Source of the DNA: an uncultured bacterium
Lineage (GTDB): Bacteria > Patescibacteriota > Minisyncoccia > UBA6257 > 2-01-FULL-56-20
Direction of reading: 5' to 3'
NCBI GenBank assembly: GCA_963718515.1
Contig: OY970354.1
Coordinates: 46,363 to 110,362, forward strand
Length of the DNA: 64,000 nucleotides
Positions 1-64,000 of the stretch are shown in pieces (positions within the stretch are counted from its first letter, which is position 1; each line of letters starts with the position of its first letter). The notes under the pieces were generated by a model. That model had not been told where the DNA came from, made no database searches, and worked only from the letters and a program-made list of their open reading frames with translations. A program made the position numbers and the translations under genes.

Positions 1-482
1 ATGTTGTGAATGGCAGCCTCGCTATTGATCGCGGTTTTTGCCGCGAGCAAAGCGAATGCCGCTATCCGCCATCGTCCCCCACGTGGATAGAAATGTTCGC
101 TGAGATGATCCACTCCTGCGTTCATGAATACGTTCCCCGCGATGATCGCGGACGTATTCCTGTCGCCGAAGCATTTCGCCCAGCCGGTTTCCACCGCATA
201 GTAATGTGCCAGCAGTTTGCCGTCCACACTATACGCGGCCGTAGGGTGACCCAGCCCATTGGCTGTGGTTGTCATGTCAAACGCGGTTGCCCCCGCGAGC
301 GAAAGCTCTAAGCCCCGAAATGCCCAACTCGGTTTTTGCACCGGTTGTCTCTCGGGAGCCTTCGGCAGATCGCCATCGGGAATGTCGAGCGTTTGAGCAA
401 AGGCGAGTGAAGATGATAAAGCCGTCACGCCCATCACCATCACCCACAACAGACCGAACATACAGGCCTTCGCGTGGTTCAT
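1..482 (-). CDS. partial CDS (N-terminal part; runs off the left edge): secreted hypothetical protein
   Basis: ATG at 482-480. The frame stays open for about 160 codons to position 1. The N-terminus MNHAKACMFGLLWVMVMGVTALSSSLAFAQ looks like a signal peptide. It is absent from the ORF track because no stop lies in the window. Confidence 0.4.
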   Translation of the reverse strand, partial: MNHAKACMFGLLWVMVMGVTALSSSLAFAQTLDIPDGDLPKAPERQPVQKPSWAFRGLELSLAGATAFDMTTTANGLGHPTAAYSVDGKLLAHYYAVETGWAKCFGDRNTSAIIAGNVFMNAGVDHLSEHFYPRGGRWRIAAFALLAAKTAINSEAAIHN

Positions 483-577
483 TTTTGGAGTTTCCCGCTT
501 TCTGCACCCCAATATACTAACCTCAAGGTGCTGGAAGCAATTTTAACATAAACTTTATGATTTGACAAGTCCCAAAG

Positions 578-606
578 AAAACGCCGCGATTTTGGCGCGG
601 CGTTTA
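578..606 (-). terminator. intrinsic terminator downstream of the 632..3463 gene
   Basis: Stem ACGCCGCG/CGCGGCGT (581-588 / 596-603) with a 7-nt loop. In minus sense it is followed by TTTTCTTT. Confidence 0.6.
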
Positions 607-631
607 TCTCTTTATATGGTTCTCGTCTTCC

Positions 632-3463
632 CTACTGCGGCTGAGGGCAACCGGCGCCGTTCGGATTCTGTTCACAGCGTCCCAATCCACCAACACTCAC
701 TTGAACAGTAGACTGTGTTGTCGCGCCGGCAAACCCACCGTTCGTGCAGTCCAATGTGTAGACCGTGGTCGCCTCAGGATCGACGGTGCTTGATCCGGTT
801 ATCGTATTAGAACTCCCCGGGGGGAATAAGGTAATCGTTGCAAAGTTGGGATCGGTTGCGGAAAGCGTGCAGGAGGTCACCGGAGTGCAGGAGTATGTGA
901 GTTGTGACGTTTCTGGAACCACGACATTTGTAGGATTCGCGGTGAGTTCCGGAGAGCAAACGGGCTGGCAACTGGCGTCGCTTGGCGCACACACCGGCAA
1001 ACCAGTCACACTGATGGTTGCATCGGCTGAGGTGCCATCCGGCAGAGTGCCAGTGACCATAGCTGTCCCCGTCGCCGTCGGCGAGTATATACCGGAGGAG
1101 GAATCTATGCTCCCCGGGCCGGCGAGCAACGCCCACGTTACGCTGGACTGTGTGGTGCCGCCAAGAGAAAGCGTGCAGTCGCTCGTCTGACTAAGGTCGA
1201 TAGAGCCCGGAGCGCAGGTTGCGGTGAGGCTCGAAACAACGGCACCGCATGCGTTTGAGCAGGATGTGCCCGCGCCGGTTGAACTTGCTACACAAGATCC
1301 AGCGCCGCACGCATACCCTCCTGGTATTGACGTAACCACTACGCTTGCATCGGCTGAGGTGCCATCCGGCAGAGTGCCGCTGATCATGGCTGTTCCCGTC
1401 GTCGTCGGCGAGTATATACCGGAAGAAGGATCTATGCTCCCCGGGCCGGCGATTACCGCCCATGTTACGTTGGACTGTGTGGTGCCGCCAAGAGAAAGCG
1501 TGCAGTCGCTCGTCTGGGTAAGATCAATGGTACTCGGAGAACAACTTGCACTGAGGCTCGAAGCGGGAACGCCGCATGCGTTGGAGCAGGATGTGCCTGT
1601 GCCGAGCGCGCTTGCCATACAAGAGCCAGCAGAGCACGCGAAACCATCCGGACCAGGCGTGACAATGATTGTCGCTTGTGCCGAACTGCCGCTAGACAAA
1701 GTGCCCTTTACGTTTTCCGGGCCCGTCGAGGACGATGGAGTATACACGCCCGATGCATTGATGCTACCTGTGCTTGCCGGGCCGGCCATCGCCCATGTGA
1801 CTCCTCCCAATTGCTTAACACCATTAACAAAGAGCGTGCACTGACTGGTTTGGCTAGTATCAATAGAACTCGGCGAACAGCTTGCGGTAAGCACCGGGGG
1901 CGGCACCACTGCCGTTACTTTCAGAGTGACGCTCACCGTTTGAGTCGGTAATTTTGACACTCCATTATAGCCAGTAAATATAACTTGCCCCGTATATGAT
2001 CCTGTCGGAAGAGTCTTCACCACCGCTGAGTTGAAAGATATCGTCGCATTTTCAGGTGCGCTTCCTGACGATCCATTAGTGATACCGGGGGCAGGATCTC
2101 CTGCGGGCGCCACCAACCAGTTGCCACCGCTTGTGGTTTTGGCGCTAGCCGTCCACGTCAATGTAGAATATGGGGCGCCGATATTGGTCACCTTAGCAGT
2201 ATCGGTATTTGCGCCGGTCCACGTGGTCGTGAATGATCCTGGGGTGACCTGCATGACAGCGTCTGGTGTCCAAAGTATCGTAAAGCCGGTGGGGGTCGAC
2301 GACGAAATTTGTTGCGACGTTCCCTGAGAGATCGTGACCGCCTGTGCAACCGTGCTGAATACACTATCCACCGCCAGTCTTAATGACACTAAGAAACTGC
2401 CTCCGTTATTAACAGCAATCGGCGTCGCTTCTATCGATTGAAAGCTGTAATCGTATACGCCCGTGGAAAGCGATTTCAAAGGTATTTGATATAAATTTGG
2501 TTTTCCATTCGAACTATTCAACACGGGAAGTCCGGGATACGTCCGCTTTGTCCCCGTGCATGGAACGTTCAGATATTCACAAACATCCGTGCCAGCCACA
2601 TTGCCATTTAGCGCCCATGTGGCATTGACGAGAGTTGAGGTATTATCGGCGTTCTCCGAAGTGACTACAATTGTGCCGACGGCAACGGGTGCGCTGACGG
2701 GTGCATTCACCGTAACATTAGCAGAATCACTTGCACTGCCGCCCGGGCCAGTGCAAGTGATATCGAATGCTGCGGTGCCGGTGGCATTTGGAGTTTCTGA
2801 TTTTGTTCCACTGGTTGGCACCGCGTTCTTCCATGTTGTCCCATCATTTGTGCCCGAAGCGACGCAGGCAGTGGCATTCGTCGTTACTATAGTAAGAAGT
2901 GTTGAACTTCCGAGGGTGATCGTGGAAGGTGATGCGGTGAGGGAAACGGTGGGAGCGGGCGTCGCAACCCCATAGGTGCTTGTTGCGATCAGATCATCGC
3001 CGAGATTATCCACATAGGTGACGGTAACAACATGTCGAGACGTCAAATTGTCCTTAAAGCTAAAGGAATATGTTCCCTCCTCCGGATTGCCTAGATTAGG
3101 ATTGCCCTGGCCGCCGAATCCTGCGCAGTTTTGTGTGGTGGCAGATTTTGTAACAGTATAATCCACTGTATCCCCTTTCCCCGTGTCGGTCGAATAATTA
3201 AATGCACTTGTGGCTCCGCCTTCCGGTAAGGGCACGTCGATCGCGTGACCGCCGGCGCAAACGGTCAGTATCGTTGTAGCTCCTGCCTGATAGTTCCCCG
3301 ATACCGTGACGGTGCTACCGGAAACCGACACGCCCATACTGAGCGATGCACCATATTGATTGTTGTCCGCCTTTACCGTCGGAGCACTCATAAAATATGA
3401 TCCCAAGACGGCTACGATCGCGACAAGGCTTATAAAAAGAAACCTCTTTTTTATATTATGCAT
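632..3463 (-). CDS. large secreted repeat protein (Ig-like modules separated by Cys-rich linkers)
   Basis: ORF 632..3652 trimmed to the ATG at 3463, which gives MHNIKKRFLFISLVAIVAVLGSYFMSAPTVKA, a signal-peptide-like start. It has three ~109-aa repeats of the type SCSPSxIDxxQTSxCTL...GAGTSCSNACG, and the C-terminus is Cys-rich. Confidence 0.75.
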   Translation of the reverse strand: MHNIKKRFLFISLVAIVAVLGSYFMSAPTVKADNNQYGASLSMGVSVSGSTVTVSGNYQAGATTILTVCAGGHAIDVPLPEGGATSAFNYSTDTGKGDTVDYTVTKSATTQNCAGFGGQGNPNLGNPEEGTYSFSFKDNLTSRHVVTVTYVDNLGDDLIATSTYGVATPAPTVSLTASPSTITLGSSTLLTIVTTNATACVASGTNDGTTWKNAVPTSGTKSETPNATGTAAFDITCTGPGGSASDSANVTVNAPVSAPVAVGTIVVTSENADNTSTLVNATWALNGNVAGTDVCEYLNVPCTGTKRTYPGLPVLNSSNGKPNLYQIPLKSLSTGVYDYSFQSIEATPIAVNNGGSFLVSLRLAVDSVFSTVAQAVTISQGTSQQISSSTPTGFTILWTPDAVMQVTPGSFTTTWTGANTDTAKVTNIGAPYSTLTWTASAKTTSGGNWLVAPAGDPAPGITNGSSGSAPENATISFNSAVVKTLPTGSYTGQVIFTGYNGVSKLPTQTVSVTLKVTAVVPPPVLTASCSPSSIDTSQTSQCTLFVNGVKQLGGVTWAMAGPASTGSINASGVYTPSSSTGPENVKGTLSSGSSAQATIIVTPGPDGFACSAGSCMASALGTGTSCSNACGVPASSLSASCSPSTIDLTQTSDCTLSLGGTTQSNVTWAVIAGPGSIDPSSGIYSPTTTGTAMISGTLPDGTSADASVVVTSIPGGYACGAGSCVASSTGAGTSCSNACGAVVSSLTATCAPGSIDLSQTSDCTLSLGGTTQSSVTWALLAGPGSIDSSSGIYSPTATGTAMVTGTLPDGTSADATISVTGLPVCAPSDASCQPVCSPELTANPTNVVVPETSQLTYSCTPVTSCTLSATDPNFATITLFPPGSSNTITGSSTVDPEATTVYTLDCTNGGFAGATTQSTVQVSVGGLGRCEQNPNGAGCPQPQ
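1019..1672. repeat. intragenic tandem repeat, period 327 bp (two well conserved copies; a third diverged copy follows)
   Basis: catcggctgaggtgccatccggcagagtgcc occurs at 1021 and 1348. ggactgtgtggtgccgccaagagaaagcgtgcagtcgctcgtctg occurs at about 1145 and 1472. The offset is exactly 327 nt (109 codons). Confidence 0.85.
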
Positions 3464-3578
3464 ACCTTCATAGTACCAGATATGTCCAAGAATAGGGGTG
3501 TGGATAATTTTAGATAGAAAACGGCCCCGGGTTTCATGTGGATACCCAGGGCCGAGATTGTGTGCTGAATCGTTAAGG

Positions 3579-5702
3579 TTAGAGACTTGGGATGACCTGT
3601 ATGGTCGACCCCTGTGCGCAGGCGGCACCCGTAGAGGTGGCAATGAAGCCACCCGCCAAAAGTCCCTTCTGGCACGCCCCGACGCCGGGAGTATATTTTC
3701 CCGACACCGGATCGATCGCGCCGATATGGGTCACTGCCTCCCCGACGTTTGCGAGGATGTAGCTGACCATCAGCGTGGATTTCAGCGAACCGTCCCGGAC
3801 CGCGATCCCGATAGGGATCTCCGGCACCGCAATACTGTTCGTGATCGCCATATTTTTTCCATTCGACGTATCCGTGCTTATGGTAAGTACGAGTCCGTCC
3901 GATGTGGAGAGTACGGCGGCGGTTCCCGCGGCAGGTCCTTGGTTGAAGACCTGTATTTGGTATGAACCGGCGTTCAGGTTCGCAGTGCGGACGGTGCTCA
4001 CCGGAGTGAAACCGGTAAGTTCCACCGAACCGGCGTTGACTACCGTGTTCCCCGAGATGACGAACTTCGTCAATGTCGGCAGTCCGTTGGGAGACGACTT
4101 GTCCCGAGAGAGAACAAGGGCATCAAGTTCGGTACCGAGCTCCATCATCGCAACTGCCCATGGCTGACCAGGAAGGGAGACCGTCTGGTATCCACTGCAA
4201 TTGCCTTGATAGTCGCTGACCTCGCTCGCAAAGCCCACCAGGTTTGAGTAGGGCATCGTGAAGACGAGGCTCCCGCCCATCGCAGCGCCACTTGATATGT
4301 AGCTGACGTTGGGATTGAGGCCGCACTCGATGAGTCCGGTCTCGTCATTCACTGCAACCGAGGGAGGAACAGCGTCGCTGGAACTATATACCACCCCCGT
4401 GATGATACGGATGATATTTCCAACATCGTCTGCGGCCATGACTATTGGGCTTATGGCGGTTTTGCCCTGAAGCACGGTTGTCGTACCGTCAGTTGCCAGC
4501 ATATAGATACTGCCGGTGATCTCATCGTTTTCGAAAAGCGTTCCCGTCGTCGGTGAGGCAAATAGTGTACTCTGGCTCCCGCTTCCGAGGAAGGCGGTCG
4601 CCCACTGATTGCCATAGGAACCGTCTGGATGTTGGATTTCCCAGATCGGGCTAAATCCTGGCTCAAAGAATCCCTGTTGCCAACGTACGCCGACAACGAA
4701 ACTCGTCTGCCCGGATGACAATGAAAGCGGCAGGCTTCCAAAGCGCCCGGATGCGTCGTTCAGGATGTCTCCGTTCTCACTTCCAGCGGTAGCGAAAGAA
4801 TAGTTCGTGAAAATAAGATTGAACCAATCCATTGCTACGTATCGGGGAGTGAGCCCGGTGATCGTCGGTTGTGCTGGCGCCGCCGGCTTGACGGTGATCT
4901 TCACGCTGGCGGTTGCCGACGTGAAATCAACGGCATCGTTCGGGGTGAAGGCGGCAAGCAGAGTTTGTGACCCTGCCTTCGTCATCACGGTTCCCGCAGG
5001 CGGCGTATAGGCAAATGCTCCAGAAACGGATGACGTAGCATCAAGCTGAGCAGAACTCAGTTTGGTGCCGACGGTTACCGGGGCTGGTGTTGTCCAATTG
5101 ATCGGCGGCACTGCCTGATCCACGTTGATCGTCACTTTTTTGGTAACGGTCGCGTAGTCGACGGCGTCGGTCGGCGTGAAGGTTGCTGAAAGCGTTTGCG
5201 CTTTTCCCGCCGTGAGCACCGTGCCTAACGCGGGAGAGTAAGCGAACGTTCCGGCTACCGGTGATGTGGCGTTCAGCTGAGCGGAGCCGAGCGGCGTCCC
5301 GTAAACGATGTTTGCGGGATCGGACCAAGCGATGATCGATACCGCCTGGTCGACGTTGATCAAAACGGATGCCGAAGCATCGTTGTAATCAGTGGTGTCG
5401 CTTGGTGCGAAACTCACCGAGAGCGTTTGTCCTTTCCCGGCGTTGAGCACCGTGCCCGACGCGGGAGAGTAAGTGAACGTTCCGACTACGGACGCCGTGG
5501 CGTCCAACTGTTTTGAGCCTAGTGCCGTCCCATAGACGATGCCATTGGGATTGGCCCAGCTGATGGTCGGATTGGTCTTCGTAACAAACTTTCCACCCGT
5601 ATTTCCACCGCCACATCCTGTTGCGATGAATGCGATAACGCTCAGGCAAACAGGCCCGAGCGCACGGTACACTACAGACGCTGCAAAAGCCTTGCTGCGC
5701 AT
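3579..5702 (-). CDS. lipoprotein with three tandem YG-type Ig-like repeats and a large beta-rich C-terminal domain
   Basis: 707-aa ORF. The N-terminus ends in the lipobox-like IATGC. The repeat (I/P)xWxxPAxIVYGTxLxxxQLxAT..GTFxYSPAxGTVL is present three times. An AGGAGA Shine-Dalgarno lies 6 nt upstream of the ATG. Confidence 0.75.
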   Translation of the reverse strand: MRSKAFAASVVYRALGPVCLSVIAFIATGCGGGNTGGKFVTKTNPTISWANPNGIVYGTALGSKQLDATASVVGTFTYSPASGTVLNAGKGQTLSVSFAPSDTTDYNDASASVLINVDQAVSIIAWSDPANIVYGTPLGSAQLNATSPVAGTFAYSPALGTVLTAGKAQTLSATFTPTDAVDYATVTKKVTINVDQAVPPINWTTPAPVTVGTKLSSAQLDATSSVSGAFAYTPPAGTVMTKAGSQTLLAAFTPNDAVDFTSATASVKITVKPAAPAQPTITGLTPRYVAMDWFNLIFTNYSFATAGSENGDILNDASGRFGSLPLSLSSGQTSFVVGVRWQQGFFEPGFSPIWEIQHPDGSYGNQWATAFLGSGSQSTLFASPTTGTLFENDEITGSIYMLATDGTTTVLQGKTAISPIVMAADDVGNIIRIITGVVYSSSDAVPPSVAVNDETGLIECGLNPNVSYISSGAAMGGSLVFTMPYSNLVGFASEVSDYQGNCSGYQTVSLPGQPWAVAMMELGTELDALVLSRDKSSPNGLPTLTKFVISGNTVVNAGSVELTGFTPVSTVRTANLNAGSYQIQVFNQGPAAGTAAVLSTSDGLVLTISTDTSNGKNMAITNSIAVPEIPIGIAVRDGSLKSTLMVSYILANVGEAVTHIGAIDPVSGKYTPGVGACQKGLLAGGFIATSTGAACAQGSTIQVIPSL

Positions 5703-5761
5703 GGCGTTTCTCCTTAACGTAAAATTAACAAGCGGCGATAAGCGTAAAGCCTAGCGTCCTA

Positions 5762-5785
5762 GCCATATTATGCGCATAATATGGC
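5762..5785. promoter_or_regulatory. perfect 24-nt palindrome GCCATATTATGCGCATAATATGGC upstream of the lipoprotein gene
   Basis: The sequence is self-complementary as read directly. It lies 60 nt upstream of the 5702 start and 32 nt downstream of the 5817 stop. No U-run follows on the minus strand, so an operator is favoured over a terminator. Confidence 0.4.
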
Positions 5786-5816
5786 CAAAATGTCAAATGG
5801 GAGCTGTGATAAAGCC

Positions 5817-6278
5817 CTAGCCTCCTACGTAGCTGATCGTTACGTCTGATCCTGTGCCCTGGGCGACGATGCTCACATTCACGTTTGCGGAAGCATTTGA
5901 AGCATATATCGCGCCCATCGTACTGGCCGCCGTCAGATTGCTACTATTCGATATCGTCCATCCATTTCCGCTCAAATAGGCTGTGTAATCACCGTAAAGA
6001 GTGGCGAGGGAACTGGACGACGCCCATTGCGCGGTGTACTCATTGTCGCCCGGATTATAGTTGATAGCATAACTGCTCTCCACCTGAGCTTGAGGATCGA
6101 GAATGAGATCTTTAGGAAAATTGGGCGTCAGCTGTCCCTGCGACGCATAGACCGGCGCGGGGCTGGTTGCGGCGGGCTGGCTATTTGGAGTAGCAGGCCT
6201 CCAGAAAAAAATGACGGCGAGGATAACGACCACTACTATTATGCCCACCCATACCCACACGCGCTTTGAATTAACCAT
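5817..6278 (-). CDS. small N-terminally anchored membrane protein
   Basis: 153-aa ORF. One hydrophobic helix (VWVWVGIIVVVVILAVIFFW) is followed by a Ser/Asn/Tyr-rich domain. It is the last gene of the pilus-gene string. Confidence 0.6.
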   Translation of the reverse strand: MVNSKRVWVWVGIIVVVVILAVIFFWRPATPNSQPAATSPAPVYASQGQLTPNFPKDLILDPQAQVESSYAINYNPGDNEYTAQWASSSSLATLYGDYTAYLSGNGWTISNSSNLTAASTMGAIYASNASANVNVSIVAQGTGSDVTISYVGG

Positions 6279-6325
6279 ACCCTTATAGTAACAGATATAG
6301 ATTATAGTGGGGTGTGGATATCCCC

Positions 6326-7021
6326 TTAGCAGCTCCCCAACCCGCCGCCGGGCTCACAGTCGATCGTGCGGGCGCTCACCGTGGTCTCGAGGTTGAACGT
6401 GGTGCTTGCCACCGCGGAATCGGTGGAGCTTGGCGTAATACCCATCGTGATCGTGATGCGCGGCGTCCATTGGTCGCCTTCTACTTGCCCATATAAAAAG
6501 AAGTGGAGATATTCTAATGACACGGTGTTGCCGGTGAGCGATTGGAATGGCCCGTTCTCACAGACGCCCTCGCCGGCGGGATCCACGCTATCACATTCCG
6601 CCAAACTTCCGGCTCCCGGCCCGGCTATGGGCAGAGTATATTCCACATGATTGCCCTCGGCGTCATAGAATATGAGGCTACTGCACTCCCACCAACTCGG
6701 ATTTTCGGAGAATAGCGCGCAACCGCATCCAGGAAGAGCTCCGGGTGATGGGTTGGTCCCTCCCCCATCGGTCACATCGGTATTCCCCGGCGTATTACAA
6801 AAAAGATATCCCGTGCGGATATCGCGCGCCATCTGTTCGAGCGATAAACTCACATTGCTCTCCGCGGAAATGAGCGATGATACCTGTCGTTGGGTCCGAA
6901 GCGCGTTCGTGAATGTTCCGACGGCGATCGCGATAATGATCGTAAAAAGCGCAACGGTGATGAGCAGTTCGACGAGCGTGAACCCTTTTCTATAATTTTT
7001 TTGATTATGGGTGCCAGTCAT
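6326..7021 (-). CDS. minor pilin / pseudopilin (prepilin-type N-terminal cleavage-methylation domain)
   Basis: ORF 6326..7174 trimmed to the ATG at 7021. The N-terminus is MTGTHNQKNYRKGFTLVELLITVALFTIIIAIAVGTF, which carries the G/FTLxE motif. Confidence 0.75.
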   Translation of the reverse strand: MTGTHNQKNYRKGFTLVELLITVALFTIIIAIAVGTFTNALRTQRQVSSLISAESNVSLSLEQMARDIRTGYLFCNTPGNTDVTDGGGTNPSPGALPGCGCALFSENPSWWECSSLIFYDAEGNHVEYTLPIAGPGAGSLAECDSVDPAGEGVCENGPFQSLTGNTVSLEYLHFFLYGQVEGDQWTPRITITMGITPSSTDSAVASTTFNLETTVSARTIDCEPGGGLGSC

Positions 7022-7589
7022 AGAATTGGTCCTCAAGGGTAATGGTGTTCGAGAGCTCTCCGTTATTCCACGTGACGGCGGATTGCACGTCGATCTCTTC
7101 GGGGGTTCCGCCGACATCTCCGTCGGTGATCTCGATCGTGCGGGTGAAGTCGGTTGGAGTACCATCCGCCGCATTCGTGGTATAGAGATCGGCGATCGGA
7201 TCGAAATAGAGCGGGGTGGCTCCGTCGGTTTGATTCGTGCTGAAATTTAGACCCGAACAATCATCTGTCGTCCCCTGAGCAGCAGTGATCGTCTCATAAT
7301 CGATAGGGTAATAGTATCCCGAACTGGGAAAGCAGTTTCCCCAATCATTCGTACTTGAGCTTTGCGCTAATCCAAAATATACGTCGTGGTCGATCAGGCT
7401 CTTTACGATCTCGATGCCTTCCGATGCAAGATATGTCGCCTCGGTGTCATCCGCAGTGGTTCTGTTCAACTGAAATGATTGGGTAAGCAGGGTGGTGATG
7501 CCGACGAATCCCACGGTCAGGATGCTCAGCGCGACGAGCGCCTCAACCAACGTTTGCCCGCGCCGCGAATGGAAGGATTTGAATTTCAT
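7005..7589 (-). CDS. minor pilin / pseudopilin
   Basis: N-terminus MKFKSFHSRRGQTLVEALVALSILTVGFVGITTLL has a prepilin-like hydrophobic helix with Glu at +5. Confidence 0.65.
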   Translation of the reverse strand: MKFKSFHSRRGQTLVEALVALSILTVGFVGITTLLTQSFQLNRTTADDTEATYLASEGIEIVKSLIDHDVYFGLAQSSSTNDWGNCFPSSGYYYPIDYETITAAQGTTDDCSGLNFSTNQTDGATPLYFDPIADLYTTNAADGTPTDFTRTIEITDGDVGGTPEEIDVQSAVTWNNGELSNTITLEDQFYDWHP

Positions 7590-7591
7590 TG

Positions 7592-8194
7592 TTATAGGTC
7601 TACTTGCCCCGTCGGACTCACGCTGATCGTCCGCGAGAGACTTCCGTCGGAGGTCTGTAGATAAATATTGGACTCCGGCGATATCGTGGGATCGGTATAA
7701 GAACTCAGCAACGTCTGTCCATCAGTACTAATAAGAGTGAAAGGATCCGGAGGATAGAACATAACGTACTGAACGGTGTCGCTCGCGGGCGTTGATGTGG
7801 GATTGATAAGCTCCACGCCCGGCGTGATCTGAACAGCCCAGGTTCCTGCGGCATATTCCTGGATGGCATCGGTGTCGATCGTATTTGGGGCGGTCGTACT
7901 CGCGAGCGATGGGCAGAAGCTACCGGGCATCTTTGCATTATAAGCGAACAACGAATATTGCTGATCCGGGTAATTAAAGCTCACGCCGTATGCGCAGGTA
8001 CTGCCATTCTGGCTATACGTCGCAATGGAAAGTTCCTTTGCCTGCAAAATCAGCTCGCCTATCTTTGATTCCTCGATGGAAAGCCCTATCTGCTCTTGCC
8101 CCACATGGCCATAGATGATGGCGATGCTCGAAAGCATGGCCGTGATGGCAAGGACGATAAGCACTTCTATCAAGGTGAATCCGCTTTTCTTCAT
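7592..8194 (-). CDS. minor pilin / pseudopilin
   Basis: N-terminus MKKSGFTLIEVLIVLAITAMLSSIAIIYG matches the canonical prepilin motif. Confidence 0.75.
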   Translation of the reverse strand: MKKSGFTLIEVLIVLAITAMLSSIAIIYGHVGQEQIGLSIEESKIGELILQAKELSIATYSQNGSTCAYGVSFNYPDQQYSLFAYNAKMPGSFCPSLASTTAPNTIDTDAIQEYAAGTWAVQITPGVELINPTSTPASDTVQYVMFYPPDPFTLISTDGQTLLSSYTDPTISPESNIYLQTSDGSLSRTISVSPTGQVDL

Positions 8195-8217
8195 ATGTAT
8201 GCCTTTATTCTATCACT

Positions 8218-9099
8218 TTACCGGATGCCGAGCGCGGAGAAATACCAATTCACTATCGGGAATCCCCAAAAGAAAACGACCACGGCGCCGATCGCAAGGA
8301 ACGGGCCAAATGGCACGGTACCCTTCATGGTATTTTTCCCGCGCATGATACTTATAAGGCCCACGAGCGCGCCCGCGACGAACCCATACATCATCACAAA
8401 GATAATGTCCGGCCAGCCGAAGAGTAGGCCGAGCGGGATCGCAAGCTTGAGGTCGCCCATTCCCATGCCCTTGCCGCGCGTGACGGCGATGAGCAGTGCA
8501 AAGAATACGCCGCCGAATACTGTGGCAATTATTTTATTCACCCACATACTCCCCTGCGCACCGAAGATCGCGGCGTACGGCCCGAGGAAAGAATGGTTTG
8601 CGGCACCGAAATATAGTGCGGAAACGATGGCGAGCGCAACGCCGATCACCACAAGAAAAATATTTATCTCGTCCGGAATGATGCCGAGGCGGATGTCGAT
8701 GAGCGTCATGACGAGTAACGCCTCAAAGGCGAGGACCCAGAGCGCGGCGATCACAACAAGTGAGGCGCTGATTGCGATAGTAGCTCCGCCAACCATGGCA
8801 CAAACTTCCCATGGCACAAAGATAAAGATGAGCGCCGAGAGCAGTTCGACGATCGGGTATTGGATGCTGAGCGGCGCTTTGCACCGGCGGCACCGGCCGG
8901 CTTGGATAAGATAGCTAAAAAGCGGCAGCAATTCGAACCATTGTAATGTTTCTCCGCAATGCGCACAGTGCGACCGTCCGCCGATCGCCTTTGTGCTCAA
9001 TAGGAAACGCTCGCCATCGTAACGCATGGCGACCACGTTCAAAAAACTCCCGATCGCGAGGCCAAAGACGAAGAGAATGAAGATCGTGAAGGGTTCCAC
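8218..9099 (-). CDS. pilD: prepilin peptidase (A24 family)
   Basis: It has an N-terminal Cys-pair zinc motif (CAHCG...CRRCK), multiple TM helices, and a GMGDLKL aspartyl motif. Confidence 0.85.
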   Translation of the reverse strand: MEPFTIFILFVFGLAIGSFLNVVAMRYDGERFLLSTKAIGGRSHCAHCGETLQWFELLPLFSYLIQAGRCRRCKAPLSIQYPIVELLSALIFIFVPWEVCAMVGGATIAISASLVVIAALWVLAFEALLVMTLIDIRLGIIPDEINIFLVVIGVALAIVSALYFGAANHSFLGPYAAIFGAQGSMWVNKIIATVFGGVFFALLIAVTRGKGMGMGDLKLAIPLGLLFGWPDIIFVMMYGFVAGALVGLISIMRGKNTMKGTVPFGPFLAIGAVVVFFWGFPIVNWYFSALGIR

Positions 9100-9121
9100 T
9101 AATCTATGATAACAGAAAAAT

Positions 9122-9149
9122 CAAAAAACCCGCCGAAGCGGGAATTTTG
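9122..9149 (-). terminator. intrinsic terminator after the major pilin gene
   Basis: Minus sense reads CCCGC-ttcg-GCGGG followed by TTTTTT. Confidence 0.7.
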
Positions 9150-9174
9150 ATCAAGAGGGTAAGCTCTTTGAAGA

Positions 9175-9678
9175 CTACAAGGCTAGACAGTAATCCTTGG
9201 TCGCCTGGGTGCACGTACCAACATCGCTATCCGCAGCAACTAAGTTAGCCAGATTGCCAGGAGGAGCATAGCTAGCAGTCCATTCACTGCCTGTGCCATT
9301 CTCTAAAACAGCAGCTATAACATATGTAGTTCCTGCTGCGTCCGTACCATACTGATAGGTCGCTCCCGATGTCGGATCGTTAGGAACAGAGTTGATGCCG
9401 ATAGCATCGCTAGTGAGAGCAGTCTCGAGCGTAGCCCATTTTCCAGCACCGATCACAGGATATGAACCGCCCTTATTGTAGTAGAGCTCCAAACCATTCT
9501 GCACCTCATGAAGGTCGGAGAGACGCCGCGCGTCGCGGCCGAGCGACTGGGTCGGGCCGAGGCCCACCAAGACGACCGACGCCAAAATGGCGATGATCGC
9601 GACGACGATCAAGATTTCGATAAGGGTGAAACCCCTTCTTGCCGCTCTTGCGAGCTCAAGCCTTTCTTTTATTATCAT
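9175..9678 (-). CDS. type IV major pilin
   Basis: ORF 9175..9735 trimmed to the ATG at 9678. The N-terminus is MIIKERLELARAARRGFTLIEILIVVAIIAILASVVLVGL. It is a standalone gene with its own terminator. Confidence 0.8.
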   Translation of the reverse strand: MIIKERLELARAARRGFTLIEILIVVAIIAILASVVLVGLGPTQSLGRDARRLSDLHEVQNGLELYYNKGGSYPVIGAGKWATLETALTSDAIGINSVPNDPTSGATYQYGTDAAGTTYVIAAVLENGTGSEWTASYAPPGNLANLVAADSDVGTCTQATKDYCLAL

Positions 9679-9798
9679 TTTTTTCAATAGAAATCTTTCT
9701 CGACCTTTCAAATTAATACTTTTCAAGTATAACACTTATAAATTCCGTCGGCAGACGGCGGCCTGTGGAAAACTTCGCGACCATAGATAACGCCTGTT

Positions 9799-11010
9799 TT
9801 AATGGATGCTCTCCGTAAAGCTATAGAGTGGGATGAGAATTGAAGCAAAGAGAAGCCCAACCATAAGGCCGATGCTTATCATGAGGGCCGGCTGGATGAG
9901 TTCTACTAGATTGCCTGTGACCTCGTCCGCTTCGCGGGTATAAATGCCGGAAAGCCGCGTGAACATATCCTCGATCTTTCCTGTGGTCTCGCCCACCGCG
10001 ACCATCTGAGGGACCAGCTCCGGAAAATATTGCGGATATTTTGCGATGCTTTGCGAAAGGAGTGAACCCTGCCGCACATCTTCTGCAATGTCGTGGATCA
10101 CGTCCTTGTATACGGTATTGCCTACCATGTGTCCAATGATCTCAAGCGACTGCGCGATAGGAATACCGCCGTGCACGAGAAGCGCCGCCGAATTACCGAA
10201 GCGCGCCATGATCACCGGCAGATATACCTTTTTGAGGATGGGCAAGCGGACCTTCGCTTCATCAAGAATAGCCTTCCCCTCCTCCGTGCGCGCGTAATCG
10301 ACGATGACCGCACCGAGCGCCACGACCGCGATGATGACGGCGACCCACCATCGGCTCAAAAAGGTTCCTGTATTTAAGAGTATCTGCGTATACCACGGAA
10401 GCGAGACGCCGTTTTGCGCGAACACGCTCCCAAGCGACGGATATACAAACGTCAACAGGATGAATGCCACGACGACGAACAATCCGACGACGATGCCCGG
10501 ATAGACGAGCGCCGAGGCCGCCTTGCTCGCAAGGTCGCCTTCCTTTTCTGTATAATCCGCAAGAAACGACGATACCTCGTTCAAGTTGCCCGTCACCTCA
10601 GCGGCGCGCACCATCTCTATATAGTAGTCGGGAAAGACATTGTTCTGCCGTTCCATCGCTTGCGAAAACGAAATGCCCGCGTCGATATCTTCGGTTACCT
10701 GCGAGATAGCCTCTTTGAGCGTGGCATTGGCCGTCTGCTCATAGAGGATCTTGAGCGCGTTGTTGAGCGGAAGCCGCGCCTCAAGTAATGTGGCGAGTTG
10801 GCGGGAAAAAATAATGAGGTCTTTGCGCCGGACGCGAGCAAAAAAGCCGGAAATAGTATCGAGCGCGCCCGGCGGATTTGTGGCAACAAGGCTCAACACA
10901 AAAAGATCGTGGCCGGCGAGTATCGAGCTCGCCGAATCGCGATCCCCCGCCTCCACAAAACCTACCTGCGTTGTGCCATCTTTTGTTTTGGCTTGATATT
11001 TGAACTTCAT
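9799..11010 (-). CDS. pilC: type IV pilus platform protein (GspF/PilC family)
   Basis: 403 aa with the duplicated T2SS-F architecture and three TM segments. It lies directly downstream of pilT, with a 4-nt overlap. Confidence 0.85.
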   Translation of the reverse strand: MKFKYQAKTKDGTTQVGFVEAGDRDSASSILAGHDLFVLSLVATNPPGALDTISGFFARVRRKDLIIFSRQLATLLEARLPLNNALKILYEQTANATLKEAISQVTEDIDAGISFSQAMERQNNVFPDYYIEMVRAAEVTGNLNEVSSFLADYTEKEGDLASKAASALVYPGIVVGLFVVVAFILLTFVYPSLGSVFAQNGVSLPWYTQILLNTGTFLSRWWVAVIIAVVALGAVIVDYARTEEGKAILDEAKVRLPILKKVYLPVIMARFGNSAALLVHGGIPIAQSLEIIGHMVGNTVYKDVIHDIAEDVRQGSLLSQSIAKYPQYFPELVPQMVAVGETTGKIEDMFTRLSGIYTREADEVTGNLVELIQPALMISIGLMVGLLFASILIPLYSFTESIH

Positions 11011-12091
11011 TCGTTATGTCCGCTCCAATAATATGCGGAGTTCCGATGGATTGAGTGAGTCAACTCGGCGTTGTCGAGCGTCACTTCTTTATTTTTTACC
11101 AAGTTTGCAAGCGAACGGTTAAGGGTGACCATCCCCTCCTGGAGGCTGGTCTCGATGACGAGATCGATCTGATAGGTCTTCCGTTCACGGATGAGGTTGC
11201 GGATGGCCGGGTTCACGATCATGATCTCCATCGCGGGAATGCGCCCGCCCGAGATGCGCGGGAGCAAGCGCTGATGGAGATGATCGCGACGAGCGTCGCC
11301 GCGAGCTGTGACGTGATCTGACCCTGCTGATCGGCGGGGAATGAATCGATGATGCGATCGATCGTCTGCGAGGCGGAATTGGTATGCAGGGTGGAAAGCA
11401 CCAAGTGGCCGGTTTCGGAAGCCGTCATGGCCGTGCCGATCGAAACCGCGTCGCGCATCTCACCGATCATCACGACGTCCGGGTCTTGGCGAAGGACGGT
11501 GCGGAGTGCCGCGTGGAAGCTCGTGGCGTCGCTACCCACCTCGCGCTGCGAAACAATGCATTTGATCTTGGGTAAAAAGATATTCCACCGGATCCTCGAT
11601 CGTGATCACGTGGTCGGTGCGGGTGTGATTGATCTCATCCACCATTGCCGCGAGGGTTGAGGACTTTCCGTGCCCGGCGGGACCCACCACCAGACATAAA
11701 TCCCTGCGAGAGTTGGGTGAAGTCATGCAGTAAGCGGCGGCAGATTGAGTTCTTCTATTGTTTTGATCCGCGTGGGGATGAGGCGAAGCGCGGCGGCAAG
11801 ATATCCGCGCTGGAAATAGACGTTCACACGGAAGCGTGCCTTCTCTTCAAAGCTATAGGCAAAGTCTACCTGCCGCTGGGTGATGAGCTTGGCTTTCTGC
11901 TCCGGCGTAAGCATCTGCGACATGATACCCTCCGCCGACTCCGGCGTCATGATCGGTTCTTTTTGGAGTGGTACGAGCACGCCGTCAATGCGGAGCGTTG
12001 GGCGGCGTCCGACTGCAAGGTGAAGATCAGACGCGCTTTGCTTCGCCGTCGTCGTCAAAAGGTTATCGAGCTGCTGTTTGTAATCGTCCAT
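11007..12091 (-). pseudogene. pilT: twitching-motility ATPase PilT, frame-disrupted (pseudogene or assembly indels)
   Basis: The homology runs through ORF fragments 11723..12091, 11532..11726, 11219..11539 and 11007..11267. These include the Walker A GPAGHGKS and the HLVLSTLHT motif. Reading the DNA near 11690-11730 needs two separate 1-nt corrections, so at least four frame changes in total. Confidence 0.8.
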
Positions 12092-12104
12092 GAGGTTTAT
12101 TATA

Positions 12105-13823
12105 TCACGCCTCCTCTGTTTCTCTAATAATTTCTTCTATGGAGACGATGCCTTTGAGCGCTTTTACGATACCGTCCTGGCGAAGGGTTATCATTCCCTG
12201 TTTTTTTGCCTGCTCAGTGATCTTTTGCGTGGTGACGCCAGTGTTGATACTATTTTCCACTTCTTTGGTCACAAGAAACGCTTCATATATCCCGGTTCTT
12301 CCTAATACGCCACGCCCCTTACATGTGGCACATCCTTGCGAATGATAGATCTGATACGGCGCAGTGAACTCCGCTTTGACGTCCGGAGAAAGATCTTCCA
12401 GAGCGGTTGCTGATCACTTTCTGTACCTCCGGCGACGCCGCTTCCGCAGATTTACAATCTGGACACAGGACGCCGACAAGACGCTGGGCGATCACCAGGT
12501 TAAGCGAGACAGGAAGGAGAAATGGCTCTACCTTAAGATCGATAAGACGTGGGATGACGCCGGCGGCGTTGTTCGTGTGGAGCGTGGAAAGCACGACGTG
12601 CCCCGTGAGCGCCGCCTGCACCGCAAGCCCGGCGGTCTCGCCGTCGCGGATCTCGCCGACCATGATCACGTCCGGATCCTGCCGCAATATCTGGCGCAAT
12701 CCCGACGCGAAGTCGTAGCCGATCTCCGGCCGCACTTGGGATTGGTTGATGCCTGAAACAAAATATTCCACCGGGTCTTCAAGGCTCACGATGTTCACGT
12801 CTTCCGTATTGAGCGTCTGGAGGAATGCGTACAGCGTTGTCGTTTTTCCGGAACCGGTGGGGCCGGTGATGAGCACCATGCCGAACGGCTTTGCAAGGCC
12901 TTTCTTGATGGTCTCGCGTGTGCGGTCGAGCAGGTCAACTTATCAAAACTTTTTAAACCGGTCGAAGGATCGAGCACGCGGATGACGATCTTCTCGCCGA
13001 GCGGCGTAGGGAATGTGGCGACACGAAAATCGATGTCACGGTCGAATAATTTTGCGCGGAAGCGGCCGTCCTGCGGCACGCGGTTCTCGTCGATTTTAAG
13101 GCTCGCGACCACTTTTATGCGCGAAGCGATCGGTTGCGCAAGCTCCGCAGGAAGGGATGCCACTTGATGCAGATCGCCGTCAATGCGCAAGCGGATGCGC
13201 AATGATTTTTGCTGGGGCTCAATGTGCACATCGGATGCTTTATTGAGCACCGCCTCTTTGAATGTATCAGCGACGATCTTGATGATCGGCGCATCCTCGC
13301 TCGCGCCTCCCTCGAGCTCGATCGCCTGCTGGCCACCCGTGCCTTCTTTTATATTAAGCGACTGCACCGCCTGCTCGATCTGCGCGCGGAACGGCGAATA
13401 TTTTCTGAGCACTGCCTGGAGGTCATTATATGAAATGAGATAGACGCCGAGATTGATGTGATTCTGCCGTGCGATGAACTTCATCGCTTCCTGCGCCTTC
13501 TCGTCATCCGGATGAAACATGCCGATCACGAGCAGATTATCCTGCAAGCTGATGGGGATCGCCTGATAAATGCGCGCGGTCTCTTCCGGCACGATCCCCA
13601 TCAACTTGGCATCGATCGTCTCGGGATCTATTTTTTTATAGGGGACCTTGAGCAGTTCGCTCTTAAGCTCCGCCATTTTTTCATCAGGAACGATGCGTTC
13701 GCGCCCGATGATGTCTTCGGCGGATTCGTTGTTCACGACCGCATCGCGCTTGAGCCGTGCCACGATCACATCGGTGATCAATCCCCGGCTTCGCAGTTGT
13801 TGGAGAAGTTCATCGCTCGTCAT
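12105..13823 (-). pseudogene. pilB: type IV pilus assembly ATPase PilB (GspE family), frame-disrupted
   Basis: Fragments are 12795..13823 and 12319..12879, plus a third frame that carries ALEDLSPDVKAEFTAPYQIYHSQGCATCKGRGVLGRTGIYEAF to a TGA at 12107-12105. The frame changes lie near 12940 and 12405. Walker A is GPTGSGKTT. Confidence 0.8.
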
Positions 13824-13846
13824 ACTTTCATTCTACCACGACGAAC

Positions 13847-13911
13847 AAAAAGAGGCGGTCATTATTACCTCCCCGCAGATGATAGTTCGGTAATGATGAC
13901 CGCCTCTTTTT
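13847..13911. terminator. long bidirectional hairpin, loop family A
   Basis: 23-bp stem AAAAAGAGGCGGTCATTATTACC / GGTAATGATGACCGCCTCTTTTT with one G-T pair. The 19-nt loop is TCCCCGCAGATGATAGTTC (13870-13888). An A-run precedes it and a T-run follows. Confidence 0.7.
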
Positions 13912-13931
13912 ACGTTATGACTTTTTCAAAC

Positions 13932-14231
13932 CTAAGGAGCTATGAACGGATTCGTACGTCCCACTGCGGCGGGGCCCTGCGGCGACGGCAAGGCAATAGT
14001 AGAGTGCAATGTCTGGAAGATCGATCCCTGCACGATGCTCTGCGGATTCAGCGAAAGCTGGGTGATCGGGGCTATGTTGCTCAATGTTCCCGTCTCGGGG
14101 ATCACGACCAGCTCGGGCTGTGCAAAAAAGATATAATAGACCGCGCCCGCCACGAGCGCGAGAAATACAAGCCATGCACCGATGGCGAAAATATCTGTCC
14201 TTTTCTTTCCTTCTTCTATGACGATTGCCAT
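13932..14231 (-). CDS. small membrane protein of the pilus operon
   Basis: 99-aa ORF with one TM helix (IFAIGAWLVFLALVAGAVYYIFF). It lies between the pilO-like gene and pilB. Confidence 0.55.
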   Translation of the reverse strand: MAIVIEEGKKRTDIFAIGAWLVFLALVAGAVYYIFFAQPELVVIPETGTLSNIAPITQLSLNPQSIVQGSIFQTLHSTIALPSPQGPAAVGRTNPFIAP

Positions 14232-14250
14232 AATGGTATATCTATTTTAT

Positions 14251-14883
14251 TTATGAAGCTTGATAATACGTTACGATCGTCATGCTGTAGCTGAACATAT
14301 CTTGGTTGGCAGCCTGGGTCTTTGTAGCGCTTACTGTTCCCGGCATGAGCGATATGGCGGTCACATTAAAAAGTCTGATATTCGTCTCCAGCCCTTGAAG
14401 GAAGGCTTTGAAGGATTCATAACTGCCGGTACCGTTGATCGTGAATGAGATGGTGCCGGTCGGTTTTACGATCGAACCGTTCGCGGCGGCAGTGGCAACG
14501 GATCCACTCGCAACGGATCCGGACGTTACGGGTGATTGTACCGCTTGGATCGAAACCCCCGCGCTCTGAATAGTGACGTCGGAATTTACCGCGATGCCAT
14601 AGATCTGCGCGAGCGCACCCGACACGTCCTCGCCGACCGGCAACGCGAGTTGCACCAGTTGGCTCGACGACGAATTATTTTGATAGGTGGTGAGCAGACT
14701 CTGGATCTGCGTCACGATCTGCTGTTCGTTGCTCAACACCGTCAATTCCCCGCTTTCCTGTCCTTTGAGGTCTTGAAGGTTCGCATAGGCGGGCACGATG
14801 AGCTCAAAGTACACCACGATCGCCGCCGCTATGATGAGTGCCGCTATGATGATGCTCGAAAAGCGTTTTGTATCCTGTTTCAT
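14251..14883 (-). CDS. PilO-like pilus assembly protein
   Basis: ORF trimmed to the ATG at 14883, which forms an ATGA overlap with the upstream stop. It has an N-terminal TM followed by a coiled segment, and sits after the pilM and pilN-like genes. Confidence 0.55.
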   Translation of the reverse strand: MKQDTKRFSSIIIAALIIAAAIVVYFELIVPAYANLQDLKGQESGELTVLSNEQQIVTQIQSLLTTYQNNSSSSQLVQLALPVGEDVSGALAQIYGIAVNSDVTIQSAGVSIQAVQSPVTSGSVASGSVATAAANGSIVKPTGTISFTINGTGSYESFKAFLQGLETNIRLFNVTAISLMPGTVSATKTQAANQDMFSYSMTIVTYYQAS

Positions 14884-15449
14884 GATGTTGGGACGGATGG
14901 CAAGAAGAGCGACGGGCTCATCATAAGATCGACGTTGAAGGTCCAATTCCCTCCCGGCGCCTGCGGCGCGCTCACGCTCGAGACCGTCATCGATGATATT
15001 TCGGAGGTATTGTTTTCAAATACGGCTATCTGCTCATTTACATCAGCCTCCGATGGCGCCACGCCGATCAGCGTGACCTCGGTCCCCTGAGTGAGGGAGA
15101 ATGATTGAAAATATACATTCGCTTCGGTGTTCTGCTCCAGCCATGTGAAGAATTGCGAAGACAAAACGTGATTCCGTAACAACGTCTGGAGATTCGACAG
15201 CTGGGAATAGAAGTTGATCAAGTGGGTCTGGTCGCTCGGGGAGACCTGGTTACCCAACGCGCTTATCTTGCGTTGCGTTGCGGTGAGTTGGGACTGCAGA
15301 TACGGCGCGTAACCAAAGTTAAGCCCGACATAGATGACGATCGCGAGAAAAAGCACTCCGCCGGAAAAAAATAACGCGCCAAGCGCCCATCCGGGAGTTT
15401 TTGGAGGTTCCTTCCCAAGCTGTTCAATTACTTTATCGGGAAGAGGCAT
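14880..15449 (-). CDS. PilN-like pilus assembly protein
   Basis: 189 aa with a short cytoplasmic N-terminus, one TM (WALGALFFSGGVLFLAIVIYVGL) and a coiled region. It lies immediately after pilM. Confidence 0.55.
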   Translation of the reverse strand: MPLPDKVIEQLGKEPPKTPGWALGALFFSGGVLFLAIVIYVGLNFGYAPYLQSQLTATQRKISALGNQVSPSDQTHLINFYSQLSNLQTLLRNHVLSSQFFTWLEQNTEANVYFQSFSLTQGTEVTLIGVAPSEADVNEQIAVFENNTSEISSMTVSSVSAPQAPGGNWTFNVDLMMSPSLFLPSVPTS

Positions 15450-15456
15450 CTGATTT

Positions 15457-16536
15457 TTATTTGATGAATTCTTTCATACCGAGCCCGAGTGCGACGGTCA
15501 ATCGTGGGTTCAGATCCGGGATGAATGGGGTGATGTCCTGAGGGTATTCAAACCGGGAGAATGGCGCCGTCTTTACGACGGGGACAGAGAACTCTCGTTC
15601 GAAATATTTTTCTATTCCGATGAGGTTGGCGCCGCCGCCAGCAAGCACGACCCGCTCCGCCTTCGATGCAGCCGGGAATTGCTGTTGGTAATTATAGGTA
15701 GCCTTCTTAACATCATTCATTATAGCATCTAAAAACGGCATCATTATTGTGGATAACTCGTAATTCGGGCCGGTTCCCGAAATGCCCCGCTCTTTCTTGA
15801 GCTCTTCCGCGCGCATCGGATTGATCCCGAGGCTCGACGTGAGCGCCTGAGTGAGTGATGCGGACGCGAGATCGCTTTGCACGCTCCACGCGAGCGCGCC
15901 TTTTTCCATGAAAATAGTATTGGTGGAATGGCTCCCGATGTCCACGATGATCGTCGCTGTAGGATCGCCGGAAAATATCCGCGCGACGCTCAACGACTCG
16001 ATCTCAAGCGCGTGCAGGCGCAGGCCCGCGGACTGGAACATGTGCTGATATTTTTTTATCTGCTCCTGAGGAACGGAGATCAATAATATTTTCTGGTGGC
16101 CGAATCCTTTTTCATCCTGGTAGTCCCCTATCTTCATCCAATCGAGTGCGACTTCGGAAAGTGGCAGGGGCACGTACTGCTTTGCCTGGAATAAAAGCGC
16201 CTTCTCCAGATCCTTCGCGTCCATCGCAGGAAAATCCACCATCGTCATAAACACTTCAAAAGGAGGCAGAGACGCGATGACGTCCTTGGTGGACGTACCC
16301 AATTCTTTGACGAGCGCCTTCAGCAACGCAACCACGTCCGCCTCAAAAATCTTCAACCCGCTTGTCTGCAAGGCCTGGTTTGCCCGGGCGAGATACCCGC
16401 TCGATTCCAGGATGCCATAATTCGTGATCCGGGGCATTTTCTTTCCCGCCTTTACCTCGACCATCTTAATGGAGGTTGTTCCAATATCCACGCCAAGATA
16501 GGCGTCCTTTTGAAAAAAATTAAGAAAATTTGCCAT
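15457..16536 (-). CDS. pilM: type IV pilus assembly ATPase-fold protein PilM
   Basis: It has an actin-like fold signature YLGVDIGTTSIKMVEV and a later IVDIGSHSTN. The ATG at 16536 is preferred over the GTG at 16542. Confidence 0.8.
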   Translation of the reverse strand: MANFLNFFQKDAYLGVDIGTTSIKMVEVKAGKKMPRITNYGILESSGYLARANQALQTSGLKIFEADVVALLKALVKELGTSTKDVIASLPPFEVFMTMVDFPAMDAKDLEKALLFQAKQYVPLPLSEVALDWMKIGDYQDEKGFGHQKILLISVPQEQIKKYQHMFQSAGLRLHALEIESLSVARIFSGDPTATIIVDIGSHSTNTIFMEKGALAWSVQSDLASASLTQALTSSLGINPMRAEELKKERGISGTGPNYELSTIMMPFLDAIMNDVKKATYNYQQQFPAASKAERVVLAGGGANLIGIEKYFEREFSVPVVKTAPFSRFEYPQDITPFIPDLNPRLTVALGLGMKEFIK

Positions 16537-16556
16537 GCGCACTTAAGCGTTTTTTA

Positions 16557-17276
16557 ATGGATGATCCACTATCCTATAATACCATGAACTTCGGCGTGAT
16601 CGGAGACATTTTCTTTCCTCCCGCGTGCGTGGCCTGCGGCGACCACATTGCGGACGGCGTCCTCTGCGAACCATGCAGGGGCGGGATTGAAATATATAAA
16701 ACGTTATTTTGTGGCACGTGCGCGGCGCGGCTGCCGGAGCAGAAGAAGATCTGCCACGCGGCTGCCCCGTATATCTTGGGCGCGGCGGGAAGCTATGATG
16801 ACGAAGCGCTCCGGGCGCTCATTCACGCGCTCAAATTCCAGGGAATCGTGGCGGCAGCCGCGCCGCTCGGAGATATTCTCGCCACATATATTGCGACGCT
16901 TAAGCTCCCGCTCGACCAATTCATTGCAACACCGCTCCCGCTCTCCGCGAAGCGGCTCCGCGCGCGAGGGTTCAATCAATCGTCGCTCATCGCGCGCCGC
17001 TTCGCGGAAGCGGTCGGAATGCCTTTCGAAGAACGCATGCTCAAACGGATCCATCATCGCAGACCGCAGAGCGAAACAGAAGATATCTTCGAGCGACGGG
17101 AAAATGTGCGTGGATGCTTTGCGCTTGATGATGCGAGTGGCATTGCCGTCGCCAATAAAAAAATATTTCTTATTGACGACGTAACGACGTCCGGGACCAC
17201 GTTCAACGAGGCCGCACGCATTCTCAAATCCAATGGCGCAAAAAAGATCATCGCCGTCGCCGTCGCACGAGCGTGA
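16557..17276 (+). CDS. comF: ComF family protein (phosphoribosyltransferase-like competence protein)
   Basis: It has N-terminal Cys clusters (CVACG...CEPCRGG...CGTC) and a C-terminal PRT motif IFLIDDVTTSGTT. It is divergent from pilM. The start could instead be 16530 or 16584. Confidence 0.75.
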   Translation: MDDPLSYNTMNFGVIGDIFFPPACVACGDHIADGVLCEPCRGGIEIYKTLFCGTCAARLPEQKKICHAAAPYILGAAGSYDDEALRALIHALKFQGIVAAAAPLGDILATYIATLKLPLDQFIATPLPLSAKRLRARGFNQSSLIARRFAEAVGMPFEERMLKRIHHRRPQSETEDIFERRENVRGCFALDDASGIAVANKKIFLIDDVTTSGTTFNEAARILKSNGAKKIIAVAVARA

Positions 17277-17279
17277 ATG

Positions 17280-18062
17280 CTACTGCGGAAGAATAGTATT
17301 GATAATCGTGCTGATCGTAGAAAAATTCTGATATGTGCTCGAAAGCGACGCGAGCGATTGCTGGATGAGTAAAAGCGACTGATCCGGGGAAAGCCCTTCC
17401 GCAAGTGCGGACTTGGCCGCCATATTTTGATCCTCCGCATCGCTCAGGGATGATTGTGCGGCGTCGAATGCGGCCTGCAGATCGGCATTTGTGGAAACGC
17501 CCTCAAGGAACGAGACCGCCCGCTGGGTTTGGGTCATCCTTGCTTCGGCCGTATCAAAAAGAGTTTGGTTCTGCGACCACAATATATAATTGTTGATGTT
17601 CTCGGCGAGCGGAGCGAATGTGCTCTCACGCCAATCGAAGACCTCCGTCGCGATCGCCTCGGTTCCCGCGATGCCGGCGCCGTTCAATTTGGCGAGCTCA
17701 ATAGTGTAAAAGTCGGATGCACCGGTAAGGCTTCCCGAAAGTTCCGGTTGTAAAGATCGGGAATCGGTGCTCGTGGGCACGGCCTGCAAATTTGCCTGGA
17801 GCGTTTGCACCTCCTGCTCTGCGCATTCGATCGTCTGGCCAACCAATTGTTTGCGCAAGGCGAGTTCCTGTATCAATTCCTCCGCGCTGGTCAACGTCGG
17901 ATCATTTTGTATCGCCGCGATCCGATCGATCTGCGCAGTGGTCACGCCACAATCATCGGCATGCGCGGCATTGATCCGAAATCCTCCAAAACCAAAAACT
18001 CCCGCCGTCAAAAGCAGGACAAAAAATGCGCTAAAGATAAAAACTTTTTGATATTTCATCAC
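17280..18062 (-). CDS. secreted alpha-helical hypothetical protein
   Basis: 260 aa with a signal-like N-terminus MMKYQKVFIFSAFFVLLLTAGVFG. It lies downstream of the sigma/anti-sigma pair. Confidence 0.55.
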   Translation of the reverse strand: MMKYQKVFIFSAFFVLLLTAGVFGFGGFRINAAHADDCGVTTAQIDRIAAIQNDPTLTSAEELIQELALRKQLVGQTIECAEQEVQTLQANLQAVPTSTDSRSLQPELSGSLTGASDFYTIELAKLNGAGIAGTEAIATEVFDWRESTFAPLAENINNYILWSQNQTLFDTAEARMTQTQRAVSFLEGVSTNADLQAAFDAAQSSLSDAEDQNMAAKSALAEGLSPDQSLLLIQQSLASLSSTYQNFSTISTIINTILPQ

Positions 18063-18067
18063 TATCG

Positions 18068-18568
18068 TTAGTGCGATAATTTCTGCAAGGCCTGGTCGAT
18101 AGAAATGCTCGACGATGCGGTGGAGGTCGCGGTCGCGGCGGTGGAACTGGAAGTTGACGTCGCCTGCGAGGCGACCGCTTTTGAAAATGCCGCCTTCAAT
18201 GCATCCGGCGTGGGGACCGCCGCCGCAGATTCTAGCGTGGAGGTCACTTGAGGATAGTTAACGTCGGCGAGCTGGATCTGCATGCTGATCGCCTGCGCTT
18301 CGGCATGCAAGCCCGCCGGATCGATCACCGCATACTGGATGGGCGCGATCGGACGCGTGGCGGGGAAACTGCCCGTTACTACGAGTATGAAAAATCCGGC
18401 GAGCGTGATCGCCGCTCCCGTTTCAACGACACGCAGGAATATGAAGACGCCGCTCATGGTCTTTTTTGCATGCTGCGGTGAAAGTAAAATCTGCGTACGC
18501 GAGCGTTGTGCAACGCCAGCGTCGGGTTCGATATTTTTGAATTGTTTGAGAGTATCAAATAATTTCAT
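18068..18568 (-). CDS. putative anti-sigma factor (single-pass membrane protein)
   Basis: 166 aa with a central TM (AAITLAGFFILVVTG). It overlaps the 3' end of the sigma-factor gene by 14 nt. Confidence 0.45.
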   Translation of the reverse strand: MKLFDTLKQFKNIEPDAGVAQRSRTQILLSPQHAKKTMSGVFIFLRVVETGAAITLAGFFILVVTGSFPATRPIAPIQYAVIDPAGLHAEAQAISMQIQLADVNYPQVTSTLESAAAVPTPDALKAAFSKAVASQATSTSSSTAATATSTASSSISIDQALQKLSH

Positions 18569-19116
18569 CGTCGTTGTCGTTATCCCCCAACTTCTTCTTT
18601 AACTCTTTTATCGCGCGATGCTGGATAAGCTTGATGGCTCCTTCACTTTTTTTGAGCACCGCCGCCGTTTCTTTGAGCGGCAGATCTTCCACGAATCGCA
18701 TGATGATCACATCCTGATGATCGGGCTTGAGCTCTTTGATGGCCCGGTGGACACTTCTCGAGCTGCAACTTTTCCGCAATATCGAACTGCGTGACGGCGG
18801 GAATTATAGAGGACTCCGGATCGATCTTGTCCAAACTGATATCGTTCTTTTTTGAGCGATAATGATCGATCACCAGGTTCCGTGCAATTTGATAGAGCCA
18901 ACTCGAGAACGGATGTCCGCGATGCTTGTAGGTCCGTATCTTGGTCCATGCGGACAAAAATACGTGATGGGTAATATCCTCGGCTTCCTCACGGCTCGAG
19001 ACTTTGATCGCTATAAAACGGTATATAGCCGGATGATAATGGTCATAGAGAGAGCCAAAAGCCGAGGAATTGCCCCCGACGGCCTGTTCTACCAATTGTT
19101 CCTCACCGTCTATCAT
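18555..19116 (-). pseudogene. ECF-type sigma-70 family factor, one frame change
   Basis: Region 2 lies in ORF 18643..19170 (start taken at the ATG at 19116; motif FSSWLYQIARNLVIDHYR). Region 4 lies in ORF 18555..18779 (DVIIMRFVEDLPLKETAAVLKKSEGAIKLIQHRAIKELKKKL). The junction is near 18770. Confidence 0.7.
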
Positions 19117-19178
19117 GTAAAACGTAGAATATGTGGATAAGTTACTGATGCGTGAGCCTTCGCCAAGCATTCCCTAGC

Positions 19179-19205
19179 AAAAATGCCCTACGCAACATAG
19201 GGCAT
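19179..19205 (-). terminator. intrinsic terminator after the 19245..19436 gene
   Basis: Minus sense reads ATGCCCTA-tgttgcg-TAGGGCAT followed by TTTTT. Confidence 0.6.
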
Positions 19206-19244
19206 CTTCTAATACGTTTATAATACCGCTTTTGGGTCGAGGGG

Positions 19245-19436
19245 TCAAAATGAATCGGCGTCCATGAGGTTAGCTTCACGTTCTTTTTTCTCCTCTTCTA
19301 AAAGCGCCAATAATCTTTCCAGATATCGGGTGGCATCTTCCTTTGTCTGTCCATCAGAGATCTCTTTGATGGCCTCCCTTAATTCATCTTCGCCAAGAGG
19401 CTCAACACCCCCCGATTCGAATTTATTTGGTCTCAT
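19245..19436 (-). CDS. small acidic hypothetical protein
   Basis: 63-aa ORF directly downstream of dcd, with its own terminator. Confidence 0.4.
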   Translation of the reverse strand: MRPNKFESGGVEPLGEDELREAIKEISDGQTKEDATRYLERLLALLEEEKKEREANLMDADSF

Positions 19437-19443
19437 CGGACGT

Positions 19444-20037
19444 TCACTTTCCGAACTTCATCCACTGATTATTTTTCTTGAAATTCTTCCAGTACTGAGA
19501 AGCTTGTGGTTTCATCGCCCCAAAGTATTTGCTTCCAAGCCGCGTCTTGCCATACGGATGTTCCGCGGCGGAAGAAAGCGGCGTAAAGGACATCTGTGCG
19601 ATCGGCATTTTGTAATAAAGTTTTATCGGCAACGGCGAAACATTGTGGAGCTCGAGCGTCATCTTAAGTTTGTTGCCAGGATCAAGATATCCGGCGGTCG
19701 CGTGGATAATCAGACCGATGCGGCCGAGCGATGACTTCCCTTCCAAGCGGCCAACGATATCGTCAGCGACGCCGATCGTCTCGTACGTCATGCCGAGCGC
19801 GAACTCTCCCGGATGGATCACAAACTGCCGCTTCGCATCGATCGTCACCGCTTCCATCATGTGATCGATCGGCTCTTTCGGATCGATGCACACATGTTCT
19901 TTTGTCCGAAAGATGAGAAAGTCCGCCCCGAGGTGCAGATCCACCGACGCGGGCTGGAGCGATTTGGGAAACATCGGCTCGATGACGACACGTTTTTCTT
20001 TGAGCGCTTTCTTGATGTCCCGGTCGGAAAGTATCAT
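19444..20037 (-). CDS. dcd: dCTP deaminase
   Basis: 197 aa. The N-terminus MILSDRDIKKALKEKRVVIEP and overall length are typical of the Dcd/dUTPase superfamily. Confidence 0.8.
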   Translation of the reverse strand: MILSDRDIKKALKEKRVVIEPMFPKSLQPASVDLHLGADFLIFRTKEHVCIDPKEPIDHMMEAVTIDAKRQFVIHPGEFALGMTYETIGVADDIVGRLEGKSSLGRIGLIIHATAGYLDPGNKLKMTLELHNVSPLPIKLYYKMPIAQMSFTPLSSAAEHPYGKTRLGSKYFGAMKPQASQYWKNFKKNNQWMKFGK

Positions 20038-20091
20038 GATTTGATAATTGTAATAACATTTTAGGCGTTGGTCAAAGGGGCCCGCAGAAGA

Positions 20092-20119
20092 TTGCTCGAA
20101 GTGAAAGATGTGATATAGT
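20092..20119 (+). promoter_or_regulatory. sigma-70-like promoter TTGCTC-N16-TATAGT
   Basis: The hexamers at 20092-20097 and 20114-20119 were read directly. The promoter points into a region with no ORF that ends at a strong terminator. Confidence 0.45.
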
Positions 20120-20125
20120 GATATG

Positions 20126-20220
20126 AGAAATACATTAAAACTCTCGAGAGGGCCTCAACCCTCTGAGAAGAACCTCAGGCAACTTGGAGGCATCAGAACA
20201 CTGATGCCTCCGATTTTTTT
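20126..20220 (+). ncRNA. candidate small RNA (~95 nt), class unknown
   Basis: It is bounded by the promoter above and by the terminator GGAGGCATCAG-aaca-CTGATGCCTCC plus T7 (20186-20220). Internal hairpins are AGAGGG/CCCTCT and CTGAG/CTCAG. Confidence 0.4.
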
Positions 20221-20239
20221 CTCTTTTATTATATATATG

Positions 20240-20480
20240 ATGTAGCGCGAACGAACAACAGCACACACGCAATGTGCTTTTGAGGGAAGCCGCCGAGCCG
20301 CGAAGGCGGCGAGGCAAGAGGTGGCCGTTCAGCAGGACGGAACGCCGTGCCCGAGAAAACACATTGCGTGTGTGCTGTGCGGATGAGCGGGTAAGGGGAG
20401 TCGGACCCCTGTTATCTGATTGGCAACCAGATGTAATACCGTTATACGATACCCGCGATGTGCGCCCTGCGCACCATAAA
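20240..20480 (+). ncRNA. candidate structured RNA, class unknown
   Basis: An 18-19-bp perfect long-range helix joins 20259-20276 to 20360-20377. It encloses the hairpin GCC-GA-GCCGC-GAAG-GCGGC-GA-GGC (20292-20315, with tandem G-A pairs) and the helix GGTG..CGCC, whose G-T pair only works on the plus strand. No credible ORF is present. The 3' boundary is uncertain. Confidence 0.4.
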
Positions 20481-20499
20481 ATCAGTTCCTAGTATATCC

Positions 20500-21537
20500 C
20501 TAGTCGTTCCCATTTTCAACTTCCTGGTACGCCGCGCTTGAAATGTCCGCGATCGTTTTCTCCTGGGCCGCAATGCTCGTCGTCCCCTTCGTCATCACGC
20601 ATAGCAGATAGGAATGCCCCGGCGCGTACACGATGCCACAATCGTGTAGTTCCCACTGATATGGCACGCCGCCTGAAGTATATGAAGCCAACCCATATTT
20701 ATGTGATACCACCGTCGAGCTCGGCACTCCCGCAACGATCCCCTGCATAAAGGTCGTTTGCGTCATCAACTTTAATGCCTGTTCCGAATAGTTCCGCGAA
20801 AGATATGTCGCGTTGTAAAGTGTTTTGAACAAAATCGCATATTGTTGAGGCGTCATGATATCGCTCGTGGACGCGGTCACGTTTTCGGTGAGCGGGATCT
20901 GAAGATCCGCATATACGCTCTCAAGATCACTCTGGTCCGCCATGTTCGTCAGCACCGCCGCCGCATCGTTATCGGAATACTTGATCATATATTCTATTAA
21001 TTGTTCCGCTGTATAATCCTGCCCTGGCGTAATGGCGTCAATGGGAGGAATCTCCTGCTGTGTATTCAAATCCGGCACTCCTAGCGGAAAACTCCCCTCT
21101 TCGTCAAGAATAGTGCTCGTATTTTCCGCAAGGGCGTAATACGCCATCATGATCGGCACCTTGCCCAAACTCGCAGGGTAATATTTGTCATTACCATTCA
21201 CACTGGCCCACTTCCCCGTAGTAAAGTCCGAGAAATATACGGAAGTATTGGTGACGTCGCCGGCGGCTTGGTCCCGTGAGACCACCGACTGGATGGCGTT
21301 GATCATCGGCTGATCCTGCGAGAATGTCCTGACACTATTAAAGTTACAGCTGATGAGAGGGCTGATGTATTGGTATCCGGTCAAGCGCAATGGCGGCGGC
21401 AGCGTAATGATGGTCGTCACTTGCTTTAAAAACCATCCGAATCCAAAACTCCCCACGCACGCGAGGATCGCGATGACCCAATAAAGCCTCTTTCTGTAAG
21501 GCGCCTCTTTTGCCATTCCTCTTATTATACTACTCAA
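20500..21537 (-). CDS. membrane-anchored class A beta-lactamase-like serine hydrolase
   Basis: 345 aa with an N-terminal TM. Motifs are SxxK (ASLGK), SDN (YSDNDAA) and a KTG-like HKYG. Confidence 0.6.
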   Translation of the reverse strand: MSSIIRGMAKEAPYRKRLYWVIAILACVGSFGFGWFLKQVTTIITLPPPLRLTGYQYISPLISCNFNSVRTFSQDQPMINAIQSVVSRDQAAGDVTNTSVYFSDFTTGKWASVNGNDKYYPASLGKVPIMMAYYALAENTSTILDEEGSFPLGVPDLNTQQEIPPIDAITPGQDYTAEQLIEYMIKYSDNDAAAVLTNMADQSDLESVYADLQIPLTENVTASTSDIMTPQQYAILFKTLYNATYLSRNYSEQALKLMTQTTFMQGIVAGVPSSTVVSHKYGLASYTSGGVPYQWELHDCGIVYAPGHSYLLCVMTKGTTSIAAQEKTIADISSAAYQEVENGND

Positions 21538-21577
21538 TACGCCCCAGCTTTACGTCTGGGTGCGGAGGGAAAAAAGG

Positions 21578-24500
21578 CTAATTAGAAGGAGCTATCGTAA
21601 ATTGCTTCGCGTTGCTCGTACCATTCGCATTTACAACGGTGACCAGGAAGATCTCGTTCTGAATGACCGGGGTTGTCGTCGTGGAACAAGTCTGGCCGCC
21701 GGAACAGGGCGCCGTCAGCGTAGAAGGCACCCGGAAATTCAATCCTGCCGGAGGGAGAGTCATTTGGGCTACGATGTATTTGCCAAACATAATCGTGTTG
21801 AGCGTCGAAGTAGTGAAGCCGGTGCCGAATATGCTCACATCATTCCCTATCTGACTGCTGATCGGGCTGACGCTCGTGATGACGGGCGGGGTCGGAAGCG
21901 CAGGCGGAGGAGTGACAACCACCACGGGATTCACCGTGATGGTATTGCCCACTTGCTGTGTGCCGCCGGGGCCACTGCACTGCAACGCGTATTCCGTTTG
22001 CATGCCAGCCGCGCTCGGCGTGACGGATTGCGTACCACTCGTCGCCTTGGAACCATTCCAGGTACTGCCAGTCGGACCGATGGCGGCGCAGGCGGTTGCG
22101 TTTGCCGTCGTCCATGTGATGGCAAAAGAGTGACCCAGCGTTATCGCCGCGGTGGGCATTGAGAAGTTTACTGTAGGGATGGGAGGAGGCGCGATTATAA
22201 GGCTTGCTCCATTCACGACAAAGCTCAATGAGTTGCTTGTCTTTCCATTCGATACCACGCTGATGCTATAGGTTCCCGGCTGGATCAGCACGGCAGCTTC
22301 GGAACAGGCAGTTGACGTGCACGAGGGAGGATAGACCGACGGCACGACGAACGAGAGACTCGTGCCATTGGTAGAATTCACCGTCGCTACCTGGCTACCA
22401 GCGAAATCAACGAGGTTGCCGGTAGAAGCGAAACCAGAACCGATGACGGTCACCGCCGTGCCAACAGTGCCGGACGCCGGCGTAAGAGACGTGATGGCGG
22501 GGGTGGGCGTAACGACGGGTGCGGCGTTCACCGTCACAGAGACCGACGCACTACTACTGCCACCCGCATCACTACATGTCACCATATATGTGGAAACACC
22601 TGTCTGTGTGGGAGTTACGGTTATAGCCGCACTGGGTAATAAACCACTTCCGCCAAAAGCGCCGGAATCGGTGCACGTCGATCCGGAAGGGCCAGACCAG
22701 GTGATGACGGTTGACTGTCCGAGGGTGATGATCGTTGGATTCGCCGAAACCGTCACCGTGGGAGTCGACGGCAATCCATTCACCGTGACCGTCGCCGATG
22801 CAGGGGCGCTGGTTCCTCCCGGACCACTGCACGTCATGGTATACGTGTATGTGCCTGGCGTTGAAGGAGTGAGAGTCTGGCTCCCGCCGGTAGCTGAAAA
22901 GCCGGCGGCGCCATTATCCAAGTTACAACTCGTCGCGCCCGAGGACGACCATTTAAGAATCAGGGACTGACCGAGGTCGACGTTATTCGGACTAGCCGAA
23001 AGACTAACGGTCGGGGCGATCAGGATCGGCGTCAACGTGGAGCCCTGCGTTACTGTGAATGACTCCGCGTTGCTCGTCTGGCCGCCCGTAACGACGGACA
23101 CCGAATAAGTACCCGGCTCAACCAATCGGGCAAGCTCTGAGCAAACTCCGTCAGTGCAAGCGGGAGCAAAACTGCTAGGGATGGCGAACGAAAGAGTGGT
23201 GCCATTCGCGGAATTTACCGTGGCGATTTGATCGCCGTTGAATTCAACAACGTTACCCGTCGAAGCAAACCCGGAACCCGAAAGCGTCACCGTTGCACCA
23301 ACGGTGCCAGAGGCGGGGCTCACGCCCGTGATACTAAGAGCGGGGGTCGTAGGAGAAACAGCGCTTACACTTACTCCAACCGCCGAGGTGCCAGTACCTC
23401 CCGTGCCACTGCAGGTGATTCCATAGAGCGCAATATAAGGCAGTAGGCCGGAATCATTAATTGGGGTAACGGTTTGGGAGCCGGTCGTGCCAAGATTCTC
23501 GCCGTTCCAAGAAGTGCCAGCGCCACTACCCGTGCCACTGCAGCTCGTCGCATTTGTGCTGGACCAGGAAAGCGTTGTTGACTGACCAACGCCGATCACC
23601 GAAGGATTCGCAGTAATGGTTACCGCAACGGACTGAGGTGTCGTCGTGGTGTTACCACCCGTCACTAGAGTGAACGGACTCGCGCTTTCCACAAACTCAT
23701 TGGCAGCTGGGTACGCGGTCACGTATATCTCATATGAACCGCTGGGGATCGTCGGATCGCTCGCCCATACGTAGGCGCCGGTATTGGGAACGCTGCTAAC
23801 GATCTCTTTCACATTGCCTTGCGTAACGGGGTTGCGGAGATAGATGCTCAGCGGAATACCTCCGAAAATATCTGTGTTCCAAGTGATGGTGGTAATATTA
23901 CCACCCGGCCCATTGGTCAATGTCTGCCCTCCGCTTGGATAGATACCACCCGCGGGAACCGCGGTCACTCCGCCAATGTAAAAGTCCGGAGTCTGACCGA
24001 TGGCAGAGCCCAAGGTTTCGGTTGTGCCAGTATAAGCTGCACCATAAAACAGCGCGTAGTATTCTCCTGCCGGGATGCCCGATGGGACAAAATAACTAAA
24101 TTGTCCATTGGAATCCGGAACGCCGTCGTTCATGGCGGGGCTATCAATAGCGAAACCCTGGGAAGCCGAGCTGTTCACGGGAACAATCTTTATTCCTGCC
24201 ACAGAGGAATTCGCGGTGCCTATGCCGTGCCATTGGAAGACGATCTCGCTCCCGACGGGAAACACTTCATTGGTAACCGGTGCAGTAAACTCGATCGAGG
24301 AAATTGTGGAATTTGGGGCGGTCGCGGTGGGAGTGGACGTCGTTCCACATCCGAACAACGCATTCAACTCAGCCCTCGTCCCCTTACCCGCATAGCCTGT
24401 GCCGTTCTTTAGGCCCGCCGGCGTGAGAATGATCGATGCATATTTTTCCTGGAACGCGGTGACGGCGGCGGCGGTCTCATCATCAAATGTGCCGTTCACC

Positions 24501-24793
24501 GTTATGGATTCCCCATTTTTCTCCAACGCAGTCTGGAGCGCAGTGACGCCCGCTCCGCTCGCGCCGATCGAGAGATTGGTATTGAACGTATAGCACCATG
24601 CACTTGCCGAGGTCGCTGAACTTGCTGAACCGGCTTGAGATTGAGCCTGTCCCTCGAGAGTTTGCAATTCTGCAAGAAGGCTTTGGATCTCTGCCTGGAG
24701 ACTTGCGACGCTTTGGGTTTGCGCAAGCGAGATGCCCGGCAACACAAATGCCGCTACTGCGATTGCGGCGATGATCTTATTTTTTATATGCAT
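21578..24793 (-). CDS. giant surface protein: signal peptide, coiled segment, PG_binding_1-like domain, then alternating Ig-like and IPT/TIG-like repeats
   Basis: The 1071-aa ORF is intact. The N-terminus is MHIKNKIIAAIAVAAFVLPGISLAQ. The GAGVTALQTALEKNG...FDDETAAAVTAFQEKY segment is peptidoglycan-binding-like. There are three PASGTVG...GSGFASTGN repeats. Confidence 0.75.
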   Translation of the reverse strand: MHIKNKIIAAIAVAAFVLPGISLAQTQSVASLQAEIQSLLAELQTLEGQAQSQAGSASSATSASAWCYTFNTNLSIGASGAGVTALQTALEKNGESITVNGTFDDETAAAVTAFQEKYASIILTPAGLKNGTGYAGKGTRAELNALFGCGTTSTPTATAPNSTISSIEFTAPVTNEVFPVGSEIVFQWHGIGTANSSVAGIKIVPVNSSASQGFAIDSPAMNDGVPDSNGQFSYFVPSGIPAGEYYALFYGAAYTGTTETLGSAIGQTPDFYIGGVTAVPAGGIYPSGGQTLTNGPGGNITTITWNTDIFGGIPLSIYLRNPVTQGNVKEIVSSVPNTGAYVWASDPTIPSGSYEIYVTAYPAANEFVESASPFTLVTGGNTTTTPQSVAVTITANPSVIGVGQSTTLSWSSTNATSCSGTGSGAGTSWNGENLGTTGSQTVTPINDSGLLPYIALYGITCSGTGGTGTSAVGVSVSAVSPTTPALSITGVSPASGTVGATVTLSGSGFASTGNVVEFNGDQIATVNSANGTTLSFAIPSSFAPACTDGVCSELARLVEPGTYSVSVVTGGQTSNAESFTVTQGSTLTPILIAPTVSLSASPNNVDLGQSLILKWSSSGATSCNLDNGAAGFSATGGSQTLTPSTPGTYTYTMTCSGPGGTSAPASATVTVNGLPSTPTVTVSANPTIITLGQSTVITWSGPSGSTCTDSGAFGGSGLLPSAAITVTPTQTGVSTYMVTCSDAGGSSSASVSVTVNAAPVVTPTPAITSLTPASGTVGTAVTVIGSGFASTGNLVDFAGSQVATVNSTNGTSLSFVVPSVYPPSCTSTACSEAAVLIQPGTYSISVVSNGKTSNSLSFVVNGASLIIAPPPIPTVNFSMPTAAITLGHSFAITWTTANATACAAIGPTGSTWNGSKATSGTQSVTPSAAGMQTEYALQCSGPGGTQQVGNTITVNPVVVVTPPPALPTPPVITSVSPISSQIGNDVSIFGTGFTTSTLNTIMFGKYIVAQMTLPPAGLNFRVPSTLTAPCSGGQTCSTTTTPVIQNEIFLVTVVNANGTSNAKQFTIAPSN

Positions 24794-24830
24794 AATAGTT
24801 TATACCTTACCGCTCCGGACCGGGGAGCAT

Positions 24831-24854
24831 TGTTTCAATACCTTTATTGAAACA
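24831..24854. promoter_or_regulatory. 24-nt palindrome TGTTTCAATA-cctt-TATTGAAACA upstream of the giant surface protein gene
   Basis: Two 10-bp arms are separated by 4 nt, located 38-61 nt upstream of the ATG at 24793. Confidence 0.35.
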
Positions 24855-24890
24855 TGGATGCTGGACCAGGTCTACTGTGTATAAACTAAC

Positions 24891-24953
24891 AAAAGAAACC
24901 GGCGTGTTCGCCGAACTATCATCTGCCGGGAGGCGAACACGCCGCTTTCTTTT
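24891..24953 (-). terminator. long hairpin terminator, loop family A, 6 nt downstream of tRNA-Arg(GCG)
   Basis: The stem is 22 bp with one mismatch. In minus sense the 19-nt loop reads TCCCGGCAGATGATAGTTC, which matches the loop at 13870-13888 at 18 of 19 positions. Confidence 0.7.
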
Positions 24954-24959
24954 GTTTTG

Positions 24960-25031
24960 TGCCCCCGCGAAGAATCGAACTTCGATTACAAGATCCGCAA
25001 TCTTGCGTCCTATCCGTTGAACGACGAGGGC
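24960..25031 (-). tRNA. tRNA-Arg (anticodon GCG)
   Basis: A manual cloverleaf gives acceptor GCCCTCG/CGGGGGC, anticodon stem CAAGA/TCTTG, loop TTGCGGA and T-arm CGAAG-TTCGATT-CTTCG. No encoded CCA. Confidence 0.8.
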
Positions 25032-25050
25032 TCGTCGTAGAAGAAGAATA

Positions 25051-25518
25051 CTAGAACCGGAGGAATTTTTCAATGGAATCGATGAGGGTCGGCTGGTGTT
25101 CAATCTCCTTCAAAATGGTCTTGAGATTTGCGCGGAGTTCCGGTAATTTTTCTTCCGGCACGATGAGCGAAAGCGACGGCCGCAGATGTGAACGGAAGTA
25201 GAACGCAACATCCGCCCATTCCTCCCCGTTCGAGTCCACGCTCCAGCTCTCGAACTCCTTCAGTGAATATGATTTATATCCGCCGATATCAATTTCGTTG
25301 TCATTCAATGTGAAGGTAACGACGCGTGGCGCGCGGTTACCCCACACGATGAATAGTATCTCCGCAATCACGATAAAAAAACCGAATAAAAAATCCTTAT
25401 CCCAGACCGAGAACGTGATGATGACCGCCGCCGCGATAATAGAGAGCCAATACCACGACACTTCCTTGTGTCGATACTCAAACTCCGGCGCATCCCATAC
25501 GATCTCAAACTTTGCCAT
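25051..25518 (-). CDS. two-TM membrane hypothetical protein
   Basis: 155-aa ORF. It has two adjacent hydrophobic helices after a short N-terminus and a soluble C-terminal domain. Confidence 0.55.
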   Translation of the reverse strand: MAKFEIVWDAPEFEYRHKEVSWYWLSIIAAAVIITFSVWDKDFLFGFFIVIAEILFIVWGNRAPRVVTFTLNDNEIDIGGYKSYSLKEFESWSVDSNGEEWADVAFYFRSHLRPSLSLIVPEEKLPELRANLKTILKEIEHQPTLIDSIEKFLRF

Positions 25519-25552
25519 AAATCCATTTTAGCACCTTTCCAGGAGAGATAAT

Positions 25553-25581
25553 AAAAATCACCGCCTCACGCGGTGATTTTT
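25553..25581 (-). terminator. intrinsic terminator after hup
   Basis: ATCACCGC-loop-GCGGTGAT is flanked by an A5 run and a T5 run. Confidence 0.7.
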
Positions 25582-25617
25582 ATCTTAAGATACTGAAGAA
25601 GGATCCTTTTTCAGCAA

Positions 25618-25893
25618 TTAGAGCACAGCTTCTTTGAGAAGCTTTCCGGCGCGGAACTTCGGCTTGATCGAAGCCTTGATCTGGATCTTTTCGCCGGTCT
25701 TCGGGTTGCGGCCTTCGCGCGCGGCGCGCTTGGCGACGCGGAACGTGCCAAATCCGGTGATCGCGACTTCCTCGCCGCGGCCCATCGTCTTTACGATCGT
25801 ATCAAAAACGGCGTCTACTGCGCGCTCTGCGGCGGCCTTGGTCTCAATACCGGTGGCCTTCATGACCGCTTCCACCAATCCTTTTTTATTCAT
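25618..25893 (-). CDS. hup: HU family DNA-binding protein
   Basis: 91 aa. The sequence MNKKGLVEAV...GFGTFRVAKRAAREGRNPKTGEKIQIKASIKPKFRAGK is a canonical HU signature. Confidence 0.9.
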   Translation of the reverse strand: MNKKGLVEAVMKATGIETKAAAERAVDAVFDTIVKTMGRGEEVAITGFGTFRVAKRAAREGRNPKTGEKIQIKASIKPKFRAGKLLKEAVL

Positions 25894-25988
25894 GATGATA
25901 ATTAATTTCTTTTTCCCGACCTTTTATGGATTGAACTCCTGTTTAGTATAGCAAAATCAGGGAAAAAGGGCACAAGGGGGCTGAAACG

Positions 25989-26018
25989 AAAATCCCCCGG
26001 CCGAAGCCGGGGGATTTT
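25989..26018 (-). terminator. intrinsic terminator after the 26065..29502 gene
   Basis: CCCCCGGC-cgaa-GCCGGGGG with flanking A and T runs. Confidence 0.7.
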
Positions 26019-26064
26019 CTATCACGCTAAGTCACAAGCGAAGCGCAATTTTGTACTGACGAGA

Positions 26065-29000
26065 CTAGAACTGGCCGCCGACCGGAGACGTCAGACTGAC
26101 GACCGTGATCGGTACCTCATTCGAAGTCAAGCCAATGATCGACGTCGTACCATTCGAACCATCGACATACGTGAAGTCGTTGGAACCATTAATGGTCGCG
26201 TTGAGTGATTGAGCCTGTTGGGCAATTGCCGGAATCTGGCTCAAGTCAGCCCACAGCGTGAACGTGTACGAACTGCCTGCGGTTATGACCGGCGACTTGT
26301 TCGTTGACGTCGCGAAGTTCCACTGGATGCTGTTGGAAGATGTAGCTTCCGTAGCCCAGAGGTCGGACGTTACGATGTTGTTGCCGCTCGTATCCTTCAG
26401 CACGATCGAGTTGACGAAGCCTGGCGTCGTCGTAGCAGCAGCACCACCAAGCGTCAGTTTCAGCGTGCTCGGAATGTTGTCACCCGCAGCGTTTGAAGTG
26501 AAGGTGATCGAACCGATCTGCTGGTTTGGAGACGCCGGAGGCAAGCTCGAAGCCGAAGAAGCTGACACCGCGAGGATGCTTCGCAAGGTCGTCTGGAGGT
26601 TGCCATTCGCACCTGAGAGGGTCACCCCGGCGGTCTTGTTCGACGTTGCACCACGAGCAACCACAGCGAGTGATGTCGTGCTGTTATTCGAATCAGTCGT
26701 CGTTGCGATCTCAAACTGCGAGGTCGTGTTATCCGAGAGCGAACCGTTGGTGTACGATCCCGCATTGCCCTTGAGGGTAAGCGTGACCGAATTGCCCTGC
26801 GGAACGATCAACGGATTGGTGAAGCTGTTGAAGACATAGATGTAACCCGTACCCGACGCATCAGGGGTCGGCGATTGAGCAGTGCCGAGTTCCGTGGAAC
26901 CATTCCACAAACTGACATTGCTGAACGCGGCCTTGACGGTCGTGGTTGCGGAAACCACATCCAAGACATTCAACTGCGTAACCTTTACGTTCTCAACGTT
27001 CGAAGTTTCCGTGAAGCGGAAGGCTGCGAGCGTGTCACCCGTGGAGTTCTGGACGATCTGGCCTGCCGGAGGATTGCTCGAATCTGCAGCAATCGTCAAG
27101 GAAGGATTACCGTTGAAGCTCACCGTCTGGCCGGCATACGTGGTGTTGCTCGGGATATTCACCGAAGTGAACGAAACCGCGCCGCTACCCGTGTAACCGA
27201 CAAGCGATGTCGCAGGGGTAAACGTGCCCGTTGCCGAAGACAACGAATCCGCATACACATCAACATTGATCGTCTGACCGGCCGGGACGTTGAAGGCCGA
27301 ACCCGAGAAGGAATACGTTCCTTCACCGGATACCACTCCTTGTGTCGTACCGAACTGCGTTCCATTCACCAAAACTTTGAGGTTCTGGAATGCAGATGCG
27401 GTGCTGTTAGGAGTGAGCTCAACGCTTACCGTGTTAACGTTCACGCCTTCAGCCGAAGAAGCGCTGAATGCGTATGAACCGATCCTGATGCCCGTCGTAC
27501 CAGCGGAAACATTCTGGCTTCCGAGAGCGTTGTTCGTCGATACCGACAAGCTCGAAGATACGAGCGTCAACGAGACACCCGATACGCCGGAAGTGTTGGC
27601 TGTGCGGCTGGACGTCATACCCTGCAAGTTGCTGTTATCGCCCGTCAAATTGGCGACGATACTAGAGAAACTTGCTGTGGTCTGAATATCCGCTTTGATG
27701 CTGAGGACACGTGTCGTGTTCGCCGGAACAATGTAATTGATCGGCGAAGCGGACGTGCCAAAGCAGTCATTGTAGACACCAGTGCCTGTCGAAGTCGAGT
27801 AGCTGGCTACTGCAGCCGTACCAATGGTACCGCTACCCGATGCGCAGTCATTGCTTGACGGAGGCTGGTTGATCGTAGTGCCAACCTGATTGCCTGCATC
27901 ATCGGTGATCTCAACATTTTGGATCTGTTGGTTAAGAGCCAAAGTGTTGTTCTGGCCGGAGAGTTGGATGTTGAAGTCGAGGTACTTTACCTTGACCGGT
28001 TCACCCGCTGCATAGACATCGTACTTAGCCAACACTACGCCGGATTGACCCTTTGCAATGTTGCCCGTCGGGGTGTTCGAATCCTGAGTGACAGTGATCT
28101 GTCCCGTCAAGATATTCACCGGGGTTCCGGGACCGCTAATGTTGTTGATCGAGACCGGAACGTTATACTGGCTGTCAACAGCCAAAACATCGTAGCCGTT
28201 CAAGATCTCGAACTGGAAGAAGTCGCTCGGAGAACCCATTACGTCAGCAACGATCTGAACATTGTTGTTTCCCGTGTTCAGCTTCGCCGGAGCGGCGGAA
28301 GCATCGAAGTCGGCGAGGCCCGAGGCCGGAACCGAAGCCAATGTTGCGCCAACCTGCGTGCCGTTCACGAGCAACTTTACGTTCTGGAGGTTCGCATTAT
28401 TTGCGGAACCAATGACGTGGAAGTTGATGTTATTCAACCATACAGGGCTGTTGCCAACCGTGAAGTTCCACGAACCAACAATGTTGCCCTGCGTACCAGC
28501 CGTCACGGTCGTACCGATTGAGGTCGAAGCGACGGATACGGTTGCGAGGGAAGGATTCGTGACGGACGTTACCGTGAAGACATTACCCGTCAACGGGAAC
28601 AAGCCGGTCGAAGTGATCGCATTGTTGTTGGCATCCCACGCGGTCACATCAGATGCCGCCGGCATAGCGAAGGCAGTGGTGTTACCCGCGGAGAGACCGC
28701 CCGAAATATCAATCGCGAGCGTGAGCGTGACGGTCTGGCCTGCCGGAATCGACAAGGTCATACCGGAGAAGCTCAATAAGCCCGAGTTGAGCGAATTGTA
28801 CTGGGAGAGCACCTGACCATTCTCGATCAAGTATGCACCAGAAATTGCGCTATCCGACGAGAACGCCCGTCTTCTGGAAGTTTACGCCAGAGAGGGTTAC
28901 CGCGCCCGAGTTGCCGGCGGTGAAATTCACTGCCAACACCGGAACGCGCGCCGAACCCGAGCTTGCGCTCGAGATCAACGAGCCGGCCGCCGGATTAGTG

Positions 29001-29502
29001 GAAGCCAAGCTGACCTGCAAACCGGTCGCCGGAGCGGTCACCGTAGTGCCCGTGCCAGTCGTGGTCGTAGTGCCCGTCGAGCTCATCGAATTGACGAACG
29101 CGCGGGTCTTAGGACCGAAGTAACCTACCGAAGGGGTGATACCGTTCGCCGCCTGGAACTTCCGCGAGCGCTGACTGTGTGAGGGCGCCGAAGTAACCGG
29201 TCGGGGCAGAGACTGCCGTAAGATATCCCTTTGCAATCAGGAGCGACTGGAGTGCCGAAACCTGCGAGCCTGTGGAACCAACGGTGAGGTCGCTGGTAAA
29301 GTCATAGGTCATCGCGGTCGTCGCCGCTGCCAGAAGTTCCCAATTGGCTTTGAAGCTGTTGGATCTGCGCGAGCAAAGCCGCGATCTGAGCCTGGAGGCT
29401 CGCCGTGGACTGTGCATTCGCGAGAGGCAACGCGGCTGCGCCAACCATCCACAATACTGTGGTGGCGGTGAGTGCCGCTGAAACCAATTTTTTATAATTC
29501 AT
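26065..29502 (-). pseudogene. giant surface protein (signal peptide, coiled segment, PG_binding_1-like domain, long Ig-like beta-rich body) with three frame changes confined to its 5' 700 nt
   Basis: The fragments are 29302..29502 (MNYKKLVSAALTATTVLWMVGAAALPLANAQ), 29109..29444, 28850..29236 and 26065..28830. The homologous N-terminal module of the 21578..24793 protein is reconstructed only by joining frames. Confidence 0.7.
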
Positions 29503-29721
29503 TTTTAATTTAATTATCGATTTATTATTGGTATCGACCTGAGAATCCTTTATGGACTCTGTGAGCCGTCGACCTTGCCGTGCACCAAATCACGTTTTTG
29601 TTTTCTTGTTTCAGGAACCGTTTCCGGCACTTCACTCTATTCGCTCGAACGGCCGCCTCGTGAGGGAAAGCGACGACCGATCAAATAGAAGAGAGCGACG
29701 AAAACGGGGTTGATTATCTAA

Positions 29722-29814
29722 AAAAGAAAAAACTCGCTTTTGGCGAGGCTGAAAAAACAAGAAAATCGACCATCAAAAAGTCCATTCTCTGCGGTTCAGC
29801 CTCACACCGAACCT
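29722..29814 (-). ncRNA. possible short transcript or leader ending at an internal terminator
   Basis: In minus sense a TTGACC-N19-TATAAT promoter (29851-29821) is followed by a GGCTGAA...TTCAGCC helix and then CTCGC-caaaa-GCGAG plus TTTTTTCTTTTTT (29749-29720). The spacer is long, so the promoter call is weak. Confidence 0.25.
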
Positions 29815-29948
29815 TTTACTATTATACTGTCCGCTATGAGAAAAGGGTCAAATTAACTGGGGAAAACTTCCCCAGAACCCCCTACTTCTCACGGCACATT
29901 AGATAACGTCCGAGCGGATGAAAGGTTACCCTATTTCGCCCAAAAAGT

Positions 29949-30644
29949 CTATGCCGCCTGGGTCACCCGATAGAACACCGACGGTCCAGCGATTCCCACC
30001 CGCTCAATGAGATTTTGTTCAAGGAGTGTTTGTAAATCATAGCGAATAGTTCTCTCACTGCATTCCGGCAAAATTTCCTGAATATCTTTCAATCGGCAAT
30101 TGCCGGATTGCCGGATTCTATCCAAAATTGCCGTTTGCCGGATTGCCGATTTCAATATGCTGTTTATATTACTTGGCTGGTTTTGTTCTTCTTCCGTTGC
30201 CGGTTCTTCTATTTTTGCCGGTTCGATTGCCGATTGCCGGATTATTGCCGGTTCGGACTTTTTTGCCGGTTCAGGTTTCTGGAACGGTTCGCGCTCCGAT
30301 TTAGAGAATATTTCGGCAACGTCTATTTCCTGTCTTTTTACCTTATTCTTTGATTCGGCAATTGCCACATCCAGGACATATATCTCCTGAAGGATAATAT
30401 TGCTATTGGCAATCGCTATAAGGTTCACGTCTCCCGCAAACTTTATAAGGCACTCTGTGACCCGGAGAGATCGCTCCGCCATCGCATAATCCTCCGCCGT
30501 TGCCGCTTCCAACAATCCGGCACCACCTGCCCGGAGCCTTTCGGAAAAATCTTTTTCCTGCATATTCGCCGCCAAACGAAAGATCGCATAGGCTATCTCA
30601 TACGATTTGGTGAGAATAAAACGCTCTTTGCCGGATTCTTTCAT
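29949..30644 (-). CDS. DeoR-type winged-helix regulator with an N-terminal helical-bundle domain and an EPA-rich linker
   Basis: ORF 29949..30680 trimmed to the ATG at 30644. The C-terminus ILDRIRQSGNCRLKDIQEILPECSERTIRYDLQTLLEQNLIERVG matches the DeoR HTH pattern. Confidence 0.6.
   Translation of the reverse strand: MKESGKERFILTKSYEIAYAIFRLAANMQEKDFSERLRAGGAGLLEAATAEDYAMAERSLRVTECLIKFAGDVNLIAIANSNIILQEIYVLDVAIAESKNKVKRQEIDVAEIFSKSEREPFQKPEPAKKSEPAIIRQSAIEPAKIEEPATEEEQNQPSNINSILKSAIRQTAILDRIRQSGNCRLKDIQEILPECSERTIRYDLQTLLEQNLIERVGIAGPSVFYRVTQAA
30096..30117 (+). repeat. left copy of a 22-nt perfect inverted repeat GCAATTGCCGGATTGCCGGATT
   Basis: Its exact reverse complement occurs at 30657-30678. 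This copy lies inside the coding sequence and encodes IRQSGNC. Confidence 0.9.
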
Positions 30645-30651
30645 ATGGCGG

Positions 30652-30680
30652 ATTATAATCCGGCAATCCGGCAATTGCAA
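30652..30680 (-). promoter_or_regulatory. consensus-like promoter TTGCAA-N17-TATAAT ending 7 nt before the ATG (leaderless geometry)
   Basis: -35 at 30680-30675, -10 at 30657-30652, ATG at 30644. Confidence 0.6.
30657..30678 (-). repeat. right copy of the 22-nt inverted repeat, forming the promoter spacer of the same gene
   Basis: The plus strand reads aatccggcaatccggcaattgc. It overlaps the TTGCAA -35 box and abuts the TATAAT -10 box. Confidence 0.9.
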
Positions 30681-30704
30681 GAAATACGGCCTTTTGCCGG
30701 ATTG

Positions 30705-31419
30705 CTATAATACCCAGCGAGCGGAGGCGGTGACGATGACGAGCAGGGTAAAAATGATGGCGGACGTGGCGAATATCTTCTCCCGGGAAAGCTCGCCAAA
30801 AATGTAGCGGGGCACGAGATCGATAAATATCGTGGCGATAAGGAATACAATTGCCGATTGATAAACAAAGTCGAGCGGAAGGAAAAGTCCAACGATCAAG
30901 ACCTGCCATATAAGAACGAACGAAACCCAGCTCATCATGCGCACGAACGCGCGGCCTTCTTCGGGCGAGACCGCGAAATTTTTTACGAAGCTCGATGCCA
31001 TCGCGCTCATTGCCCATGCGACGAGAAGGCTGTATAGAAGCGACAGGCCCCCAAAATCTCCGCCCGCTTTCATGAAAAAGCTCCGCACCAGCAAATACGT
31101 GAGTATAAGCACAAGGATCTCATATGCCGACTTGCGATCGATGATGAGGAGATCCTTTATGAGAAGTATGAGGTAAAAAATACCGGCAAGGAGGACGGCA
31201 AAGAAGAGGTTCGGCGCCTCAAGAAGAGAAATAACAAGCACAACCAAAAACGGCAGCCGCAACCCTTCCGCTTCCTGCGATTGGGAAGAAATAGAGATAA
31301 AGCGCGACGAAGAAAAACAACCAGAATGGGAGCGCCAGCCACGCGGCGGCAAAAACAACGGCCCTAAGAACTAAAGACCAATGAATTCGCTTTAAAATTG
31401 ACTTTAACTTTTCCGCCAT
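30705..31419 (-). pseudogene. polytopic membrane protein, one frame change near 31260
   Basis: The N-terminal part (MAEKLKSILKRIHWSLVLRAVVFAAAWLALPFWLFFFVALYLYFFPI) lies in ORF 31219..31461. The rest lies in ORF 30705..31358. The start is uncertain because it overlaps the clpB 3' end. Confidence 0.5.
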
Positions 31420-34050
31420 CTTTGAATTCGCCGCGGATGATCTTATCCGCCAACCTATCAAGGATAACCTTCTGCATCAATCGCTTCAAGGGGCGCGCGC
31501 CATACTCCGCGCTGAAGCCTTCCTTTGCAAGGTGCGCGCGCGCGGCCGGCTCGATCTCGAGCTTGATGTGGCGGTCCGCCAGGCGCTTTTCGATGAGCTT
31601 GATCTGGATGTCCACGATCTTCTCGATATCCGCTCTTGCGAAGCGGGTTGAAGATGACGACGTCATCGATACGGTTCAAGAACTCCGGGCGGAAGCTGCG
31701 ATCGCAATGCCTCCATCACTTTTTCGCGATAATCCCCTTCCTCGAGCGATGCTTCGTTATCTTCCGAGCTAAAACCAATGCGCGACATGGCCTTGAGATA
31801 TTCGCTTCCAACGTTCGACGTCATGATGATGATCGAGTTCTTGAAGTTGACGGTCTTGCCCTTGCTATCGGTAAGGCGGCCATTGTCGAGCACTTGCAAA
31901 AGCAAGTTGAACACTTCCGGATGCGCCTTTTCGATCTCGTCAAAAAGGATCAGGCTGTATGGCCGATGGCGCACGATCTCGGTGAGCTGGCCGCCTTCTT
32001 CGTGGCCCACATAGCCCGGAGGCGAGCCGATCAACCGGCTGACCGCATGCCGCTCCATATATTCGGACATATCCACGCGCACGAGCGCCTTTTCATCGTT
32101 GAACATAAATTCCGCGAGCGCCCGCGCGAGCTCGGTTTTGCCGACGCCGGTCGGGCCGAGGAACATGAACGATCCGATCGGGCGGTTCTCATCCGAAAGC
32201 CCCGCGCGCGAGCGGCGCAATGCCGACGCGACGGAAGCGATCGCCTCGTCCTGGCCGATCACCCGTTCGCGCAAAACCTCTTCGATGCGAATCAGCTTGT
32301 CGCGTATCGGTCTCAAGCATCCGCTTTAAAGGAATGCCGGTCCAAACAGCGACGACCGCGGCAACGTCCTCTTTATCCACTGATTCCTTTAAGGAACCTG
32401 TCGGTCGTGGCGCCGGTTGCCGTGGCGGATGAGGAATTCTTTGATTTCCGCGATTTTGCCGCTGCCGGGCCGCCAAAATTCTTCTTTTCGAACATCTGAA
32501 AATCCTTCTCGGCTGCGGGCAATTCGCCATAAATGATCTGCGCCACACGCTCAAGATTGCCTTCACGCTCGGCCACTTCCGCCTCGCGCTTTAAGTTATC
32601 CACTTTTTGGCGAAGCTGGTGCAAAGTCTCGAATTTTATCTTTTCCGAATGCCATTTGCTTGAAAGCTCGTCGTTCTGCTCTTTTAATAGCGCGAGTTGT
32701 TTATCGATCTCTTTGATCCGCTCGTGGTGACGCTTTTCTGCCCTTCTTTGACAAGCGCCTGCTTTTCGATCTCCAGGCGCGTGATCTCGCGGCGCGCCTG
32801 GTCAATTTCTTTCGGCAAACTCTCCGATCCAAGCCGGCGCGCCGCGGCGGCTTCGTCGATAAGATCCACCGCTTTATCCGGCAAAAAACGGTCGGTGATG
32901 TAACGCGCGGAAAGATTGACGGCCTCGATGATGGCCTCGTCGCTGATGCGCATGCCATGATGGATCTCATATTTTTCTTTAAGCCCGCGCAAAATAGAGA
33001 TCGAATCCTCGATCGATCGGCTCCTCTACTATGATCGGCTGGAAGCGCCGCTCGAGCGCCGGATCCTTCTCTATATATTTCTGATATTCGCGGATGGTCG
33101 TCGCGCCGATCGCGTGCAGTTCGCCGCGCGCAAGCGCCGGCTTGAGCAAATTCGAAGCATCGATCGCGCCTTCGGCGGCACCCGCGCCGACGATCGTGTG
33201 GATCTCATCTATAAATAAGATAATATTGCCGGCCGCGTTCTTCACTTCTTTCATAAACGCTTTCAAGCGATCTTCAAATTCGCCGCGGAATTTTGTTCCG
33301 GCGATGAGCGATCCGAGATCGAGCATCAACACCTGCTTGCCCTTAAGAAGCTCCGGCACGTCGCCCGAGGCGATGCGCTGAGCCAATCCCTCTACGATTG
33401 CGGTCTTTCCAACGCCCGGCTCGCCGATAAGGCACGGATTGTTCTTGGTGCGGCGCGAAAGCACCTGCATCAAGCGGCGCAATTCTTCCTCGCGGCCGAT
33501 CACCGGATCAAGCTCGCCTGCCTTGGCTTTGTCGCTCAAATTGATCGCATATTTTTCCAACACCTGGAATTTGCTCTCCGGCGTTTCGTCCGTGACGCGC
33601 ACCGAACCGCGCAACTGCGCCAAAACCCGGAAAGCGCTCTCGCGGCGGACGCCAAATTTTTCAAGCAACGATTTTGCCGTACCTTGCACATCGAGGAGCG
33701 CCAGCAAAAGATGTTCGCACGAAACAAATTCATCTTTTTGCTGCGCAGCAATCTTTGCCGCCTGGTCGAGCACTTTCATCAATTCCTGCGAAAGATAGAG
33801 CTGGCCGAGCGCGGAATTGCTCACGATGGGCGGAATGCGATCGAGCTCGAGTCTCGATCTGTTCATCCAGCTGTTCGAGATTGACCCCGGAGCGCTCGAG
33901 CACCGGAATGACGAGCGACTGCTCGTCTTCTAATAACGCCGCAAGCAAATGAAGCGATTTCAACTCGCCATGATTCTTCTTTGCCGCGATCTCCTGCGCA
34001 TTCTGCAAGGCTTCCTGCGCTTTTATAGTGAAACGGTGAAAGTTTGGCAT
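31364..34050 (-). pseudogene. clpB: ClpB chaperone (AAA+ disaggregase), multiply frame-disrupted
   Basis: The homology passes through fragments 33730..34050, 32979..33866, 32684..32992, 32373..32624, 31663..32316 and 31364..31666. Both Walker A motifs are present ([16 protein letters not shown]), as is the middle coiled-coil. At least five frame changes. Confidence 0.85.
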
Positions 34051-34161
34051 TGATTTTTATTATTATCACCCGATTATACTCTGCGGGGCATTAAAAAATT
34101 CTTAAACCAAGATTGAAAGTTCCTTAACTTATTATACCGCGCAAAGCGCTGATATATATCA

Positions 34162-34189
34162 ATTATAGCCGGCGGGCGGGCATTGTCAA
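34162..34189 (-). promoter_or_regulatory. consensus promoter TTGACA-N16-TATAAT upstream of clpB
   Basis: -35 at 34189-34184 and -10 at 34167-34162. The palindrome TGATATATATCA follows the -10 box directly. Confidence 0.6.
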
Positions 34190-34281
34190 TCTCGGGGTGA
34201 GATTGCTAATGGCATCTTATTCCCCTGCTGGCCGCTCTGCGAGCGTTGCTTGCGGGGTTATCTCCTGCCCGGCCCGCCCGT

Positions 34282-35481
34282 CTATCGCAACGCCTTCTCT
34301 ATAATACTGGCCGCCACCGCTATCTCCCTCTTCGCTGTTCCTTTTCCTAGGCTGAAGCGGACGCTTGATGCGGCCCGGGTTTTATCGTATCCCAATGCCT
34401 CGATCACGTACGACAACTCCGCCGCGCGCGAGCGGCACGCCGAACCGGAAGAGACAGCAAGGCCGGCCCGATCGAATCGCGTGAGCAGATCCTGCGCGTC
34501 GTGGCCCGGGAAATAAATATTTAAAATATGCGGCGCTTTTGCGCCCCCCACCGGACCGTTGATTTCCGCTGCGGGAGCAATGTTTTTTATCTGCCGCCAC
34601 AAATCGTCACGCAGTGCGGCGATCCGCGCGGACGTTTTCCCGCGAGTGTCGGCGGCAAGCTCCGCGGCACGAGCAAATCCCACTACGCCCGGCACGTTCT
34701 CCGTACCGGAGCGCAATCCAAATTCCTGGCCACCTCCGCTCACTTGCGCAATGAGCGGGAAACCACCGTTCTTCCCAAAAATCTTTTCATTGCGGCGCAC
34801 GTACAATGCGCCGACCCCCTTTGGTCCGTACATTTTATGCGAGGACAATGTCATCATATCCACGCCGAGCAATTCGACATCGCAATAGAGATAGGGAAAG
34901 GACTGCGCGGCGTCGGTGTGAAAAAGCGGATATTCCGGATGCAATGAATTTTTGCGGAATGCATCGATCATAAATTTTATCTCGCGGAGCGGCTGGACGG
35001 TGCCGACTTCGTTGTTCACGTGCATGACCGATACGACGACCGTGTCTTCATTCAACGCTTCTTTTAAAGAGACAATATCCACGACGCCCTCTTTATTGAC
35101 CGGCAATCGTACGACTTCGACCCCGGACTCTTCCAAGGCTTTTGCCGTTTCGAGGATCGACTCATGCTCTATTGACGAGATGACAATGCGCGGCCGGGCG
35201 ACGTGCGGGTGATGTTTCTTATAAAATTCCACTGCGCCGCGGAACGCGAGATTATTCGCCTCGGTCGCGCTGGCCGTAAAAATGATCTCGCGAAAATGCG
35301 CGGCGCCGATAAGTTTTCCAAGTTTCTCACGCGACGCGTCCACGGCGGCAATCGCTTTCTGTCCAAATGAATGGAGTGAGCCGGGGTTGCCGAACTCGTT
35401 CCGAAAATATGGCTTCATCGCCCTAAGCACGCGCGGGTCGACCGGCGTCGATGCGGCATAGTCAAAATAAAGGCGGCGCAT
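34282..35481 (-). CDS. cysteine desulfurase (class V aminotransferase, NifS/IscS-like)
   Basis: 399 aa with the PLP-lysine motif SSHKMYGPKGVGALYVR and the catalytic SSGSAC loop. Confidence 0.85.
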   Translation of the reverse strand: MRRLYFDYAASTPVDPRVLRAMKPYFRNEFGNPGSLHSFGQKAIAAVDASREKLGKLIGAAHFREIIFTASATEANNLAFRGAVEFYKKHHPHVARPRIVISSIEHESILETAKALEESGVEVVRLPVNKEGVVDIVSLKEALNEDTVVVSVMHVNNEVGTVQPLREIKFMIDAFRKNSLHPEYPLFHTDAAQSFPYLYCDVELLGVDMMTLSSHKMYGPKGVGALYVRRNEKIFGKNGGFPLIAQVSGGGQEFGLRSGTENVPGVVGFARAAELAADTRGKTSARIAALRDDLWRQIKNIAPAAEINGPVGGAKAPHILNIYFPGHDAQDLLTRFDRAGLAVSSGSACRSRAAELSYVIEALGYDKTRAASSVRFSLGKGTAKREIAVAASIIEKALR

Positions 35482-35513
35482 GATAGTGATTATTAAAGTC
35501 TACTACGATTCCG

Positions 35514-36095
35514 CTAAAGAAGCGCGGGCGTGGCAGACGGCTTTGCAAATTCCACTTTGATGATCTCACCGGTTTTCTTGCTCGGCATCAAAAGAAAATT
35601 TTGCTTGCGATAGAGATCGTACAATTCCTTTGTCAGCTTCACGTCGTTCACGCAATATTCTTTAAGCTCCTCCATCTTTCCATCGCGATAGAGCGCGATC
35701 GCTTCGGAGCCGTGATGGGTCTTGTTCATGCCGAGGTTTGCGCTGGCGAGACGATCGAGGCTCACGCGTTGTCCCGTCGCCATTTCGATTTCCTCCAGCA
35801 GATCGACGCGTTCCATCTCCCACAGCTTGGGCCCGTTCTTCAACCGCTGGAAATAATTATTGAGCACCGGCACGTCGTAGCGGTTCATGCTGAAGCCCAC
35901 GATCCGCCGCGCGTCGTTGAATAATTCCGCGAGCTTATCCATCTCATGCTCTTCGTAACAATAATAGCGATCTTCCAAATAGGAATAGACGCCGACCACC
36001 GAAATTTTTAGCGCATCAAAATTATCCCAGCCCACATCCGGGTCGGTGAAAAAATTCTGTGTTTCGATGTCGAACACGAGCGTATCTAAGGTCAT
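35514..36095 (-). CDS. DEDDy-type 3'-5' exonuclease fold protein (RNase H-like superfamily)
   Basis: 193 aa. Motifs are DIETQ (Exo I), GFSMNRYDVPVL (Exo II) and YCVNDVKLT (Exo III). Confidence 0.6.
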   Translation of the reverse strand: MTLDTLVFDIETQNFFTDPDVGWDNFDALKISVVGVYSYLEDRYYCYEEHEMDKLAELFNDARRIVGFSMNRYDVPVLNNYFQRLKNGPKLWEMERVDLLEEIEMATGQRVSLDRLASANLGMNKTHHGSEAIALYRDGKMEELKEYCVNDVKLTKELYDLYRKQNFLLMPSKKTGEIIKVEFAKPSATPALL

Positions 36096-36128
36096 GGTAT
36101 ATATTACTAAAATTACTTCTGCGCAAAC

Positions 36129-36608
36129 CTATACGTGCCTGTCGGCGACGTTTGTGGCGGCATAGCTGTCCGGCTTGATCTTTACTTCAAAATTATTCGC
36201 ACGGATCATGCCGACGATCTCCTGGATGACGGCTTTCGTAGGCCCGTTCATGCCGACGTCCGCGTGGATCTCGAACTCGAACTCTGGGAGCGGGAATTTT
36301 TTGAGCTCGGCGAGAATGCCCTGCGCGACCTCGAGCGAGATCAGCGCTTCTTTTATCATCCGGTCGCGGAGCGTGTGGAACTTTCCGAGCTCGAAGCGGC
36401 GGTAGAAGTAGCGGCCGCCGTTGCCGATGCGATGCACGACGACGGCATTCACAAAATCGGCGTTCTTACTGGAGAGCAATTGCGAATCGGTGCCGATCGT
36501 TACTCTATACTTGTACAAAAGATCAGCGCCCATAAACGCCATGATCTCGCCCACCACTTGCGGCACCGTGAGCTTAATTCCCAGCGAACTGATGAACGTA
36601 TCTGGCAT
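36129..36608 (-). CDS. YkuK/DUF458-like RNase H-fold protein
   Basis: ORF trimmed to the ATG at 36608. The central segment is VTIGTDSQLLSSKNADFVNAVVVHRIGNGGRYFYRR. Confidence 0.5.
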   Translation of the reverse strand: MPDTFISSLGIKLTVPQVVGEIMAFMGADLLYKYRVTIGTDSQLLSSKNADFVNAVVVHRIGNGGRYFYRRFELGKFHTLRDRMIKEALISLEVAQGILAELKKFPLPEFEFEIHADVGMNGPTKAVIQEIVGMIRANNFEVKIKPDSYAATNVADRHV

Positions 36609-36627
36609 TACCCAGAATATACGCCCT

Positions 36628-37416
36628 TCAGGGGCGCGAGTCAATTATTTTTTTAATGATCGCGATCGTGTCTTTTGGGCCGCTTGTCGCTATCGTCTGC
36701 ACGCCGGTCTTCTTTGCCGCCGCATCGTTCCCGCCCGGATAGAGCGCATCGCCGATGAAGACCATATCCTTGATACGGATTTTTAATACTTTCTCAATCT
36801 GCCGAACGCCGTACGCTTTGTCGATGCCATGTTGGGTTATATCGATCGTAGTGAACCCCGCGGCATGCACTTCAAGGCCCGGAAGCTTCTTCTGAAGCAT
36901 GCGTGCAATGTTAAGCTTGAGCGGCGTGTTCTTTTTGACCCACTGCTCCTTGAGACGCACACCCCTTGCTCCCAACCGAGCCACCACGTCCTGCCCTAGG
37001 AATGAATATGACATTTGCGATTCCCTATCCTCAAGAGTTTTGCCATATACCCTCTCTGGAGGAACATAATGAACTTCTTTAAGAACATCCCTGACGGCTT
37101 TTCTGACTTTTTGCTTTTGAGCCTTAGATAAAAAATGGGCGTATATATTTTTCCATCCTTTATTGTATCGGTAAAATGCCGTTGCGGTAGTTGGAAAAAG
37201 AAATAAATTCTTTAACGATTCAGGTGGGCAATCAAGGTTCGCAAGAAACTGCTTACGGAACTGGCGATAGCTTCCACCCCCGATCACGGCGACTTTCTTT
37301 TGGGCAAGGAGTACGGCGAGTGCGCGGGCCATGTCCGGCTCAAGCGGTGACTTGCTGGGTGCGAGCGTGCCGTCGAGATCGAAGACGATAAGGGATTTCT
37401 TTGAGAGCGATGCCAT
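36628..37416 (-). CDS. HAD-IIB family hydrolase (phosphomannomutase-like)
   Basis: 262 aa with motif I LIVFDLDGTL and the late motif FIGDALYPGGNDAAA. Confidence 0.7.
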   Translation of the reverse strand: MASLSKKSLIVFDLDGTLAPSKSPLEPDMARALAVLLAQKKVAVIGGGSYRQFRKQFLANLDCPPESLKNLFLFPTTATAFYRYNKGWKNIYAHFLSKAQKQKVRKAVRDVLKEVHYVPPERVYGKTLEDRESQMSYSFLGQDVVARLGARGVRLKEQWVKKNTPLKLNIARMLQKKLPGLEVHAAGFTTIDITQHGIDKAYGVRQIEKVLKIRIKDMVFIGDALYPGGNDAAAKKTGVQTIATSGPKDTIAIIKKIIDSRP

Positions 37417-37472
37417 ATCCTCAATTGTAGCAAATGCATAAATAGCCGAGTGATGTTAAAATAAATCTCGTA

Positions 37473-39710
37473 ATGGCGAAAAAGAAGAAGAATCGGAATA
37501 AGGGTCAGAACGGCGGGTCGAACTCCGGCAATGGAAACGGCGGCGGCAGGATCAATGGCGGATCGCGACGCAACGACGACCGCGAGCCGCGCCTCCATTC
37601 CGAAACCAAAAACAGCATCTGGGCGATAAGCTTTGTCTGCATCGCCGTCATTTTGGTGCTCGCGGGCTTTGCCGAGGCCGGACCGGCCGGCGCGCTCATA
37701 TATAGAGGGCTCGATGCCCTGCTTGGCTGGGGATACTTCATCTTGCCCACCACGCTCGTTTTTGCCGCCATCGTCTTCTGGCTCTCGCGGCAAAAAAGGA
37801 TCTTGGCCACGACGCTCATCGGGTCGACACTGCTCATTCTCTCGTTTTTGGGCTTGATCGAACTCTTTTCGCCCACGCACGGTGGCTGGCTCGGCCTAAT
37901 CCTCGGCTCGCTCCGGACGCCGTTCGGTAATATCGCCGCCATCGTCATCGACATATTTATACTCATCATCTCTATCCTCGTAACGGCAAACGTTCCGCTC
38001 AAATTGAAGCTATCGTCTGGCGATGACGCCGATGAGGATGAAGATGATGAAGAGGATGATATCCCCCTGCTCGTGACAGGCGCCGACGGGGAAAAAGTTA
38101 CGCCGGAAAAAGCGGCTGACCAAAAAGGTGAAAATGACGAAAAAGATGCGAAAGGAAAAAATGGCAACGGTGGTGGCAGTGAACCCGCCGTTGTGCACGC
38201 GAAGGATGGCGCGGAACTCGCCAAGATGAAAAAGCCCGCAAAGGCGCCCGTGTTTACGAATTACGTTCCGCCGCCGCTCTCACTGCTCAAGTCAGACACG
38301 TCGAAGCCGACCACGGGCGATCTCCTTGCGCACGCGAACATCATCAAACGCACGCTCGACAGCTTCGGCATCCCCGTCGAGATGGGAGAAATCAACGTCG
38401 GCCCGGCCGTGACGCGCTATACGCTCAAGCCCGCGGAGGGCGTTAAGCTCTCGCGCATCACGGCGCTGAACGCCGACCTTGCGCTCTCGCTCGCGGCGCA
38501 TCCGATCCGCATCGAGGCGCCGATTCCGGGCAAGTCGCTCGTCGGGATCGAGGTGCCGAACAAGTCCGCTGCACTCGTGCGCCTCGGATCGCTCATGAAC
38601 TATCCAGAATTCATGCAATCCGGGCCGCTCGGTTTCGTCCTCGGCCGCGATGTCTCCGGCGAACCGATCTTTGGGAATATCGAAAAGATGCCGCACATGC
38701 TCGTTGCGGGCGCGACCGGTTCCGGAAAATCGATCCTTGTGCACTCGCTCATCACATCGCTCTTATATAAAAACTCGCCGGCAACCCTCCGCCTCGTACT
38801 CATCGATCCCAAGCGCGTGGAACTTTCGATGTATGATGGCATCCCCCACTTGATCACGCCTGTCATCACGGAAAACAAGAAAGCACTCGGCGTGCTCAGG
38901 TGGGCAATCCAGGAAATGGATCGGCGCTATGAAATTCTACAGAAGGCTGGCAGCCGCGACATCAAGAGTTATAACGCAAAGCAAACAAAGCCGGAGGATA
39001 CACTTCCCTTCATTCTTATCGGCATCGACGAGATGGCAGATCTCATGAGCTCATTCGGCCGCGAAGTAGAAGGTGCGATCGTCCGCTTGGCGCAGATGGC
39101 GCGCGCGACCGGCATCCATCTCTTGCTCGCCACCCAGCGCCCGTCGGTGGAAGTGATCACCGGCCTCATCAAGGCAAACATCCCCGCGCGCGTCGCGCTC
39201 CAGGTTGCATCACAGATTGATTCGCGCACCATTTTGGATGGCGCGGGCGCGGAAAAATTGCTCGGTCACGGCGATTTGCTCTTTCTCTCTGCAGAACTTT
39301 CCAAGCCAAAACGTATCCAGGGATCGTACATCACCGAAGAAGAATTAAAGAGTGTTGTGGAATTTATAAAGGAAAATAATAAAGTGGAGGCAGCGGAAGC
39401 GAGCGAGGACGATTTGGGAGAAGAAAACATTGAAAAAGCCGGACCGCTGGTGCCCGTCGGCTTCGATCATTTTATGGAAGCAAGCGGTAGCAGCGAAGAT
39501 GAAGACGATGATCTTTTTGATGAGGCGCTCGCCGTCGTTCTCGAAGCAAAGAAAGCATCTGCGTCATTGCTCCAGCGCCGCCTCAAAGTGGGCTACGCCC
39601 GCGCCGCGCGCTTGCTCGACCTCATGCAGGCCGGCGACTACATCGGCCCCGGCGACGGCGCCAAGCCCCGCGACGTGAACGAAGATAAAATAGCGCAGAG
39701 ACTGACGTAG
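37473..39710 (+). CDS. ftsK: DNA translocase FtsK/SpoIIIE
   Basis: 745 aa. It has N-terminal TM helices, an acidic linker, the Walker A AGATGSGKS and a C-terminal gamma-like winged helix. Confidence 0.9.
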   Translation: MAKKKKNRNKGQNGGSNSGNGNGGGRINGGSRRNDDREPRLHSETKNSIWAISFVCIAVILVLAGFAEAGPAGALIYRGLDALLGWGYFILPTTLVFAAIVFWLSRQKRILATTLIGSTLLILSFLGLIELFSPTHGGWLGLILGSLRTPFGNIAAIVIDIFILIISILVTANVPLKLKLSSGDDADEDEDDEEDDIPLLVTGADGEKVTPEKAADQKGENDEKDAKGKNGNGGGSEPAVVHAKDGAELAKMKKPAKAPVFTNYVPPPLSLLKSDTSKPTTGDLLAHANIIKRTLDSFGIPVEMGEINVGPAVTRYTLKPAEGVKLSRITALNADLALSLAAHPIRIEAPIPGKSLVGIEVPNKSAALVRLGSLMNYPEFMQSGPLGFVLGRDVSGEPIFGNIEKMPHMLVAGATGSGKSILVHSLITSLLYKNSPATLRLVLIDPKRVELSMYDGIPHLITPVITENKKALGVLRWAIQEMDRRYEILQKAGSRDIKSYNAKQTKPEDTLPFILIGIDEMADLMSSFGREVEGAIVRLAQMARATGIHLLLATQRPSVEVITGLIKANIPARVALQVASQIDSRTILDGAGAEKLLGHGDLLFLSAELSKPKRIQGSYITEEELKSVVEFIKENNKVEAAEASEDDLGEENIEKAGPLVPVGFDHFMEASGSSEDEDDDLFDEALAVVLEAKKASASLLQRRLKVGYARAARLLDLMQAGDYIGPGDGAKPRDVNEDKIAQRLT

Positions 39711-39752
39711 TAAAGTGGACTATTTCCCCGCATCGCTTTAGAATCAGTCTAT

Positions 39753-40520
39753 ATGAATCCGAACGACACTCCCTTTGAACAATTCTTTGCGGAAAAAATA
39801 AAAGAGCGCGGGATCACCCTTAAAAAACTTTCCGAAGCGACGGGGATCGCGCCGTCGCACATCGAATCCCTCCTGCGCGGCGACTTTGAGAGCATGCCCT
39901 CATCGCCGTACTTTCATGGGTACATGCTCCGGCTCGGCTCGGCGCTCGACTTTGATGGCGAGGAATGGTGGGCGAAATTTAAAAAAGACGGCGTGATAAA
40001 AAATTCCGGCGAGCTCGATACGCTTCCCAAAAATCGCTTCCTCAAAAAATCGCCGCCAAAATATTTATGGTTCATTGGCGTCGGCGTCGTCATCCTCATT
40101 TACCTCGCCTTCCAGGCACCGCGGATTTTTGGAAAGCCAACGCTCACCATATTGTCACCCGGCACAAATCCCTACGTGACGGGCTCGAGCACGCTCACGC
40201 TCGCCGGCACCGTAAGCAATGCGGACTCGCTCTATCTCGTGGGCGCGAACGGCGAGACCGAGCAAATCATCATCGCGCCGGACGGCTCATGGCAAAAGGG
40301 CGTCCTTCTGGGCGTTGGCCAAAATCCCTTTGAAATAGAGGCAAAAAAGTTCCTTGGGGGCGAAACGAATGTCACGGAACAGGTCATTTATGAGGCTCCG
40401 GGGACGACTGCGAGCTCTACTTTAGGCGCTACGAGCGCGACCAGCAGCAGCTCATCTACAACCACCCCAACGATCCCCCCGCAGAGCAATTTCACTCCCA
40501 CTTCAAGCTCCTCCCTTTAA
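39753..40520 (+). CDS. RodZ-like HTH membrane protein
   Basis: 255 aa. An N-terminal HTH (ITLKKLSEATGIAPSHIESLLRGDF) is followed by one TM and an extracytoplasmic domain with a Ser/Thr-rich tail. Confidence 0.55.
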   Translation: MNPNDTPFEQFFAEKIKERGITLKKLSEATGIAPSHIESLLRGDFESMPSSPYFHGYMLRLGSALDFDGEEWWAKFKKDGVIKNSGELDTLPKNRFLKKSPPKYLWFIGVGVVILIYLAFQAPRIFGKPTLTILSPGTNPYVTGSSTLTLAGTVSNADSLYLVGANGETEQIIIAPDGSWQKGVLLGVGQNPFEIEAKKFLGGETNVTEQVIYEAPGTTASSTLGATSATSSSSSTTTPTIPPQSNFTPTSSSSL

Positions 40521-40556
40521 TATAAATTTAATGACGGCGGTGATATAATGAAGCCT

Positions 40557-41654
40557 ATGAAAACAACTAAAAAGGCTCAGCAGGAAACGCCGACCCATGC
40601 CAAAGCCGATAGCCACAAAGCCACGGCGGAGAAACAAACGAGCGCAAAGGAGTTCGACGAGCTCCTTTCATCGCTCCAGGATAAGTTCGGCGAAGGCGCG
40701 ATCATGAAACTCGGCGACGTGAGCCACGTGGACGTCGCGGTGATACCCACCGGATCATTCTCGCTCGACCTCGCACTCGGCGTCGGCGGGTTGCCGCGCG
40801 GCAGGATCACGGAAATCTTTGGCCCTGAATCGAGCGGGAAGACCACGCTTGCTTTAAACGTCGTGGCGCAAGCGCAGAAGCAGGGCGGCAAAGCGGCATT
40901 CATTGATGCGGAGCACGCGATGGATCCTGAGTATGCCGCCAAGCTTGGCGTCAACGTGAACGAACTGCTCATCTCCCAGCCGGACAGCGGTGAGGAAGCG
41001 CTGAATATTCTGGAAAGTCTTGTGCGATCGGGAATGATCTCTGTTGTCGTCGTCGACTCTGTCGCCGCGCTCACGCCGCGCGCGGAACTCGAGGGTGAAA
41101 TGGGCGAACAGCACGTCGGCCGCCAGGCGCGGATGATGGGCCAGGCGCTCCGCAAACTGACCGCGATCGCGAACAACAGCCAGACACTTGTTATTTTTAT
41201 CAACCAGCTCCGCATGAAGATCGGTATCATGTTCGGCAATCCGGAAACGACGCCGGGCGGCCGCGCGCTCCCCTTCGCCGCATCGGTACGCATCGACATC
41301 CGCCGCATCGCGCAGGTTAAAAAAGGCGAAGCGGTCGTCGGCAACCGCGTAAAAGCAAAGGTGGCGAAGAATAAGGTTGCGGCGCCATTTAAATCGGCGG
41401 AGTTTGATATTTTATTCGGCGAAGGCATCTCCTATGAAGGCGATGTGCTGAACGCCGCCGTTATGTATGGCGTCGTCAAAAAATCCGGCGCAAGCTTTAG
41501 CTACGAAGGCGAACGCCTGGGCGTTGGATTTGAAAATGCAAAAACAAAATTAAAAGAAGATAAAAAGATCTTGAATGAAATAAAAAAGAAGACCGCGGAA
41601 GCTTTCAAGAACGGCGATGCCCCGACGAAAACAGAAAAGGAAGACAAAGAATGA
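40557..41654 (+). CDS. recA: recombinase RecA
   Basis: It has the Walker [13 protein letters not shown] and a full RecA core. The track start is 40548, but an extended -10 (TGaTATAAT, 40541-40549) overlaps that ATG and ends 7 nt before the ATG at 40557. The later start is therefore preferred. Confidence 0.9.
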
Positions 41655-41659
41655 TGCCC

Positions 41660-42094
41660 TTATTTCGCAAAAGTTATATAAGCAAAATAACCCACGACCG
41701 CAATCGCGACGATCGCCACCAGAACGACGATCAATATTGGAACTAGGTGACTTTCTGGTTGGTCGCCCGAAACGTCTTGTTGCGCTGAAGCATCGGGGGA
41801 TTGCGCCGCTGACGCAGGCGCAGATGTGGGCGCTTCCGTAGGCGTTGAAGCAGACTTTGTTGCAATCTCAGCCACCGCCGGTACCGTGGGCTGTTGCCGT
41901 TCTGCAAACGGCGCCTGAGCCTGAACCGGCGAATGATATCCCTTTTCTATAGAAAGCCCCGAAACGTTCACGTTCTGGAATTTCGGCATTCCTCCCCCAC
42001 TGCTGCGCATGGATGCGAGGTCCGAACGCATGGTGCGAATCTTGATCTCCGACGGCGGAGGCGGTGCGCCAGTAATGACGGTCTTGTCTTCCAT
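41660..42094 (-). CDS. tail-anchored membrane protein, Pro/Ala/Ser-rich
   Basis: 144-aa ORF with a C-terminal TM (LVPILIVVLVAIVAIAVVGYFAYITF). It is convergent with recA. Confidence 0.5.
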   Translation of the reverse strand: MEDKTVITGAPPPPSEIKIRTMRSDLASMRSSGGGMPKFQNVNVSGLSIEKGYHSPVQAQAPFAERQQPTVPAVAEIATKSASTPTEAPTSAPASAAQSPDASAQQDVSGDQPESHLVPILIVVLVAIVAIAVVGYFAYITFAK

Positions 42095-42120
42095 ATAACA
42101 CTCATTTTACCATATAAAAC

Positions 42121-42181
42121 AAAAAGCCCTCTCCTTTGGCCGAATTATTCTTATCACGAGGCCAAAGGAGAGGGCTTTTTG
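42121..42181 (-). terminator. long hairpin terminator, loop family B, directly after pnp
   Basis: The 21-bp perfect stem is AAAAAGCCCTCTCCTTTGGCC / GGCCAAAGGAGAGGGCTTTTT. The 18-nt loop is GAATTATTCTTATCACGA (42142-42159). Confidence 0.7.
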
Positions 42182-42183
42182 TT

Positions 42184-44333
42184 TTATACCTCCATCTGCT
42201 TCAGCGACAAGCCGATTTTCCCGTTCTCTGCTTTGATGATCTTTGCGCGGACGCGGTCGCCGAGATGCACGACGTTTTCCACCTGCTTCACAAATCCCTG
42301 CTTGAGCTCCGAGACGTGGATCATGCCGTCGTTGCCGCCGCCGAGATCGACGATCGCGCCGAACTCGAGGATCTTCACGATCGGCCCTTCAACGATCTCG
42401 CCCACTTTGAATTCTTTGGTAAGACCCAAAATCTCCGCGACCGCGGCTTCGACTTTCGCAAGGTCAACGCCGGAGACATACACTCCGCCGTCTTCTTCTA
42501 TATCAATGCCAGCGAGTGAATATTTTGCGATAAGGCCATTGATCATTTTGCCGCCAGGGCCGATAACGGTGCCGATCTTCGCCGGATCGATCTTGAACTG
42601 GCGGATCTTCGGCACGAACTGCGAGATCGCATCGCGATGTTTTGGTAATGTCGCCTTGATCGTTTTCAAAATATGGATGCGCGCGGCTGCTTTGCCTGTT
42701 CAAACGCTTCTTCCAATATCTCCATAGTGAGTCCGTCCACTTTGACATCCATCTGCATGCCGGTCACGCCATCGTTCGTTCCCGCAACTTTGAGATCCAT
42801 ATCGCCATGATGGTCTTCGGGGCCTTGGATGTCGGTCAGCACTTTGTAATTATTCACATCGGCCATACCGTCCGCATTGAACGCCATCATGAGTCCCATC
42901 GCGATGCCCGCGGCCGGCTTCTTGAGCGGCACGCCGGCGTCCATGAGCGAGAGCGACGGACGCGCACACTGTCGCCATGCGAGGACGAACCGTTGGATGA
43001 CATGATTTCCGAAACAACACGGATCGTGTACGGGAATTCTTCCTTGCTCGGGATCAATCGCTCAAGCGATTTGCGCGCAAGATTGCCATGGCCGATCTCG
43101 CGGCGCCCGGGCCGCGGAATGAACCGACTTCGCCAACCGAGAACGGCGGGAAGTTGTAGTGCAACATAAAACGCCGCTTGCCGGTGGTCTCCATCGTCTC
43201 GATCATCTGCTCGGCTCCGGGCGCCGCGAGCGTCGTTATCGCGAGCGCCTGCGTATTGCCGCGCACAAAAAGCGCCGAGCCGTGCGTGCGCGAGAACAAT
43301 CCCACTTCGCCATCAAGCGCGCGAACTTCGTCAAGCTTGCGGCCATCGGGACGCTGTTCCTTTTCTAAAACATTCTTATGGACAAGGTCATTCACCATCT
43401 CGTCGTAGAAAAATTCCACCGCCTTCCAATTGATACTTGTCTTTCGTGGCGCCGAACTTTTCTTTGATGTGCAGAATGAGCTCGTGATGGAGCGCGCCGA
43501 CCGCGGTCGTGTGTTCCACTTTTGTCGGCTTATAGATCGCCGCCTCGAGCTTGTCCGCCAGGAACGCGCGCACTTCCGCCTGAATGTCGGCATCGGGCTC
43601 TGCGAGCGCAACCTCCGTCTTTGGCTTACCGATCTCCTTCCGGATGTTCTCCTGGAACGCGATCAGCTTGTTGATCTCGCCCTGCGCGAGCGTGAAGCCC
43701 GCGACGACGTCTTTCTCTTGCGCATCCAAGCCGCCAAGCTCGATCATGTTGATGCGATCCTTGGAGCCGGAAACGAACGCATCGAATATCGGCAGGTTCG
43801 GTTCGGCGACGGCGCTGTTATCCGGATTGATGATAAATTGTTTGTCCGCAGTTTTTTGCGCGACGCGCACACCCGCCACCGGGCCATTCCATGGGATGTC
43901 GGAGATAAAGAGCGCGGTCGAAACGCCGAGCAGTCCGACGAATTCCGGATCGTTCTGCTCATCGATCTGCAATACCGTCACGACCACCTGTATCTCGCGG
44001 CGCATTTTGTCGTTGAAGAGCGGGCGGATGGTGCGGTCGACCAAGTCGGCCGGCGAGGATCGCCTCTTCGGACGAGCGGCCTTCGCGGCGCACATAGCGG
44101 CTGCCCAAAATTTTTCCTGCGGCATAGAACTTTTCTTCATAATCCACTTTGAGCGGCAGGTAATCGATGTCGCTATCCTTACGCGCCATCACCGCCGTCG
44201 CGAGTACCACTGTCTCGCCATACTTTGCGATCACTGCCGCATTCGCCTGCTCGGCCAACGCCGAAATCTCTATCGTCAACGTCTTTCCTGCGATCTCAAC
44301 CGAAAATGCTTTTTTTGCAACATATATTTTGAT
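42184..44333 (-). pseudogene. pnp: polynucleotide phosphorylase, multiply frame-disrupted
   Basis: The homology runs through fragments 43959..44279, 43388..44140, 43054..43611, 42666..42944 and 42184..42669 (KH and S1 domains at the end). The likely ATG at 44333 is out of frame across an A7 run. At least five frame changes. Confidence 0.85.
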
Positions 44334-44349
44334 GATGAACCGCGAACCC

Positions 44350-44440
44350 GGAGAGTTCTGTCATCCTGAGCTTTAGGAAGGATCGCTTGTAATGGCTACT
44401 TTGCCATCGGATCCCGCACAAAGCTCGGAATGACATCTCC
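44350..44440 (-). promoter_or_regulatory. long imperfect hairpin in the pnp 5' leader
   Basis: In minus sense GGAGATGTCATTCCGAGCTTT pairs with AAAGCTCAGGATGACAGAACTCTCC, about 20 bp with a 4-nt bulge and a 45-nt loop. It ends 16 nt before the ATG. Confidence 0.45.
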
Positions 44441-44472
44441 TTTATCGCGCTTCGTGTTAGTTTAATTATTTT

Positions 44473-45160
44473 TTAATGACTGTCCGACTGCGGCCTCTTG
44501 CTTCTCCCCACAAACCGCGGCTTCATGATCGCGCGCGGGACGGTCTCAATATTTACGAACTCGTCCGCGGCTTCCACGATCTTTGATGATGCGCTCCGTC
44601 TGAATGCGGCGACCTCGACCACTCGCCCGCCTCCCCATTTTACGTAATTGACCAACGGAATAAAATCGCCGTCGCCCGTCACCAAAATGATCACATCGAG
44701 GAACGGCATCATGCGGATGACGTCCACCGTCAGGCCAACATCCCAATCGCCTTTCTTCATGCCGCCGGCGTAGATCTGCAAGTCTTTCATGCGCAATTCA
44801 AGTCCGGCTTTTTCGAGAGCTTCAAAGAAGCTTGCTTCAGAAGATGCGCCGCCGCTCGAATCGCCATTGCCGCTACCACTACCATTCCCATTTGCCGACG
44901 CCGGCGCGAGCGAAACTGCCGCCGCCTGATCCTTTTCCGCCATGCGCGCGTGCGCGCCACGCGCCTGCTGCGGCTCCACGCCTTCACTCCGCACCACGTA
45001 CGCCATGGCGCGGATCAGCTGGCGGCCGCCGACAAGGTGCTTTATAAGTTCCGCATAATTGACGCGGCCCTGATATAGATTTTTTGCTGAGTGATACAGA
45101 TTCGACACATCAACAAAAATCCCAACACGCTGGTTGGAATAATTTGGTTCCTTGCTTCAT
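44473..45160 (-). pseudogene. NYN-domain (LabA-like) nuclease family protein, probable frame change near 45135
   Basis: ORF 44473..45108 carries the DWDVGLTVD and VTGDGDF motifs. The first strand, NQRVGIFVDVSNLYH, is only open upstream in the same frame without a start codon. An ATG at 45160 lies in another frame. Confidence 0.6.
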
Positions 45161-45166
45161 TATTTT

Positions 45167-45427
45167 TTAAGATCGAGCTTCTTGATCAAGTTTTTCGTAC
45201 GAAGAAGGCTCGTGCTTCTTCATGTACGCGAGCAGTTTTCTGCGCTTTGAGACCATCTTCAAAAGGCCGCGGCGGGAATGATTATCCTTCGGATTTTTCT
45301 TGAGATGTCCGGCCAATTCATCGATCTGGCGGGAGGTCATCGCGATCTGCACCTGGGCAGAACCCGTGTCTTTATCGTGTTTCTTATTTTCCCCGACGAT
45401 GCGGGATTTTACTCGTTTAGTAAGCAT
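45167..45427 (-). CDS. rpsO: 30S ribosomal protein S15
   Basis: 86 aa. The segment TGSAQVQIAMTSRQIDELAGHLKKNPKDNHSRRGLLKMVSKRRKLLAYM is a canonical S15 core. The last ~7 residues may be affected by a 1-nt indel. Confidence 0.85.
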   Translation of the reverse strand: MLTKRVKSRIVGENKKHDKDTGSAQVQIAMTSRQIDELAGHLKKNPKDNHSRRGLLKMVSKRRKLLAYMKKHEPSSYEKLDQEARS

Positions 45428-45467
45428 TATTTGGAATGATACATCAAAGTCAGAATTTTAGCAAGGG

Positions 45468-45708
45468 CAAAAGAAAATCGCCGCCTTGTGAGAAGCGGCG
45501 ATTGTTGGGAGGGCGAATGCCCTATTCGCGGTTAAGCTCCCGATCGGGAGTGTAAGAGATGATGAGTCGTACTGCAGGGCCGCCAGACCTATGGATGCTA
45601 CCAATGGTCGATCCGAGAACAAAGTCAGCGAACCCGCACGCCTTCAGAAGCCCCCTGCCGACAAACCGCAAAGCCTTCATACCCCGACCCCCCAAAAAAA
45701 CTCGCTCT
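45468..45708 (-). ncRNA. promoter- and terminator-bounded ~240-nt transcript upstream of rpsO (leader or independent RNA), class unknown
   Basis: It starts about 7 nt after the TATAGT box. Hairpins are CTCCC-gatc-GGGAG and GCGAAT-agggc-ATTCGC. A 5' G-run could pair with the 3' CCCTCCC. It ends at AATCGCCGC-loop-GCGGCGATT plus TTTTCTTTT (45503-45468). The overlapping ORF 45522..45908 has no convincing RBS. Confidence 0.4.
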
Positions 45709-45714
45709 AAGAAC

Positions 45715-45743
45715 ACTATACTATTTCCGCTCTCTGCGGTCAA
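45715..45743 (-). promoter_or_regulatory. promoter TTGACC-N17-TATAGT
   Basis: -35 at 45743-45738 and -10 at 45720-45715. It is divergent from the xer promoter. Confidence 0.6.
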
Positions 45744-45779
45744 AAAACATTGTGCGACACATCGGCGTATAATGAAGCT

Positions 45780-46726
45780 ATGGCAGAAAAAGTGACGGCA
45801 AAAAAAACTGTTCCAAAGACGGAGATCGAGCGGCTCCTCCAAGATTATTTGAATTATCTCGAGATCGAAAAAAATCGGTCGCCGAAGACGAGCGAGAACT
45901 ATAAGCACTATCTCGGCGAATTCTTGAAATTTGCAAAAATATCCCGGCCTGACGAAATCACGGACAGCGTGGTGCGCGAGTTCCGTTTAGCGCTCGCGCG
46001 GCGCGAAGGCCTTAAGCGCATCACGCAGGGATACTACGTGATCGCCTTGCGTAATTTTTTGAAGTATTTAGCGCGGCGCGATATCAAGGCGCTCTCGGCG
46101 GAAAAGATCGAGCTCCCCAAAGTGCCCGGACGCCAGATCGACACGCTTGAGTATGGTGACCTTGAGCGCCTACTCGCCGCTCCAAAGGGCGATTCACTCC
46201 GCGACCTGCGCGACAAAGCAATCCTCGAAATGTTTTTCTCGACCGGCCTGCGTCTCGCCGAGCTCTGCGCACTCCCCCGTGGGATCGACCTCAAGCGCGG
46301 TGAAATGTCCGTGCGTGGCAAGGGCGACAAACTGCGCGTCGTATTCATCTCCGACTCCGCGCGTGAGGCGGTGAAGCGCTATCTTGGGCGCGCGCGGCAA
46401 AGGGCGGTGGCGATGCCATAGAGGAAAAGTTGTTCGTCAGCCTCGACCGGCGCGGCAACGTGATCGGCCCCATCACCCCGCGCGCCGTCCAGCGCCTCGT
46501 CGCCGCGCGTGCCGTCCAAGCCGGCATCCCCAAGCATATCCATGCGCATCTGCTCCGCCACAGCTTCGCCACCGATCTATTGGTGAACGGTGCCGACCTG
46601 CGCTCCGTGCAAGAGCTCCTCGGCCACGCAAATATTTCAACAACGCAGGTCTACACTCACCTCACGAACAAGCAGTTGCGCGAAACACACAAGGCGTTCC
46701 ACGGAGTGAGGAGAGTAGAAAAATAA
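45780..46726 (+). pseudogene. xerC: tyrosine recombinase XerC/XerD family, one frame change near 46400-46425
   Basis: The N-terminal SAM-like and core domains lie in ORF 45750..46421 (ATG at 45780 preferred). The catalytic C-terminus ([12 protein letters not shown]...[15 protein letters not shown]) lies in ORF 46430..46726. Confidence 0.8.
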
Positions 46727-46730
46727 AACG

Positions 46731-46790
46731 CATAGCTATTGAGCGAGTGGACGTTCCTACGTCGGAGCGAAATAGCTATGGGTTTTTATT
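46731..46790 (+). terminator. terminator after the xer gene
   Basis: 10-bp stem CATAGCTATT/AATAGCTATG with a 30-nt structured loop, followed by GGTTTTTATTTT. Confidence 0.5.
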
Positions 46791-46927
46791 TTGCAGCGGT
46801 GCAGGAGATGGGACGAAGTTGGAACTATCGTCGCCCTAAGTTATATATAGGATTTTAGCAGGAATTTTTTATCAGGGCTACTCGCGATTAGGATTGCGTA
46901 GTTTCCGCGAAGGATTATACTTTTCGT

Positions 46928-47668
46928 ATGTTCACGCCAAAAACCAAGAGGATCGACGAGCTGGCAAAGAAATTCCCCGACCGGATTGCCGAACTGGAAG
47001 GCATTTTCAATCAGAAAACGAATGTCTATATCGACTATGCCAACATCAGGCCTTGGGCGAATAAATTAGGATGGCACATTGAACCACGACGATTGAAGCA
47101 ATTTTTGGATTCTTTTGATACCGTTCATGCAGTTAATTTTTATAACGGCACATTGACGGGCGATTCTGATTCCGAAGTTTTTATGGCTGAGATAAGGCGG
47201 TATGGCTTCAATGTCCATACGAAGCCGGTCAAGAAGATGAAGCTCTCTATCGACGTTTCAAGTATCCCGTCCAATTCACCGGATATTCTAAAGGATTTTA
47301 TTCGTAAGCCCTTACTCCAGAAACTCAAGATTGAAACAACCGAATTTTTGAATGGCCAACTGAAAGACCTGAACAGCCAAGGGGTTTTATTCATCGAAGA
47401 CCTCAAGTGTAATTTTGACGTGGAAATCGGCAGAGATATGCTGCTTGATGATAAAAATAGGGTAACCAGCTTTGTGCTTTGGAGTGGCGACAGCGATTTC
47501 GCCGATCCAGTTCAGCAATTATTGGGCGATGGCAAAAGAGTCGTTTTATTCGCGACGGCCCGCCGCGTTTCTTCGGAACTTAACGCGCTCACCCACAAAG
47601 GACTATTCATTTTCGATATTCAAAAGATCAGAGATTTTATCTGCTGGAAAAAAGAAATAGCCCCATAA
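46928..47668 (+). CDS. NYN-domain (LabA-like) nuclease family protein
   Basis: 246 aa. Motifs are VYIDYANIRPWA, NFDVEIGRDML and LWSGDSDFADPV. The promoter TTGCGT-N16-TATACT ends 6 nt before the ATG. Confidence 0.7.
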   Translation: MFTPKTKRIDELAKKFPDRIAELEGIFNQKTNVYIDYANIRPWANKLGWHIEPRRLKQFLDSFDTVHAVNFYNGTLTGDSDSEVFMAEIRRYGFNVHTKPVKKMKLSIDVSSIPSNSPDILKDFIRKPLLQKLKIETTEFLNGQLKDLNSQGVLFIEDLKCNFDVEIGRDMLLDDKNRVTSFVLWSGDSDFADPVQQLLGDGKRVVLFATARRVSSELNALTHKGLFIFDIQKIRDFICWKKEIAP

Positions 47669-47674
47669 AATTGC

Positions 47675-47712
47675 AAAGGGGACTCCTTTCGGAGCCCCCA
47701 AGCTTTTGATTT
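47675..47712. terminator. bidirectional terminator between convergent genes
   Basis: GGGGACTCC-tttc-GGAGCCCCC with one mismatch. An A-run lies on one side and T-rich sequence on the other. Confidence 0.55.
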
Positions 47713-47859
47713 CGTGATCATTACTGATCCCTATCAGGTTATTGCAAAGCGAGCCGCTTGTCAATAACCCTTAATTAATACCGGGATTTATTAGGTTTTG
47801 TTTCAGGGGGCTATAGCTGGATACCAACGGGCTGCCAGTGAGATCAGAAGCACAACTTT

Positions 47860-49479
47860 CTATTTCTTATCCCTTGCCTCGCGCTGTTTTTCCAAGATAA
47901 CATCCATCAAGATCAGTCGTGATTCGGAATCGACGGCGCGTCCGCTTCGCAAATCGTCAATAAATTTTTCTTGCATCAAGTGTAAATCCCATAGCGACAT
48001 CTTCCTTAAATTTTCTAATTCGCCCATTTTTTCGGGACTAACTTTTACTCTCGGTTCGCCACCCTCTGCGAATTCAAATGAAACTCGATTTCCCGTTTTG
48101 CGTTCGCTCAATTTGTCGGCCGCGAGAATTTTGTCGATCACGCGAATCATGATCATACTATGCAAAGTTCCGAATTGTTTTTGGCCTCTGTTACTATCCA
48201 ACCATTCTTGAATCCCGCGCTTAACCTCGTTTAGTATTTCTTGCGGTGGAGTCCCTTGCGATAGATAGTAAGCAATATCAGGGTCTTTGATTTGTTCGCC
48301 CAACGTTAATGTATCTTGATAAATATCTCCGGTGATCGGAACATCAATCAATTTTAGGCTCTCCAAATCTTTCGATGATTCGCCACCGAATAACGACGAA
48401 CGGCCTTCTGCCCGATTAATGGTTCCTATTATTTTTTCAATCGAGCGTGAATCTTGAGACGTAATGGCATCAACTAATGCGTCGCTCATTTTTTCTGCAA
48501 CCATCGCTTCTTCATCGGAAGATGCGCCAAGATAATCTCGCCATTCGGCAAGCGGTTTTTCAGTACCCGTGCCCGATTTTTGTTCATAAGGCGGAATCGT
48601 GTTGTAGGGGATGTTATATTTAGCGCCCGCTTCAGCAGCTGCCGTATTTAGCTTTGCCACAAAAGCATTTTTTTGATCAGTGGTAAGAGCATCTTGATAT
48701 TCTTGCAACTTCCCAAACGCAAACCAGTACCAACTGCCGATCGCCTGAATCACGTCCGCATTCGATCCCTCCGCTTTCATCACATCGTCAAGATGATTTA
48801 ATGATCCCTCGATTTCCGTGCTCGCCGCGCTGTTTTCCAGTGCAATCGCCCTCGCTTCAAGGTTTTCAATGTGAGACAGATCAGCCCCCGCTTCTTTCGC
48901 TTTGGCAATGTCTTCAAAAAGTCCGTCCATGGCACGCTTGCTGGTAATTTGTTTTTCGCGAACCGCTTGCTCCGCTATCTGTAAACTGCTATCAACCACT
49001 CGTAGCCGGTAATCTTTTCGCCCCTGTTCTTTATCGTGTCCGATCTCTACTGCATTTTCTTGCGGCTTGGGTTCGTGATTTTCCATACCTCCATTATCTC
49101 CTTGAACAGCCCTTGCGTCAACTGAATCTTCGGGTGATTTTTTGACCGAATCTATTTCTGATTTTGCTTCGCGAGAGATGGTTTCTGCTTCGGCGTTGAT
49201 TTCGCTTAATTGCTCGTCAATATGATATTCATTTCGTAGTCCGCGCAATGCTTCATCCGAAAAATCGAAGCTCTGGCCAGCATCTTCGATTTTTTGATTT
49301 CCTTCAACCGCGATTGACGCCGCTTCTTGCGAAATCTCCGTCTCGGCAACTTCGGCATGAGCTTCTGGCGATGCTTCGATTGTAATTTCCTGACGAACTT
49401 CCGCGACGGGAATTTCAGGTGTGGGCTGTTGTTCCGTCGGTGTTATATTTGATTGCTCGAAATTTTTGGATTGATTCAT
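47860..49479 (-). CDS. hypothetical protein, acidic N-terminal third, no recognisable domain
   Basis: The 539-aa ORF is intact. Its start overlaps the stop of the upstream 71-aa ORF (ATGA). Confidence 0.6.
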   Translation of the reverse strand: MNQSKNFEQSNITPTEQQPTPEIPVAEVRQEITIEASPEAHAEVAETEISQEAASIAVEGNQKIEDAGQSFDFSDEALRGLRNEYHIDEQLSEINAEAETISREAKSEIDSVKKSPEDSVDARAVQGDNGGMENHEPKPQENAVEIGHDKEQGRKDYRLRVVDSSLQIAEQAVREKQITSKRAMDGLFEDIAKAKEAGADLSHIENLEARAIALENSAASTEIEGSLNHLDDVMKAEGSNADVIQAIGSWYWFAFGKLQEYQDALTTDQKNAFVAKLNTAAAEAGAKYNIPYNTIPPYEQKSGTGTEKPLAEWRDYLGASSDEEAMVAEKMSDALVDAITSQDSRSIEKIIGTINRAEGRSSLFGGESSKDLESLKLIDVPITGDIYQDTLTLGEQIKDPDIAYYLSQGTPPQEILNEVKRGIQEWLDSNRGQKQFGTLHSMIMIRVIDKILAADKLSERKTGNRVSFEFAEGGEPRVKVSPEKMGELENLRKMSLWDLHLMQEKFIDDLRSGRAVDSESRLILMDVILEKQREARDKK

Positions 49480-49691
49480 CGTTGTATCGATTTCTTGATT
49501 TCCGCCAGCTTCTCTTGCCGCAGGACTTCAACGAAATTTGATATGATGTTATCTCGACGTTTTTTCAATTCAATCAGCCGCCCAACATGCCTTTGCTTGA
49601 TTGCGTCAATTTTTTTATTCTTTTGTTCGTCAACGGCTGACATACAACCCAGTTTACATGCTTTTCCCCTCATTTTCAACGGCAGGTCCAC
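49476..49691 (-). CDS. small basic coiled-coil-like hypothetical protein
   Basis: The 71-aa ORF is translationally coupled to 47860..49479. The true start may be the internal Met at 49643. Confidence 0.4.
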   Translation of the reverse strand: MDLPLKMRGKACKLGCMSAVDEQKNKKIDAIKQRHVGRLIELKKRRDNIISNFVEVLRQEKLAEIKKSIQR

Positions 49692-49837
49692 TTCACTGGA
49701 CTTTCCGTATCCGTCCCCGCTATACTAAGCTTGCGCGAACGCGCAGCCATCCGATTATGGCGCACGTTACCAAGCGTAGTATAGATTCCCGACGCATCCC
49801 TGATGCGCCGTTTTTGTATCTGGTAAAATGAAGCAAT

Positions 49838-50521
49838 ATGTTGCGGTATCTGTTCACGTCAAAGTATTTCAAATACGGTCTCAGTTTGACGCTTTTGGGA
49901 GCCCTCGGCATAGCCCTCTTCGGCGTGTTCCGCATCGCCGCTTTTTCATATTTCGGCCCGATCACTTTGCCCTACACGACGCCGATTGACGACATTTCAG
50001 CCATCCTCTTTTTCGGCGGCTTGCCCGTCTTTGAAGCCATCGCTTTGCATAAATGGCTGTATGGCGACATACGACAGGAAATAGAAGCGAGAGAACAGAA
50101 CCAAGCGACAGTTTCAGTGCAAGAAATCGCTCCGGCTGTTGCGACTTTGGCGGCAGCGACCATCATGCCAGTTGCCGCGCCCGTCGCCACCCCTTCCACC
50201 ACCACCGATCTTGTTTTTATGGACGAAGAAGGCATTTTGAGACTTGACAACACGACCGCTGAACTGCCAGCCATGAAAAGCGAGCATCTGCTCTGCCGCG
50301 CCATGTTCAAGTATCCGGTGGGCAAGTTGGTTGATTGGACTATCCCCTATGAGGAGATGACGGGCGAGGAGCTGAACAAGGTGAACTATCCCGACGAATA
50401 TTGGAAAGCATGGCACTCGCTTTATGACACGACGAAAGCATTGAACACACGAGTGAACGAAGGGCTTGGCATTGAGCGCTTGGTGAAATGGAAAGACAAC
50501 ACATTGCAACGGACAAGGTAG
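49838..50521 (+). CDS. membrane protein with a possible C-terminal winged-helix-like domain
   Basis: 227 aa with two N-terminal TM helices. The C-terminal ~90 aa loosely resemble an OmpR-type DNA-binding domain, with low confidence. Confidence 0.45.
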   Translation: MLRYLFTSKYFKYGLSLTLLGALGIALFGVFRIAAFSYFGPITLPYTTPIDDISAILFFGGLPVFEAIALHKWLYGDIRQEIEAREQNQATVSVQEIAPAVATLAAATIMPVAAPVATPSTTTDLVFMDEEGILRLDNTTAELPAMKSEHLLCRAMFKYPVGKLVDWTIPYEEMTGEELNKVNYPDEYWKAWHSLYDTTKALNTRVNEGLGIERLVKWKDNTLQRTR

Positions 50522-50595
50522 ATTTTCGTCGTCGTTTTTCGTTTGAGTCAAACGATTCAAACCCAGTCAAATAGCTGTCCGGTACGCTTCATCAT

Positions 50596-50790
50596 GTGAA
50601 GCGCCAATTTTCCGAACAACTTATCTCGCGCATGATCGAATATGCGCACCGCAAATGGAACCTACGCATTTCAGAAGACGAAGCGGAGGAACGTTTGCGT
50701 TCCCTTGCGAGCGTCTACATCACCGTCTCGAAGATTCGGGCGCGGAAGCACAAGGAAAAGTTAGACGACAACCAAACCCATGCAAGTTAA
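50596..50790 (+). CDS. small hypothetical protein
   Basis: The 64-aa ORF has a GTG start and overlaps the next ORF by 11 nt. Confidence 0.3.
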   Translation: MKRQFSEQLISRMIEYAHRKWNLRISEDEAEERLRSLASVYITVSKIRARKHKEKLDDNQTHAS

Positions 50791-51262
50791 CTTCACCCGC
50801 GTACCGAATAGGATTCTTACGGCGCTCATCACGCTCGATTTGACGAAGCGGCAGATCAAAATTATCTGCCTTGTCTTGCGCCTGACGTATGGCTGCCACG
50901 TGCCGTGGGCGTTTTATGAAAAGAAATATTTCCGTGCCGCAGGATTGCATAGGAGCGCGATCGGGGCCGAACCGACGAGAAACATCTTCTTGCAAGGGAT
51001 TTCCGCATATAACGATTATGTTGATGCCGATCCTGATGAAAAGAAAGAATTGCTTTCTGAACTACTCTGGAACTTTTCGATACAAAACAAAATTGTTCAG
51101 GATTTCCGCTTCAAACCGACGTATGAAGCTATCGCAAAAGAACCGAAACCGACCAATTTTGCAATGATGTGCCCAGGAGAGGACTTGAACCTCCACGCCT
51201 TTCGGCATCAGCTCCTAAAGCTGACGTGTATGCCATTTCACCACCTGGGCAGAATACTATGA
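50780..51262 (+). CDS. phage replication protein O-like N-terminal domain protein (3' extent unreliable)
   Basis: MQVNFTRVPNRILTALITLDLTKRQIKIICLVLRLTYG matches the FTxIPNxLL...L(S/T)xxExRVLLxIxRxTYG pattern of Rep-O N-terminal domains. The last ~30 codons read through tRNA-Leu, so the gene is truncated or fused. Confidence 0.45.
   Translation: MQVNFTRVPNRILTALITLDLTKRQIKIICLVLRLTYGCHVPWAFYEKKYFRAAGLHRSAIGAEPTRNIFLQGISAYNDYVDADPDEKKELLSELLWNFSIQNKIVQDFRFKPTYEAIAKEPKPTNFAMMCPGEDLNLHAFRHQLLKLTCMPFHHLGRIL
51170..51250 (-). tRNA. tRNA-Leu (anticodon TAG), long variable arm
   Basis: The cloverleaf gives acceptor GCCCAGG/CCTGGGC, anticodon stem TCAGC/GCTGA, loop TTTAGGA, variable arm GCC-GAAA-GGC and a T-loop TTCAAGT. 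Confidence 0.85.
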
Positions 51263-51304
51263 TTTACGGGCTTCTTTGGGTAAGTATATGACATATTCCT
51301 ATAT

Positions 51305-51333
51305 TTGACAATACCATATATATATGGTATTCT
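51305..51333 (+). promoter_or_regulatory. promoter TTGACA-N17-TATTCT whose spacer is a 20-nt perfect palindrome ATACCATATATATATGGTAT
   Basis: -35 at 51305-51310, palindrome at 51311-51330, -10 at 51328-51333. An RBS GAAGGTGAG lies upstream of the ATG at 51402. Confidence 0.6.
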
Positions 51334-51401
51334 GTTCCCAGTAGTATTGTCATCATTTCAAAGGGACATCGTCCCATTTCAAGAGAGAGAAGGTGAGAAA
51401 C

Positions 51402-52976
51402 ATGGCAGATGACTCGGCAAAAGACCGCAAGTGGTGGTGGTTCATAAGAGACGCCGGGATTTCCCTGGTGACGGCCCTTGGCCTTGATCTCTTGATGCAG
51501 GAGATCAAGAAGAAAGGCGCGCAGATGGCCGCGGAACAACTCGGGAAAATCGGCGAAAAGGTCTTTAAGGACCAGCGCGCCGAACTCCTGGAGGACTTCA
51601 GGATACTGGAGCAAAAAGATCCGAAGAACACAGCCAATCTTAAGCGCAGGCATTGCAAGGCAATAAAGGAGCTCAAGGAAGGCCGGTTCGTAACCCTGCT
51701 CTGCAAGATCTGTCCCACTGAAACCGAGGGACGCCGCGATACGCTCCTCTGGCTGAACAACATGTCCGATAAGGACTTCGACCAGTACCTCTATATGCTG
51801 GAGCATGATACATGGCTTCAGTGGTTAGAGCGTGGGTGGCGCGGTCTCTGCAGGATTTGTGAAAAGGCCTGGAACGACCTGAAGTCGGGGCTCAACCGAT
51901 TCCGTCGGCGCGCGAGGAGTATGGGCACAACCGCCATCGTGAAGTTCAGGCAAGGTGCCCAGGGAACGTGGGATCGCATTGATCGCTTGTTCAACTGGCT
52001 CAGGCCTGACGGATCGATCGAATCCTGGATTCGCTTGATCCTGCTTTGCTTGCCGGTGTTCGCCCTGATCGCTTTACTGCTTGGCTTTGCGACCCTGACG
52101 TTCATCGTCGTGAGCGCTCGAAGGCTGGGGCTTTGGACATACCTGCGTGGCCTGATCGGCATCATGCTCCTTCTACTCGTCTGGCTACTCATGGAGCATG
52201 GCCATCGACCCTCCCTGACCATAGCTTTGATCCTGACGGTAATGCTTATCTGTCTTTTCAGATACAGCATTCTCAAAATTCCACTCTGGTTCCTTTTCGT
52301 CTGGCTGTTGTTCGCCTGGATCTGCAGTCGTACCGACATCGCCCAACACAAGATCGAAGTTGGGTGGCATCGGTACGCGAAGGGACATGACCACAACTCA
52401 AGCAAGGGAACGGGGGTAAATCAGGCTCAGTCCCCTGCGGATCCGAAGGGTCGCGTTGCACCCAAGGAAATCCCTATGGAGGAACCGCTCAGTTCGGGTC
52501 GCGCCGATGATGAAGACGCGATAACCGATAAGACTCCGATGTTGTTAGCGCCAGCTTCGGCCTCTCCTGCGAACACTGCGGGGAGCGCCGGTCTGCCGCG
52601 CGGGCCGCTGCAAGTCATGACGTCTCAAGATCAACTGAGCGTCTGGATCGACAAATGCCGCCACACGGTAGGAGGAAAATTCATTACCTGTGACGTATTC
52701 GTCGAAAGCGAGGCCGACAAGGCGCAAGAACTCGCCTTCAAGGAAGGCGGGGCGGCAACGGACAACGAAGGGAATACGATCCCTATCGCGCTCGGCGGGA
52801 TCACCTCCGGCGCAGGATGGAACGTAACCCTTCAGCATGGGATCCCCACAAAGTTTGGTCTTCGCTTTAGAGATCCAAGCCAGGGGAGCTCGAAACAAAC
52901 CACGATCAAATTCCACGTGCGATGGAACGGGAATTATGGCGATATCGACACGCTCGCCAGCATTCGAATTTCCTAA
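51402..52976 (+). CDS. orphan Trp-rich polytopic membrane protein with soluble N- and C-terminal domains
   Basis: ORF 51393..52976 trimmed to the ATG at 51402 behind a strong RBS. It has 4-5 central TM helices and no family was recognised. Confidence 0.6.
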   Translation: MADDSAKDRKWWWFIRDAGISLVTALGLDLLMQEIKKKGAQMAAEQLGKIGEKVFKDQRAELLEDFRILEQKDPKNTANLKRRHCKAIKELKEGRFVTLLCKICPTETEGRRDTLLWLNNMSDKDFDQYLYMLEHDTWLQWLERGWRGLCRICEKAWNDLKSGLNRFRRRARSMGTTAIVKFRQGAQGTWDRIDRLFNWLRPDGSIESWIRLILLCLPVFALIALLLGFATLTFIVVSARRLGLWTYLRGLIGIMLLLLVWLLMEHGHRPSLTIALILTVMLICLFRYSILKIPLWFLFVWLLFAWICSRTDIAQHKIEVGWHRYAKGHDHNSSKGTGVNQAQSPADPKGRVAPKEIPMEEPLSSGRADDEDAITDKTPMLLAPASASPANTAGSAGLPRGPLQVMTSQDQLSVWIDKCRHTVGGKFITCDVFVESEADKAQELAFKEGGAATDNEGNTIPIALGGITSGAGWNVTLQHGIPTKFGLRFRDPSQGSSKQTTIKFHVRWNGNYGDIDTLASIRIS

Positions 52977-53046
52977 GCCAACTTAGGATGAGACCCCTGA
53001 CAGTTTTTACTGCCGGGGGTCCTTTTTATTATTTAACCCACCAAAA

Positions 53047-53075
53047 AACAAAAAGCCCCGCGTGGGGGCTTTTTG
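53047..53075. terminator. bidirectional terminator
   Basis: AAAAAGCCCC-loop-GGGGCTTTTT lies between convergent genes. Confidence 0.75.
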
Positions 53076-53096
53076 AAATCTTCTCCGAGGGCCGAA

Positions 53097-53498
53097 TTAG
53101 CAAGCCTGGAGACTGCCGCCAGTGGAGCTGAACACGCTTCCAACAACAAGCGGAAGGGCGCGGGCCAGGAGGCCTACACCAATGGCGATGGCCGCGTAGA
53201 GCAACGTGGCTCCAGCGCTTTTTACCTTCTCCGGATCGCCCGCCGCGGTGAGATACTTGAATGCAGCGACGATGACAAAGATGATCGCAAGTACGACGAG
53301 GAAATAGAATGCCCAGAGGAAACCAATACACAAGAGACCGAGGATACCACCAATGCTCGTGATTCCACTGGTAGGACCACCTACTGAGCCCGGAAGTGCG
53401 GGCGATGTGTTTGATGTCTGTGCGAACGAGAGCACCGGCAGAACCAATGCAATGATCGACGGGCTGAATTCCTTTGCAAAATTGATTACTTTCTTCAT
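53097..53498 (-). CDS. TrbC/VirB2-like small pilin-type membrane protein, paralog 1
   Basis: 133 aa. It has a signal peptide, TM1, the loop FKYLTAAGDPEKVKSAGATLLYAAIAIG and TM2. Cys residues lie before TM1 and at the C-terminus. Confidence 0.6.
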   Translation of the reverse strand: MKKVINFAKEFSPSIIALVLPVLSFAQTSNTSPALPGSVGGPTSGITSIGGILGLLCIGFLWAFYFLVVLAIIFVIVAAFKYLTAAGDPEKVKSAGATLLYAAIAIGVGLLARALPLVVGSVFSSTGGSLQAC

Positions 53499-53591
53499 TT
53501 TCTAATGAATATTACAGAATGTTCGACCTTTCGAATTTACTCTATGAGGATACCATAATGGGTCTCTTGTGGGCAAACCCAAAAGCCCAAC

Positions 53592-53978
53592 CTAGCCTAG
53601 GCAATCCACATTGGCACTTACCTTGGTGGGGAAAACGCTTGCAACGATCGAGGGGAATCCTGCGGCGAGGAGGGCGACCGCAACCCCTACTGCGGCATAG
53701 GTCAACGTCCTCCGCGCCCGCGACGTTTTTTCCGTGTCGTCGCCGGCGGTAACGTACTCAAAAGCTGCGTACAATACCATAATGACCGAAACGATAATGA
53801 TGATCCAGAAGAACCAATCCACAACGCTACACAAAAACTCCTGAAGATCGGATGCGTCGGTAATCGGAGATGTCGCCCCGGAAGTAGAAGCGGCTAATGC
53901 CGTAGAGATCTGTATGCCCCATAACATCGGCGCGATGAGAATCGGCGATGAAACAAAAAATCTTTTGATCTTATTCAT
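53592..53978 (-). CDS. TrbC/VirB2-like small pilin-type membrane protein, paralog 2
   Basis: 128 aa with the same architecture. The loop is FEYVTAGDDTEKTSRARRTLTYAAVGV. Confidence 0.6.
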   Translation of the reverse strand: MNKIKRFFVSSPILIAPMLWGIQISTALAASTSGATSPITDASDLQEFLCSVVDWFFWIIIIVSVIMVLYAAFEYVTAGDDTEKTSRARRTLTYAAVGVAVALLAAGFPSIVASVFPTKVSANVDCLG

Positions 53979-54048
53979 GGAACGCTAAGATTTATTTCGA
54001 CCGTTTTTATTACTATCAGTATGGCACATTCTCCCTAAAAACTCCATG

Positions 54049-54432
54049 TTAATTATTCGGCAGGATGCTCTTAATAATATAGGGAACCCCGCCTGCAATA
54101 AGCGCTAAGGCGAGTCCTATGGCGGCATAGGTTATGGTTTTTCTCCCTTTTGAAAACTTCTCCGGATCGCCTGCGGCGGTCATGATCTGAAATGCCCCGA
54201 CAAGCACCATAATGACGCTGAGAGGAATCGCAACGTCCGTGATGAGAAATCCCATGACGCTTTCCAACACGCTCAAAAAACTTTCACTTCCCTGATTGCA
54301 ACCGGTTCCCAACGGATCACATAATTTGACCGGATCAGTTTGGGCGAACGCGATGCTCGCCACCGCAAAAAAGGCCATCACACTTCCGCTCACCCCTGCC
54401 ACCTTCTTCCAAAGTCCTTTCATTCCCTTCAT
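54049..54432 (-). CDS. TrbC/VirB2-like small pilin-type membrane protein, paralog 3
   Basis: 127 aa. The loop is FQIMTAAGDPEKFSKGRKTITYAAIGL. Confidence 0.6.
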   Translation of the reverse strand: MKGMKGLWKKVAGVSGSVMAFFAVASIAFAQTDPVKLCDPLGTGCNQGSESFLSVLESVMGFLITDVAIPLSVIMVLVGAFQIMTAAGDPEKFSKGRKTITYAAIGLALALIAGGVPYIIKSILPNN

Positions 54433-54441
54433 TATAGCAAA

Positions 54442-54996
54442 TCAATACGCGGGATTCGTTGCGGCGGGCGCGGTGGCGGCACCGGTGGTGCAGAAGCTGA
54501 GCGGGAAGGATTGGCCGGAGAGCGTGCTCGTCGCGCTATAGAACGCACCGACCGAGACGTCGAGCTTGCATGCGGCGGTCGTTGTGACGCCAAGCGTGGC
54601 GAGAAACGCCTGCTCCGCCGCGGGGCGCACGGCATTGAACTGCGCGGGGTCGATGCCGATCCAGAAACTGCTGCCGATCGTATCGTAGGTGATCTCGTAC
54701 TCGGTCGTGCTCGCAATGATCACCGTATCGCCGCCATCCGTAACGTCCGGATCCGCCAGATAGAAGTTATTCACTTGGACGGAGCCATTTGCCGTGCCGA
54801 TCGTAAGAAGTGGAGTCGTGGGCGCATCAGGGATGGCTTGCGATGCCGGAAGCGTCGCTTCATATCCCGCGCCTGCGGGCACCGTCGTCACGCCGGCCGC
54901 CATGCCGTTGCGCCTGCTCGCGATAAGAAAATACGCACCGATGCAAATGATGAGCAGTGCGGCGATTGCGACGATTATTATAGTGCGAGGTTTCAT
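54442..54996 (-). CDS. N-terminally anchored extracytoplasmic hypothetical protein
   Basis: 184 aa with one TM (IIIVAIAALLIICIGAYFLIA). It is embedded in the pilin-like cluster. Confidence 0.55.
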   Translation of the reverse strand: MKPRTIIIVAIAALLIICIGAYFLIASRRNGMAAGVTTVPAGAGYEATLPASQAIPDAPTTPLLTIGTANGSVQVNNFYLADPDVTDGGDTVIIASTTEYEITYDTIGSSFWIGIDPAQFNAVRPAAEQAFLATLGVTTTAACKLDVSVGAFYSATSTLSGQSFPLSFCTTGAATAPAATNPAY

Positions 54997-55020
54997 GGTG
55001 GAATGGTGATCAGGGCGTCA

Positions 55021-55854
55021 TTAGCAGCCGTTGCCGGGAACGCCGTTTATGTGCACGTTGCCGCCGGTGGTCGTGGGGTAGATCTTACTTCCGGCGCATC
55101 CCGCGTATTCATCAGCGGCGGTGGTGTGGCAGGTGATAGCGGCATTTACGAGCGCATTGATCTGGTCGCAGGTCGGATTGTTCAATGCGGTATCAACGCA
55201 ACAACCATCCTGATGGCACTTTGATTGGTGCGGCACGGTGGGCGGCATCGCTTCCGTCACGGTAAAGTCGCCCTGGCCGACGATATTCTGGATGCACTCC
55301 AGCGTATCAACCATATCCTGCGATGCCGAACAACTCGACTGGCCGTTGGGCTGTTGGCTCGCGGCTTTGCAGGCGAATCCGTCGTCGCTCAAACTCTGGC
55401 ATCCATCCCCCACGCATCCGGTGGCCGTCGTGCCATTGCCCGGACCCGGACCGCCCGTGGGGCCCGTGATGTTCAATGTTTGTAGAGGCGGCAACGTCAA
55501 ATTGACCAACTGCGGATTGATCACATAAAGCACAAAATACGCGCCGCCGAGAAGTAATAATCCGAGGAGCGCCGCCTCTATCCACTCCTTCGCATCGCTC
55601 TGGCCCGAGGGGTTGCCCGCGGACGTCATATACTTTACGCCCCCATAGACGATGACGCCGAAGGCCAGCACGCCGCCGATCATCAGTGCAAATTCATAAA
55701 GATTGCCGACGAAGGCGCCGGGACCCTGGGTGGCAACACTGTACGTGCCGGGGATATTCGCCGTGATCTGTGTTTGCGCGGAAACAAAGAACGGCACGAC
55801 GAACACCGAGAGTGCTATCGCGATCAGTGCAAAGAAAAAAATATTTTTCTTCAT
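55021..55854 (-). CDS. pilin-type domain protein with a Cys-rich C-terminal extension, paralog 4
   Basis: Trimmed to the ATG at 55854 (MKKNIFFFALIAIALSVFV). The loop is VKYMTSAGNPSGQSDAKEWIEAALLGL. It is followed by a ~140-aa domain with 14 Cys. Confidence 0.55.
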   Translation of the reverse strand: MKKNIFFFALIAIALSVFVVPFFVSAQTQITANIPGTYSVATQGPGAFVGNLYEFALMIGGVLAFGVIVYGGVKYMTSAGNPSGQSDAKEWIEAALLGLLLLGGAYFVLYVINPQLVNLTLPPLQTLNITGPTGGPGPGNGTTATGCVGDGCQSLSDDGFACKAASQQPNGQSSCSASQDMVDTLECIQNIVGQGDFTVTEAMPPTVPHQSKCHQDGCCVDTALNNPTCDQINALVNAAITCHTTAADEYAGCAGSKIYPTTTGGNVHINGVPGNGC

Positions 55855-55859
55855 GAGGA

Positions 55860-56339
55860 TTAATCGACTTTGCATCCGGGGCCGCCGAAGCCGGCGATGC
55901 CGCTGATACCGATCACTTTAATGAACGTTGCGACGATAAGATAGGAGCATAAAACGATGATGAGTCCGATGACGGTGCCGAGAAGGATTTTCTTCCCCTG
56001 TCCGAGCATTTCAGGATTCGCACCGGAGATCATGATCATGATCGCCCCCACTATGAACGATACCGGCGTGATGATGAATATCGCGATCGAAAGGATGAAA
56101 TAGACAATATTAATGAACGTATTGATGAGATCGCAGAGGTTCGTGCAGGGATTCGTTCCGGCGGGAGCATTTGGAAGATAATTCCCGGTACAAGAAATAA
56201 GCCCCCCTTGTCCCCAATATCCCGTCGGCCAAAGACTCGGCGGATTATAGGTCTGCGCCGAGGCAACGAGAGGAAGTATTACGGATGAACCAACCACCAG
56301 GATGAATACTATCTTTGCGAGGGTGATCTTTGAGGGCAT
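55860..56339 (-). CDS. TrbC/VirB2-like small pilin-type membrane protein, paralog 5
   Basis: 159 aa. The loop is IMIMISGANPEMLGQGKKILLGTVIGL, with Cys before TM1 and near the C-terminus. Confidence 0.55.
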   Translation of the reverse strand: MPSKITLAKIVFILVVGSSVILPLVASAQTYNPPSLWPTGYWGQGGLISCTGNYLPNAPAGTNPCTNLCDLINTFINIVYFILSIAIFIITPVSFIVGAIMIMISGANPEMLGQGKKILLGTVIGLIIVLCSYLIVATFIKVIGISGIAGFGGPGCKVD

Positions 56340-56357
56340 GGTGGTATTGTTATCGCG

Positions 56358-57694
56358 TTAATTCCCAATAGCGTTCATCGCGGATTGCGCCTGGGTGAGG
56401 GCATCGGTGGAATCGGCGGAACCGTTCAAAACATCTTTGATGGCAGTGTCCATAATGGTATCGATCTCTTCGCTGTTTGATTCGGACCATGAGCGGGCGG
56501 TCAACGCCTGGGCGGCAAACACCGCGAGCGATGGATCGGTGAGGTCGGCCGCGATCGCAGAGCGCAATGCCGGCGGCGCGCCGGTGTCCTTTGTATACAG
56601 CGCATCATTCGTAGCCGACGTCGTCAAATTAATGATGAAATTCCATGCGCCCGCCACATTCGCGCTGTCTTTCGAGACCGCCAGGCCGTTGTAATTTGCG
56701 TAGTTAACCGCGACCGTCGCGTTCGCGGGTTGCGGCATCGCTGCAATGCCATAGTTAAGGAACGGCGACTTTGCAGTTATCCCGGCAATTGCCGAGGAAT
56801 AATCAAAGATGACCGCCGTCTTCCCTTGCGCAAAACTGTCGATCGAATCACCAAAGCCATCGCTCCACGTGTAATTCGGGTCCGTGGCATTTGAAAATTG
56901 TAAATAATAATTGAACGCGTTGAGACCAGAGTTGTCGGAGCTCGCGCCACTGCCCGTGCTACTACCACCACCACTTGCAAAGGCGACCGACGATCCGTCG
57001 GACGACGTCATCTGCGTGCCATTCTGCATCATTAAAAGGAAAATAATGTCGGGCGCATCCTCGATGCTCGCTTCCGATCCGCCGAGCGCGGCGCCAGCCT
57101 GCGTGATCTGGCCCTGCGCGTTCACGACGCGAAGCGATGGCAAGTCAGCCTGCAACCCCTCCCACGTGGTGGGCACCGTCGCGATGCCGGCCGTATCAAA
57201 AAGATCTTTGTTATAGATCATCGCAAGCGTATCGATCGAAAGCGGCAGGGCATAAATATTTCCACCGTCAACAAAGTCCTGCGCGACGACGTCCGGGAAA
57301 TCACTTTGCAGAGTCACCTGGTTGAATTGCGTCGCCATCGTGGCGGGGATGGGCGCGAGATCGTTCGTCCACTGCGGCAGGTCGCGATTGCCGATCTCAA
57401 AAATATCCGGGCCGGTACCGGCGGCAAGTGCCGAGAGCAATTTGCTTTGGTAATCACTCGGGTCGATCTGCGTGTACACTATACTTGATTGTGTTCCTGA
57501 ACCCGGGCCGGCGGATGCCTGGATAAGGTCGTCGAATGCCTTTTGGTCGTCGGTTCCCCAAATGGTCAGCTTGACCTGTTGTTGTGCGCCGCCATTGGAA
57601 CGAATGTTGAATAGAAATACCACAATGCCGAGAATGACGACAAGCGCCGCCCCGGCGATGATAATGATCTGTTTTTGGGTGAAATTTTTGGGCA

Positions 57695-57695
<1 letters not shown>
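56358..57695 (-). CDS. extracellular solute-binding protein (ABC family 1-like), membrane-anchored, no adjacent permease
   Basis: 445 aa with an N-terminal TM anchor followed by a typical SBP start VKLTIWGTDDQ. The start overlaps the gyrA stop (TAATG). Confidence 0.6.
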
Positions 57696-60133
<2,438 letters not shown>

Positions 60134-60137
60134 GGGA

Positions 60138-60494
60138 TTAATTACCTTGCGGTTGAATACTGTAATTCGACGGCCGTTTGAAAATATTCCCAATCCACGC
60201 GAAACCGCCCTCTATATTTTGCCACACGGTGGGGCCGCTCGGCGCGGGTGCTGTCGCTTGCGTCGTCGCCGGCACCGCGATCGGCGTCACTGTAGCCGCG
60301 GCCGAAGCCGTTTGATCCGCCGCCGTCAACTGCGCCCCACCCTGCGCGATGATGTTATTGAAATAAGAGAACCACACGCCGATCACGATCACCATGATGA
60401 TGATCGTGCCAACCACGAGCACGCGTTTTTTATTCGCCTCGCTCATCGACTGGATCTCTTCGAGAAAATTTTTTGATGGTGCGCCGTTTTCCAT
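60138..60494 (-). CDS. small single-pass membrane protein
   Basis: 118-aa ORF with TM VLVVGTIIIMVIVIGVWFSYF. It lies directly upstream of gyrA. Confidence 0.5.
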   Translation of the reverse strand: MENGAPSKNFLEEIQSMSEANKKRVLVVGTIIIMVIVIGVWFSYFNNIIAQGGAQLTAADQTASAAATVTPIAVPATTQATAPAPSGPTVWQNIEGGFAWIGNIFKRPSNYSIQPQGN

Positions 60495-60496
60495 AA

Positions 60497-61084
60497 TCAG
60501 TTTGCCTTAAGAATTATCGCGCGACCCTTATCGGTGATAATATCTTTTTGTTTGAAAACAAATTTATCCATGTCTTCGGCTTTTTTGCCGAACGCCTTCA
60601 AAAATTCCGCGGGATCTTTATAAAAACTCGGAATAACAATCCGCGCCTCGAGCTGTTTCGCGATCTTCGCCGCAACCTCCGGCTCCAAAAAGTGTCCACC
60701 GCCCACCGGCAAGAAGAGAACATCCGGCTCAGAGAATTCTTCCATCAGCGTCGCGTCCATCGGTTTTGAAAGATGACCGAGGAACACAAACTTCATCCCC
60801 TCCCACGAAACTGCGTACGCGGTCTTTAAAAACTTCTCGGTCGATTCTTCGACGACCGGAACTCCCAATATTTCGATCTCTTTTTCTTCGTACTCACCCG
60901 GGAATGAAATAACTACTTCATCGGGCGTCTCCGCACCCCCATTTCCCGCCTCATCCACTTCTGTCGCGGTAAGCGTCTTCAACGTCACGTCGGCTTTAAG
61001 GCGGTTATTATCAGGATTCACAAGCACTGACGTCTCTCCGCTTTGCAACCGAAAACACCCATTCCCGAAGTAATTGATGACCAT
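60497..61084 (-). CDS. MBL-fold (beta-lactamase superfamily) protein, degenerate metal motif
   Basis: Trimmed to the ATG at 61084 (MVINYFGNGCFRLQSGETSVLVNPD). No clear HxHxDH motif was seen. Confidence 0.5.
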   Translation of the reverse strand: MVINYFGNGCFRLQSGETSVLVNPDNNRLKADVTLKTLTATEVDEAGNGGAETPDEVVISFPGEYEEKEIEILGVPVVEESTEKFLKTAYAVSWEGMKFVFLGHLSKPMDATLMEEFSEPDVLFLPVGGGHFLEPEVAAKIAKQLEARIVIPSFYKDPAEFLKAFGKKAEDMDKFVFKQKDIITDKGRAIILKAN

Positions 61085-61222
61085 ATATGGATAGATTTTA
61101 GCAGAGTTGGGACAAAAAATCCATACCAAAATTTAAGTTTTTTAAATGAGCGCGCAGTTGCACAAATACCCGAAAAGTTGTATAAATAACCCAGAGAAAA
61201 TCCCGCTCCAAAGGAGTATTCC

Positions 61223-61483
61223 ATGTCGTATATCGCGCTAGTCAATGATTGCGGACACGCATTGGTCGAGGTCGAATCAGACCCAAAGAGCTCTGCCGAA
61301 CTCCTTGTCGGCGAAGAATCATTCGTTCCAGGTCTGTACCAACTCACACGGTCGGGCACGTTGGACGACGGAAGGACCATCTACCCCTTCTACTTTACAA
61401 AACGGATCCGCGACTGCGCCCCCGGTGAAGAACCGCTGAGATCCATACCATTCAACCTCAAGGGTGAGCCCGCATACGCATAG
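61223..61483 (+). CDS. hypothetical protein
   Basis: 86-aa ORF with a good AAGGAG RBS 6 nt upstream and its own terminator. Confidence 0.55.
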   Translation: MSYIALVNDCGHALVEVESDPKSSAELLVGEESFVPGLYQLTRSGTLDDGRTIYPFYFTKRIRDCAPGEEPLRSIPFNLKGEPAYA

Positions 61484-61514
61484 CGCCCTTGTTATGTGCG
61501 CATCAAACCAACAA

Positions 61515-61541
61515 GCCCCCGAAAGAACGGGGGCTTTCTTT
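61515..61541 (+). terminator. intrinsic terminator
   Basis: GCCCCCG-aaagaa-CGGGGGC followed by TTTCTTT. Confidence 0.7.
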
Positions 61542-61586
61542 AAAGGTCGTTCTCCCTCTTTATCACCCAAAAAAGATGAGGTGCCC

Positions 61587-61614
61587 TTGCAAAAGCGGGA
61601 ATCTTCTCTATAAT
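61587..61614 (+). promoter_or_regulatory. promoter TTGCAA-N16-TATAAT ending 7 nt before the S1 start codon
   Basis: -35 at 61587-61592, -10 at 61609-61614, ATG at 61622. No Shine-Dalgarno lies between them. Confidence 0.6.
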
Positions 61615-61621
61615 TATCCCC

Positions 61622-62717
61622 ATGCCACAAATCGAAGACCCGAAAGCAACTGCCGTCGCGCAGGCGCTCAAAACGGAGATTTCCACCACCGACTGGCCCA
61701 AGGAAGGCAGCGTGGTAGAGGTCACCCTGCTTAAGAAACTCCACCGCAAAGCCTACTTTGATATGGGCCGCTTTGGCACCGGTATCGTGTTCGGCGCAGA
61801 GATCGCGAACGCGCGCGAAGCCATCCGCAATCTCAAGCCGGGCGACAAGCTCCAGGCAAAGATCGTCACGCTCGACGGCGAGGAAGGAGACATCGAGCTC
61901 TCGCTCTCCGAAGCCGGCAAGCAGAAGCTCTGGGCAGCATCGCAAAGGAACTCACCGAGTCGGGCGAGGTCATCAAGGCAAAGATCGTCGGCGCGAACGC
62001 GGGCGGACTCATGACCGTTGTCGCGGAAGAATTGAAGGCATTCCTTCCCGTCTCTCAGCTTTCCCTCGAGCACTATCCCAAAGTTCCGGACGGTGATCGC
62101 ATCAAGATCGCAGAGGAATTGAAAAAGTTTGTGGGCCAGGAATTGAACGTTAAGATCATCGACGTCAATCCGCGCACCAATAAAGTGATCGTCTCGGAGC
62201 GCGAAGTACTTTCCGCGAACGTGAAAGAATTGCTCAACGCGTACGCCGTCGGCCAGGTCGTCGACTGCATGGTGTCCGGCACCGCAGACTTCGGCGTCTT
62301 CGTCCGCTTTACCGACAACCCGCAGATCGAGGGCATGATCCACATCTCCGAGCTCGATTACAAATTGATCGACAATCCGAAAGAACTCGTAAAGGTGAAC
62401 GATCCGCTCAAGGCAAAAATTATTGATATAAAAGAGGGCCGCGTCTTCCTTTCGCTCAAAGCGCTCAAAGAGGATCCGTGGGTCAAAGCCGGCGACACAT
62501 TCAAGCCGGGCGAGACCGTGCAAGGCAAGGTCTACAAGTTCAATCCGTTCGGCGCAGTCGTTGCGCTCGACGGCGACCTCCAGGGCATGGTGCACATCTC
62601 CGAGTTCGGCGGCCAGGATGAAATGAAAACGCACTCACCGTTGGCCAGAGTTATCCGTTCGTAGTGGACACGGTCAAACAGGAGGAAAAGCGCATCACGC
62701 TGAAGACGAAGAAATAA
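61622..62717 (+). pseudogene. rpsA: ribosomal protein S1-like (multiple S1 domains), two frame changes
   Basis: The fragments are 61622..62014 and 62011..62664, plus a third frame ending VGQSYPFVVDTVKQEEKRITLKTKK with TAA at 62715-62717. Four S1-type OB motifs are present (for example GxVxxxxxFGAFVxL-like segments). Confidence 0.8.
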
Positions 62718-62718
62718 C

Positions 62719-62773
62719 AAAAAGCCCTCCTTCACCTCCAGACAGATGACCGTTCGGTGAAGGAGGGCTTTTT
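62719..62773 (+). terminator. long hairpin terminator, loop family A, after the S1 gene
   Basis: The 18-bp perfect stem is AAAAAGCCCTCCTTCACC / GGTGAAGGAGGGCTTTTT. The 19-nt loop is TCCAGACAGATGACCGTTC (62737-62755). Confidence 0.7.
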
Positions 62774-62825
62774 GTTTCTTTACTTCACATGGAAAATCCG
62801 ATATTCTAAAACCTGAATTAAGGAC

Positions 62826-62896
62826 GCCGCGATAGCTCAATGGTAGAGCACTCGCCTGAAGAGCGAGCTAAGTGAGTTCGATTCTCTCTCGCGGCA
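62826..62896 (+). tRNA. tRNA-Phe (anticodon GAA)
   Basis: Acceptor GCCGCGA/TCGCGGC, D-arm GCTC-AATGGTA-GAGC, anticodon loop CTGAAGA and T-loop TTCGATT. Confidence 0.85.
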
Positions 62897-62914
62897 CAAC
62901 ATCAGCGTCTTAAT

Positions 62915-62984
62915 AAAAAAGAGGGACAGATGTTTTCAGCAAATTATTCTTATCACGAGTTGAAAACATCTGCCCCTCTTTTTT
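62915..62984. terminator. long bidirectional hairpin, loop family B, between convergent tRNA-Phe and tRNA-Arg
   Basis: The ~26-bp stem AAAAAAGAGGGACAGATGTTTTCAGC / GTTGAAAACATCTGCCCCTCTTTTTT has one mismatch and one G-T pair. The 18-nt loop is AAATTATTCTTATCACGA (62941-62958). Confidence 0.7.
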
Positions 62985-62990
62985 GCCTTG

Positions 62991-63062
62991 TGCCCTCGGT
63001 AGGAATCGAACCTACATAACCAGCTTAGAAGTCTGGAGTTCTATCCATTGAACTACAAGGGC
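62991..63062 (-). tRNA. tRNA-Arg (anticodon TCT)
   Basis: Acceptor GCCCTTG/CGAGGGC, D-arm GTTC/GAAC, anticodon loop CTTCTAA (one A-G mismatch at the stem end) and T-arm GTAGG-TTCGATT-CCTAC. Confidence 0.8.
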
Positions 63063-63128
63063 AGTTGAACGTCGCCGTTCGTCGCATTGATTCTAAACTA
63101 AAAATAGGATAGTTTAAAGGGGCTTACG

Positions 63129-63199
63129 CGGGATGTCGTATACCGGTAGTACGCTTGCTTTGGGAGCAAGTAGACAGGGTTCAATTCCCTGCATCCCGA
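63129..63199 (+). tRNA. tRNA-Pro (anticodon TGG)
   Basis: Acceptor CGGGATG/CATCCCG, anticodon stem CTTGC/GCAAG, loop TTTGGGA and T-arm CAGGG-TTCAATT-CCCTG. Confidence 0.85.
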
Positions 63200-63284
63200 C
63201 AGAGATATATTTCAATATTATCCACAAGGAACATTTGCCCGATGTTCTATACTAAAGACAGGCACCACCCATCACCTATCCCTT

Positions 63285-63458
63285 AAGGAGGACTCGCCAT
63301 TTGAGAAATCTAGTTTTGGTAATTCGACCGCAGACGTTGTTTGCACCCACCATCGACAAAACTAGTCTTGCCTGAAGGAGGTGATCCACGTTCCGGGAAG
63401 GCAAAACCCCTTCCATGGCCCCGTGTGTTCAAAAGGACGCACGGGGTTTCGCTTTTTT
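63285..63458 (+). other. leader-like unit: SD, 24-codon sORF, 13-nt perfect anti-16S-3'-end sequence, hairpin, terminator
   Basis: AAGGAGG (63285-63291) is followed 9 nt later by TTG at 63301. The sORF MRNLVLVIRPQTLFAPTIDKTSLA ends with TGA at 63373-63375. AAGGAGGTGATCC lies at 63375-63387. The hairpin GGAAGG/CCTTCC follows, then the terminator CCCCGTG..CACGGGG plus a T-run (63419-63458). Confidence 0.35.
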
Positions 63459-63490
63459 AAAATTCCCTGTAGGATGTGAAAGAATAAATC

Positions 63491-63562
63491 GCGCGCTTAG
63501 CTCAGCGGTAGAGCAACTCGTTTACACCGAGTGGGCCGGGGGTTCAACTCCCTCAGCGCGCA
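63491..63562 (+). tRNA. tRNA-Val (anticodon TAC)
   Basis: Acceptor GCGCGCT/AGCGCGC, D-arm GCTC-AGCGGTA-GAGC, anticodon loop TTTACAC and T-loop TTCAACT. Confidence 0.85.
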
Positions 63563-63612
63563 CAAGCAAAAAAACACCGCTCCCATCGGAACGGTGCACA
63601 AGGTTTTAAAAA

Positions 63613-63897
63613 TCATCGGATGACCCCTCTATTTCTCAACGCGTCGAGGATCTGTCTGTTCAGAAGATCACGTCTCCATTTTTCTCCGGCCGAAAGTGTT
63701 TCCTCTTCTTTTTTGATCGAATCGATCAGGGCTCTGTCGTATTCGTTGAATGCTTTTAGGCAGGATCCATTGGAACAACGCATGACGTGGGCCAGGATCA
63801 CACCCTCGGCGTCGATATCCACCATCACGCGTTCAAACTGATCGGAGCCGAGTGCGCTCACGAAAGCGCACAGTTCTTCATCGGACGGCGCATTCAT
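63613..63897 (-). CDS. hypothetical protein
   Basis: 94-aa ORF with a GGAGGA RBS 7 nt upstream of the ATG and a good promoter further upstream. Confidence 0.6.
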   Translation of the reverse strand: MNAPSDEELCAFVSALGSDQFERVMVDIDAEGVILAHVMRCSNGSCLKAFNEYDRALIDSIKKEEETLSAGEKWRRDLLNRQILDALRNRGVIR

Positions 63898-63917
63898 CGC
63901 AATCTCCTCCTGCCAAA

Positions 63918-63945
63918 GTTATACGCTGGCTATATCTTTTGTCAA
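63918..63945 (-). promoter_or_regulatory. promoter TTGACA-N16-TATAAC
   Basis: -35 at 63945-63940 and -10 at 63923-63918, upstream of the 63613..63897 gene. Confidence 0.55.
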
Positions 63946-64000
63946 CTGTTCAGCGTGTAAAAATTCTCAAACAGTTTTGCGACGAGGATCGGGCCGGTGC

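Follow-up and report, generated by a model that had tools for sequence, protein, structure and literature searches.

Between a Xer-type recombinase gene and the 3′ end of a tRNA-Leu(TAG) gene, the 64-kb window (the whole stretch of DNA that was analysed, part of an 829-kb source genome) holds a block of genes without an intact integrase, which raises the question of whether the block is a mobile element and, if so, which recombinase placed it there. A sequence-only reading had suggested an integrated element that exploits the neighbouring host Xer recombinase. Our comparison with related loci indicated that the block at 46803-51168 (4,366 bp) is very probably an integrated mobile element, a defective copy of a small family of Patescibacteria (CPR) elements with a large serine recombinase (LSR), and that this family appears to insert by means of its own LSR, without the neighbouring Xer.

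The host locus and its empty sites

The host xer gene, coding for a XerC/D-type tyrosine recombinase, lies outside the element (45750..46726, plus strand). Reading of the frames indicated that it is split by a frameshift in the source assembly into 45750-46421 and 46430-46726, with Phage_int_SAM_1 and Phage_integrase matches (Pfam) on both pieces. The sequence-only reading had passed over this frameshift, whose exact position could not be fixed because the linker there varies in length among relatives. A host hairpin with 22-nt arms and a T-run after the xer stop codon (46719..46792; inverted repeat I4, 86% complementary) makes up the left junction on its B-arm side. The relative L002, whose site is empty, has a comparable hairpin, with GAAAAATAAAACG in common, immediately next to the 3′ end of the tRNA. 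Across the block, tRNA-Leu(TAG) occupies 51169..51250 on the minus strand (ARAGORN; Rfam tRNA, 56.4 bits), with its 3′ end facing the block as had been read, and an Rfam search at E ≤ 1 over 40-56 kb matched only the tRNA in or near the block. The last four nucleotides of this tRNA gene, GTGC on the plus strand (51169-51172), are the core of the tRNA-proximal junction (P|B′).

The block had a GC content of 0.462, compared with 0.532 ± 0.018 in windows of the same size (rank 3 of 1193), and its tetranucleotide distance corresponded to z = 2.55, with one of 197 other windows equally deviant. The computation thus confirmed the impression, first gained by eye, that the block is more AT-rich than its flanks. 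Sibling elements had GC contents 3.6 to 5.7 points below those of their own flanks.

The gene order pnp-NYN-rpsO-xer-tRNA-Leu(TAG) is kept in dozens of relatives, including genomes with an empty site, and the adjacency of xer and tRNA-Leu, present without the element too, appears to be ancestral synteny. The predicted empty arrangement, with xer followed directly by tRNA-Leu, was found: the xer stop codon and the tRNA-Leu(TAG) 3′ end are 5-90 bp apart in L002, L005, and L080 (Xer 87-89% identical) and in many others, and at least 11 relatives have xer, 5-90 bp, and the tRNA with a single GTGC/GTGN. The site in L008 carries a P-arm scar. None of the block proteins was encoded in 80 related loci. 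In other relatives, the interval has unrelated occupants, namely glycosyltransferase-like membrane proteins, a 1956-aa protein, and recurrent small low-GC cassettes. The palindrome at 51305-51333, right of the tRNA, came into question as a dif-like site but was rejected, being the conserved TTGACA-17-TATTCT promoter of the next gene, which is found in all relatives.

Element boundaries and predicted attachment sites

Direct reading of the window, L090, L095, L082, and L099 indicated that the two junctions have only GTGC in common. In the window, the core copy of the xer-proximal junction (B|P′) lies at 46799..46802 (plus strand), the other being at 51169-51172. The left terminus of the element is the P′ half-site (AGGAGATGGGACGAAGTTGGAAC..., 46803..46850, plus strand), whose motif is conserved at left ends. 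With up to two mismatches, GGGACGAAGTTGGAAC occurred nine times in 1.48 Mb (window plus loci), each time at the inferred left end of an element and nowhere else. The right end is the P half-site (...CCGACCAATTTTGCAATGAT), which terminates the LSR remnant at 50969..51168. The P arm CCAATTTTGCAATGAT|GTGC is conserved at the ends of independent copies, the window P arm being identical to those of L099 and L097 over 20 nt, and the window P′ motif is perfect.

The half-sites have a common geometry. Counting from the core, GGAC occupies positions 9-12 of both B′ and P′, while the outer motif, read by eye in a handful of sequences, spans positions 13-18 as TTGAAC in B′ and positions 17-23 as TTGGAAC in P′, an outward shift of 4-5 bp. 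The fit is cleaner in B′/P′ than in the left arms B and P. In the attP/attB model of the LI integrase, the half-sites have common motifs and the distal (zinc-ribbon) motif lies ~5 bp further out in attP (PMC3783163). In these few sequences, the B′/P′ motif shift appears to be as this model predicts, and the att sites are short with a small central identity, as in other LSR elements. The att sites and the crossover are predicted from junction comparison alone, with TG probably being the crossover dinucleotide.

The segment 46798-46825, which loosely resembles the tRNA 3′ half, had been taken for a possible decayed att repeat. It does mark the true boundary of the element, but it is not such a repeat: GTGC alone is shared, and the local alignment of the tRNA 3′ half with the xer-proximal segment scored 15 against a null of 13.8 ± 3.0, a score equalled by 31% of random 201-nt segments. 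Neither a repeat search nor a local-alignment scan of the whole block found a direct repeat of the tRNA end. The likeness of 46803-46825 to the tRNA end probably reflects recognition of the P′ half-site there and of the tRNA-derived B′ half-site by a single recombinase. Since GTGC is the only shared core, no long tRNA repeat is made, and the tRNA stays intact.

When the circle was reconstituted, the LSR reading frame stayed open across attP in seven copies, among them the GTTG subfamily with its in-frame difference of 6 nt, and in the excised circle the P′ side would supply the final 15 codons of the recombinase gene (RRWDEVGTIVALSYI, then stop). Because the LSR frame of the circular form crosses attP, integration would replace its last 15-19 codons.

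Sibling elements

Intact siblings carry, in this order, a p227-like gene, a p64-like gene, a RepO-like gene, and the LSR gene. Three of them (L090, L095, and L099) occupy the same xer/tRNA-Leu(TAG) site, with the LSR gene followed by the tRNA; together with the precise empty sites, they support the earlier proposal of an element integrated at the tRNA-Leu(TAG) 3′ end. The intact LSRs are ~500 aa long, and Resolvase, Recombinase, and Zn_ribbon_recom domains were all present in L082, L083, L090, L095, L099, and L100. Other members are inserted at tRNA-Leu(TAA) (L082), at tRNA-Tyr(GTA) (L087), at the ruvB 3′ end (L083), and at the 3′ end of a protein-coding gene (L100), and a remnant lies at tRNA-Leu(GAG) (L097/L098). 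Siblings were also found at loci without a nearby xer. The hosts of the family are Paceibacteria-type Patescibacteria (CPR), and the elements measure 4.5-6.3 kb.

Between the window and L099, identity was 67-72% for Xer, compared with 95% for p64, 94% for the RepO N-terminus, and 89% for the LSR tail, a contrast that points to horizontal transfer. In L099, an attP-like P|P′ junction lies beside the intact element, and tandem or serial arrangements thus exist. Copies in L013, L096, L097, L103, and L104 are decaying in place, and L008 retains the scar.

The core operon and the RepO/LSR chimera

The ORF content of the block was as the sequence-only reading had described it: a NYN protein, a 71-aa plus 539-aa pair, a membrane/winged-helix protein, a 64-aa ORF, and a Rep-O-like ORF. 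The conserved control region of the core operon lies at 49697..49810 (plus strand). Promoter and terminator scans identified in it a promoter (TGGACT-18-TATACT, 49697-49726) and a terminator-like hairpin with a T-run (49793-49807), and it contains a 14-bp inverted repeat (49720-49733 and 49771-49784) that is present in four copies. Across nine copies, 4 of the 14 pairs of the inverted repeat covary and one cell is broken. No Rfam family matched the control region, and the core of four copies yielded no iterons.

The first core gene, p227 (49838..50521, plus strand), encodes a 227-aa membrane-anchored protein of the ToxR/OmpR winged-helix type, with synteny in all siblings. Structure prediction upheld the proposed membrane/winged-helix character of this orphan: the AF2 model (pLDDT 81.7) has an N-terminal membrane helix hairpin and a C-terminal winged helix, and Foldseek matched ToxR, RstA, and an OmpR/PhoB homologue with probabilities of 0.98-0.99. 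All 30 members of the p227 family are unannotated. The next gene, p64 (64 aa; 50596..50790, plus strand), overlaps its successor by 11 nt and has no family match in Pfam or PHROG searches; homologues in the same position in siblings are 58-95% identical. A small protein of 51-64 aa is conserved upstream of the RepO-like gene among copies, and by its position p64 is a candidate regulator or recombination directionality factor. The roles assigned to p227, p64, the RepO-like proteins, and the cargo are likewise putative.

The last ORF of the operon, p160 (160 aa), had been described as a Rep-O-like gene running into the tRNA. Its frame does continue through the tRNA, but it is best read as a deletion chimera, with a RepO-like N-terminus and an LSR C-terminus. 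Pfam Phage_rep_O matched p160 residues 4-61 (3.3e-9; 37.6 bits against a cut-off of 28.7). PHROG families of O-like initiators and of DnaD-like loaders matched too. Over residues 1-64, p160 has 94% identity to P0003, of the 174-aa family, and homology ends there. The truncated RepO-like gene at 50780..50968 (plus strand) represents residues 1-63 of the 174-aa protein; these alone remain, and the window copy is not a full-length lambda O initiator with a C-terminal domain and iterons. Residues 64-141 of p160 matched the C-terminus of the LSRs encoded after the RepO-like gene in L082, L083, and L084. By tblastn, window positions 50969-51190 corresponded to residues 420-493 of the L090 LSR at 78% identity, and the remnant within the element (50969..51168, plus strand, about residues 420-487) ends in the P half-site. 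The statement that the block has no integrase of its own therefore holds literally, but the last ~74-75 codons of an LSR survive. All three LSR domains, Resolvase, Recombinase, and zinc ribbon, are deleted, and since the window copy keeps only residues ~420-493, it is a derivative of the family rather than a functional member.

Relative to L082, L095, and L090, 1677-1683 bp are missing at 50969/50970, where microhomology was read; the deletion was seen in one assembly, possibly long-read, with a frameshift in the adjoining xer, and the short-read contig L001 does not cover the junction. No second LSR was found within the 64-kb window.

Cargo genes

The cargo was unlike in every copy, comprising a NYN nuclease and orphans in the window and a diversity-generating retroelement (DGR) or AbiE/RT elsewhere. 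BLAST of the cargo proteins between copies detected no similarity, save for two NYN proteins and the L007/L014 cassettes. In the window, a 246-aa NYN-domain (PIN-like) nuclease is encoded at 46928..47668 on the plus strand (Pfam NYN, 5.8e-15), with a weak PADLOC match to a LabA-like NYN model (4e-7). Its homologue in L096, 90% identical, adjoins another decayed recombinase remnant.

The orphan p539 (539 aa, acidic N-terminus; 47860..49479, minus strand) is translationally coupled by a 4-nt overlap to a 71-aa ORF (49476..49691, minus strand), and the pair was also called on the independent short-read contig L001. A word-indexed search of 5.8 billion proteins returned only p539 itself, and exhaustive HMMER searching returned only partial, remote, and unannotated matches (e.g., to residues 145-290). 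No Pfam or PHROG match was obtained for p539, which had one weak PADLOC match (SoFic, 9.7e-4), and the 71-aa ORF had no match in Pfam, PHROG, or PADLOC. Apart from the NYN match, searches of the window cargo against PHROGs, PADLOC, and Pfam gave sub-threshold noise, and those of the sibling cargo against Pfam and PADLOC gave nothing meaningful. With the exception of RepO and the LSR, all cargo and core ORFs of the window are open.

A prophage or inovirus reading gained no support from the searches for structural or packaging genes and for IMG/VR relatives. Pfam detected no capsid, coat, morphogenesis, or packaging families in the block or in sibling cargo proteins, nor did PHROGs in the block proteins. 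IMG/VR scans with p539, p160, and p227 found no relatives, and a sibling LSR gave one match there, to a generic LSR at 24% identity.

Origin of the window copy

Intact members encode in a single operon the membrane-anchored winged-helix protein, the ~60-aa protein, the 174-aa RepO-like protein, and the ~500-aa LSR, with a variable cargo region on the far side of the conserved control region. In the model that we propose, the LSR would act on two sites, P arm-GTGC-P′ arm in the element and B arm-GTGC-T-arm/acceptor sequence at the very 3′ end of a tRNA gene, and recombine them. The element would have entered tRNA-Leu(TAG), by chance just downstream of the host xer. A later microhomology deletion of ~1.68 kb appears to have joined LSR codon ~420 in frame behind RepO codon ~63, and with the loss of the catalytic domains the window copy would no longer be able to move by itself.

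The adjacent recombinase gene suggests a different history, in which an integrase-less element exploited the host Xer at a dif-like site in the manner of an IMEX. The XerC/D-type gene ends only 72 bp from the element, and the block is without an intact integrase. However, the LSR remnant in the window and the intact LSRs of the siblings speak against this account, as do a junction at the tRNA 3′ end with a GTGC core and P′/P arms, the absence of a dif-like site, and siblings integrated where no xer is nearby. The xer/tRNA-Leu synteny is found in empty-site genomes as well, in some of which the gap of only 5-21 bp leaves no room for a 28-bp dif site. Exploitation of Xer is thus hardly credible, and the neighbouring Xer is a bystander. 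A tRNA genomic island of the classical type, whose tyrosine integrase was lost and whose distal repeat decayed, would account for the position beside the 3′ end of a tRNA gene and for the loose similarity between 46798-46825 and the 3′ half of that tRNA. We regard it as very improbable, given that this similarity is insignificant and explained by the P′ motif, which is also found at the non-tRNA sites L083 and L100, that intact siblings have an LSR and no tyrosine integrase, that Pfam and PHROGs revealed no tyrosine recombinase in 46803-51168, and that the junctions of the intact, presumably recent siblings also share GTGC alone.

The unrelated content between xer and tRNA-Leu in other relatives would agree with a variable intergenic region, filled and emptied by homologous recombination between the xer and tRNA flanks without any mobile element. 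This may apply to those other occupants, but for the block itself it is highly unlikely in view of the defined, conserved termini and of a core module and recombinase remnant common to elements at unrelated loci. The LSR-element origin leaves the fate of the window copy to be weighed. Both end sites are intact, so an LSR supplied in trans could still excise it, and the copy might be non-autonomous rather than dead, mobilized by a full-length family LSR and a directionality factor encoded elsewhere in the genome or on an incoming sibling. The preserved P arm and P′ motif, the open ORFs, and the tandem or serial arrangements, such as the P|P′ junction of L099, lend this idea some weight. Against it stand the single, truncated LSR of the 64-kb window and the many copies plainly decaying in place or reduced to a scar, and we consider it unlikely, with a modest chance of being correct.

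Relation to known systems and significance

With the LSR prophages and islands (Listeria A118/LI integrase, phiC31, and Bxb1), the family has in common the Resolvase, Recombinase, and zinc-ribbon architecture, short att sites with few shared central bases, an outer motif displaced by about 5 bp, and the expected unidirectional integration, with a separate directionality factor for excision. The CcrAB recombinases of SCCmec are a large-serine-recombinase system too. In contrast to these prophages, the family LSR has no more than 29% identity to any LSR of the GenBank phage records, and the elements, at just 4.5-6.3 kb, contain no recognised gene for structure, packaging, or transfer. Integration favours the last 4 nt and the T-arm of class II tRNA genes, the LSR ORF crosses attP, and the hosts are ultra-small Patescibacteria. 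P4-like tRNA islands with tyrosine integrases are alike in tRNA 3′-end insertion, an intact tRNA, lower GC, and variable cargo, whereas the family has no tyrosine integrase and GTGC only in place of a 15-50-nt tRNA-end repeat. IMEXs (CTXphi and the gonococcal genetic island, inserted by XerCD at dif) resemble the window copy in small size, an adjoining Xer-type gene, and the lack of a working integrase; unlike them, the family has its own LSR, no dif-like site, tRNA-end insertion, and siblings away from xer.

The RepO-like N-terminal winged helix matches Phage_rep_O of lambda O initiators (PF04492), with ~30% identity to lambdoid O proteins and about 30% to a Geobacillus phage DnaD-like loader. 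Unlike lambda O, the full protein is just 174 aa long; the matches reach over no more than about 80% of this length (query residues 4-142), the part kept in the window (residues 1-63) matches the N-terminal winged helix alone, and no iterons were found. In SSV1-type elements, attP lies within the tyrosine integrase gene, which is cut in the middle. In mycobacteriophage BPs, attP lies within the repressor gene, and the recombinase is a tyrosine integrase (PMC4557955). Both systems are alike in having attP inside a coding sequence, so that integration alters the C-terminus of the product, whereas in the present family the exchange would be confined to the final 15-19 codons of a serine recombinase.

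GenBank phages and PLSDB plasmids contained no relative closer than about 30% identity, and literature searches on CPR serine-recombinase elements returned nothing relevant. The kind of element is already known, while this LSR family is apparently undescribed. As a tentative and rather speculative extension, the window copy may be the fossil of an undescribed, Patescibacteria-specific family of mini-elements, whose LSR, using an attP arm that mimics the tRNA end, would be directed to the final 4 nt and the T-arm of class II tRNA genes, and which would move hypervariable cargo between divergent CPR hosts. Since the recombinase gene crosses attP, we propose that its C-terminus would read …WDEVGTLVAL… in the episomal state and a different, host-encoded one in the integrated state. 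If true, this exchange would be a built-in switch sensing the integration state, and the shuttled cargo would include DGR and AbiE/RT modules and the NYN nuclease with its orphans.

For annotation, the lesson is that the Rep-O-like ORF of the block is a probable deletion chimera and the adjacent Xer a bystander. The family would be a natural example of a recombinase whose own C-terminus is rewritten by integration, and its compact serine integrases with predictable sites are potential genetic tools for CPR or elsewhere. Few mobile elements have been catalogued from the Patescibacteria, which are ultra-small and mostly uncultured. From one decayed copy, a coherent family has emerged, whose members have defined ends and natural attB/attP pairs, use several tRNAs as targets, and have apparently passed between hosts that are much more diverged in their core genes. 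The family would constitute a concrete vehicle for horizontal transfer in CPR, with cargo that includes a diversity-generating retroelement and abortive-infection-like genes.

An AT-rich insertion between xer and tRNA-Leu(TAG)

The tRNA-Leu(TAG) gene was placed by ARAGORN and Rfam at 51169-51250 on the minus strand, so that its 3' end faces left, towards the AT-rich block (46803-51168) that separates it from the host xer gene. ORF coordinates and Pfam searches recovered every ORF listed in the sequence-only reading: a 246-aa NYN protein (Pfam 5.8e-15), a 71-aa and a 539-aa ORF coupled by a 4-nt overlap, a 227-aa protein (p227), a 64-aa ORF (p64), and a 160-aa ORF (p160), which matches Phage_rep_O (3.3e-9) over its first ~60 residues and stays open through the tRNA. 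The compositional difference previously judged by eye was confirmed by computing both GC content and tetranucleotide usage. The GC content of the block was 0.462, compared with 0.532 ± 0.018 in same-size windows (rank 3/1193), and its tetranucleotide distance (z = 2.55) was reached by only one of 197 non-overlapping windows. That sole window belongs to a second deviant stretch at ~26000-31000, where GC falls to 0.45 (29.5-30.5 kb) and where a DeoR-type HTH protein and an orphan ORF of 921 aa (26065-28830) are encoded. A maximum of the cumulative GC skew near 29 kb may mark the replication terminus.

Using the repaired Xer sequence as the query and one genome per species, 80 loci were obtained from Paceibacterota/Minisyncoccia-type Patescibacteria; these and the loci compared further below have handles with the prefix L. 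A large share of them kept the gene order pnp, NYN (211 aa), rpsO, xer, tRNA-Leu(TAG), and pilin-like genes. Between the xer stop and the 3' end of the tRNA lie 5-90 bp in a dozen genomes or more, among them the closest relatives; L002, L005, and L080, whose Xer proteins are 87-89% identical to that of the window, have such a short gap. Other relatives carry 0.2-6.8 kb of unrelated content in the interval. The block proteins had no tblastn match in any of the 80 related loci, the short p160 matches being only antisense translation of the tRNA. Conservation of the same gene order in distant relatives had been named as evidence against an integrated element; since conservation extends to the flanks but not to the block, the comparison does not count against it, and the relatives establish the block as an insertion.

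Further features were observed in and around this interval. Other recurrent low-GC occupants lack the termini of the large serine recombinase (LSR) family described below; they include a two-gene cassette (94/97 aa and 359/352 aa; L007:10925-12302 and L014:10976-12329) and a ~200-aa family starting MKGD..KILE…GYGASY (~195-204-aa ORFs in L022, L029, L033, and L079). The interval seems to be a general hotspot. To the right of the tRNA, the palindromic AATACCATATATATATGGTATT (51305-51333) was considered as a recombination site and rejected, as it belongs to a TTGACA-17-TATTCT promoter upstream of the next gene that is conserved in nearly all relatives. Three tandem paralogous ~130-aa membrane proteins with an AAGDPEK motif follow at 53097-54432; they are T4SS-pilin-like by the relatives' Pfam annotation, and most relatives have 3-5 copies downstream of the tRNA. 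Just upstream of the pnp region, a near-perfect palindrome or hairpin of ~80 nt (42110-42190) gave sub-threshold Rfam matches to the mir-186 model on both strands.

A deletion chimera and the lost recombinase

The homologues of p160 form a tight 174-aa Phage_rep_O family matching residues 1-64 only, with up to 94-95% identity, and a second group of short proteins matches residues ~64-141 only. In L082, L083, and L084, the gene after the 174-aa one encodes a protein of ~500 aa with Resolvase, Recombinase, and Zn_ribbon_recom domains, i.e., an LSR. The C-terminal ~75 residues of this sibling LSR have their homologue in the second half of p160 (window 50969-51190 against residues 420-493 of the L090 protein, 78% identity). 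At the DNA level, 49696-50965 aligned with L090 7940-9186, and 50969-51251 with L090 10870-11152. Compared with L090, the window lacks 1,683 bp; compared with L095 and L082, it lacks 1,677 bp. The deletion junction, GGGGCCGA|ACCGAC, has 2-3 nt of microhomology, and the RepO-LSR fusion is in frame. By these alignments, p160 is a deletion chimera of a RepO-like N-terminus and an LSR C-terminus.

The element family and its ends

The conserved module of the family comprises a p227-like gene, a 51-64-aa gene, the 174-aa RepO-like gene, and the LSR, preceded by a conserved control region and a variable cargo region. Intact copies occupy the exact xer/tRNA-Leu(TAG) site in L090 (a close relative), L095, and L099, siblings adjoin tRNA-Leu(TAA) in L082, tRNA-Tyr(GTA) in L087, and the 3' ends of protein-coding genes in L083 and L100, and a remnant (L097/L098) adjoins tRNA-Leu(GAG). 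The right ends are almost identical (…CCAATTTTGCAATGAT|GTGC|tRNA), and the left ends read GTGC-N3-AGATGGGACGAAGTTGGAAC. The 16-mer GGGACGAAGTTGGAAC, allowing up to 2 mismatches, occurred nine times in 1.48 Mb (the window and the fetched loci), always at an inferred element left end. In the window, the left junction is …TTTATTTTGCAGCG|GTGC(46799-46802)|AGGAGATGGGAC… and the right junction …GCAATGAT|GTGC(51169-51172)|CCAGGAGAGGAC…, enclosing 4,366 bp. Adding the lost ~1.68 kb gives about 6.05 kb, in agreement with L082 (6,082 bp) and L095 (6,249 bp). The reconstructed attP would be ...CCGACCAATTTTGCAATGAT-GTGC-AGGAGATGGGACGAAGTTGGAAC..., and the empty attB would consist of the xer hairpin-GTGC-CCAGGAGAGGACTTGAACC.

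The segment 46798-46825 had been proposed as a decayed att repeat of the tRNA 3' half. Taken alone, this likeness was not significant: its local score was 15, the null gave 13.8 ± 3.0, and 31% of randomly drawn 201-nt segments scored no worse. The stretch 46803-46825 is the P' half-site of the element, the tRNA end is the target's B' half-site, and one recombinase would bind both. GGAC stands at positions 9-12 after the core in both, followed by TTGAAC at 13-18 in B' and by TTGGAAC at 17-23 in P'. The non-tRNA targets of a subfamily with a GTTG core likewise read N8-GGAC-NTGAAC. The outward shift of the distal motif by 4-5 bp in attP is the displacement that the structural model of LI integrase puts forward for serine integrases (PMC3783163). 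Since P' and B' share these motifs with the distal one shifted, the segment is a genuine boundary feature; it is not a decayed repeat of the tRNA, and tyrosine-integrase chemistry did not produce it.

The sequence-only reading had further remarked that the neighbouring tyrosine recombinase recalls elements exploiting host Xer recombinases. Such an IMEX reading was rejected because xer and tRNA-Leu are adjacent in empty-site genomes as well, the gap can shrink to 5-21 bp, too short for a dif site, the junction lies at the tRNA end, and siblings are integrated far from any xer. Xer is thus a bystander. A frameshift in a GC-rich linker of variable length (46380-46430) breaks the window's xer into two frames (45750-46421 and 46430-46726), and relatives such as L005 and L090 have the gene intact; the break may reflect true pseudogenization or an error of long-read assembly. 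In L025, a long-read MAG, xer (10001-10887) has several frameshifts, which lends support to sequencing error as the source of some of the frameshifts seen in these assemblies.

Control region, cargo, and decay

In p227, an N-terminal helical hairpin is followed by a C-terminal domain whose model has high confidence (pLDDT 81.7), the best structural matches being the DNA-binding domains of ToxR, RstA, and OmpR/PhoB. The control region upstream of p227 combines three features found in all copies: a promoter (TGGACT-18-TATACT, 49697-49726), an inverted repeat of 14 bp (49720-49733 and 49771-49784), and a hairpin resembling a terminator (49793-49807). Across nine copies of the repeat, 4/14 pairs covary, with one cell broken. 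Since the left arm overlaps the -10 box, we consider a site acting at the DNA level, such as an operator or an origin-like site, more likely than an RNA helix.

The cargo differs in every copy: NYN and two orphans in the window, a 90% identical NYN and two different orphans in the decayed L096, and orphans in the remaining copies apart from L099 and L100. The L100 element (4398-11151), of the GTTG-core subfamily, has entered the 3' end of a gene for a surface protein of 1086 aa and carries DGR-like cargo (RT as an RVT_1 fragment, bAvd, and an FGE-sulfatase/N_methyl protein). The intact L099 element has a complete attP-like junction at its left end (6890-6946; P arm CCAATTTTGCAATGAT-GTGC-P' arm), with an AbiEii-like gene and a reverse transcriptase to the left of it as cargo, an arrangement that points to tandem or serial integration, after which the older copy decayed.

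Decay has affected many copies (the window, L013, L096, L097/98, L103, L104 with a frameshifted LSR, and the L008 scar). The apparently empty site of L008 (2040-2079) keeps caattttcataacgat|GTGC, a ~16-nt scar of the P arm, indicating that its former occupant was lost through deletion and not precise excision. The L013 sibling (10940-12090), at the xer/tRNA-Leu(TAG) site, has the P' motif at 10940, the P arm with GTGC and 14 nt of tRNA at ~11700-11757, and a further ~250 bp with a long palindrome before the real tRNA-Leu(TAG). The tRNA end is thereby perfectly duplicated over 18 nt, perhaps as a relic of a second insertion distinct from the first.

The GC content of sibling elements lies 3.6-5.7 points below that of their own flanks. 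The window and L099 share only 67-72% identity in Xer, whereas they share 95% in p64, 94% in the RepO N-terminus, and 89% in the LSR tail. Since the element genes are far more alike than Xer, the family has most probably moved horizontally between hosts.

A recombinase frame across attP and the novelty of the family

When the P arm, core, and P' arm were joined, the LSR frame remained open in 7/7 non-decayed copies, with a tail of …MMC-(A/R/T)R-WDEVGT(L/I)(V/I)(A/S)(L/M)… that ends at a stop 1-8 codons later. A difference of exactly 6 nt across attP sets the GTTG subfamily apart and leaves the frame intact. Substitutions in codons 6-10 of the tail are conservative and affect first and third positions; as codons 1-5 do not vary even as DNA, coding and binding-site constraints are inseparable there. 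After integration, the tRNA antisense supplies the tail instead, or an immediate stop ends it, as in L095. The frame is a candidate regulatory feature, with a precedent in concept only: in the integration-dependent immunity of mycobacteriophage BPs, attP also lies within a gene, but the split gene is the repressor (PMC4557955) rather than the LSR.

Serine-integrase-driven integrative elements at tRNA genes are known in kind, and the window element is a new and defective member of that kind. No relatives of the family were found in IMG/VR, identities to GenBank phages were at most 29% for the LSR and about 30% for RepO, p227 had no relative in the phages or plasmids searched, and the literature searched contained no relevant description of a CPR serine-recombinase element family. 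On these searches, the family appears to be undescribed so far. Its features of greatest interest are the recombinase ORF that spans attP and the P' arm that mimics the tRNA.

Follow-up and report, generated by a model that had tools for sequence, protein, structure and literature searches.

Terminator-like hairpins with a conserved large loop and a freely varying stem at the 3' ends of genes and tRNAs in Minisyncoccia (Patescibacteria)

Among described systems, two come closest to the hairpins that we report here, and each of them fails on the feature by which it is defined: bidirectional intrinsic terminators on the length of the loop, and REP/BIME repeats on the fact that here the loop is conserved and not the stem. 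Like bidirectional intrinsic terminators, our hairpins (which we call module hairpins) are stable, G+C-rich structures that stand right after genes and tRNAs, with an A-tract before and a T-tract after, and convergent genes use the same hairpin from its two sides. A canonical terminator, however, has a loop of 3-8 nt and no sequence in common with other terminators, whereas the module hairpins carry loops of 18-19 nt on stems of 20-36 bp, and the sequence of the loop is conserved across loci and genomes in a strand-specific way. In other words, the stable hairpin, the T-tract and the location at the 3' ends of genes and operons are all present, and the short loop is not; a consensus terminator scan (loops of 3-8 nt) called neither of the two hairpins, A and B, that lie around the tRNA-Phe gene described below. 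With REP/BIME elements (REPINs) the module hairpins share the character of short, multi-copy palindromes just after genes, the division into subfamilies and the presence or absence among relatives, and REP/BIME elements, too, can serve as terminators or mRNA stabilizers. In REPs, though, the stem and a 5' GTAG are conserved while the loop is free; the module hairpins conserve the loop and a clamp of 6 bp and leave the rest of the stem free, their direction follows transcription and their stems lack GTAG. REP/BIME elements are mobilized by RAYT (Y1/HUH), and no such enzyme is known for the module hairpins, which we have studied from genome fragments.

Other likenesses are more distant. The 3' stem-loop of histone mRNAs, which the protein SLBP binds, and the stem-loops of plastid 3'UTRs are cases in which a loop at an RNA 3' end is read by a protein that steers processing or stability, as we propose here, but they are eukaryotic or organellar, have short and partly conserved stems and show no homology to the module hairpins; Rfam models of the plastid psbA 3'UTR gave only sub-threshold matches that reflect hairpin shape alone. 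The replication origins of geminiviruses, circoviruses and rolling-circle plasmids, at which an HUH Rep protein acts, also combine a variable stem with an invariant, protein-recognized loop, but such an origin occurs once per replicon, beside a rep gene, and its loop is read as DNA, whereas the module hairpins exist in dozens of chromosomal copies after housekeeping genes, are oriented by transcription and are found in none of the viral contigs scanned. The copies differ throughout the stem and have no direct repeat at filled versus empty sites (n = 2), both unlike MITEs. Integron attC sites conserve the outer R''/R' and occur in cassette arrays, whereas the modules conserve the center and have core genes as neighbors. 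Finally, DNA uptake sequences (DUS/USS) are very frequent, also intragenic and indifferent to direction, whereas the module hairpins number 5 per 64 kb and are intergenic and gene-oriented.

Here, we have tried to answer two questions about one short region of a 64-kb stretch of DNA (the window, by which we mean the whole stretch analyzed): what are the two hairpins that bracket its tRNA-Phe gene, and are they related to each other? The features concerned, with the other copies of the same hairpins in the window, are collected in Table 1.

Table 1. Features around tRNA-Phe and further module hairpins in the 64-kb window.
Feature	Coordinates	Strand	Basis or remark
S1-domain (ribosomal protein S1-like) gene	61622..62717	+	ORF list, Pfam, orthologue alignment
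Family A hairpin	62716..62776	+	21-bp perfect arms 62716-62736 / 62756-62776
tRNA-Phe(gaa)	62826..62897	+	ARAGORN and Rfam agree; CCA not encoded
Family B hairpin	62915..62984	-	24-bp arms 62915-62938 / 62961-62984, 96% complementary
tRNA-Arg(tct)	62990..63062	-	ARAGORN and Rfam agree; gene preceding hairpin B
Family A hairpin	24888..24956	-	2 nt after tRNA-Arg(gcg); tRNA-sense loop TCCCGGCAGATGATAGTTC
Family A hairpin	13847..13911	+	Between two minus-strand pilus-operon genes
Family B hairpin	42113..42188	-	29-bp perfect stem, overlaps pnp (PNPase) stop

The first-pass annotation had recognized the elements around tRNA-Phe and most of their limits. The S1 reading frame is interrupted in the window (ORFs 61622-62014 and 62011-62664 plus a tail), but Pfam confirms S1 domains in the product, and alignment with the orthologues in L166 and L108, both of which end at the same KTKK followed by the stop, identifies TAA at 62715-62717 as the stop codon, so the annotated end of the gene at 62717 is right. 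Hairpin A, which had been placed at 62719-62773, 2 nt beyond the gene, is indeed there, but it extends over 62716-62776 and overlaps the stop codon rather than following it. It is sense to S1, its 19-nt loop (62737-62755) reads TCCAGACAGATGACCGTTC, and its RNA fold has an energy of -41 kcal/mol (z = -8.2). A hairpin downstream of S1 is common to the window, L166 and L108, with compensatory changes in the stem and a loop that is nearly unchanged. The tRNA-Phe gene is where it had been put on the plus strand, except that its end moves from 62896 to 62897; no module hairpin belongs to this gene, which shares hairpin B from the antisense side. Hairpin B was confirmed at 62915-62984, 5-6 nt from the 3' end of tRNA-Arg(tct), to which it is sense. 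Its loop has 22 nt with the core AATTATTCTTATCACGA at 62942-62958, which reads UCGUGAUAAGAAUAAUUU on the minus strand, and its fold energy is -35 kcal/mol.

The two loop classes do co-occur in one region of the genome, as had been claimed: the window holds three A and two B copies, all intergenic and all with different stems, or about one module hairpin per 13 kb. The A pattern TCCNNNCAGATGANNGTTC has three exact matches, at 13870 (+), 24913 (-) and 62737 (+), where 0.47 would be expected even with up to two mismatches, and none of 100 shuffled sequences reached three; the B 17-mer has two exact matches (42143 and 62942) against an expectation of 0.23 with up to three mismatches. When the large-loop hairpins of the window are ranked by length, the top five are those whose loops give these five exact matches; ordinary terminators in the window have loops of 4-5 nt. 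The likeness of the loops is thus far above chance expectation. The B copy at 42113..42188 is sense to pnp, and the A copy at 13847..13911 is the only clearly antisense copy in the window.

Beyond the window, we looked for family B with its loop as query in one genome per species, which gave 55 loci, and for family A with its loop and closing pairs as query in metagenomes, where 107 loci turned up, the majority in peat and soil. Peat and bog samples with such contigs include JGI Ga0182030, Ga0181537, Ga0265338 and Ga0302320. The A loci represent 84 distinct hairpins. About 17 of the B loci are genuine, each in a hairpin of 18-36 bp with its own stem (16 are complete), and all come from three Patescibacteria MAGs; the remaining B-scan matches have no stem and are therefore chance matches. 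The hosts of the A and B hairpins from public data are all MAGs of the Minisyncoccia/Paceibacteria type. One of them, CAYQFA01, is labelled Saccharibacteria, but its gene order around S1, tRNA-Phe and tRNA-Arg is that of the window, and we therefore assign it to the same lineage; JBEKBG01 and CAVVHF01 are further MAGs of this clade. The RecA of the window is 92-93% identical to its closest proteins, which are metagenomic, and its named relatives are Paceibacterota and Minisyncoccia (the latter a class within the phylum Minisyncoccota). In the viral contigs scanned, family A had no matches and family B had four, none of them within a hairpin, so that we regard these four as chance. As a side observation, contigs of one MAG terminate in B hairpins (L004 and L041).

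Is the family already known under some other name? Only tRNAs passed the gathering thresholds when the whole window was run against Rfam 15; besides the tRNAs, a search of region 62650-63100 with E-values up to 10 yielded only matches below threshold that reflect a generic hairpin shape, and in four related loci, searched with E-values up to 0.1, no module-hairpin family came up, just sub-threshold matches of the same hairpin-shape kind. A search of the literature by topic and by loop strings found no description of these hairpins. As far as Rfam and the searched literature go, then, the module hairpins form a large undescribed family.

The anatomy of a module hairpin is simple: an A-tract, about eight variable paired bases, a 6-bp clamp, a loop of 18-19 nt, the mirror arm and a T-tract. 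The clamp has the consensus YTCGCC/GGCGAR, and clamp and loop together make a conserved apical module of ~31 nt. With the 84 A copies aligned on the loop, 53 have the 19-nt sequence TCCAGGCAGATGACCGTTC (the family consensus form is UCCAGGCAGAUGACCGUUC); the clamp at -1 to -6 is conserved, positions -7 to -14 are variable (0.05-0.33 bits each), and the tracts begin at position 15 on either side, with 60-80% A at -15 to -20 and 60-80% T at +15 to +20. Family B has the same layout, with an 18-nt loop UCGUGAUAAGAAUAAUUC and clamps that range from TTTCAGC to TTCGCC, so that the TTCGCC/GGCGAA clamp is common to both families. A third version of the loop, E (UCCUGAAAGAUUAAUGUC), sits on the same clamp as the A and B modules. 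Over all, stems measure 20-36 bp (18-36 bp in family B), loops 18-22 nt and fold energies -35 to -51 kcal/mol (z from -6 to -11). The loop lengths of terminator-like hairpins across 0.9 Mb of related DNA are bimodal, with one peak at 3-6 nt and another at 18-19 nt.

That these are structures and not only repeated strings is clear from covariation. In an alignment of 70 A copies, standard pairs fill 98.1% of the stem cells, and both partners vary in 15 of the 16 pairs; none of 500 shuffles equalled the observed value, and sliding the partners past each other brought pairing down to ~43%. The stem is different at every site while the loop is kept almost letter for letter. Mismatches make up 2.3% of the stem, and on the sense strand, G-U (14) and A-C (16) are about equally frequent, which means that the stems bear no RNA-specific signature and that the constraint on them is symmetric, as it would be in a bidirectional terminator or in a DNA palindrome.

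Several resemblances of the A module to known motifs were set aside. A hammerhead-like reading of CAGAUGA...GAAA was rejected by inspection, with an A in place of the core U4, a stem II of 2 bp, an extra C and no Rfam match, and so was mimicry of an anti-Shine-Dalgarno (GCCUCC), a motif that lies mostly in the stem and is absent from B. The A loop also has an 11-nt likeness, AGGCAGAUGAC, to 4.5S RNA from E. coli, which we take to be coincidence; the related loci retrieved here contain no SRP RNA.

Module hairpins are located at 3' ends, and their loops follow the direction of transcription. Most copies start 0-13 nt past the 3' end of a tRNA or within an interval of -12 to about +10 nt relative to a stop codon. 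The B copies near tRNAs (n = 11; genes for Ser, Leu, Val, Lys, Tyr and Arg) lie 0-11 nt past the 3' end, and all 11 have a loop that is UCGUGAUAAGAAUAAUUC when read in the direction of the upstream tRNA. Of 14 A copies no more than 13 nt from a tRNA, 13 are sense, and among copies at which just one flanking ORF ends, about 33 are sense and 11 antisense. Antisense copies are real, and one of them has seemingly been kept between relatives (13847 in the window, and L103). Because B is sense to the upstream tRNA in all 11 tRNA-adjacent copies elsewhere, we assign the B hairpin of Table 1 to tRNA-Arg(tct); the first-pass annotation had it serve both tRNAs, and of that proposal the part concerning tRNA-Arg stands, while tRNA-Phe only shares the hairpin from its antisense side. 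The copy behind S1 at 62737 (+) and the one behind tRNA-Arg at 62942 (minus-strand sense) are 200 nt apart and point in opposite directions, each sense to its own gene. Loop direction therefore tracks transcription and not replication, and an account of it in terms of replication strand is excluded.

The families A, B and E are variants of a single, homologous module, with E bridging A and B. When the loops are compared in the same transcript-sense orientation, B resembles E (p = 0.0002), A resembles E (p = 0.002) and A2 resembles B (p = 0.012), and comparison in opposite orientations gave no similarity. The common ancestry of A and B that had been suggested is thus real, provided that the B loop is read from the minus strand, but the observation from which it had been suggested does not carry it: CAGATG, at 62927-62932 in the left stem arm of B, is not conserved, since related B stems read TAGATG, TAGATA, CAAATG or GAGGTA at that place. 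Read in the sense direction, the arm of hairpin B gives GGCAGATG...TTC, an echo of the A loop that could be due to chance.

Orthologous sites show how readily one variant takes the place of another. At the site that follows tRNA-Leu(tag), B is found in L011 and A in L142, in the same orientation; at a second site, L112 has B and both L117 and L146 have A, again in the same orientation; upstream of pilB, A lies antisense in the window and in L103, and B lies sense in L051. Downstream of pnp, three relatives have three different hairpins (L056/L057 and L058 carry other modules), and at one further site, A, a D insert or nothing is found, depending on the relative. In 39 orthologous pairs with flanks 74-89% identical, loops are 91%, clamps 80% and the variable stem 45% identical, although the exact-pattern search through which the loci were collected inflates the loop-conservation figures. 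Where filled and empty sites can be compared (L075/L098 with L135, and L072 with L105), the entire hairpin is missing, and there are no flanking direct repeats at either, which with two comparisons is weak evidence. An identical stem and loop follow unrelated genes in L111 and L145/L123, and we conclude that the whole hairpin behaves as a repeated unit. We rejected the idea that the module was inserted into an older, plain terminator: we found no orthologous site that has the same stem with and without a module, and families that replace each other differ in the stem as well. In L135, the distal left arm alone is present, a single case that might reflect asymmetric deletion or an inverted copy of the flanking sequence. 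The genes next to module hairpins are core genes such as those for S1, pnp, recA and tRNAs.

What, then, might such a hairpin be for? We propose that all module hairpins represent a single repeated element of a Minisyncoccia/Paceibacteria clade and that each would act, in both directions, as an intrinsic terminator or 3'-end hairpin. The A-tract and T-tract that frame the hairpin are the reason to expect termination from both sides. The loop, on the other hand, is the only asymmetric part of the structure, yet it tracks the direction of the upstream gene, and so it is most likely read on the transcript. Judging from position, tracts and orientation, it is probable that these hairpins terminate transcription and that their loops are read as RNA. 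The reader would be a sequence-specific, trans-acting factor, probably a protein, that tags terminator hairpins of such high stability for turnover or for processing of the 3' end, as in the removal of tRNA trailers, or that, alternatively, protects the 3' end. Processing is the role that we favor because stems of 20-36 bp would be so stable that, left alone, they should block the trimming of tRNA trailers. That a protein recognizing the loop directs processing, decay or protection of 3' ends is the main reading of the sequences, and we give it roughly even odds (about 0.5). Several things count against it: a loop of 18-19 nt is outside the canonical range for terminators, the stems bear no RNA-specific signature, some copies are truly antisense, and some have the look of a spreading repeat. 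Function alone would leave unexplained why the same hairpin occurs at loci that are not homologous and why it comes and goes between relatives.

Those same facts are what a selfish element would explain, and the main rival of a loop-reading protein is, accordingly, a REP- or MITE-like element whose folded single strand of DNA is recognized, through loop and clamp, by a transposase encoded elsewhere. The loop would then be kept for the mobility enzyme, and copies would be tolerated only after genes, perhaps doubling as terminators. A multi-copy family with subfamilies, an identical stem and loop beside unrelated flanking genes, presence and absence at the two pairs of orthologous sites and different module families at one site among relatives all fit this idea, as do a clamp that resembles 6-bp terminal inverted repeats, near-perfect Watson-Crick arms in which G-U is no commoner than A-C, and the repeat-like ending of one MAG's contigs in B hairpins. 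What it does not predict is the direction of the loop, which tracks the adjacent gene even when neighbors lie on opposite strands and which HUH/Y1 systems that target replication forks would not lead one to expect. Nor are the stems conserved among copies, as they are in REPs and MITEs; no target-site duplication marks the two empty sites, no copies occur in viral contigs, and loops are kept at orthologous sites whose flanks have diverged by ~20%, which the decay of a selfish element would not yield. Spread and turnover would be accounted for, but not transcription-linked direction or free stems, and we consider a selfish element unlikely, though it is the strongest of the alternatives.

A different kind of reader would be another RNA. 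Released 3' trailers or 3'UTRs could pair through their loops, either with an antisense copy in a kissing complex or with some other RNA, and act as sponges or regulators; the 3' external transcribed spacers of E. coli tRNAs are an example of sponge-type regulators. The loops are long, single-stranded and conserved in sequence, many copies are tRNA trailers, and the occurrence of both orientations in one genome provides fully complementary loops (13870 in the window against 24913 and 62737). However, the available DNA, a partial 23S region included, yielded no target above chance, matches of 9-10 nt being about what chance gives, and the exchange of loop families at one site is awkward for specific targets, all of which leaves trans pairing improbable. 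Still less can be said for the loops as DNA uptake signals of the DUS/USS kind placed in terminators. Neisseria and Haemophilus uptake sequences often lie within terminators, and Pfam finds type IV pilus genes (PilB-like) in these organisms, but uptake does not need a direction tied to transcription, and the low density in the window, the lack of copies inside genes and the several loop families side by side make this a very poor candidate. The weakest account, that of ordinary, independent intrinsic terminators whose loops are alike by chance or base composition (the outcome that the first-pass annotation had named as fatal to its own proposal), agrees with the terminator-like location and the A and T tracts and is nonetheless almost certainly wrong, given exact loop identity over 17-19 nt in the window where shuffles predict 0.2-0.5, ~100 copies in other genomes that hold the loop while their stems differ, the covariation of those stems, and the 3-6 nt loops of plain terminators in the same DNA.

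If a protein does read the loop, one might imagine more than one such protein. The A, B and E loops, a further set of loops (C) and the D insert, a structured segment of 60-100 nt, could be interchangeable apical modules of a 3'-end code, in which each module has a dedicated RNA-binding or RNA-cleaving reader that decides the fate of a tRNA precursor or mRNA and in which the copying of modules is linked to transcription. We offer this extension tentatively and think it rather less likely to be right than wrong by a good measure. As for the identity of a reader, a speculative candidate is the NYN-domain nuclease encoded beside pnp, where the gene order is NYN-pnp in the window and rpsO-NYN-pnp in L056 and L058.

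Patescibacteria, the CPR, have tiny genomes, and how their transcripts are ended, processed and degraded is almost uncharted. Module hairpins and the D insert escape standard terminator and Rfam scans and disrupt MAG assemblies. They also invert the usual pattern of bacterial extragenic repeats, in which the stem is conserved and the loop is free, and in doing so, they raise the question of how a hairpin is copied when its stem differs at each site. The family predicts a sequence-specific reader of RNA 3' ends, and the covariation, the strand-specific loop and the link to tRNA 3' ends provide a testable entry to the biology of CPR transcripts.

What caps some of these terminator-like hairpins looks like a structured RNA undescribed so far: a G+C-rich insert of 60-100 nt, here called D, whose positions and sense orientation (the direction of the upstream gene's transcript) match those of families A and B, the hairpins with conserved loops that follow genes and tRNAs. 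Five copies of D are listed by coordinates in the table, and there are others. The consensus that RNAalifold predicts from 14 copies has 20 pairs, and compensatory changes occur in 15 of these. Within it lie two inner hairpins, one bearing a UUCG-like loop; ACGGCGU and CUCCGAG are conserved in the same copies. A search of Rfam gave no match to D.

Two further families are defined by their loops. The third loop family, C, is borne on long hairpins that have in common the sequence ACGTAGGAACGT or TCGCTCCGACGTAGG...ACGTCCACTCGCTC. Family E, a link between the A and B loops, reads GACATTAATCTTTCAGGA as found, or UCCUGAAAGAUUAAUGUC in sense, and shares with A the YTCGCC clamp that closes the loop. 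E also has a short version with a loop of 9 nt, GCAGATTAA. In the related locus L072, where a match to a sarcin-ricin-loop probe marks the 23S rRNA gene, two short copies lie about 250-400 nt past that match, each in the orientation opposite to the other.

How might such hairpins come and go? At one orthologous site, L075 and L098 have the hairpin, and its right arm repeats in inverted form, over 14 nt, the flank that forms the distal left arm, ATAATAACACAGCCCA; the empty site in L135 keeps this distal left arm but has neither the inner hairpin nor a right arm. The difference may be an asymmetric deletion, or else a hint that arms are built by copying of the flank. Elsewhere, L096 carries a degenerate tRNA-like gene, to which ARAGORN assigns a 4-base anticodon, whereas in L082 an antisense A hairpin replaces the middle of that sequence and both halves of the acceptor stem remain.

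The spacer between tRNA-Pro and tRNA-Val in the window (290 nt, with no convincing ORF) contains AAGGAGGTGATCC, a perfect 13-nt complement of the canonical 16S rRNA 3' end, together with a second AAGGAGGA.

Several conserved genes of the window (S1, pnp and pilB) are spread over at least two reading frames or apparently truncated, which suggests indel errors of long-read assembly and not pseudogenes, a reading backed by intact orthologues in L056 and L058. An NYN-domain gene adjoins pnp: the window shows the order NYN-pnp, L056 and L058 both show rpsO-NYN-pnp, and the window and L058 have an additional NYN gene close by. We would speculate that this protein, a putative RNase, is a candidate for an enzyme that would act on the hairpin loops.

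Coordinates of the features in the window and in related loci (L numbers)
Feature	Locus	Coordinates	Strand or context
D insert	window	20258-20378	sense on the minus strand; tRNA-Gly(gcc) 6 nt upstream
D insert	L017	4493-4632	
D insert	L056	11742-11862	
D insert	L056	8969-9105	
D insert	L121	about 6590-6700	
C hairpin	window	46719-46792	between XerC/D-like integrase and NYN-domain genes
C hairpin	L053	102-190	
C hairpin	L137	3315-3401	
C hairpin	L081	3087-3183	
C hairpin	L124	6659-6736	
E hairpin (including short version)	L086	12002-12081	
E hairpin (including short version)	L107	1121-1199	
E hairpin (including short version)	L119	81-150	
E hairpin (including short version)	L056	3213-3296	
E hairpin (including short version)	L072	9202-9268 and 9323-9371	
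E hairpin (including short version)	L077	12817-12889	
Filled site	L075	1292-1356	
Filled site	L098	9332-9412	
Empty site	L135	about 2200-2220	
tRNA-like site	L096	6814-6886	compared with L082
tRNA-like site	L082	1608-1668	compared with L096
AAGGAGGTGATCC (16S 3'-end complement) and AAGGAGGA sites	window	63375-63387 and 63283-63292	tRNA-Pro/tRNA-Val spacer
Plain terminator hairpin	window	63414-63451	after AAGGAGGTGATCC/AAGGAGGA sites
S1 gene	window	61622-62717	frame split or apparently truncated
pnp	window	42184-42944	frame split or apparently truncated
pilB	window	12795-13823	frame split or apparently truncated
NYN-domain gene	window	44473-45108	-
NYN-domain gene	window	46928-47668	+
NYN-domain gene	L056	14139-14804	
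NYN-domain gene	L058	14711-15442	
NYN-domain gene	L058	15979-16491
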